From the NCBI GenBank assembly GCA_900617105.1, contig UYFQ01000259.1, positions 1-35,825 of the forward strand: 35,825 nt of DNA. Direction: 5' to 3'. Made by a program: the position numbers and the translations under genes. The notes under the pieces are model-generated. The model was not told the DNA's origin. It did no database searches and was given only the letters and a program-made list of their open reading frames with translations. The stretch's first letter is position 1, and the number at the start of each line of letters is the position of its first letter. This document shows positions 1 to 35,825 of this stretch, piece after piece. Source of the stretch: Hydrurus foetidus. Lineage: Eukaryota.

Positions 1-107
1 TTTTCATTACCTTTTTCAGCATTTTTCTTTCTCACGCTAGAGTCATATTTGTTTTGTTACACACTGTAGCTAGAGACTCGCCAAAAGAGAGAGAGAAATG
101 AGAAAAC

Positions 108-126
108 GAGAGATAAGTAGGGGTAG
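108..126 (+). other. Polypurine tract of a Gypsy-like element extending off the left edge
   Basis: Purine-rich GAGAGATAAGTAGGGGTAG directly precedes TGTGGC. It has the same GTAG|TGT junction as the Gypsy-1 PPT/3' LTR (AAGGAGGAAGGAGTAG|TGTAG). Confidence 0.6.
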
Positions 127-334
127 TGTGGCTCCCTCAGGGTCTGCTACCCCATTCAGCCGATTAGATGCTGTTTCCACCTTAGTACCTTCGTGTTCAC
201 AGCCACGACTATCAGTCACTAGCTAGTTTGTGCTGCTTTGCAGAAGTTACTAGCGTACCTCCTGTTTGCATCCCTAACTAACAAGCTCCTTTTAGCCTTT
301 AGACTTCCCTTCTTTCTAGCCCTCAAAGGTCACA
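127..334 (+). mobile_element. Probable 3' LTR (208 bp) of an LTR retrotransposon inserted into ORF1 of Harbinger H1
   Basis: TGTGGC...GGTCACA termini (TG...CA with imperfect terminal IR) resemble the Gypsy-2 LTR ends TGTGAC...GGCCACA. It is preceded by a PPT. The partner LTR and TSD are outside the window. Confidence 0.6.
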
Positions 335-335
335 C

Positions 336-518
336 TTGACCGTAAGTGAGAGAGAGGAAAGAGATCGTGAAGACGAAAAATACCTGGTACAAGAGCGTAT
401 CAGGAGAAACGTGGCGAACAACATTGCATGTGCGAAACATTACGGCACTACCAGTTCCACGATCTCAAAAGTGAAGACAAGAGGCGTAACAAGAAGTACA
501 ATTTCTAAGATGGTTTAA
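336..518 (+). pseudogene. C-terminal fragment of Harbinger H1 ORF1 (accessory protein)
   Basis: Ends tail-to-tail with the transposase, as ORF1 does in H2-H4. The basic C-terminus (KTRGVTRS) resembles the H3 and H4 ORF1 tails (TRTRGVSRKR, GRVTRGS). It is cut at the LTR boundary. Confidence 0.55.
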
Positions 519-554
519 TATGTTTTATTTACAATTCAATAATATTTTCTTATT

Positions 555-2100
555 TTACTCTTTCATTTTGCCTGTTCTTGAAGGCCATACTATATCTTTA
601 ACTGCCCACCTCCTATGAAAACTAGTTACTAATTTTTCTCTAAAATCTTTATTTCTCATTCTTAATATTTTGTAAGTCTTTTCTTCTCCACTATTTTTTA
701 AGTTTTTTATTTCTTCTTCTCGGTTGTCTAAAAGATTATTACATAAATCCTTGCCTCGGGCAAATTGTGAAGTATCAAGTTCTCTTATATCACATCCATC
801 TCTTACTCTACGAAATATAAGTGGGGCATAAATTTCAACATCACCTACGGCATGCCACCCTATTCACCTTCAAAAGAACTTGGTACACCTTTTTTCCACT
901 TCTTGTCTAATCCATCAACATTCAGTGACATGTTGCGTAGGGCACAGCAAGTAAACCAAATGTTATCAGCAGCTTCGATCCCATGAACTCTGATTCATGA
1001 TTTTAAAATTCTCCATCTCCCTATAAATATTATAATATATCATTATCTATTATCTTTTAATATCCCAAAGGTGCATTCGACATCTTTTCTCATAGATTCG
1101 GCCCATTTGGACCAACGCTGTTCTTTCTTCGACTGTGAATGTTTGAAGGGACATATAAGTGTGGGCCAATTTAAATATCCCCCATCCACAAGGATCCAGG
1201 CCCCAGTATAATTTTCATTTTTTCCCTCGCTATCTTTCAGTGTAAATTGATGATCATTCAAGTATGTACCATTCTGCATGTCAGTCACTAACCCATCAAA
1301 TCGCACTACAGTCATATCATTCCATCTTCCGGGGTATCCAACTGTTGACGCAATAATCTAGCGTCGATGATTGGCCACGATTTGGAATGCACGCGTCGTA
1401 TGAGAACTTTTCCCTCCTAAATTCTGATTCTTAAGCTTGTAGTGGCATCTCTCCAATATGATATGTGTAACATCCGCTGACCCAATACACCCATCAAAAC
1501 CAGCCTCAGCATATTCAGACATACAGTCTTCTATCTCCTCAGGAGTTTCCGGCCTCTTCACCCACTTGGGATAGAGATGTTTGCGGCATGCTACAACGAA
1601 TACTTTGAAGAATCGACGATGTACTTCTTCAGAGACGCTTGTAGCCTCGTAGAGGTCATCGAAAGTCCAGCTCCTTCCCAGGTAACGTAGTGCTCCCAAA
1701 ATCAATATTTCCAGTAAAATGCCCATCTCCCCAAGAGCGTTACGTCTTTCATAATCAGGAAACCACTTATCTTCTCTAGCCTCCCTCACTAGATCTAAGA
1801 ATGCAGTGTGAGGCATTCTAAATCTTCTTCTAAATAGATTCATATGCTTCTTATTTAGTGGTTGATCAGGGAATCTGACGTATCTGCGATACCAATCTGA
1901 CTCAAAGCAGTCATTAGGATTGTATCCATCGTTATTTCTGTTACGAAAGGGCATTTTCTTTGGTGGAACTGGTTCGGCAGCCTCGTTTTCTTCTAATAGC
2001 TCATCGCGCCTCTTCTTAAAGACGACATAACTTTCCAAATCTGGATACCTATCCTCACCAATGCAGTCCCGAAGTTTTGGTGACTTTTCCGTAGCTTCAA
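555..2100 (-). pseudogene. PIF/Harbinger DDE transposase (H1), disrupted
   Basis: Motifs FRRRFRM, GCIGSADVTHI, LVDGGY, RKDVECTFGILKG and C-terminal WPSRTG. In-frame TAG at 1358-1360. Intron remnant 1021-1053 has AT instead of a GT donor. Start codon not found. Confidence 0.9.
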
Positions 2101-2641
2101 CTTAGTTGTTAATGCTTAAATTGACGATTTCTTAAATTTAATGTGAATAATTCCTATTCTGTCACGCCATTTTGTCACGGAGAATCTGGAGCCAAATTTT
2201 GTCAAACAACTGCCTGGAGGATCACGAAAAACATAGTTTTTCAATTTGTATTCCGGATCCTCCACCATAACAAATAACGACCCGGAGGATTACGGTGTTT
2301 TTCTATTTCGTATTTCGTATTTCGTCCAACCGTATGGATTGACCTTAGGCCAAACCTTATAGCGCACCGATTACGGATTACGGATTTAAAAAAACTCGTG
2401 ATTCCGTATTCGTGATTGAGGTCGTTCCATGCGGTCGACGGATTACGGATGACTGATACATCTCGTCAATTCGTCATCCATCGCCTCTCAGACAATACGA
2501 TGCGACGGATGACGAATTGACGGATTGTAATGATCGGTTGTGTCACCTCCATTATGGTAGACCGTTTACCGATGACTTATTACCTATTATTACTCAAGCG
2601 TTGTACACATTTTTACAACCACACATAGTATATACAATCAT

Positions 2642-4720
2642 ATGACTATGAAGCGTTCAGATGTCCCAAGTAATCACTATCCCCCGAATTCGAAGATGAG
2701 CACGACATCTCACTCGCGAGAGGCTCCTGCTATAGTATCAGCTAAGAGGGCCAAATATATTCCGCCGCCATCTTTAACTGCCAAGCAGTTGAAAGCATTT
2801 CAATATCTTGTTGGTGGCGCAACTTACATATCTATTTTGGAAGGAGGAACGATGAACAAAGCTGGGCTCCGAGACAAATGCGCGAAAACGTTTCATGGCT
2901 ACGACGAAGACCATCTTGGAGTTGTTCATAATTTCTTGGAGGGCAATGGCCGATTTGAGGTCATCTCGGATAATGGAAGGATAGCCAGCGGTTATGGTCA
3001 ATTATCAGGCTTGCGAAGAGATAGCATAGACATGAGCATCCGGGATGCTACTCTCCGCGGAGATCACACTTTATCTGGGAGGCAAATAATGGAGAAAGCA
3101 AAAAGTGTCCTTTGTGAATCTAAGAAATATCTCGCGTACTGGATGGAGTTCATGATAAATGGATCAATGCCAAGCGGGATGAATGAAGACAATGCCCTCA
3201 AATACGTCATGAAAAGAGCCATGGAGGAAACGTCGTGTGAAATTGAGCCCGATCATGAATCCCCCCCCCGGTGAGTATGTAATAAACCTGCTCTCGTCCG
3301 AATTCTTGCAAATCATAAATGCATGTGATGATTTTGTCGGTCAATTTCTTTTCGAGATATGTCTATTATCTAAAAATCTGTTGATGTCTTAATAAAGTCT
3401 CTTGTTTACAGGACTAACGCTTGCATTTTTTCTTAAACCGTATTGACTGCTTAGGCGAAAGCGAGGATGACATATCAAAATCTCAGTCTCAGTCTCAGCT
3501 GCTCCAGCGAGATTACACGAACGACAGCCATCTATTTTTTTCTTTTTCTTCATACTCATTTCTAAAATTTAAGTATGTTGCCCCATCAGACATAAAATTT
3601 TGAGAACATCCAAGTAGTTTCAGGAAACAAAAACATGTGAAAGTGACAAATATTTAACTTTCAGAGCCGAAATGTGACCGCATCACTCCTGAAATCCGTA
3701 TTCTGTATTTCTGAAATAATTTGTACTTTATATTTTAAAATGCCACACAGGAACAACGAAGCAGCAAGAGGATCGTCTGAGTTCAATAGTACAAAGATAG
3801 AGATAGTCAAACAAGATCAACAATTTGTGATTGAGCAAAATATTGAAAACAAGGTATTCCGTAAGTATCAGGTAGCGAGGCAGATGTGAGAATCAGTTAC
3901 TTCTGCGAATGATAAGGAGATGTGGTTCAACAGAATGAATGCGTGGGCAGCAAAAATCGATGGGGATGATTATGATGACCTAACACTGGCAAAGCAACCT
4001 GAGACACCTACCATTGATCATCATAAATCAACCCCCAAAACGAATACAAAGGCATCAAGTTCTGTCACGCACAGTAGTGACAAAAATTAAAATTCAATTT
4101 GCACATCGACCTACTCTGAGCAAAAAGCGGAATCATCATTATCACATCAACAGCAAGCACTCTCTGCCAACTCAAATCAACAAAAGGGAGCAATCAAATC
4201 GAATCAACAAAAACAAGTATCCACCAACTCTCAACAACAAAAGGCATCATCAACGTCCCATCAACGACAGAAGGGGTCACGTGAAATCTCTGTCGTTAAA
4301 TAGAAAATGGTATTCACAGAAGTGGCGCCTAAATTTGTCACGCATAAGGAGGAAAGCTCTTCATCGGATTCTGAGTCTGACACGGAATCTTTTAAGGCAG
4401 AGGTTATTATTAGAGCTAAGAAATAAAGAGAGATTATGGAGATGTTCCGTGAGAAAATTAAGCCGGTTACAGTCGGTCGGGAGTGGATCGTTCAAGCTGT
4501 GAATAATGGCGATCAGACACCTGAAACTGTTTCTTTGCGTGACGCTATTTGATCGCACATTAAGAAATCCCAGGAGATAAGTGACACTATCATTTTACTA
4601 CCACCTGATGTTGCGACAACTTCACAACCAACAAATTCACAACCTTCAACTGTTACATCACTTATCAATTCCAAAGTTTCCCAAGAAACAACTCGTCGCG
4701 CAGATAAAACTAGAAAGTAA
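2642..4720 (+). pseudogene. Harbinger H2 ORF1 (accessory, putative DNA-binding protein), spliced and degraded
   Basis: 210-aa first exon ends at a GTGAGT donor near 3271 and contains GSMPSG (compare GQLPS and GLIPSG in H3 and H4). Downstream low-complexity coding fragments end at TAA 4718-4720. Internal exon structure is uncertain. Confidence 0.65.
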
Positions 4721-4750
4721 ATAAAAAAAGTTAATTTAATTAACACAAGT

Positions 4751-6319
4751 TTAAGCAGTCATTTCACCAGTCCTAGAAGGCCATACTATATCTTTTATTT
4801 CCCATCTTTTATGAAAATGTATCACTAGCTTATCACGAAATGTTTTGTTTGTTAATTTTATTACTTTATAATTGGCTATTTTTGGGAATTCAAGCTCTTC
4901 ATCTTTGATTTGACCATACATGAAATCGTTAAGTGGGATTCTGCTCGCATCAAATGATCTAATGTCGTCAGCTGCAAGATTATTCCTAACTCTACGAAAT
5001 ATTAATGGTGCATATGCTTCTACATCTCCTACTGCATGCCAACCTAATTCACCTTCAAAAGGACTAGGATTGCATTTCTTCCATCTTTTATCTAAGCCGT
5101 CTACATTCAGTAACATGTTATGAAGTGCACAACAAGTAAACCAAATATTGTCTGCAGCTTCTATGCCGTGTACTCGAATTCCTGTCTTGAGTATTCTCCA
5201 ACGCCCTAGATATTATGATTTAGTTATTGTACAATACTGTCATTTCTGTTGCATACAATTAAAAATATTTCAAATGTCTTACCTTTTAATATACCAAATG
5301 TGCATTCCACATCTTTCCTCATTGACTCCGCCCAACGGGACCATCTTTGTTCTTTCACTGAGTCAGATTCTTTGAATGGACATATGAGAGTGGACCAATT
5401 CAAATAACCTCCATCGACTAATACCCATGCACCACTATATTCCTCATCAGTATCGTTTTGAGTTTTAAGAGTGAACTTATTATCCTTCAAGTAGAGACCG
5501 ACTGAATATCAGTTACAAAACCGTCAAAACGAACGATTGTTTGGTCGTTTCATCTACCTGGATAGCTCACCGTGGAGGCAATGATTTGCCTCCTATGATT
5601 CACAACAATCTCAAAGGCCCTTGTCGTGTGTGACGACTTACACCCTAGATGCTGGTTTCGCAAACGGGCGTAACATTTCTCCAGAATGACGTGGGTGACA
5701 TCGGCTGAGCCTATACAACCATTGAACCCCGCCTCCTTGAATTCGGACATGCAATCCTCAACTTCCTCCGGCGTCTCAGGACGCTTAACCCACTTTGGAT
5801 AAAGGTGCTCCCTGCAAGCTATAGTAAAGTCTCGGAAGAAACGCCGATGACACTCTTCAGAGACATTCGTTGATTCAGAGATGTCATCGAACGTCCAACC
5901 CCTTCCCAGGCAACGCAACGCACCGAGGATCAGAATATCCAAGCATATACCTGGCTGACCGATTGCGTTGTGTCCTCCATACTGAGGGAACCAGTTCCCA
6001 TCTCTGGCCTCTTTCACTAAATCACAGAAAGACTCATGCTCCATGCGGAAGCGGCGACGGAACAGCTTGAAGTGCTTACGATTCTGGTGGAGTAGTGGCT
6101 CCTTGATGTAACGCTTGTACCATATAGACTCTAAAGAGTCTTGAGGGTCATACCCATGAGTACTTCTCTCCAAGTAGGGCCTTTTTTTGTGACATCCTCG
6201 GGGAGTGCCTCATCCTCATCGAGTTTCTCATCACGCTGGTTTACATACTGCACGTATTTGACTGGATCAAAGTTGCCAGCGTCGTCATAACAGTCCTTGA
6301 GGGAAGTGCGGTTGGCCAT
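4751..6319 (-). pseudogene. PIF/Harbinger DDE transposase (H2)
   Basis: Clearly homologous to H1 (GCIGSADVTHV, LVDGGY, RKDVECTFGILKG|RWRILK). GT-AG intron 5206-5282. TGA in place of Trp at 5550-5552. Frameshifts near 6175 and 5500. Confidence 0.92.
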
Positions 6320-6767
6320 GGCTTGAAGTGGTGTGTGTGTTAAGATTTCTATACTTGAATAGAAATGTGACTGCTATCCGTCAACGAATTTGTCACGGCG
6401 GATTTTTTGCATTTTTTTGTCTTGTAGGGGTCTGACGGATCGTTCAAAATATAAAAAGTTAATCCGTATTCGGTAATCCGTCACCGTATTGGCGGAGACG
6501 GTAATGGATTGCAGTAATCCGTCAATCCGTCAATCCGTCGACCGTATGGAACGACCTGAGGCCACTCCTTATCGCGCACCTGAAATACGAGTTTTAATGA
6601 ATCTCGTGTCTCCTTATCGCGCAAGAAATACGAAGATGAAACTCGATAACGCCATATACGAATATCTGGCGCAGGATAACTGGTCCATTCTCGTCTCGAT
6701 CTAGTGACGAGTTCCCTCAAGACGAGTTAGATCACAGTGCTATCTGAGGCAATTAAATTTGACAATT

Positions 6768-8153
6768 ATGGCCTATCAAGTCCAAGACATTAAGAGTTTC
6801 CAATATGTCTGCATCGCCAGGGCAGGTCTTGCTGTTTGCCAAGAACTTGAAATGTGCAAGGAGGAAATTGAGCGAGAAATATTCCAAGAATTCAAATTGG
6901 CATGTGCGGCATCTTGTTTATCACCTGCGTTAGAGGGAATTGACAGAGCTGTCCTACTGAGGTCGAAGAACTTTGTTGTAAAAGTCTATAAACCTGACGA
7001 CTACCACGATGGGGAATCAATCTGGAGAAAATTCGGCGAGATAGAGGGGATTATAGTTAATGACTTCACGTAGCTTTATGTGAAAAATCTTCCCGGTGGA
7101 CAACTACCATCAAGGAAATCTAAGGCAGAGATCATAGAAAAGACGAGAAAGGACGTCTTCCTGAGAGCTAAGAAGAAAAAGAATCCTGAGTCGTCCAAAA
7201 TCTGCCCAGCTAATTGGGCTCCCACGGAGTGGAACACATTCCTTATCTTTGGTGCTGCTACAGATCAACCGGAAAGTGTTTTCTACGCCACGTGAGTCTA
7301 CTGCAAAATAGTCAGAACCCTACGTCATCTTCTGACCAGTCTTATGTACAACGATAGGAAATCAAACGGCCCTGGCGTGACAGCGGGTGATACAACAGTG
7401 AAGAAAGCGAAGAGTAGGAAAGATCAACGCCAAGATCAGCGAATTAAAGAGGACGAAGTAAGAAAAGTCGGTGCAAGAGAACAGCCGACGAATGTAAAGA
7501 AAGATCGCAAAGTTCTACGAGAACTGAACACTGAGCTTAAAGTCAGCAACTTCTTGGATGCCCGTGAAAAAAGATTTGCTGAGCTTAAATACCTCCTGGA
7601 TATCGAAGACGACGAAGAAGAAAAACTCGTCATCAAATCAGAGATCAAAGCACTAATTCGGAATCCTCCGCCAGTTGAGATCGTAGTTGATAACTCAGAT
7701 GATGAAGTCCTTGTTATTTCAAAGGTTCCAGCTTCGGCGACATGCAGTGAGATACCACCCACCCGCGACACTCTCATGAGTACACCACAACAAACCTAGC
7801 TCTGGGGGGATGAAGCACCATCTGAATTTGGCGACACTGAAGAGATCGCAAACCAATCCGGAGAGGGCTTCACTTTCCATGACTACCGTAATCACGACAA
7901 ATGCGACGATGATCAGCATAAACAATCAGATAGTGATACAGAACGGTCCATCTCCACAACTGCATCTCCTCCTCTCGAAGTACCAACTCACCTATCACCG
8001 AGAAGACAGGCTAAAAGAGCAATTGAACCCACTGCTTCGTCATCATTTGTCACTGCATCCTCATCACCACCCACTCCACCTGGTGAAGACTTATTTACTG
8101 AGATGACTCGTACGAGAGGAGTTTCGAGGAAAAGAAAGTTGAACAAAAAATGA
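6768..8153 (+). pseudogene. Harbinger H3 ORF1 (accessory protein)
   Basis: Homologous to H4 ORF1 (F-x3-IARAG, GxSxWRK, GxxPSxKSK, W-x-PTEW-xx-FL-x-(F/Y)GAA). Phase-2 intron 7292-7357. Premature stops at 7071 and 7797. Confidence 0.75.
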
Positions 8154-8162
8154 TAAAGATAA

Positions 8163-9561
8163 TTAAGTTAAGCATTCAATTTGTCGGGCAACATACTGCC
8201 TATTATAATGTTCGACCAGTTTTTTCCGTTGCACGAAGTGTGAATCCTGAACCTCTTCTCCCCCATCATGAAGCATTTGATAGCGTTGATTCACTGCATT
8301 TATTCCGATTAAGCTATAATCAGTTGATCCTACTAAAGCTTGAGCTCTTCTCCAGTGCTTCTTGAATATTGTTATATCTTCTTCAGCATGATGCCCTACT
8401 TGTCCTTCCCAATTAACCTTCTCCTCCCATCGCGCATCATAGCCATCAACGTTCAGCAGTATATTATGCAGGATGCAACAGGTGAAGAACATGTTGTCGA
8501 TCACTGATTTTGATTGATAGAATGTGGGAAGTTTCAGGCATCTAAATCTACCCTTAAGTATACCAAAGCAACACTCCACATCCTTGCGAACCGACTCAAT
8601 CCACTTACTCCATAAGGCTTCCTTAATTTTGGACGTGTGTTTCATGGGGCACTGTAAACACCTCCACTTATGGTAGCCACCATCCACAATAAGGTAGAGT
8701 CCTGTCTGTAATCTAGGAACACCTTCTTCATCGAGAAGTTCGAAAGTTTCATTTTGATAAAGTTTTCTGTCATGAATGGAGGTAACGTATCCATCAAACT
8801 TCACAATAGTCTTATCGTTCCTTGCCCCCGGATGGCCTTGTGTAACACCAATGATTTTCTTGCTGTGATCAACTGTTACTTCATATGATAAAGTGGGATA
8901 TCCCTCTTTCCCCTTGTGAAGTGATCGACCTCCCGCTGGACAACGTTCCCATCTGATATGCACGCAGTCAGTGCTCCCGATGCATCCAGGAAGACCCATC
9001 CTAGCATAAACTCCCGTTGTGTGCTTGATTTCTTCCACAGTTGTTGGTGGAGCGCAGTTGATGCTGAAGTACTTTGCTGCGAAGAAGGCGCAGAACTTGT
9101 GAAAGAACTGTCTCAACACCTCCGCACTGATGAAGCATAGCTCCTCAATCCCGTCAAAGCAGTATCCTCGTCCAAGGACACGCAACACGCTTAAAATTTT
9201 CAGTTCCAATGGTGCTGCAAAAGTTTCCATAGCATCTCGCCCCTCAGTAAACCAGTCATTCTCTCGTGTCATCCTAAGAATTTCCACGTAAACTGGAAAT
9301 GGCACTCTAAATCGTCTTCTGAATAGTTGTCCTCCTTTCCTGTCTTCTGAAACGTGGATGAGCTAGCATCATTCCCCAGGTTGAAAATTCATATTTAGGT
9401 CTTTGCTCGAATTTCCTTCGCTTAAATTCTTTCCTTCTCTTGACCTCGACAATGAAAGGAACTACTATATCACTCATTTCAACAACAAGATCAGCTCGAC
9501 GCTTCATCAGCATGGAGTGTCTGTGAATGATAGCCCGGAGAATCACTTTCTTGAAGTGCAT
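8163..9561 (-). CDS. PIF/Harbinger DDE transposase (H3), nearly intact
   Basis: 380-aa ORF with GCIGSTDCVHI, IVDGGY and RKDVECCFGILKGRF. The N-terminal 84-aa piece joins through a frameshift or small deletion near 9340. No intron. Confidence 0.93.
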
Positions 9562-9828
9562 CTTGATGGACTTTCACTGTTTGAACTGTGACGAAATGCG
9601 ACTGATGATTAATTAGGAGGATGTTGACTACGCTGTATCCAGTTTTTGAAAAGCGTTTTGTCTTCAACATGGTAAGGAGTTACCCAACGAGAAATAAACT
9701 CGCTCTCGTGAACATACCGCGACAAGGAGTAAGATCCCAGGAAAAAAAACGAGTTTAAGATTACGAGAAAATAGAAACTCGTTCTCGTGAAACCTCACGC
9801 GATAAGGAGTGGCCTGACCCCGTGCAGA

Positions 9829-9915
9829 CCCTTATAAGGATCACTGAAACGAAATCCTCAAATCTGTATTTGAAAATTTGTTTTGGTATTTTGTAGCCCT
9901 TATAAGGATCACTGA
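9829..9915 (+). repeat. Subterminal direct repeat CCCTTATAAGGATCACTGA x2 in H4
   Basis: 19-bp identical copies near 9829 and 9897, each with the palindrome CCTTATAAGG, which echoes the TIR core CCTTATA. Confidence 0.85.
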
Positions 9916-10030
9916 TACAATTTATTGAATTAGTTGTTTCTTCAAGTTTTTGAAAGGATTGATTTTAAATCACTCCTCAACACAATTTAATCTTCGAGAA
10001 CTACGTTTAAAGTAAACCTAATCAGACAAA

Positions 10031-11452
10031 ATGATGAACGAATATGCTAACTCGGAGGCGGTCGTGTACGGAGTTAGGCAAGCGGAAAATGAATCTGCCA
10101 AACGTCGCAAAATGCTAGCTGTAAATCCTTACGATGGTGAGGAAGTGGATGATAGCAAGGAGAATTTTCCGTATTCGAAAGTTAGAGGACCGTCGTATGT
10201 GCGAGTATTCAACCTGGGGGAGGATGCTACGTAATCCTAGAACCCGTGATCCTGGTGATAGAAAAGGTGGAGTTCTATTTAGACTTCGCTTCCGGGTTCC
10301 TTTTCTCTATTCGAAAGAATAGCTGCACTTACACGGGAGAAAAATTGATTTACGGAGAGAGGAGATTCCTCTGGTAGACGAGGCGCTCCGTTAGAGCTCA
10401 AAATTCTTGGAGTTTTGGGTGTTCTGGGTAGAGGCTATTGCTTTGATGGGATTGAGGAACTATCTTTCATCAGTGCTGAATGCAACAGGACGTTCTTTCA
10501 CTCATTTTGCTCTCTATTTTCAAAGAAATATTTTGAGGTTTATTGCAACCCACCTGTGGCTGATGCTGAGATTTCCCGGACTTTAAGTGTCTACGATAGA
10601 CTGGGTTTCCCTGGATGTATTGGCAGTACAGATTGTGTTCATATTAGATGGGAAAGGTGTCCTGTCGGAGATCGTTTTTTACACAAAGGGAAGGAGGGTT
10701 ACCCAACAATAGCCTACGAAGTAGCAGTTGATTATACCTCAAAAATTATTGCTGCTACGAAAGGTTTTCCTGGAGCAAAAAATGACAAAACAATTGTTCG
10801 TTTTGATGGATTTGTTTCAGCTATTCATGACGGTGATCTTTATGCCAATGTGAGATACAAAATGTGTAAAGAAAATGCAGAAGAATACCTGGAGAAGGGA
10901 TGTTATCTACTTGTTGACGGAGGATATCATTAGTGGCGCTGCCTTGAGTGTCCTTTGAGACACTCAGCTATCAAAAAAGGATCACTGTGGAGTGAATGGG
11001 CTGAGTCAGTGCGGAAAGATGTTGAGTGTACATTTGGTTCATTAAAAGGTAGATCTCGTTGTCTGAAAATGCCTATTTTTTATAACACAAGAGATGGAGT
11101 AGATAATATGTTCTTCACTTGCTGTATCTTTCATAATTTATTGCTTACTTTTGATGGTCTGGATGCACGTTGGGAAAAAGATATTAATTATGCTGGTATA
11201 GATGGTGAACATGCTGCAGAAGATATGTTTATTTTTCGTCAGCATTTGAGTAGAGTCAAAAATTTATCACCCGTTACTGATTATAGTTTCATAGGAGTTG
11301 ACCGTTTCAGAGATAGATTTGAAATTTCGCATGGAGAAGAAGTTGAAGAATATGAAACTTCTTATAATGAATTAAATAAAAAATTGGTAGATCACTTTGC
11401 CTTCAAACATTCAATCAATGACGTGCATTGGTTAAAGAAGAAATGTGTTTAA
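10031..11452 (+). pseudogene. PIF/Harbinger DDE transposase (H4)
   Basis: YSTWGRML, FRLRFRVPF, GCIGSTDCVHI, LVDGGYH, RKDVECTFG. Several stops and frameshifts (e.g. TAG 10931). Close to the H3 transposase. Confidence 0.9.
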
Positions 11453-11701
11453 AATCAACTTTTTGTAAATATTGTAATCATAAAATCCGTTAACCGATCA
11501 CTGAATCTTGATTACAGATTTTTTTTTTCTAAATTTAACTCCTACGTCGATTATAAGCTAGTTTATCATTTCGAAAATATTTATTTATATCATGTGACAT
11601 ACAATTGTAATTTAAAAAACATTACTTAATATGATATCAACTTATTTCTTCCCCTTTCTGCCCTTTTTTGGCACCGAGAAATAGTCCATGTTATCAGCGG
11701 C

Positions 11702-13320
11702 CTATGATCTTTTTGGGGCAGAGCCTCTTGTCACCCTTCCTGAATTGACAAGTTGAGATGAATAGGAACTGGACGACTGAGATGAATTGGAACTGCACGA
11801 AACGTTTCTGGAAACGAAAGGTCGGGTGATAGGAATTTGACGTTGACGGCGTTCGAAAATTTCATATGCTGTTTCAGTAGTGTCTTGTGTTGGCTCAGAA
11901 GGAGTAAATACATCATTTCTTGAATTGGATGAGTCGGTAATAATGGTTCCATAAACCTTCTCCTTCTCAATGATCTCCTTGTAATCTTCGTCATCTTCGT
12001 CATCTTCTTCAGGTCTCCTCTCTGCTTCTCCATCTTCATCATCTCTGTTCCCCCCATTGTCATTCTCATCTATGGTATCTCCAAAATCATCGTCATCTCT
12101 GTCCTCCTCATCTCTCGCATTTGCATCGTCGTCCGTGTCCGCGTCTGTGTTGAATTTCTCCAATGTTATATGAGAGGTAAGGGACTGGGTAGTGGTATCA
12201 TTCGGATTGCTCTCCTCCACATCACTGAGGACTACGGCAATTGGAACTTCATTCTCCGCTTCGGGTTCAGTTGCCTTCATCTTCTGATAGTTTTGAATGC
12301 CAGGCCCACCATTAATTAAGTACAGCATGTACTCCTTCTGAGAGTCAGCTCGTTGTTGATACGGCAAGAATTCAAGGTTCAGCAACTTCTCCAATTCAAG
12401 GATTCTCTGCGAAAGAATATAAGAATGCAATGAATTAAAGTGAGATATAGTTGTGTTCTATTATTTAATTTACCTGTTGTCTCAACTTCATCTCCACCAT
12501 TGCCTTGTTGATAGCCAAGTTGTTGGCACTGACTTTAGATTCTTGATCCATGTGTTGATCATGTTTGGAGGGTTTCTTCAGCTCGACATTATTCCTTAGC
12601 GTCTCTTCTTTTCTCTATAGATGTCTCTGAGCCTTTCGGCACTGAGACTTTGTTGGTTGGTTCTGGGAGGAGGAGGATATAGACGATGGACCAGAAGACT
12701 TCCTGATAAAATACAGTCATGATTAGCAACGTATCATAGGATTAAATTAACCAGGCTTCAACTTACTCAATGTGAAAAGCTTCATCAGGCTTCTCTGAAG
12801 CTGCTCCATACATTAGAAACACTTCCCACTCGGTAGGATACCAGTCAGGTGAAAATTCTTTCACCACATAACCTCTTGGATTCTTAGAGCGATTTATTGA
12901 AGCATCCTGTTCTGACTTGAACAAAAGCTCCCTAGTCTTTTACAAAATGTCTTCCTTGGATTTCCCCGATGGTATCAGACCATCCTTCCCAAGACATTTA
13001 AAATAGAAGGGAGTGATGGTGTTGGTAACATACTTCTTAATGTCTGCATACTTTCTCCACAGGCTGATGCCAGTGTGCTCATCATCCACTTCGACACTAT
13101 GATTCATGAATTTGCAGGTTCGGAGGTATTTATCTTTGGACAGAAGGCGTATAGAGGACGGCTGGATGAAGGAGGATACATGACTATGCATTTGCGTCAT
13201 CATTTTGTCTTGGATTTGCCCGAGCGACATTTCATATGATGGAATCGACATGCCCGCTCGGGCAATCAACAAGAACTGTTTGGATCTGACGACCTGCAAC
13301 TGGCGCTTTGTTGTCGCCAT
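11702..13320 (-). pseudogene. Harbinger H4 ORF1 (accessory protein with acidic C-terminal tract)
   Basis: Homologous to H3 ORF1. GT-AG introns 12703-12766 (same position and phase as the H3 intron) and 12407-12473. Premature stop at 12940. Confidence 0.75.
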
Positions 13321-13942
13321 TGAGATATTGGTGTCTAAATGTGATTTGAATGTAATCTACTAGGCCATCCTAGGTCAAGATATCGTCATCCAAAACGAGA
13401 ATTGGATTACGAAGAAGTGCCCCAAATCCCGTCTCGAATTCTCAAAATCGGTCAATACAAATTTTAAAATACGATTCCGAGGCGCTATATGGGTCTGTAA
13501 GGGCGACAAATCACCGATTTTCAATTAAAAATCCGTGATCCGTGGCGCTATAAGGTTTGGCCTTATTGGTCCTTAGACTGTTCCTTACGTTATGAGATCT
13601 GGGTTCTATACCCAAAATCTTTCCACTGTCTTAATTCGTACGTTTGCGTAAGTACAGTTGACCCAAGGTCCTTACATACATCACTGAGTATGTACACCGA
13701 CAAACGCGCACGTACCCGACCTCTTATGTAAGTCACAAAACAAGCAATTAGACTTGCACCGTACTTACGCGTATGTGTGCACCACCGAGGATGACCTGGT
13801 CACTCATCCAACAAGTTTTGTTATCTTACATTGGGTTCGCTCTTGTGAGCACGGAGAAAGTATCTCCTTCTTCTAGAAGGTTCTCCATGCGGATTGTTAT
13901 GACTCCTTCCCCCAACACACCCCGAAGGACTGATAGCAATAC

Positions 13943-15113
13943 TCACACTGCACCGAAGGGCAGCCAGCTTCTCACATCGTCCGTACTGGGTTGGGTACCC
14001 CCGACTAGAGAGTTCGATGACCCATGACCTCCCGCAGAGTAATCATGAACGGCCCTCATGACCTTGGACCCTTCGACGTAGTTCCCTCTATCTATCATGT
14101 CCATAGCTCTCATCTGCGTTGTCGCTGCTTTCCGAAGAGAATGCGACGAAAAATTGTCAGCCGGTAGCCCGGCTTCGCTACACACTCCCTTTACTGCCTC
14201 TCTCACCATCCTACCTTGAAGCCTTTTTCTGTCTACTACCCCAGACTGTCGCTCTAGATACCGACAGAACGACTCATCTGATGGTAAGACCTTTGAGAAA
14301 GCCATGAACGTTACCAGGTCGTCCAAAAACTGACTCTCTTCTGCTGATTGCCTGCCCACGGTCTTGGCCTTTACAAGTGCTCCCGTTTTCTGTGACGCAG
14401 TAAGTACTCGAAATCCCAGTACGTGTGAGGCTGATTCTCTACCCTCCCTAAGATCTCTGGTAAAGATGCCCCGCCACCCACCTGGTGGCTCCCTGTAGCC
14501 CCTTCGACCCCGAATACCAAATCGCTGCACCTTATGCAGTGATCTTCCGCTCCCACCTCATGGGGGGTGTACTCGGATATCCTAGCATCCATGTCGTAAC
14601 CCCACATGCACTCGATATAAGTCATCTTGCTATCAATATCCTCTCACCCCCACCCCCTGCCCGCCCAGAGCTTGACCCTTATGTCCTTGAGTAAGCTCTC
14701 GCATAAGGGCAGCTTCACATCACCTCTAGGTCCCTCATCTTTTTTCGCGCGCAATTCTTTGGTGCTCATGCGAAATGCCGTCCGCGCTGCTGCTACTATC
14801 GGTGAGTCGAAGAACGCAGATGACTGAAGCGCCATCAAGAACTTCTGTCGGATCCCTGCCGTCACGGAGGTGACCTGCTTTCCCCGCAGACCCTCGTCGT
14901 AGTGTAGTTGAAGAAAGAGGCCAACTATGGCAGGTTTGTCTTCCTCCAACCATTCCCTTGGCAGCGGATTTTCTGTGCCGAGATCCTGATACAGGAACCT
15001 GCACCACTTAAGCCAGTGCCCTTCGTACGCCTTCACTGTCGCCGCGGTGACCGACTGCGCCACGAACGATCCCACTCCTGCCCTGCTCAGCTCAGGTAGC
15101 TGGCGCGGAAGTC
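13943..15113 (-). CDS. Tyrosine recombinase of the DIRS/Ngaro-class element (frameshifted)
   Basis: N-terminal AATVKAYEGHW helix. Catalytic pattern DARISEY (R), SQKTG (K), SHSLRK (HxxR), RGNY, HDY (Y). Spread over three ORF-track frames. Confidence 0.88.
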
Positions 15114-15272
15114 CTAAAATAGAATAAAGATAAGGGATTCCGGCAGGTGAAGGTACCAGAGCGATGCAGATGGATATAGGGCAATGGCCTCAACTATCTT
15201 CTGCCAGAATGATATAAAGTTCACTTCATTCTCAAATGGTTCGCTTGGGCGACAGCATTCTATAAACTGCAG
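15114..15272 (-). CDS. C-terminus of the YR-element RT/RNase H ORF beyond the Gypsy-1 insertion
   Basis: Removing Gypsy-1 and one GCAG restores the frame: ...EENSQVL-QFIECCRPSEPFENEVNFISFWQKIV...ILF* (TAG 15114-15116). Confidence 0.8.
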   Translation of the reverse strand: MQFIECCRPSEPFENEVNFISFWQKIVEAIALYPSASLWYLHLPESLIFILF

Positions 15273-15546
15273 TATAGTCGCGGCCGGATTCGAGTACGAA
15301 GAAACCGGGTAAAGACGGTATGCTGGAGTAAACTGTTAGGTTAGTTACAGTTTGTGAAAGAAGAGAGCAAACAGCTAACGACAGACACAAACGATAGGCT
15401 ACAAGGGTGCTGATGCTGATGAGCGTCCGTTACCGGTGGACAAGTGATGTGGATGAAAATAGACTATGGGTACGTGAATTATATACATACGTGAATTATA
15501 TACAAACGTGTACGAAGCGTACGGTGAACGTACGTGCTAGGCTACA
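15273..15546 (-). repeat. Gypsy-1 3' LTR
   Basis: Direct repeat of 21182-21455 with 2 substitutions, one in the terminal dinucleotide (TA instead of TG on the + strand). Contains the tandem 17-mer TACGTGAATTATATACA x2. Confidence 0.97.
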
Positions 15547-15562
15547 CTACTCCTTCCTCCTT
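15547..15562 (-). other. Gypsy-1 polypurine tract
   Basis: Minus-strand AAGGAGGAAGGAGTAG abuts the 3' LTR. Confidence 0.9.
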
Positions 15563-15878
15563 AAAATTTAAGTTAAGTGAAAGAAAATGAATGTGAGTGA
15601 AAATACATGTGGTAACGTATAGCTCATTTGAAAAAGGTGCCACTTCAAATTATTCAGGGATCCCATACGCCTATCTATCGTCAAAGATTTGGTAGTATGT
15701 GTGGATATGAAAATCAAAATGTTGTCGACACGATTTTCATCGGCGGCACTCCTTAGAGTCGGGGTATAATATCTAAACAATTATGTCAGACTCTTACTGA
15801 CTAAAAACTCCCAAAAAGAATGTTGACCGACAACAAACAAAAAATAGGGTTGAAATCCATCATGGATATTGTTTAGTA

Positions 15879-18800
15879 TTATATATTTGTATCTACAACG
15901 TTTGTAAACTTTCTAGGTATTAAACGTTGAAGATTGTTAGATGTCAAGTATTCGTGTAATTTTTCGGTATCACGAAGATTGGCATAGGATGTCCATGAAT
16001 TGTGTTCATCGGCATAACCTAACCATTTGACAAGGAATTCTAACGAAGTTTTGCGTTGTAAGTCACCACGATGTTCAAGGATATTTTCAATGTAAAATTC
16101 CATATAATCATGACGAGCAACGTCTAATGGTTCAACACGTAGTGGATCAAAAAGAAAAGGTTTCATATCTGAAACATGATATTCTTTTTCGACATGAGAG
16201 ATAAGATCATAAAGGGTAAACCTTGAGTTTGATCCGGAAATAACTCTCATAGGACCACGCCAGAACGTATGAAGACGTGTAGGCGGGTGACCTGTACGGT
16301 AATGTACCAATACATACGTTCCGGGTTGGTAATCCGTATGTTGTAATTGTTTTTTATGTGTCATATGAAGTAAGTCAGTGCGAAGAAGTTCTTTAGCAGC
16401 TGCTTTTCTAAGACTATCTTGTGTCTTGAGAAGGTTACTCATATAGACTGACATAGATTTCTTTGAAGGAGGAACTTCGTCAATTGGACGGAACATACCA
16501 CGATCAAGATTAACACAGTTACCAAACAGTAATTGTGCAGAAGATATCTTTAAACGATCACTATGATTTGAATTAATTATTCTCATAACGAAAGGTAAAG
16601 CTAATTTGTAATCTTCTAATGAAGTGTTGTCGTATGTGAGTGATCGGATGTGACGGTTAATCTCTTTGTTCATACGTTCAACAATAGCATTTTCCTCCTT
16701 AGAGTAAGCTAATGTTAAACAGTGTCGAGTACCAACAAACGATAAAAACTCACGTATTACGTCAGCAATAAAGTGGGGACCGTTATCTGATCTTAACTGA
16801 TGAGGTGCTCCGAAACGACCAAAATGTTGTATTAAACATTGGGCGGCGGATAGTGCAGTTGAATCAGTAGTATGATACAATTCAGTCCAACGAGTGAATG
16901 TATCAATGATAACGAGGATATGTCCTCCATCAGGAAATGGACCGACAAAGTCGATGTTTAAACATTCCATAGGGTAATACGACGAAGTCGTAAAAGGATG
17001 AGCATGAATAGGTATTTTAATCATACTCATCTTTTGACATTGTGGGCAAAAGTCAATGAAATATCTAACATGATTTTCCATGAATTCCCACTTATGTTGA
17101 TTTGCTTTTAATCGTTTCATAGTTCTGGCTAGTCCAAAATGACCAACCATAGAATTGTGAACTGATGATATAGCATTGTATTGCATATCGGTGAGTTGAA
17201 TTTTCGGGATAATAGCTGCTGCAAGAATCATATCTGCAGAGTATTCCTTAGGTGAGTCGATCATATTGTTACGACATAGTCGAGACATAGAGTCGGCGAT
17301 ATCATTATCAACACCTTTAATAAATTCAATTTTATATGTATACTCAGAGAGTGCTACATACCACCGAACAATCATTGGATTAGAATTGTTATATATGTAT
17401 AACAGATTTCTATGATCCGTTCGAATTGTAAATAATCTATCACGTAAAAGTGATTGTAGAAAAATACAAGAATAGTAAATTGCATAAGCTTCTTTTGAAT
17501 AGTGGACCAACGGAGTTGAGACCCAGAAAGAGATTTGCTTACAAATGCAACCGGATAGTCCTTTCCATCAATAGTTTGGAAGAGGTAACCACCGATACCA
17601 TAATCAGATGCATCAGTGTGCAAAGTGATTGGTGCAGTATCACTAATGAAATGAATGGTAGTACATTTCGATACTTGTTCCTTTATTTCATTAAAAGCAG
17701 AAGTTGCTTCTGATGTCCATACTATCCGTTTTGTTCTTTGATAATTTGTAAGTAACGCGTGTAACGGTCTTACTATCGTAGACTGATTTCTGATGAAATC
17801 ACGGAAATAGTTTACTAATCCAAGAAAACTTTTAAGTTGTTTGGATACAGTAGGACAAGGAAAATCCAAAACTAATTGGATTTTACTCTGGGACATTCTA
17901 AGTCCCTCTTGTGATATAACCTTACCAACAAATTTTAAATCGGCATAGCCAAGGTAACATTTGGATGGTTTAAGGATCATTTTATGGAGACGAACGCGAG
18001 AAAAGAATTCTCGCAGTCGTGCAACAAAGTTGTCAGGACTGTTTCCAAAAATGTTAACGTCATCGATATAAATTTCTAAAATTCTATAAAGTAACGTATT
18101 TAACACTTCAGTAGCAATCATCTCTTGAAAATAAGAAGGTGCTTGCTTTAGACCAAAAGGTAGTCTAGTAAACTGATAGACACCACTATATAATATAAAC
18201 GAAGTATATTTTTTAGTAGCGAGTGTTAATGCGGCTTGATGGTATGCTTGAGCAAAATCCACCGTGCCAAAGATCGTCGGTTTCTGAGAACCGATTCTCT
18301 GTAACATTTCCGTTATGTTCGGTACGGGCCAAGAGGCATGTTCCGTACATTCGTTCAAGTTACGGTAATCTATAACGAATCTTTTAGATCCGTCAGCCTT
18401 AGTTACTAAAAATCCTTGGCTATAATAAGCCGCAGTGGATTTCTCAATAATACCCTGCTCAATGAGGATATTTAATTGTCTAGTAATCTCCTTCTGATTG
18501 GCTGCTGATTGAGGTCTAGGTGGTTGTCTATTTTTAGAGACACGCCACTTAGGGTCCTGAACAACCAGATCAAAAGGAGGAATAGAAGCAGGCTGAGATG
18601 AAAGTGTATTTGAAAAGATATCTCTGTATTCAATACAGAGTAGTCTAATCAACTCCTGAAGTTCAGGAGTACCCGATATGTTAATCAGGGATACTGGGTC
18701 AACCGGTTCCGGATTGGTATCCGGTAACCAAGGTGAAAAGGTACTAGCCTCATGTTCACCGATTTCATCATCATCTGGCATAGCCAGTTGAGATGTATTC

Positions 18801-21080
18801 TCGGATTGAATGACGAGAGAAGCTAGTAGACCTGATACAATAACCCTTTGGGGTGTTACTGAGGTCGCTGCCCTGTGCACTATATTAGTCGATGCTAATT
18901 GACTAGGCAACTCGAGGAATATTTGTGATTCCCGAATTGTCACTCGTCCGATCACAACATCGACTGAAGACTTGTTTAAAATAATTGCTTTGAAATTTAA
19001 AAAGTATTTTTATTTAAACGTTCAGAAAAGTAAGTCATTTTCAAATTTATAGACTTAGAAATGTTATAACATTTTCCATCCAAGGCTGAACAAACAGTCA
19101 GTGTCTTGTCGAAAATAATAAATTCTTCTAAATGAAAATTCTTAATTACACGCATGGCAACAAAATTGCCGGCGAGCGATCCCGTATCGATCAGCACTTG
19201 GACTTCATTTCTTGGCTGGCTGGGCTGTGACACATAGGTGACAGTAGCAGTTAGAAAGTCAGCTGACGAAAGGTTCGTAAGAGCTCCCAATATGGAAGAA
19301 GGAATAACAACATCAGTGAAACTAATAGTTGATGATAACTTACTTGTCTTCTTTAAGCTCTTTTGCTTAGTGACCGGCTTAGACGGACCCTCCGGTACAG
19401 CCGAGGCTGACGCGGTAGCAGTAGAAGAAGAGGAAGAAGAGGAGGTGGTAGGCACGTACGCTCCTCTTGCAACCAATGCATCAGGGTAATCCTTTTTCAG
19501 TTTCTTAAATGCATTGCTATCAGCATATGCACTGTCAGAAGAATTGAAGTAGGGTGATGCAGTAAATCTACACACAGAGATAGTGTGATTAGATCTTCCA
19601 CAACCAACACAGACCTGTACGGTGCGAGTGGTTGAGGGATTCGAAGACTTTGCAGTCTTCGCGGACTTAGCACGTGGTTTGATGGTGTCCTCATCAGGCT
19701 CAGCAGCGCGTTTGGAGATAGGCTTATCTTTAGAACGCGTAGCTGGGCCTGGAGTAACCTCATAACCAGCAGCCCGAAGCTCGTTAGCTGAGTTTCTGAG
19801 AGTAGTCAGTTGCGTCCACCAAACGAATCGAAAATCTTTCAAATCGTTGATTGGAACAGTCTCACCGTTCACCTTGCGGCGTAAGATGAGCTGCCAATTG
19901 ACGGGGTGGGTAGGCAACTGACGCTCTAGAATCTTAACAGCCTTAAGCTGTTCCTCAGCAGTAGTGCTGGGAAATTTGCTACCAATGCACCAAGGGCAGT
20001 ATCGTTACAGGAGTCAGTCTCAATGTTGTTCAAATCAAATCTGAAATTGAACGATGAGACTTGCTCGAGGAACGATGCCTGACCCAAAGGTGTATCGATG
20101 GACTCATCAGGTACTGCCTTGAGGAGTTCTTTGCAGAATCTCTCGGTAGTCCATGACTTCCACTCTTCGCACTCGTCGCGAATTGCTCTCTCAGTGCAAT
20201 ACTGCCTTTGCAGGAGTGTTACAAGAGATTGCTCGACGTCTAATGGTACCACGTCAAGAAACGTATAGGGGCAACCATTCTTGCGAAGGTCGTTGGTGAT
20301 GCTTAAAACTTCCAGATGAGTTGGAACCTTGCTGAGCTTTCTAACCTTTTCATGAGGTAGTAGATAGCGAGCAGCAAGGTTTGAAACAACAACATCGTCA
20401 GTAACACCACCAACGGTAGCAAAAGTTGCAACACTCTGAACATTTCTGTTCATGACATTGCTGTCTGAAGTGAGCAACAGGGAATCGGTTTGCACCGGGT
20501 TTGCAGGCAAAACTGCGGCAGATAACACAGACAGCACAGGCAAAGCAGGCAAAACATCACGCACAATGACAGGTGCAGGCGTGATGTTGGTGGCGGCGAT
20601 GGCGGTGATGGCGGTGGTGTCGGCGGTGGCGGCTATCATCGTGGATGATGATGGTGATGGTGCTGGCGGCGAAGGCGCCGGCTCCAAAGATACTCCATCC
20701 ACTCGCTGGGGAAGTTGTTGATGTTCAACAGAGACTTCCCCCGCTTGGGATATCGCTAGATCCGCTGTAATAGCTCCAGATGGAGCGGAAGATGGCTGCA
20801 AAAAATTTTGCAAGGGGTTTCCCCCTCCCACGCCGGGGGCCAAATTCGAGAAGGGGTTAGAGGCGATAGATAGATGTGCTGCGACGTCAGTCGCAGCAAA
20901 AGATGGATCTGGAAGCGAGGGAGGATTCGCCGAGTCGGAATCTCCCGTTGTGCTAGCGTCCATGGTGTCGGCGACGATCTCGACGACGGCGTCGGTTGAT
21001 GGCGCTTCCTGGGAAATCGACAGGGGAGCCGTCGAAACGGCCGATACCCTGGAAAGTCTTCGTCGGTTGCTGGAAACCAT
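15879..21080 (-). CDS. Gypsy-1 gag-pol polyprotein (Gag, CCHC knuckle, protease, RT, RNase H, integrase, chromodomain)
   Basis: CVGCGRSNHTISVC; LIDTGS; YIDD; TDASDYG; HHCC (H..GH..CPQC); DD35E core (NIDF, RSDNG, VER); chromodomain (FLVKWLGY...NSW). Three frame breaks, each fixed by adding one base to a homopolymer. Confidence 0.95.
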
Positions 21081-21181
21081 ACTGGTGATCAGTGCCAGAT
21101 GGTCGTCGGATGTCGGCGGTTGGAAAATCTATCTAGCTCTCCAGTAACGAGAGTTCGTCTAACAACTCTCAATATTAATAT

Positions 21182-21455
21182 TGTAGTCGCGGCCGGATTC
21201 GAGTACGAAGAATCCGGGTAAAGACGGTATGCTGGAGTAAACTGTTAGGTTAGTTACAGTTTGTGAAAGAAGAGAGCAAACAGCTAACGACAGACACAAA
21301 CGATAGGCTACAAGGGTGCTGATGCTGATGAGCGTCCGTTACCGGTGGACAAGTGATGTGGATGAAAATAGACTATGGGTACGTGAATTATATACATACG
21401 TGAATTATATACAAACGTGTACGAAGCGTACGGTGAACGTACGTGCTAGGCTACA
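21182..21455 (-). repeat. Gypsy-1 5' LTR
   Basis: TGTAG...CTACA termini. U5 hairpin CCGGATTC-N9-GAATCCGG. Confidence 0.97.
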
Positions 21456-23429
21456 GCAGCACTTGACTGTTCTCCTCAAACTTAAGGTTCCTTACAGCTT
21501 CCAACCCCAGCCCCAGTAGAACCCTTTCAACCGTCCTTCCTGACTCGGATATTCTCGATAGCTGGTCACAGCGAAAATTCTCTTCCCCCGAGATATGGGT
21601 CGCGAATTTTGCTTCAATGCCGTACGACACACATACGAGAGTGTACACCATAGCTGCATTTGACACTTGACTCCCTCGGGTCCTCTCCTTTTGTGCCCAC
21701 GTGAGTGCAGACATACTATCTCCACGCATCTCGATGTCCACACCCCTCACACCTAGTCTCACCAAGCCTAGTATCCCCACTATTGAACCGATGAACTCGC
21801 AAACGTTCTGGAACCTCGACTCTGTCGTGAACGCGAGGTGTCGGAGATCTACCGCACTGGCCCCCACACACACCATCGAGTTGCGGTGCCGTGGATAGAT
21901 ATGGCAACCTGCACCATGCAGTGACGCATCCGACTCAACGATGTACTCCGCGGCATCACTTCGAAATGATGTGATTGTTCAGGTGAAGCGCTCCTCGTTT
22001 AAGCGCACTAGAAACAAGATCGCTCTCAAGCACCTAATTGCTATTCGTGTCTCCTCTGATAGGGTGAAAGTCGCGTGGCGATCGAGTCTACCCGCTATCG
22101 CTCTATTCGACGCTCCGCAGAAGGGTCGCATCAGTCGACATATCCGTCCATACCGACTACCCCATGATGCGAGTTTCTGCATGGTCTTCACGTTCGTTTT
22201 GCCGCCGACGACGATCGCCAAGAAACCGTGCACTGCTGCGAAGAAATTCTTCCGCGCTAGTGACACCAGTCTCAGATCGAGGTCAATCATGTACCCGATC
22301 ACTTCGAGTCGAGTTCCCTTCTCAGACTTCTCGTCAGCCACCGCATCGGGTCCTAAGAGACTGGTGCAGATGTCCTTTGCGCATTCCATATCCAATGCCA
22401 AGTTTGACTCGAAGCACACTCCTATGACGTCATCAACGTACATCTCCGTATAGCTCTTGAGTGCTTTTGAGAACTCCCATTTTAATGCTCTTGTAACGAC
22501 TTGGAACGCAGCCGGTGTGCATGACCAGCCAAATATGCCACGGAGCTGTAAGTAGATGAGGTCCCCGGTGACCTCCATACCAAAAAGGCTGACATCGTCT
22601 GGTCTAAACGATAGGAGGGTATATGCTCCCTTCAGATCCATCTTCCAAATTCGTAGATCATACCATTCCTTTCCAGACTGGTTGGTGCCGTACTGCGTAA
22701 AGAAGCTCAGTATCGTGAGTACAATGTCATCAATGGTCGGATAGCGAATATGTCCGTAGAATCCCCCGCTTCTTTAGTCGCCTCGTCAGTATTCAGTGCT
22801 GTACCATCCACGTAGGTCATATCTCCTATCGGCCTTACGGACTCTTTGCCCTTCTTTTGTGTCTAGTGTGCTGTGCAGAGATGCAGTCTTGGGATGGTCT
22901 TGATGGCCAGTTTTTTTGGCAGAAGGAACCCCAAACCCCGTGACACGGTCTTGCCCACCATCCTATTGACCGCCTGATGAACCTTCAGGTAGGAGGCGCG
23001 AAGTGGTGTGAGCACTCCAGTGCCGTTCGGAGTAAAACCGATCGGTAGTGGCACCCGCATTTCCGCGGCCAGATCGCATAGCAGTTCTCTCTCCGGATTT
23101 CCGAATGAGAGCCCTCCTATCCGTTTTAGGTTGAGTCGGCTTGATTTGAGCGTATTCAACCTTGTCTTCACCATCCCCGCGAAGTTCCGATTAGCTTCCT
23201 CGAAGGAGCGCAAGTCCCTCTCTAGCATCTCCTTTGGGAATTCATAACCTTCCGCCCACTCCATGGCTTCTACGACACCGTAGTTTGTATACGCTATCAC
23301 TTGCGCCACTAACTCTGAAACAGGGAACACTTCCCCCGGTGCAAAGTACGAAGCTATCGTAGCCATAATTTCCTTTGTGGAGACAGCATCTACGCTGCTG
23401 ACTCTTTGCTCCTGCCCCGATGACCGCAT
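21456..23429 (-). pseudogene. RT and RNase H of the YR retrotransposon
   Basis: MDLKGAY, FGWSCTP, YVDD. RNase H motifs SDASLHG, GDSMSAL, HISGEENFRCDQLSR (DIRS-type). Stop at 22863 and frameshifts. Confidence 0.92.
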
Positions 23430-23440
23430 TTAGGCGGGCA

Positions 23441-23970
23441 CTATATCCGTAGCAGTTTCCCCGAGGGCTGCATGTAGGCAGCCGTTGAGTCGGGTCTCGC
23501 TCTCACCATTACTCCAACAGGTGTTCGCATGTGGGCGTACTCCCCGCCGGATCTCATCCTTGACTCAACTCTCTCCGACGTTTGCATGTGGGCCAACGTC
23601 ACGGGAGGCATCCTCCTCATTTCTTCTCTCACAGGTGCCTGCATGTGGGCAGACGCCGGAGCAGATCTACTTTCGAGTTCATTATTATTCCCTGGCACCT
23701 CACCCGCACCTGGTGACACCCCTCTTCTACCAGGGTTCCACTGTATGACGTGTGGTTGCCTCCGCAGAGTGCAACCACTCACTTCCTACACCTTCCCTCT
23801 TATCTTGGTCAACGCCGCTATTCGCAGAGTATCAGGTAACCACTTAAGGGCGGCGGAGACATCCACCATAAAAAAAGCTTGGTACTCGGCACCGCAGTAT
23901 TCACGAATTATGTAATTCAGTATGCTGCATCCTACGCTACAGTATTGGCAGGCACGCAATTCAGCGTTGC
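23441..23970 (-). pseudogene. Putative ORF1 (gag-position) remnant of the YR element
   Basis: Lies upstream of RT. Mostly open frame with one stop and four 19-aa repeats containing A(H/Y)M(Q/R). No recognisable domain. Confidence 0.4.
23470..23697. repeat. Degenerate 57-bp tandem repeat, 4 units
   Basis: GCATGT(A/G)GGC occurs at 23470, 23527, 23584 and 23641 (exact 57-nt period). Confidence 0.85.
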
Positions 23971-24323
23971 ACGTTTGTGTGATGTTCAGGTTTCAATATG
24001 AAAATCACAACGAGGTCCAGGAATTCCCTGAATTGGAAATCTTCTCTACAGTCCAGAGAACCCACGTTGGGATCCGCTCACTACTCCCACCTTCAGATTC
24101 TTGGAATTTGAAAATTTCCAGATCTCAAAAACTCACAACTCGAGTTGACGACGTTTCGAGTGATAAAAAGTGACTTAATTAATAATTGATTAATTGATTC
24201 TTCGGGAAACGAAGTTGTACCAGGTAAAATCCAATATTCCCTCGAGTATATACGTAAACGTCGTCAATTTACTCATCTGTAAGACACTCTGAAATCCATC
24301 CACTCAACCTTGTTCTCGCTGCA

Positions 24324-25003
24324 ATGTCGAAAGTCGAACTCGAAACTGTCGTCCACGTCGTAAAAAGAGGCGAGAAAGGCCGTCTCATCACGCAACAAAC
24401 AAATAGGCGTCAAGTATTTGCACGGGACTGCTTCGAAGAATTCAGCAGGCGAGTGACATGATTCAGCGTTTCAAGGACCTTAACAGTGGAAATGCGTATG
24501 ATAATGCTATGGCGGATGGCCTTGTTAGCAGTCTCATTCATCAAATTCAATTGGGACAAGTTGTGCTCCTCGAGGTGTTAGGTGTAGGTACATGGAGGTT
24601 CAAAAGAATCAGAGATGGTCAATCAAAGATGGTAGATTATAAGCGTCTAAATGATCTTCAGATACTCATGCATAGTGTGATCGTTTGTCCCGAGGGAAGA
24701 AGAAGAAGATCATTCAGTGTCTTATTCGCAGATCACCGATTCCATGGTTGCTGATCTTGCATCTTTTGTCGAATCATTCAATATGGAGCTTGGATATCCA
24801 TGCTCACATCGCAGAATGAAGAAGTATATTACCGAAGATGGTGTCGAAAATTTCACAAGGTACCTTGAATCTGAACTATGACGACTACAAACTCTACCTC
24901 ATAATAACTCACTATCCATAGGCTTTACGAGAAGTATCGCGCGTTTATTGAAGGAACTTCCAGTGACCAGTCAAGAGTAATGTCTTACGTCACATATCCA
25001 TGA
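24324..25003 (+). pseudogene. Degraded spliced ORF inside element F, unrelated to the Harbinger genes in this window
   Basis: Frameshifted pieces MSKVELETVV..., ...ELGYPCSHRRMKKYITEDGVENFTR|LYEKYRAFIEG...RVMSYVT, with a frame-preserving GT-AG intron at 24860-24921. Confidence 0.5.
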
Positions 25004-25417
25004 TCATAATACATACACATAGCGATTTCACATCATGTTTGATAGTAGTCAAACATTTGACTACATATTAACGGTGTTCTGGTCGAATACTACTGTACTT
25101 TACTGCAGTTGTTTTGAATCAGTAATATCATATCGCACTTATCGAATCATCCCATGACACAGCATTCATGCGATAGATCATACAAAATGGGGCCAAACTA
25201 AGCTATTAGTTGTAGTAATACGATTATTATTACACGTTTTACATTTATTTCCATTAACTCTTACCTACACTCATATACTCACTGGTTTATGACTTTATAA
25301 AGCTATTAACTTTTACAATACATCGCCTTCATCGACGTTTATTGAAGGACCAGTCAAGAGTAATGTCTTACGTCACATATCCATGATCACAATACATACA
25401 CATAGCAATTTTACATC
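24942..25417 (+). repeat. Direct repeat of about 80-90 bp (24942-25034 and 25336-25417)
   Basis: Shared CGTTTATTGAAGGA...CCAGTCAAGAGTAATGTCTTACGTCACATATCCATGATCA.AATACATACACATAGC. The second copy lacks 11 nt. Confidence 0.9.
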
Positions 25418-25758
25418 GCATTGCACTAAAAGTTAAGTGTACTTTAAGAATTTTTTGTTTTTTTACGACTTTATTTATTAAATTTCTCCTTAACTAGCAA
25501 GAAGTTCGAATGCTGAGAGTCACTACAGATCTTATCTCGATGAGATCTATTCAAAAAGCTATGATCGCTGTTACCGGTTCCGGTATTATGACCGGTCACT
25601 GCGAAACGACGTCAGTGCTGGAAAAAATGCCTGTTTTTCCAGAGCTACTCGAGTTCTGAGTTTTTGAGTTCTGGAAAAATTCGCTTATTTTCCGCCCCAT
25701 AGGGTGATTTTACGAAATTCCAGATCCTGAACAACTCGTGCCGCAAGGAACGGTCTTA

Positions 25759-26995
25759 GGCCGCTCCTTATTCGCGTCGGATTTCACGAAAGTCGGAATC
25801 GGATTTCAAGAAAATTTCCGACCGACCCAAGGTTTTCCATTTTTTTTGTTCTACGACCGAGTTGGAATCGGAAGTCAGGGGAAATTTCCGATTCCAACTC
25901 GGTCGAAAATCGAGAAAATCAAAAAAATCGAAAAAATCGAAAAACCTTGGGTCGATCGGAAATTCCTTGGAATCCGACTCCGACTTTCGTGAAATCTGAC
26001 GCGCATAAGGCTATTCGTTATCGCGCCCCATTTACGAGAACGAGTTTTAGATTGTCTCGGAGTCCAAAATAGGACTCATTTTCTCGTGTATTTCGTCCTT
26101 ATCGTGGTACGAGTACGAGAAAACCATCTTTTCTCATATTTCCACTCCTTATCGTAAGAATTGTGAACGAGCTTGCGAAATTGGTTTCTGAACGCAATGC
26201 TAGCTCTTTGTGCATCGTTTAATTCACACTTCACATGTCTAATTCAATACTTTGGCTTCGTTAGAAATCTTTCAACGATGCACTTTAAGAGCAGTTTATT
26301 GAGGCCATCGTCCGTCATCATGTCACACTGAAATAAAAGCGCAGTTTCAAGAAGCTGTTGTTCAATCAGTGCTGTCGGTCAAACAAAAAAGGATTTTCGC
26401 TAAGAGGAGATTCGAAAAAAGACCCAACTATGATCAATCAACATGGGGGCAAATGCTAGCAAATCCATGCTCTCGAGATCCATCAGATAAAAATCGATTC
26501 TCCATCGTGGTAGCCATCTACTATACAGGCTTTGACAACGTAGTTATTTGATCGTAGAAGGATTTCCCTGCTGATTCCTTGAAGTGCAGGGGACAATCCA
26601 ATAATGCCTACTGCCATTTTGAACTCCTCGAAGATTTCCCGCTCAATTTGCTCCTTTGACATTTCGCGTTCCGCACAAACTGCCAGAGCGGTCTTCACAA
26701 TACAAACATATTGGAAGCTCTTGATATCATGAAATTGAAATATGATAAATCGTGGTATTTGTGATGAAATAGCAGGATTGCTAGTGCTGTCAGAAAACTC
26801 GTCTTGAAGAAACGCGTCACTGGATCCAGACGAGAATTAACTCCTTTTCTCGCGCCAGAAATGTGAAAATCGTGAAAACGAGTTTATTTATCGTAGTTGC
26901 TGCGCGATAAGGTGTCAAAATACTAGTTTCTCGATACGAAAGTCCAAAAAAACTCGTATTTCGGGGTGCGATAAGGAGTTGCCTAAGGACCGGCC
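25759..26995. mobile_element. Tourist-like (Harbinger) MITE of about 260 bp (25759-26008 plus 26987-26995), right TIR split by H6
   Basis: About 75-bp imperfect TIR starting GGCCGCTCCTTA. The right tip GGACCGGCC reappears after H6. TTA TSD at 25756-25758 and 26996-26998. Internal IR ACCGAGTTGGAATCGGAA/TTCCGATTCCAACTCGGT. Confidence 0.88.
26009..26983. mobile_element. Internally deleted Harbinger H6 (H3-like family), 975 bp
   Basis: TIRs GGCTATTCGTTATCGC / GGCAACTCCTTATCGC, TAA TSD (26006-26008, 26984-26986). Keeps the transposase N-terminus (+, MHFK...RRFEKRPNYDQSTWGQML) and the ORF1 N-terminus (-, DIKSFQYVCI...EQIEREIFEEFK...DGESI), fused near 26490. Confidence 0.9.
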
Positions 26996-27042
26996 TTATC
27001 GCGCCAGGTTTACAAGAACGAATTTCTTATTGTCTCGTAATC
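26996..27042 (+). mobile_element. Remnant end of another H3-like Harbinger
   Basis: TTATCGCGCCAGGTTTACAAGAACGAATTTCTTATTGTCTCGTAATC aligns with the H3 right end (reverse complement TTATCGCGTGAGGTTTCACGAGAACGAGTTTCTATTTTCTCGTAATC). Its outer tip is probably the stub TTGGTCC at 13566-13572. Confidence 0.7.
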
Positions 27043-27462
27043 CTACAGACTGGTAGGGCCAAGAAACGTAAAATTCCTTATTTCATATTTTTTTCTGGAA
27101 CGCCTCAGGAAAAACTAAATGGATGGAAAGAGGTGAAAAAATCGTTCATACGAGGCTGTGTAATTTGTTCGGCATTCAAAAGCGCTTATAAATTGTTATT
27201 GTGCCGTAAAGCCATTCCTTGTGGGAGATAAAATACAAAATACAAAATTTACGTTTTTTTTGTGATACCGTCCCCAAGTGTCTATTGGATTACAAGTATT
27301 ATTTCCCGCCTATTGGGGATGGCGGGAAATTTGCCACCTCTCGTCATCAGCCACATTTCTCACTTGTCAATGACTACCTACTTACGAATACCTACGCATC
27401 AAATTGTGAAGCCTACAAATTGCAGAAAGTCTAAGCAGCGCTCTTTATTGTGTTCGTCGAAA

Positions 27463-28814
27463 ATGACAGAAGACGTGGAAGGCATGCCTGTCGAGTACGC
27501 CAAAGTCGCTTCTGCTCGAGCTTCTAGAGCTACAGAAGCAGGCAGAACGTCAGCAAAGCAACGCTCTCGAATATTCTGTAATAAGAAACAGCTAAGTGAC
27601 TATCAGTTTTTATGGAGGACCAATTGTGCAATGAAAAACTATTCCGTGAATTTGCGACGTATATTTCTGAAGCCAAGCTGCTTAAAGTTCAGGAGTTGTT
27701 GAGATCTGGCACAGCTATTCAATATCTCTCTGCGATAAAGGAAATGGCGCAAAGACGATTCCCTAAAAACGACCTCTGGAAGGAGTATCGGCTTGATAAG
27801 TGTTATCCGTCGCTGCGGGTTGCATTAGAGAAAAAAGTCAACCGCCGGCAAATTGTAAACGGTTCATCAATCTCAGAAAAATCAAAAGCACTGGATAGAA
27901 ATGTGCTATCCATCGCATCTGAAACGCTGATGAGAGACGGAAGAATGGAGGCTATGAAGAGGCGCCTCGCTATTGTGATGACGTTTTTAGCCGTAGGCAG
28001 GGCTGGCGAGGCAGCATGCTCAACTTGGGCATCAGCTACTTGGGATTATGAGCGCGGCAACTTGCTGATGGACTGGAATGAGCTAAAGACAGGTCTGTAA
28101 CTTGACAATGAACTCTATTACTACTATGAAATAGTGCTCGATATCGTATTTAATATGTCTAGGTGATTCAGATCCGATGAAATTTTTGTCTGATCAGTCA
28201 TCTATGGATATTGACTTCTATCATGCGATGGCGTGCTATTCGATTCTGGGTGGCGGTAACGTGAAACTAAGTCAAATTGGATTATCCCGGATTTAGCAAG
28301 TAATGTTGATTCGACATCGTCTTTTGTGACAAAATATGTCAGGGAGAGTTTAGCACAATGTAACGATGAGTCCCTCGCTGCAAATAGCGGCGACTTTGAA
28401 GGAACCTCTTTGAGGTCGGCAACTTAAGTATTCGGTGCTCTATAAAGCAGATGTTACAATTCTTGCTTGTTATGTCGTTATTAATGCAGAGTCGGAGCAG
28501 CAAATCACCTTGCATGTCACAAGACAGTCAAATTCAACAATATGGTTCTCCATGGTGGCTGGGAAGGCAAGTCCTTCTCGAGGTTATTTATTTTCATCGA
28601 GGGTGTCCTTCATCCTGTATCATCGGCCGGTCGCGCGTTAGCCGGGTGGAGAGACTCAACCGTTGACGTCTATCAGCCAGTGTGCTGTTTTATGCAATCT
28701 GATATGAAAGTGCAAATCGAGAATCTGATTGTGAAACTCTTCCAGTGCTCAGTGCAGGAGCTCCATCCGAGAGGCAGGCTTTGGCCTCTTGCAAAGTGCA
28801 TGTTTGCAACTCTT
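27463..28814 (+). pseudogene. Crypton-like tyrosine recombinase (DNA transposon), truncated by Gypsy-2
   Basis: SGTAIQYLS, AVGRAGE (catalytic R), ELKTG (K), GTSLR, HGGW...AGRALAGW. GT-AG intron 28093-28162. No RT nearby in the same element. Frameshifted. Confidence 0.75.
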
Positions 28815-29036
28815 TGTGACCCGCACACCCGTACGGGCTGTACGGGTACAGGCGTACGTTCGGACCGGATCGAGGACGATCCGATCCGATCCATCCGATT
28901 CATTGCCATGATACCTGCTGTGTTTATCTGTAAGCTAACCACATTGTTTCCATAGCAATAGCTCTCCCAGCTTCTTTTCCCTCGCTCCCGCTCCCAGCTG
29001 ACCCGCTCCCAGTGCCCAGATCCTGGCAAGGCCACA
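28815..29036 (+). repeat. Putative Gypsy-2 5' LTR (222 bp)
   Basis: TGTGAC...GGCCACA termini. Starts where Crypton-like coding stops. GTAC-rich U3 like Gypsy-1. The boundary is inferred because the second LTR is not visible. Confidence 0.75.
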
Positions 29037-29588
29037 ATACCGGTATTTGGAACCAGCTAGTGATCTCTAAGATCCAAGTTGACCAAACGTCCCAACCAAA
29101 AATCCCGCAACGACCGTAAAACAGTCTGAGCAACAAGTTGAGTAACTCTCCAAGAGTGAAAACCACCCAAAACGATACTACAAAGGTCTCGTCAACGCGA
29201 CAGCCTCTGAATCGTAGTCGTTCGCGACCTCAAATATTGGCGATTTATTCCCAAAATATCGTGCAGCTCTTCTACGCGAAGGCTTACGAAGGAAAGGAAC
29301 TTGCAAGCAAGTAACACCTCCCAAACTCGTTCACGAACGAAATCCAACGCGCCCACGCCCAGCTTCGTTCCTTACGAAGCCGCCGCCCACGTCCAAATTT
29401 TGTTGCGATTTCCTCCCGAAATCGCACCAAACCATTCCAATCCCCCTGACTTCTACTACCACATCCTTTACCTACCAGTCCTCACACTCGAACAACCTAC
29501 TCCTCTTTTCCCTGAATCACCGCGTCCGCGTTCCGTCGCTGTCCAAGACGCAGAGTTCCAGTGAGATTTCCCACGCCAAGTTTTCAAG

Positions 29589-32500
29589 ATGGTTAAGGCC
29601 CAAAAACCCAAGAAAGAGAGCTCTAGCGAAGCTAGCTCGTCTTCCAAACGCTCCAAACCCCAAAATATCCTCTTCCTATCGGATAAATAGAAGGCTAAAC
29701 TCGAGCGTCTCGCTCGGGAAGACAATATAGCCAACTCCATGAAGACGCTGGGCAAATCGGCTATCAAAGCCTCGAGCACCCATACGCGCATATCCGATGA
29801 ATTGGCGGCAAACGAAGCACGCTTTCTGCAGCTACAACAAGAACGTGAACGCAATCGCGTGCGACTTGAAGTCCTGCAGGAACAGGCTGACAACAGATCT
29901 GATCTCGAAGATCAAGAACTGAAAGACTTGTCAGCCTGGATGCAAGAGACAAATGACTTACACAGTCTAAACCCTCAGTCAGATGAGGATGGCTCTCCAA
30001 TCCGACCCCAAACCGAAGAAGAAGAGGATATCAATCCTTCTCAAACGGAAGAGGGCGACGACACAATCGGTACCAAAATATCTCCGAAGGAAATTCTCTC
30101 CGACGATGATAACGTCTCGGTGTCTGACAACGCCTCGGAAGAGGCGGAAGACGAACAAACCAACGACGAGGACGAAGAGGAAGACAACAACCCCGACGAT
30201 ACCAAGTCCAAATCGGACGAGGAAGATCAAAGTGAGTCGGAGGCGTCAACCCCACCGTCACCAAAACCGAAAAAGAAAAAGGCGATGCCAATCAAACCCC
30301 TTGCCAAAACAAGGGAGGCGAAACAACTCTCTGCCGTCCAATCTGAAGACAAACCCACGCGTACCACCAGATCCAAAACGTCCAAAGCAACGGTAGCAGC
30401 TGCAAAGAAGTCAGCGACAGCTTCCACGAAAGCGGCTGCCACTTCAAACCGCAAGCGCAAAACCGAAGAGACTGACACAGTCTTCGAACAACAACGAACA
30501 CCCCAAGCACTCACAACCTCCCTCATCAACATGAAGGAAGTGTTCTATGTAACACGTGAGACATTACTGAAGGACATGGACGGCACAGCCCGAAAGTTCT
30601 ATACACAGGCGCATCGCCCTCAGTTTAATGCACCTTGGAAGGATCTCATCGAAGACGAAGCGGTCCATGTGATCCGAGACAGTCTCCTTCAAAATCGAAA
30701 GACTCTCGGATACACAATCAAAATGTGTCAAACCTGGCCCATCATCGACGACAAACTCCTGTCCATTCGCGACATGGCCACCGATCTCAAGAAACTCTTC
30801 TTCAGTGATCGCACCACAGAGTCTACCTATGACTTAGACCTTGCCCTGAAAAACTGGCAAATGAAGATCAAATGGCAAAACCCAAACGTAGAGTTGGCGG
30901 CAATTGCACGACTCCGAGACATCCTCTTCGGATACTACGGCAGCTACGACAATATACCTGCAAACCGCCAACATGAGATCTGTAAGATCATCTACAAAAA
31001 GCTCCCTCTTGATAATAAGTTCACTGACAACTTCATGAACATTACAAAGGACAAAACAAGAAACAACAAACAGGATTCCATCCCAAACATGTTGTGCCGA
31101 ATGAATCTCTGCCTCAGTGAAGCTCGGCAAACCGTTATCAACGCGTCCAACATGGGTGGTCTTCGCTATGACTTCGAGACAAAAATCACCCCCGACTCAT
31201 TGTCGTCCAGCAACACAACGCAGCTCTCCGCCTCCTACCGCACGATACCCAAACGCGAATCCGACGCCTACCCAGGTCTGAGCAAAACAATCGATAATTG
31301 CCACACCTGCGGTCGCCAAGGACACAATCGCTACGATTGTCGCAATTTCATGAATCCTCATTGCAACAACTCGTATACCACGTGGAGTCAATCCACGTTG
31401 GCAACGGAGTTCAGGAGAATTGGCCACGACCATTTCGTCCCAAACGTCCTACTCAATGGCGAAATGACCAGGACAACCAACAATCCTGGCGCGGCAACAT
31501 ACGTCTACCCAACCGACGACGTCGAAGCTGACATGGGTCCCGCTGCAAAAGACGACCCTCGCAAGTCCAACAACAACAACAACAACAACAACAGCAAGAA
31601 CAACAAGGCCAAAAACAACAACAACAACAACAACAACAACCGCAACAACGACCGGTCCAACCGCGACAACGACCGCAAAGACAATCGCGACACCGATCGC
31701 AACGAAAACCGCGATACTCGCGACATCAAAGACCGCGGGTACAAAGGAAAACGTGAGTCCAAAATTCCGTATGCGGAAAATATCTCAGAAAATCGTATTT
31801 TGCCAAACATGCAAATGCTTTTATCAACAATCATACCTAACGAGATTGATGATTACTTACAAGTAACAATATATCTTCCTCAGACCCAATCCCCGGCTAC
31901 CGCTTTGGCGACCGCGTTGACAGCCGCGACCGCGACTCCAACCGCAAAGACGACTCGCGCCAAGCGGAAAAGGACAAAGACAAAGATCGCCGCGATCGAG
32001 ACCGGTCCCCACCCAAATCCTCCTCCAGCTATGGACCCAAATGACGGCATGGCCGCCTTAGCCCAAATCGACACCGGATGTCAGGTTGGGGACGTAATCA
32101 ATCGTAGAGTCCTTCGGGGCCTACGTGGTGAACCCCAACTCGCACCACCGACTCTCCCATATGGATGTGTTCGGGTCTAAATAATCAATGTATTGAATCC
32201 ACTGCTGTCCTTGATATTGTTGTATCATTTAACAAAAACGATTTAAAATACACTTTTCTCTTCCGGTGCGAATTGCAGAAGATTCCAAAGTCGACCTAAT
32301 CTTAGGATTAGAGACCATAAAAAACTAAATTTGGTTAAAATCATTCCGGAATTCTTCCAATCTCCGGAAAATATCCAAAATGAAAAAATTCAATCATTAA
32401 AAAACTGAATCAATCCACAAACATGGTATTAAACCACGTGGATGTTCCACTCATGCTAGAAGCAGAGTCGGACACAGTTACGAGTATTACAAGTCCAACC

Positions 32501-35500
32501 TTACCTCCGGTTATAACTAGCCTGGAGGGGATAAAACCCTCAGACACAGACAGTCGATGGCAAGACGACCTGGTGGCTCGAGGTGCTTGTACAAGCAAGA
32601 CATGCACTCCTTCATGTGGGTGTCCCACTAGCTTAGCTGCGGCAGCGGCTAGGCTAGATTCTGATGAGTTCATTTTGCACTCTACGGTCGAGGCAGCAGT
32701 TTTGTTGTCACCTCCCCGACAAAATGATTTAGGTGTAACAACCGACAGGAGTCCGGAATTAGCTACTCCTACTCCCTCATCCAAGGCACCAGCCCAAACA
32801 CGTGGTTTAGTTGCTGCTCTACTCCGGGAGCGTGAAGAACTCCCAGAGGTTCAACCCTTCGGACCCGAAGAGATTGACTACAAGTCGAAGGATACCTTCG
32901 CTCCTTTCCAAGACAATCCAACAGAGGACAAAATGTACCTCATCGATCTCATACAAATCGATGGTACCCCTGAACAACAAGCAAAAATTAGAGCAATTTG
33001 TGTCAAACACATAAAGCTATTCAACAACAAACTCGGACCAGAGCCCGCGCGAATTCCCCCCTTTGGACTACCCGTACGGGATCCAGAGTGGAAAGTTTTC
33101 AAAAACCGCGTAGCACCACGACCAACGTCTACACGAAAACAAGTCGAAATCCGAAAACAAGTTGAAACTATGCTTGAACAGGGTATAATAGTCAAATCAG
33201 AGGCATCATACTATTCGCAAGTAACACTCGCGGCAAAGCCAGACGGTTCATACCGATTCTGTATTGACTATCGTCACCTCAACGACGCAACGGAATCAGC
33301 AAGCTGGCCAATCCCTAATATTAAACAAATGTTAGCAAGATTAGGTTCACAAAAGCAGACACATTCGGTGTAATAGACCTCACAGCAGGATATCACCAAG
33401 CACCGTTAACTCTAAGTACACGTGTGTATACAGCTTTCATAACATTTATGGGCATCTACCACTTTACCCGACTACCTTTCGGACCCAAAAGAGCCCCCTC
33501 ATATTTCCAAGAAATGATGGCCTCAATAGTCCTTTTAGGACTAATATACCAAATCTGTGAAGTATACCTCGACGACATCATCGTTTATGGTAATGGATTT
33601 GATCAATTCTGCGAGCGATTAGAAATACTTTTTCAACGCCTAGAAAACAAAAACATTTCACTAAAAGCCGCAAAGCTAAAGCTAAATGTGCGAATAGTTG
33701 AATATGTCGGTAGACAAATATCTAAAGAAGGTATAACTATGAGTTCCAAAAAATAAGAGGTGTGACCGACTTTCCTATGCCACGAAAGACGACTGAACTT
33801 AGATCGTTCCTCGGACTCACCAATTATTTTCGGGATCATGTACCAAATCACTCCAACGTGGTAGCACCACTGCACAAAATTATAGATCACGCCGCGAAAA
33901 AGCAATCAATGCTAATCTGGACAGATGACGCCGCAAATTCTTTTCAAAAGATAAAAGATCTAATTGCAAAGAGTCCTTTATTATATTTCATACACGATAC
34001 AGCGCCCATTACCCTCATGACCGATGCGTCAGATTACGGGATCGGCGGCTATTTGTATCAAGAAGTCGACGGAGAAAACAACTCGTCGCTCTCGTAAGCA
34101 AGTCTCTTACCAAGACTCAACTGAAATGGTCAGTAATACAAAAAGAAGCCTTCGCGCTATATTATTGCTGTACTTATCTCGACGCACTGCTGCGAGACCG
34201 TAAATTCACAATCCTAACAGACCACAAAAATCTTACGTTCCTAGAAAAGGATAAAAACGAGATGGTCGGCAGATGGCGTATGGCCCTGCAGGAACTAGAA
34301 TATACGATAGGGTACATCCCGGGAAAACAAAATGAAATTGCTGACGCAATGTCTCGCCTATGTAAAAACAGAATGCCTCCTAAAACAGGAATAATAGCAG
34401 CAATTCTGACACACAAACCAATAACGACAGAGCAATATAACCTAATTGCAACGTGCCACAACACGATAGTCGGACATGGTGGTGTACAACGCACACTGCG
34501 TAATTTAAAGAAAACAAATAACATATGGCTGGGAATGCGTGACGCAGTAAAAACATTCATTAAAAATTGTCCGTGTTGCCAAAAGATGTCGGCAATGAAA
34601 TATCCCATCAACGCATACCGGTACACAACCTCAACATACAAGCCAATGGAATGCCTTAACATAGACTTCATTGGTCCATTTCCCGATAAAGGATATATCC
34701 TTGTTATGATCGACACCTTCTCAAGGTTTGTCGAACTCTACGCAACACCTGATGCAACAGCCAAATCGGCGTGCACAGCACTTGTAGAACACGTGGGACG
34801 CTACGGCTCACCATGTATACTTCGATCAGATAATGGACCCCACTTCGCAAGCCACATCATAGATGAGTTTGTGAAGATTGTTGGAACAACACACAACAAA
34901 ATATTACCATACTGTTCAGAAGAAAACGCTATCGTCGAGCGAATCAACAAAGAAATCAATCGCCATATAACCGCGTACGCATACGAACGGGCAACTACGG
35001 AAAACTACGCGGAAATATTACCGTTTGTACAAAGAATACTAAATTCAACCGTAAATGACCGGATGAAAGTGTCTCCAGCACAACTCATCTATGGCAACGC
35101 GATCGACCTCGACGCAAACATCCTCCTCCCGAGAGATGAAATTGATTTAGATTTCGACTCACTCACAAGGTCAACTGATAAAATGTTAACGTTGCAAGAT
35201 GAACTCATCGAAATCACCGCACGTCTACTCAAAGAATCCGACGACTTGCACAATGCACAACAACTTCCCAACGTCACACAGTTCGGAGTCGACACATTTG
35301 TACTTGTCCAACAAAGAACATCACCAGAAACGCGCATGCACACACTGTGGCGCGGCCCAATGCGAGTTGTCAGCCACAACTTCGCAGAGTATACATTACT
35401 CGATCTGGTAACACACAAAGAAAAGTTGTACCACATGACCCAACTAAAACCGTTTCACTTTGATCCTACGCATGTCGATCCAACTGACATTGCTCGTAGA

Positions 35501-35722
35501 GATTATCTAGAATTCTTCATAGAGGAAATCCTAGAAATGAAAGGAAACATAAGAGCATACAAATCACTCACATTTCATGTGAAATGGCTCAACTACACCC
35601 ATGAACACAACACATGGGAACCGTGGACACACATGCGTAAAGCGCAAAAAGTACATGAGTTCTTAATCAAAAAGAACCTCAAACACTTAATACCACGCGA
35701 ATTCATCGCAAACTACCGTTAA
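29589..35722 (+). CDS. Gypsy-2 gag-pol polyprotein with chromodomain
   Basis: CHTCGRQGHNRYDC; QIDTGC; YLDD; TDASDYG; H..GH..CPCC; NIDF/RSDNG/VER; FHVKWLNY...NTWEP. One in-frame TAG at 29688 (next ATG 29739) and seven single-base frame breaks. Confidence 0.93.
31569..31649 (+). repeat. (AAC)n microsatellite encoding poly-Asn in Gag
   Basis: Two AAC runs giving SNNNNNNNNSKNNKAKNNNNNNNNNRNN. Confidence 0.95.
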
Positions 35723-35825
35723 CCGGTAAAACAAAAAATAAAAATTGATTAACTAAATCATAAAGATTCCTCCTAAATTTGATCCTCAGGGATTTTAGGG
35801 AGGTTTATTCAGTAAGGAACTTAGT

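Follow-up and report, generated by a model that had tools for sequence, protein, structure and literature searches.

In Drosophila, dimers of transposable elements arise by double insertion at one site, which leaves two complete elements with a single copy of the TSD between them (McGurk and Barbash 2018; PMC5932611). In maize and rice, Tourist MITEs lie adjacent to or nested within one another, more than 10% of the rice MITEs are found in multimers, and some are targeted by many families (Jiang and Wessler 2001, as summarised in PMC5172404 and PMC3278479). In bacteria, IS30 inserts beside its own IRs (PMC9333248).

The locus considered here comes from the Hydrurus foetidus assembly GCA_900617105.1 (contig UYFQ01000259.1, positions 1..35,825, forward strand), and the whole of this stretch of 35,825 nucleotides is referred to as the window. 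It is composed of mobile elements throughout and holds a nest in which eight or more elements of PIF/Harbinger type, belonging to several families, can be distinguished. As in the dimers reported by McGurk and Barbash, two complete elements are found around a single TSD. However, the dimers of that account each belong to one family (P-element, R1) and are flush, whereas here the partners belong to unlike families, and TIRs or subterminal DNA hold half of the sites. With the Tourist multimers, as described in the papers cited above, the nest shares adjacent and nested insertions that are mobilised by PIF/Harbinger, although those multimers consist of short, non-coding plant MITEs, in contrast to the full-length two-gene elements of 3–4 kb and the precise, recurring offsets seen here. 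The likeness to IR targeting by IS30 and IS911 (PMC9333248) lies in the insertion next to a resident end and in the end-to-end junctions. Those bacterial elements are described as moving by copy-out-paste-in, with the same element as partner, a strict IRL-IRR orientation and a 2-bp spacer, whereas in the nest the movement is cut-and-paste, full TSDs are present on both sides and the insertions cross families.

The PIF/Harbinger and NuwaII groups of the PHIS elements, as set out in PMC4482050, resemble the present elements in having a DDE transposase together with a second ORF, a 3-bp TSD, a length of about 3–4 kb and short, G-initial TIRs (GG in NuwaII, where the TSD is TNA). Unlike PIF/Harbinger proper, the TSD here is TNA and not TWA, and unlike NuwaII the C-TNA-G flanks are absent from most sites. 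Double insertion, Tourist multimers and IR targeting are already known. What appears to be new is a multi-family, end-focused Harbinger nest, no other case of which was found in the literature searched, mostly open-access papers.

Architecture of the nest

Six insertions, representing only four independent sites, can be traced. Each of the six falls 72 nt or less from the end of another element and three of them are exactly flush, the offsets from the resident end being 0, 9–12 (TIR positions 10–12) and 70 nt. The features are as follows.

555..2344, minus strand: H1, Harbinger-type; left end outside the window, right TIR ending at 2344
555–2101, minus strand: broken H1 transposase (Plant_tran, DDE_Tnp_4); D,D,E retained, aligned part interrupted by 5 stops
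2345..2347: TTA common to the right end of H1 and the left end of H4; flush junction 1
2348..13562, plus strand: H4, 3817 nt without H2 and H3
2348–2365 and 13545–13562: perfect 18-bp TIR pair of H4
10031–11452, plus strand: H4 transposase, 2 stops in the aligned part
about 11700–13320, minus strand: H4 ORF2
2417..2419: TGA, left target copy in H4; a nested site with no end-to-end junction
2420..6556, minus strand: H2, 4137 nt; 25-bp TIR with 24 matches; transposase (minus) frameshifted, second ORF on plus
6557..6559: TGA common to the right end of H2 and the left end of H3; flush junction 2
6560..9814, minus strand: H3, 3255 nt; perfect 17-bp TIR
8163–9362: H3 transposase frame with DD35E; H3 ORF2 from about 6768 (plus strand)
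9815..9817: TGA, right target copy in H4
13563..13572, plus strand: TTA after H4, then 7 nt equal to positions 3–9 of the left TIR of X, whose first two letters are missing
13573..13575: TTA at positions 10–12 of the X TIR; target for F and the MITE
13576..25755: F, probably a single element; TIR of 14 bp (12 matching), flanked left and right by TTA
within F: a DIRS-like retroelement, and a gypsy element with LTRs at 15275–15546 and 21184–21455
25756..25758: TTA common to the right end of F and the left end of the MITE; flush junction 3
25759..26995: MITE, a 259-nt hairpin with its right TIR split by G
26009..26983, plus strand: G, an H3-related deletion derivative of 975 nt; target is positions 10–12 of the right TIR of the MITE
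26006–26008 and 26984–26986: TAA copies of the G target
26996..27055, plus strand: TTA and the continuation of the left terminus of X

A first-pass annotation had placed the trinucleotides correctly (TTA at 2345 and 25756; TGA at 2417, 6557 and 9815), and the three flush end-to-end junctions between different elements that it named, H1-TTA-H4 at 2345, H2-TGA-H3 at 6557 and F-TTA-MITE at 25756, are borne out. The TGAs at 2417 and 9815, which it listed alongside, do not join element ends. They are the borders of H2 plus H3 within H4, where the two elements are nested 70 nt from the end with nt 70–72 of H4 as the target, and their excision in silico restores the subterminal symmetry of H4. The arrangement is therefore a nest with several offsets rather than the self-extending, head-to-tail train that had been proposed. 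The H4 subterminal sequence was considered as a hidden inner TIR and rejected, having no partner.

Three further contacts are absent from that annotation: G inserted at TAA in the right TIR of the MITE (26006/26984), F plus the MITE inserted at TTA in the left TIR of X (13573/25756/26996), and a near-flush H4-TTA-X junction at 13563. F plus the MITE and G thus each sit in the TTA at positions 10–12 of another element's TIR, and the two target sites are nearly identical in sequence. The continuation of X aligns with the right end of H3 at a score of 70, against a shuffle maximum of 37. A TIR-like end is present at 27210, some 215 nt into X; should it mark an insertion, it would be a seventh case and lie beyond 72 nt.

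A 3-bp TSD flanks all six elements for which both ends are available, TTA or TAA for H4, F, the MITE and G, and TGA for H2 and H3. The TWA-type duplication expected earlier thus gives way to TNA, with TGA, which falls outside TWA, occurring three times. The termini are G-initial in 13 of 13 cases and carry CC at positions 8–9 in 12 of 13, and the TIRs are 14–25 bp long except in G (8 bp under a two-mismatch rule). The signature of double insertion is seen as three TGAs around H2-H3 and three TTAs around F-MITE; the outer border of H1 is outside the window.

It is very improbable that the nest is an assembly artefact, made by collapsing repeats or by linking them through short words in common. 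Matching TSDs, as much as 12 kb from each other, flank every nested element, and the host structure is restored when the insertions are taken out. Moreover, an independent contig of public run X19 covers 2371–2456 with 0 differences at a depth of 115.8, which excludes an artefact at the 2417 junction, and a contig of run X1 covers 2290–2374 with 5 differences, missing the bridging rule at 2345 by one letter. On the side of an artefact, the 6557 junction is bridged by none of the contigs listed. H4-like copies without H2 and H3 and with a single TGA also occur in public contigs, for example as a joint from 2402 to 9825 at a depth of 4347 in run X20.

Chance, motifs and the target sequence

With insertions placed on TNA sites at random, two flush junctions arose in 1 of 4000 simulations and three in none of the 4000 (binomial about 1.5e-6). 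The same null gives about 1e-9 for five of six insertions within 12 nt of an end and about 8e-9 for six of six within 72 nt, both cut-offs having been picked post hoc with the data already seen. The concentration at ends is accordingly far above chance, which upholds that part of the earlier claim of precise insertion beside an existing end, but the offsets of 9–12 and 70 nt show that insertion is not confined to the end itself.

A quite possible explanation, though on balance not the expected one, is that target sequence alone is reused: ends and TIR positions 7–15 would resemble a target preference of 9–15 bp and, together with double insertion, would yield the nest with no protein tether. 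An extended preference of this kind, 9 bp in plants and 15 bp in vertebrates, is reported for PIF/Harbinger (PMC2836001), NuwaII is reported to prefer C-TNA-G and has TIRs that start with GG (PMC4482050), and double insertion places one TSD in the junction (PMC5932611). In the nest, CC directly precedes TTA in three of the four pre-insertion sites, and the sites inside TIRs are nearly alike. Right halves starting with TCG or TTG recur, in locus L015 and in an interior site of runs X1 and X20, where the sequence next to a right end of H4 type matches the interior of H4 ORF2 near 12244.

Five short-motif models, each run at two weights for 1500 runs, bear on this explanation. With CC-TNA-GG, at least three flush junctions arise in 32–71% of runs. 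In none of the five models, however, do six of six insertions ever fall within 72 nt, and the share of runs with five of six within 12 nt never exceeds 1.9%, the figure that CC-TNA-GG itself reaches. Short motifs including CC-TNA-GG therefore yield the flush junctions and not the whole insertion pattern, while a longer true motif would lie outside the models. In the window, 209 of the 234 CC-TNA half-sites are more than 72 nt from any end, and neither strand of the TGA site in H4 offers such a half-site. The first-pass annotation had offered CC-TNA-GG, as one of two possibilities, for a regenerated preferred target, but the full palindrome arises only once the second element has landed and, in the case of H2-H3, serves as target in neither order of insertion. 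When the four sites are reconstructed as they stood at first use, from the current sequence, the TNA has C and G flanks together in no case and the C in three. Site 2345 would match C-TNA-G had X once begun with GG.

The public contigs give a divided picture of how far flush junctions recur. Beyond the H1 end (runs X19, X1 and X2), all four loose-end rows listed (8 contigs) and one joint row are TIR-like, and they fall into three other types. Their scores are matched by 0, 1.95%, 0.28%, 0.06% and 0% of 3230 background 12-mers starting with GG, in a listing that covers 18 of 55 rows and is biased to flanks starting like the window; flanks of contigs leaving at 2345 or 2348 lie outside the row data. 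Thus H1 does meet other TIR types in other samples, but at the left end of H4 the flanks in all four rows listed (12 contigs, agreement 0.56–0.67) are not TIR-like. The consensuses listed for these flanks carry G or A rather than C before the TSD, which tells against a pure sequence preference, if weakly, as the consensus is mixed. They also resemble subterminal words, a resemblance that is not used as evidence because the consensuses are mixed. An opposite-strand joint 2365/2419 in runs X1 and X2 may be either H2 end to H4 end or H2-H3 and, being ambiguous, was left uncounted.

Short words in the termini are common to different families. TCCTTAT is found in 8 of 15 termini, which hold 12 of its 13 copies in the window, and GGATTAC in 7 of 15, which hold 8 of 11. 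A-rich words are also frequent there, and it might be supposed that the termini are no more than accessible or flexible DNA, rich in A-tracts and poor in nucleosomes, within a repeat island where insertions survive, a regional bias that would not be specific to Harbinger proteins. The variable offsets, the want of a single motif and the mobile-element make-up of the window agree with this. It is nevertheless unlikely: five of the six insertions cluster more tightly than a regional effect suggests, survival by itself would not disfavour element interiors, and the retroelements, in small numbers, have not landed at these ends, the gypsy element lying within the DIRS-like element, which itself begins about 260 nt into F.

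Proteins and a possible route of recruitment

Frames of H1, H3 and H4 match Plant_tran and DDE_Tnp_4 above cut-off. D132, D227 and E263 are invariant among 32 sequences, D227 and E263 being separated by 35 residues, and the triad is present in H1–H4. No solved relative of the transposase was found at E<0.4. The second ORF is conserved (H3 against H4, E 2e-14; 49 matches) and is predicted with confidence to form a helical domain (pLDDT 93.5). It showed no homolog among longer proteins, no Myb-type Pfam match in 27 members and no Foldseek match at E<=0.001. In structural comparison VIA gave the best Z (5.0), and the Sap1 DNA-binding domain gave Z 4.4 (rmsd 3.9, 90 aligned), within noise.

The clustering at ends likely reflects an insertion bias to element ends, a stronger and cross-family form of the known double insertion. 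As to its cause, it is tentatively proposed, at a little less than an even chance, that element-encoded proteins bound to resident ends draw in incoming elements, which then cut a nearby TNA. In Harbinger, an ORF1/Myb protein is reported to bind both the TIRs and the transposase (PMC2836001). By extension, ORF2 may bind the shared terminal words carried by a resident of a different family and, from that end, may recruit the incoming transpososome. The CC-TNA half-site, which all element ends and also TIR positions 8–12 provide, would be favoured in the final choice, and the bias would be partial rather than obligatory.

As each insertion adds two new ends, nests would grow at their termini. 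The safe harbour suggested in the first-pass annotation is speculative, and insertion at TIR positions 10–12 would destroy the resident's end. Counting against protein recruitment, the transposases of nested partners are only about 37–68% identical, so that binding across families is required, and F belongs to the nest although no Harbinger transposase was found in it; its ORF has three close relatives only, with no Pfam match in the two scanned.

The nest bears on how the two-protein Harbinger transpososome chooses its target. Because its insertions fall at three defined offsets from a resident end, it allows a direct test, in a natural setting, of what the second protein contributes to target capture. 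Were the insertions guided by protein, they would provide a mechanism for Tourist multimers, a form of inter-family competition through TIR destruction and a short docking site with which integration could be directed. With sequence alone as the guide, the nest is a clear multi-family case of the known double insertion.

Distant relatives

A broader reading, which is rather doubtful, is that a Harbinger lineage directs its insertions to termini of other Harbinger families through a shared code of end-binding proteins, and that this extends to relatives with a transposase identity of 41–45%. Each insertion would supply two new landing pads and frequently cost the resident a TIR, so that mutual end parasitism and self-growing nests would follow. 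Such homing, if true, would be a eukaryotic, cross-family counterpart of inverted-repeat targeting by IS30. Against a strict form of it stand the H4-left flanks listed and the H4-type end that is followed by ORF2-like interior.

Searches for further cases gave little. A metagenome scan with the H3/H4 TIR pattern returned 9 matches, which are all due to chance and resemble the window in nothing but the pattern, and viral contigs held neither a transposase relative nor a flush-junction match. Among genome contigs a single-protein query found none and an alignment query found 6 short contigs in four MAGs. Three junction-pattern matches in these MAGs, confined to two places of a single MAG, have the look of chance matches in bacterial DNA, and four one-mismatch matches have no element context.

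Among the distant relatives, whose transposases are 41–45% identical, two of three TNA-flanked, TIR-like ends appear similar to the arrangement in the nest, which favours recruitment to resident ends. The 7-nt flank at L013 is not TIR-like. The end at L015 is followed by TTA and TCG and then by subterminal-like A-rich repeats, and this flank gave no alignment above shuffles with the 11 termini compared. The end at L011 lies about 170 nt upstream of the start of another transposase, and one of the TIR types found beyond the H1 end is closely like an end in this locus.

Anatomy of the nest

The window has a GC content of 43.6% and contains four Harbinger-type transposase genes within 555-11452, all four of which encode the D, D, E triad with a 35-residue spacing. 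The transposases are only ~37-68% identical to one another in their best segments, and the elements that carry them, H1 to H4, therefore represent separate families. The nesting order was derived from pairs of terminal inverted repeats (TIRs) together with the 3-bp target duplications.

Elements of the nest
2344: right end of H1, then TTA
2348-13562: H4, then TTA, seven letters and TTA
2420-6556: H2, within H4 at H4 nucleotides 70-72
6560-9814: H3, within H4 at H4 nucleotides 70-72
13576-25755: element F, TTA either side
13830-23900: retroelement inside F with weak Phage_integrase and RVT_1 matches, which, with its motifs, we take to be DIRS-like
25759-26995: MITE, then TTA and more terminal sequence
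26009-26983: G, an H3-related deletion derivative within the right TIR of the MITE, TAA on both sides

TGA is present three times at the H2/H3 block in H4, on either side of it and between the two elements. Once F and the MITE are removed, the seven letters rejoin the sequence after 26998 to form a further terminus, X, which lacks its first two letters and aligns with the right end of H3 at a score of 70 (shuffle maximum 37). Judged from its 14-bp TIR (12 matches) and the TTA on both sides, F is probably a single element; its subterminal regions are dissimilar, no Harbinger transposase was found in it, and it may belong to another class of element with TIRs like those of Harbingers. It also holds an unassigned broken open reading frame (24327-24960) with just three close relatives, at 88-94% identity. 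The DIRS-like element is interrupted by a chromodomain gypsy element whose LTRs differ at just 1 of 272 positions, making this insertion recent.

Insertion sites and the choice of target

The first-pass annotation had described a train of families joined at their ends. Its three flush junctions, at which two element ends share one trinucleotide, are real, but the whole forms a nest whose insertion sites fall into three classes, and this nest is a real and unusually clean feature.

Kinds of insertion site
2345, 6557 and 25756: flush with an end
13573 (in X) and 26006 (in the MITE): at TIR positions 10-12
2417: 70 nt inside an end

When both strands of the window were scanned with a TIR profile, the sole additional terminus was one unpaired candidate at 27210. 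Under a null model of sequential random insertion at TNA sites, 0.4% of insertions are expected to be flush, 1.2% within 12 nt of an end and 4.5% within 72 nt, against observed values of 3/6, 5/6 and 6/6 (binomial ~1.5e-6, ~1e-9 and ~8e-9); the 12- and 72-nt cut-offs were set after the fact, and the six insertions represent just four independent sites. It is likely that the insertions are end-biased at all. Regional accessibility would suit a window made up of mobile elements, but beside this clustering at ends it seems an unlikely explanation.

The suggestion that CC-TNA-GG is regenerated as a preferred target is not supported, since the full palindrome appears only after the second landing. 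CC precedes TTA at three of four reconstructed first-use sites; the right halves differ from site to site, and neither half is present at the TGA site in H4. Simulations of 1500 runs covered five short-motif models. With CC-TNA-GG, three flush junctions arose in 32-71% of runs and 5/6 within 12 nt in no more than 1.9%, whilst 6/6 within 72 nt occurred in 0 of 1500 runs under any of the five. Most half-sites in the window (209 of 234) are not near an end, and words common to the termini of different families are rare in the rest of the window. Because the short-motif models fail, half-sites are mostly off ends and the termini share words, we tentatively, and by a narrow margin, favour a reading in which proteins bound at resident termini would recruit the incoming element, after which a nearby TNA would be chosen as the insertion point. 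The earlier observation is partly confirmed and extended, and its interpretation partly supported.

A longer sequence preference combined with double insertion is nearly as probable. PIF/Harbinger elements show a target preference of 9-15 bp, precise excision and a TIR-binding ORF1 (PMC2836001), C|TNA|G is the favoured target of NuwaII elements (PMC4482050), and double insertion of the P-element and R1 leaves one target duplication between elements (PMC5932611). Tourist MITEs are described as adjacent or nested multimers (PMC5172404, PMC3278479) and IS30 as using its own inverted repeats as target (PMC9333248). Among the papers listed in a literature search that covered the main texts of largely open-access articles, none describes full-length Harbingers of several families nested at one another's ends.

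Junctions in other samples and distant relatives

Runs containing window sequence comprise biofilm, sediment and freshwater metagenomes and one coded organism, which would suggest a microbial eukaryote of fresh water as the host. Contigs of four runs were compared with 1-14000 and of three runs with 2290-2456, and the figures are those among the matches listed. A contig of run X19 crosses the H4/H2 junction at 2417 with 0 differences (depth 115.8), and H4-like contigs of high depth have a single TGA at this site among the matches listed, which confirms the nesting of H2/H3 in H4. For 2345, a contig of run X1 covers 2290-2374, one letter under the bridging rule. Among the matches listed, H1-end flanks form four loose-end rows (8 contigs, three runs) and one joint row, and read TTA, GG and then TIR-like letters of three types, none of them H4. 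Scored with a profile from the window TIRs alone, these partner flanks fall within the best 0-2% of 3230 12-mers that start with GG, and one type is similar to an end identified separately in L011, a relative discussed below. This view favours flanks that start like the window, with 18 of 55 rows listed and several contigs leaving at 2345 or 2348 with their flanks outside the view, and so it shows that H1-end junctions recur, not how often. Flanks at the left of H4 are mixed and not TIR-like (four rows, 12 contigs, among the matches listed), and in X1 and run X20 the sequence beyond an H4-type right end matches ORF2, the second gene of such elements, near 12244; both count against strict homing on ends.

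A further X20 contig joins the two terminal regions of H2 (2485/6532, depth 565), which suggests a short non-autonomous derivative. In X19, an H4-like family (2359-2419, depth 4205) has a different 47 letters before 2359 and hence represents a related family with another or longer left end.

Transposases 41-45% identical to those of the window occur on six short contigs (L010-L015) inside four bacterial MAGs, presumably as mis-binned eukaryotic DNA from likely contamination. Three of the six have a TNA-flanked TIR-like end. That of L015 is flanked by TTA then TCG, like TIR positions 10-15, with A-rich repeats next, and its flank gave no alignment above shuffles with 11 termini. The L011 end lies ~170 nt upstream of the start of another transposase, a placement similar to that of H2/H3 within H4, and the 7-nt flank of L013 is not TIR-like. 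As support for end targeting these three ends are hints only. Next to its transposase, L010 also has a hairpin element of 280 nt (540-819) that is near-perfect, with 90% self-complementarity.

The ORF2 protein and neighbouring elements

Members of the ORF2 family (alignment A2)
12943-13320, minus strand
6768-7070, plus strand

ORF2 has a conserved helical domain with the motif G-x-x-L-W-R-K and a confidently predicted fold (pLDDT 93.5), and is a presumed DNA binder. Pfam and structure searches gave no assignment to Myb/SANT or another family, and ORF2 may be a form of the Harbinger accessory protein that has yet to be described.

At the left of the window, 1-334 is a very high-depth repeat (summed depth ~500,000-620,000 over 1-467, three runs) whose last letters, TCACA at 334, coincide with a cluster of loose ends; it is probably a retroelement end inserted in the second open reading frame of H1. 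At 27207-28950, TAA precedes the TIR-like end at 27210 (profile score 14.5), which has 11 letters in common with the H1 partner type of runs X19 and X2 and for which no partner end was found. The frames that follow have no Pfam match and contain motifs that we take to be those of a Crypton-like tyrosine recombinase. A second chromodomain gypsy element occupies 28815-35825, with a long gag-like open reading frame rich in CAA repeats.

Follow-up and report, generated by a model that had tools for sequence, protein, structure and literature searches.

A covarying palindrome at the primer-binding position of a clade of chromodomain Gypsy elements, with a possible role in self-priming between paired RNAs

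What primes reverse transcription in an LTR element whose 5' LTR is followed by a palindrome in the position of a tRNA-complementary site? The question is raised by two elements, here called Gypsy-1 and Gypsy-2, lying in a transposon-dense stretch of eukaryotic DNA of 35,825 nt (the window). An initial annotation had claimed that both carry a palindrome at the edge of the 5' LTR, and the claim was borne out. The junction reads CTACA followed by ATATTAATATTG in Gypsy-1 (minus strand) and CCACA followed by ATACCGGTATTTGG in Gypsy-2 (plus strand), and both palindromes are perfect (Table 1). The whole window contains 11 perfect palindromes of at least 12 nt. A palindrome of this length starts at 5 of its 8,906 CA or TA sites and at 14 of 25,479 such sites in the pol regions of related elements, that is at about 0.06%.

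Gypsy-1 is a complete LTR element (15273-21455, minus strand) inserted in a DIRS-like element. The order RT-RNase H-integrase, together with the LTRs, the target-site duplication and the polypurine tract, identifies it as a Ty3/gypsy element, and both Gypsy-1 and Gypsy-2 gave a chromodomain match (PF00385) at the integrase C-terminus. The gag region of Gypsy-1 returned only a faint zf-CCHC match from Pfam. Its two LTRs, each of 274 bp, show 2 mismatches. The LTR edge was confirmed both by the 3' LTR of the element itself and by a 97%-identical copy from another genome (L173), which terminates in CTACA ahead of unrelated DNA. The termini of the two LTRs differ, being CA at the 5' LTR (21182-21183) and TA at the 3' LTR (15273-15274); the TA could reflect a mutation, an assembly error or a primer overlapping the last bases of the LTR. 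The target-site duplication of this single insertion measures 4 bp; for plant LTR elements the commonest length is given as 5 bp (PMC6317226).

The LTR edge of Gypsy-2 is deduced rather than fixed, as the window ends before the 3' LTR of this element. The TGTAAGCTAA motif occurs 107 nt upstream of the proposed edge and 59 nt upstream of the edge in two relatives (L100 and L111). A candidate LTR start, TGTGAC at 28815, gives an LTR of 222 nt against a clade median of 228, and Gypsy-2 itself falls within the palindrome-bearing clade. Copies of this LTR were found in none of 19 genomes and in no viral contig. The RT cores of Gypsy-1 and Gypsy-2 are 53% identical and no repeat shared by their LTRs was found.

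Table 1. Coordinates of the two Gypsy elements and of their features in the window.
Feature	Position	Strand	Remarks
Gypsy-1 5' LTR	21182..21455	-	274 bp, TGTAG...CTACA; end backed by copy L173
Gypsy-1 3' LTR	15273..15546	-	274 bp, terminates in TA
Target-site duplication CTGC, left copy	21456..21459	-	adjoining host sequence is the DIRS-like element
Target-site duplication CTGC, right copy	15269..15272	-	4 bp
Gypsy-1 gag/protease region	18997..21128	-	two frames; the translation shows a zinc knuckle and a DTGS protease motif
Gypsy-1 pol	15879..19009	-	RT, RNase H, integrase, chromodomain; interrupted by frameshifts in this assembly
Gypsy-1 polypurine tract	15547..15562	-	
Gypsy-1 palindrome, perfect, 14 nt	21170..21183	-	last CA of LTR + 10-nt core (21172-21181) + TG; primer-binding position
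Gypsy-1 extended imperfect inverted repeat	21162..21190	-	predicted: U5 end (21185-21190) pairs with leader (21162-21167) outside the palindrome
Gypsy-1 U5 hairpin, 8-bp stem	21193..21217	-	just upstream of palindrome region; one arm mismatched in 3' LTR copy
Conserved 3' UTR hairpin, covarying stem	15785..15801	-	between pol and polypurine tract; common to relatives
Gypsy-2 5' LTR	28815..29036	+	222 bp; both ends putative
Gypsy-2 palindrome, perfect, 12 nt	29036..29047	+	last A of LTR + 10-nt core (29037-29046) + T
Gypsy-2 gag/protease region and RT start	29691..33373	+	two frames
Gypsy-2 RT, RNase H, integrase, chromodomain	33325..35722	+	frameshifted; 3' LTR past window end

Other elements lie in the remaining part of the window. 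The DIRS-like element interrupted by Gypsy-1 spans 13943-15268 and 21456-23785 (minus strand); its frames are broken, and its weak RT and tyrosine recombinase matches both fall below the Pfam cut-off. The reading frames upstream of Gypsy-2 (27600-28814, plus strand) gave no Pfam match; their motifs resemble those of a tyrosine-recombinase gene of the Crypton-like type, and the frame may be interrupted at the proposed LTR start at 28815. Remnants of Harbinger-like DDE transposases (PF04827, PF13359) were observed at 8163-9362, 10349-11452 and 4751-5212, and related diverged repeats at 554-1028 and 4750-5213. A MITE-like pair of 80-nt inverted repeats, 85 nt apart, lies at 25766-26010 and a 70-nt direct repeat with 96% identity at 24965-25417.

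Relatives of the two elements were gathered by RT alignment, yielding 26 viral loci, 36 loci from genome bins and, from metagenomes, the 80 best of 393 loci. They derive from metagenomes and from contaminant contigs in bacterial bins; loci L027-L062 are eukaryotic retrotransposon contigs that contaminate many bacterial genome bins. A total of 116 loci were clade-like. A 5' LTR junction was recovered in 64 and none in 52, mostly due to contigs that are short upstream, while several have only a 3' LTR running into the flank; three of the junction-less loci (L054, L058, L062) were examined by palindrome listing and reading frames only. Adding the two window elements, the set comprises 66 junctions, which fall into 33 families when grouped at 80% RT identity; the lowest RT identity is 38%. 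The junction-bearing elements form one branch with support of 100 in two trees (FastTree and a quick LG+G4 run), in which Tf1, sushi and Skipper references were not included, and 59 of the 64 junction-bearing loci gave a match to the Gypsy-1 chromodomain.

A perfect palindromic core of 8-14 nt was present at 65 of the 66 junctions, a count that is not blind, as it was the palindrome that led to most of the junctions. The core measures 10 nt in 52 cases, 14 nt in 11, and 12 and 8 nt in one each; the sole imperfect junction, that of L121, differs from its sibling by a G-U variant. In 61/66 junctions the core is followed by a T that pairs with the last A of the LTR, and the core begins with ATA in 22 of the 33 families. 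The LTR terminates in CA at 51/66 junctions and in TA at 15/66, the TA-ending LTRs occurring in 5/33 families (e.g. L002, L029, L074, L077, L096 and L101). In order to fix the LTR end without the palindrome, the loci whose 3' LTR runs into the flank were used as a blind test. All five clade loci placed the LTR end at the palindrome or 1-3 nt into it (the repeat ends at the first A of the palindrome in L088, L099 and L115, and 1 and 3 nt inside in L122 and L132), while both non-clade loci showed a TGG-type site. The palindrome was not present at the 3' LTR ends of the blind-test loci. A BLAST search of the U5 ends against all loci returned no non-palindromic 5' junction. The palindrome is a real, clade-wide feature, and the presence of covarying palindromes in other family members, on which the claims of the initial annotation depended, was confirmed.

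Several candidates were discarded. The palindromes of L005, which lies outside the clade, and L141 were dropped as junctions, being only about 35 and 52 nt past the LTR start, and L043 was rejected as a counter-example, since its contig joins upstream bacterial DNA to an RT fragment. A scan of the viral contigs with a single protein detected no relative, two viral matches to the Gypsy-1 LTR motif were due to chance, and a degenerate palindrome pattern searched in 5 genomes gave background-like counts. In L114 (3755-4010) the polypurine tract is followed by an LTR-like long inverted repeat with arms of about 110 nt that reaches the contig end; it may represent a fold-back artefact or an LTR that carries long terminal inverted repeats.

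The symmetry of the site is maintained while its sequence changes. The perfect cores comprise 23 distinct sequences, with several different palindromes inside a single family; of the 16 conceivable palindromic tetramers, 12 occur at the centre, which is self-complementary in every case. In a set of 32 hand-picked 12-nt sites, corresponding to 21 distinct rows, 98.4% of cells pair. The distinct rows contain 30 cells with a two-sided change and none with a one-sided change, a score matched by 0 of 500 shuffles. Along a 52-row tree of the 10-nt cores the five pairs changed 5, 2, 3, 13 and 15 times, left and right equally, and the two central pairs (13 and 15 changes) are complementary in every 10-nt core. 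Two siblings with 99% RT identity (L063 and L064) have the centre swapped, TCGA against TTAA, and symmetric letter swaps were also found in L096/L105, L068/L115, L095/L108 and between two copies within L100. In 20 disjoint pairs, 11/218 core positions had changed (5%) against 95/761 and 105/767 in the flanks (12-14%), a slower change that is also explained by ordinary selection. Such strong covariation in natural sequences restricts the candidate partners to a second copy of the site.

Beyond the initial annotation, an outer helix between the U5 end and the leader was predicted. With 8-nt arms in 32 families, the predicted pairing energy was -2.68 kcal/mol for an element's own arms and -1.24 kcal/mol for cross-family combinations (permutation p about 5e-5 to 1e-4), and where U5 has CC, the core tends to be followed by GG (Fisher p 0.005). 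The helix is weak in each single element, the own partner ranking best in only 4/32, and ungapped complementarity past the A-T pair stayed at chance level (7, 11, 10, 6, 8 and 5 of 32). In many predicted duplexes a bulge at the terminal bases of the LTR, where synthesis would begin, separates the outer helix from the palindrome. Isolated sites were predicted to form no hairpin (0 kcal/mol in 24/24) and to form dimers at -6.2 to -14.9 kcal/mol. The core was fully paired in trans in 27/32 predicted homodimers; as any palindrome favours a predicted homodimer, this is not independent support. In the local context the best predicted fold of Gypsy-1 contains a monomer hairpin, as do those of some relatives, and the outer pair of the core formed with a mean probability of 0.43 in such monomer folds; according to these models a monomer hairpin in context is plausible.

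A second structured motif lies at the opposite end of the element. The 3' UTR hairpin of Gypsy-1, with a 5-bp stem and a 7-nt loop, recurs at 21 further loci (e.g. L073, L096 and L120), and its stem is GTCAG/CTGAC in 13 loci and GTGAG/CTCAC in 8. The pattern occurs in 22/70 loci, of which one has another stem; in 199,697 nt of pol it matched once. It is possibly a packaging or cyclisation signal.

Known primer partners were then considered. The absence of a tRNA-type TGG near the edge, already claimed for the two window elements, extends to all 66 junctions (0/66 within 0-5 nt). A tRNA scan of the window detected no tRNA, and an Rfam scan gave no match. The claim that neither LTR holds a complement to the transcript 5' end, as expected for Tf1-type priming, was likewise upheld: among 25 families with a whole LTR none reached 9 or more Watson-Crick nucleotides, and the longest complements measured 4-8 nt, with a mean of 5.5 against 5.9 after shuffling, so that priming of the Tf1 type is not supported. 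A second, downstream copy of the site, as in GalEa (CHSeq2), did not reach 8 nt in any of the 25 families (mean 4.2 against 4.5 shuffled). A primer supplied by a host tRNA, a tRNA fragment, a small RNA or a Tf1-like transcript 5' end, with the palindrome incidental, would fit the TGG found after the core in some members, Gypsy-2 included, and the 9-nt LTR complement that 2/25 families reach when G-U pairs are allowed. A displaced tRNA site at this TGG was however rejected, as the stretches following it are mutually different and its GG tracks the CC in U5. Moreover, 23 sequences, several of which occur within one family, cannot match one host RNA, and it is the sequence diversity of the sites that argues against a half-tRNA complement. 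Given also the shuffled-level LTR complements, a primer of this kind is very unlikely.

The palindrome might instead serve solely in dimerisation or packaging, as do the retroviral DIS and the PAL motifs of Ty1, which are dimerisation palindromes, while another, unseen primer is used. A dimer contact needs exactly what was found, namely sequence-free self-complementarity with a strict centre, several monomers are predicted to form a hairpin with a self-complementary loop, and Donnart et al. draw the DIS comparison for GalEa in the available part of their paper (PMC5445492). According to the same text the retroviral DIS is additional to a PBS (PMC5445492); in the accounts available to us, these retroviral and Ty1 palindromes, also self-complementary RNA motifs close to the 5' end and able in principle to link two genomes, act beside a tRNA site, whereas here the palindrome replaces that site and touches the LTR. 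It abuts the last base of the LTR, where synthesis must start, in every blind case, and no alternative primer site was found as a TGG, an LTR complement or a downstream copy, so we consider a pure dimer signal unlikely. A fold-back within one molecule, in which cleavage of the RNA behind the palindrome leaves a 3' end that snaps back and primes on its own U5, would require no partner RNA, and the extended inverted repeat appears as a hairpin in the predicted context folds of Gypsy-1 and some relatives. The loop bases would then be free, yet the two central pairs stay complementary through all their changes; isolated hairpins are predicted to be unstable, and the cut would part the site from the template required for plus-strand transfer. 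We regard the fold-back as quite unlikely. Finally, the symmetry could act on DNA, in plus-strand transfer, end processing or binding of a dimeric protein, and say little on the RNA primer. The strictly Watson-Crick pairs, with no one-sided cells and a G-U variant in 1/66 junctions, and the variable LTR termini speak for such a role. Against it, 23 different palindromes of 8-14 nt are difficult to reconcile with a sequence-reading protein, the 3' LTR ends without a palindrome, and plus-strand transfer would require symmetry only if the primer were the site's own sequence, which is the explanation preferred below; a role confined to DNA is thus rather improbable.

The reading that we prefer, with a probability of about 0.5, is that two genomic RNAs pair via the palindrome and one of them, cleaved at the palindrome's 3' end, primes minus-strand DNA on its partner. 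The palindrome would thus be binding site and primer at once. A symmetry that tolerates any sequence, extends through the centre and lies directly against the LTR suggests that two copies of one strand pair with each other; for an antisense or host primer a palindrome would be unnecessary. The initial annotation had proposed either a hairpin or an intermolecular duplex, and the duplex is favoured over the hairpin, as the centre is always self-complementary through so many different tetramers. A hairpin with a self-complementary loop might convert to the intermolecular duplex inside the particle, and the element's own RNase H might, as in Tf1, make the cut at the bulge or internal loop that separates the outer U5-leader helix from the palindrome. 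A single RNA of the pair would be cut, the other retaining the site for plus-strand transfer; were both cut, this transfer would proceed without homology, so that an unexplained asymmetry is needed. More speculatively, the primer might be copied into plus-strand DNA as the reverse complement of the site, and repair would then turn single changes into paired ones. The near-absence of G-U variants would fit such copying and repair, which is nonetheless the weakest step and a doubtful one: the sites of Ty1 and Ty3 are not inherited from the primer, as stated in the available text of PMC5371799, and the slower change of the core than of its flanks has an alternative explanation in ordinary selection.

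As for known systems, the accessible part of PMC6317226 recognises three types of primer for LTR elements, i.e. a whole tRNA, a half tRNA and the Tf1 self-primer, and classes Chlamyvir as tRNA-type. The closest published precedent, which had not entered the initial annotation, is the fungal GalEa group of Copia elements, whose 9-nt Conserved Hairpin Site (CHSeq1) is palindromic together with the last A of the LTR and has a complementary copy 12-41 nt downstream (CHSeq2), for which the sections available offer no mechanism (Donnart et al. 2017, PMC5445492); a paper on bivalve TRIMs cites the GalEa site, again with no mechanism in the text available (PMC6934838). On the basis of these sources, GalEa and our elements share the lack of a tRNA site, compensating variants of a palindrome into which the final A of the 5' LTR is drawn, the lack of a U5 complement and, in some elements, a larger hairpin bulged at the LTR junction. 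They differ in that GalEa belongs to Ty1/copia, whereas the present clade is chromodomain Ty3/gypsy with the integrase after RNase H; the GalEa palindrome measures 10 nt against mostly 12-16 nt here, flanking A and T included; two cores cover 85% of the GalEa families against 23 cores here; and CHSeq2 is present in GalEa and in 0/25 of our families.

Tf1 primes itself in cis with the 5'-terminal 11 nt of its transcript (PMC7175516, PMC10085805, PMC4600332, PMC6317226), needs duplexes adjacent to the PBS and has an RNA duplex cleaved by RNase H (PMC10085805, PMC7175516), and its site begins with ATAAC, a copy of the PBS often being kept in the cDNA (PMC11042837), as far as the accessible portions of these papers report. 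The likeness to Tf1, sushi and Tcn1 in these accounts extends to a chromodomain integrase, a site flush with the CA of the LTR and often beginning with ATA, the lack of TGG, a U5-leader duplex beside the site, which is predicted and weak in the present elements, and a proposed self-derived RNA primer. However, the transcript 5'-end complement of Tf1 has no counterpart in these LTRs (0/25 families), and the Tf1 site is described as non-palindromic in the available text of PMC5445492. From the sequence comparison, the elements of the clade are probably self-primed, as Tf1 is; they resemble Tf1 in this respect and GalEa in geometry, yet fail a defining test of each. Skipper from dictyostelids and SM-Tcn1 from Selaginella are also chromodomain Gypsy elements with neither a tRNA site nor a Tf1-type complement, and their authors left the priming open in the sections available; they carry pyrimidine- or T-rich stretches where palindromes occur here (PMC5006619, PMC2864245). 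For Tcn2-5, a novel priming is said to have been proposed in a Cryptococcus study, as cited in the accessible part of PMC7175516. A full-text literature search, which left most subscription papers uncovered, returned neither a palindromic primer site in a Gypsy element nor a model of priming in trans. A palindromic site of this geometry is known from GalEa, and its occurrence in Gypsy appears to be unreported.

GalEa, Skipper and SM-Tcn1 fit none of the three recognised primer types and have been left unexplained. A wider proposal, which we advance tentatively and at odds slightly against it, is that of a fourth way of priming, in which one genomic RNA of the dimer is sacrificed as primer for the other, with independent origins in Gypsy and Copia, and which would account for GalEa as well. 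Copying of this primer would symmetrise the site, so that compensatory changes could arise with no fixed broken intermediates. If pairing and priming between two genomic RNAs are indeed the function of the site, the palindrome would provide an annotation marker for LTR elements overlooked by tRNA-based finders. A sequence-free palindrome would couple dimerisation to initiation, and these elements would represent a new priming class linking genome dimerisation to the initiation of reverse transcription.
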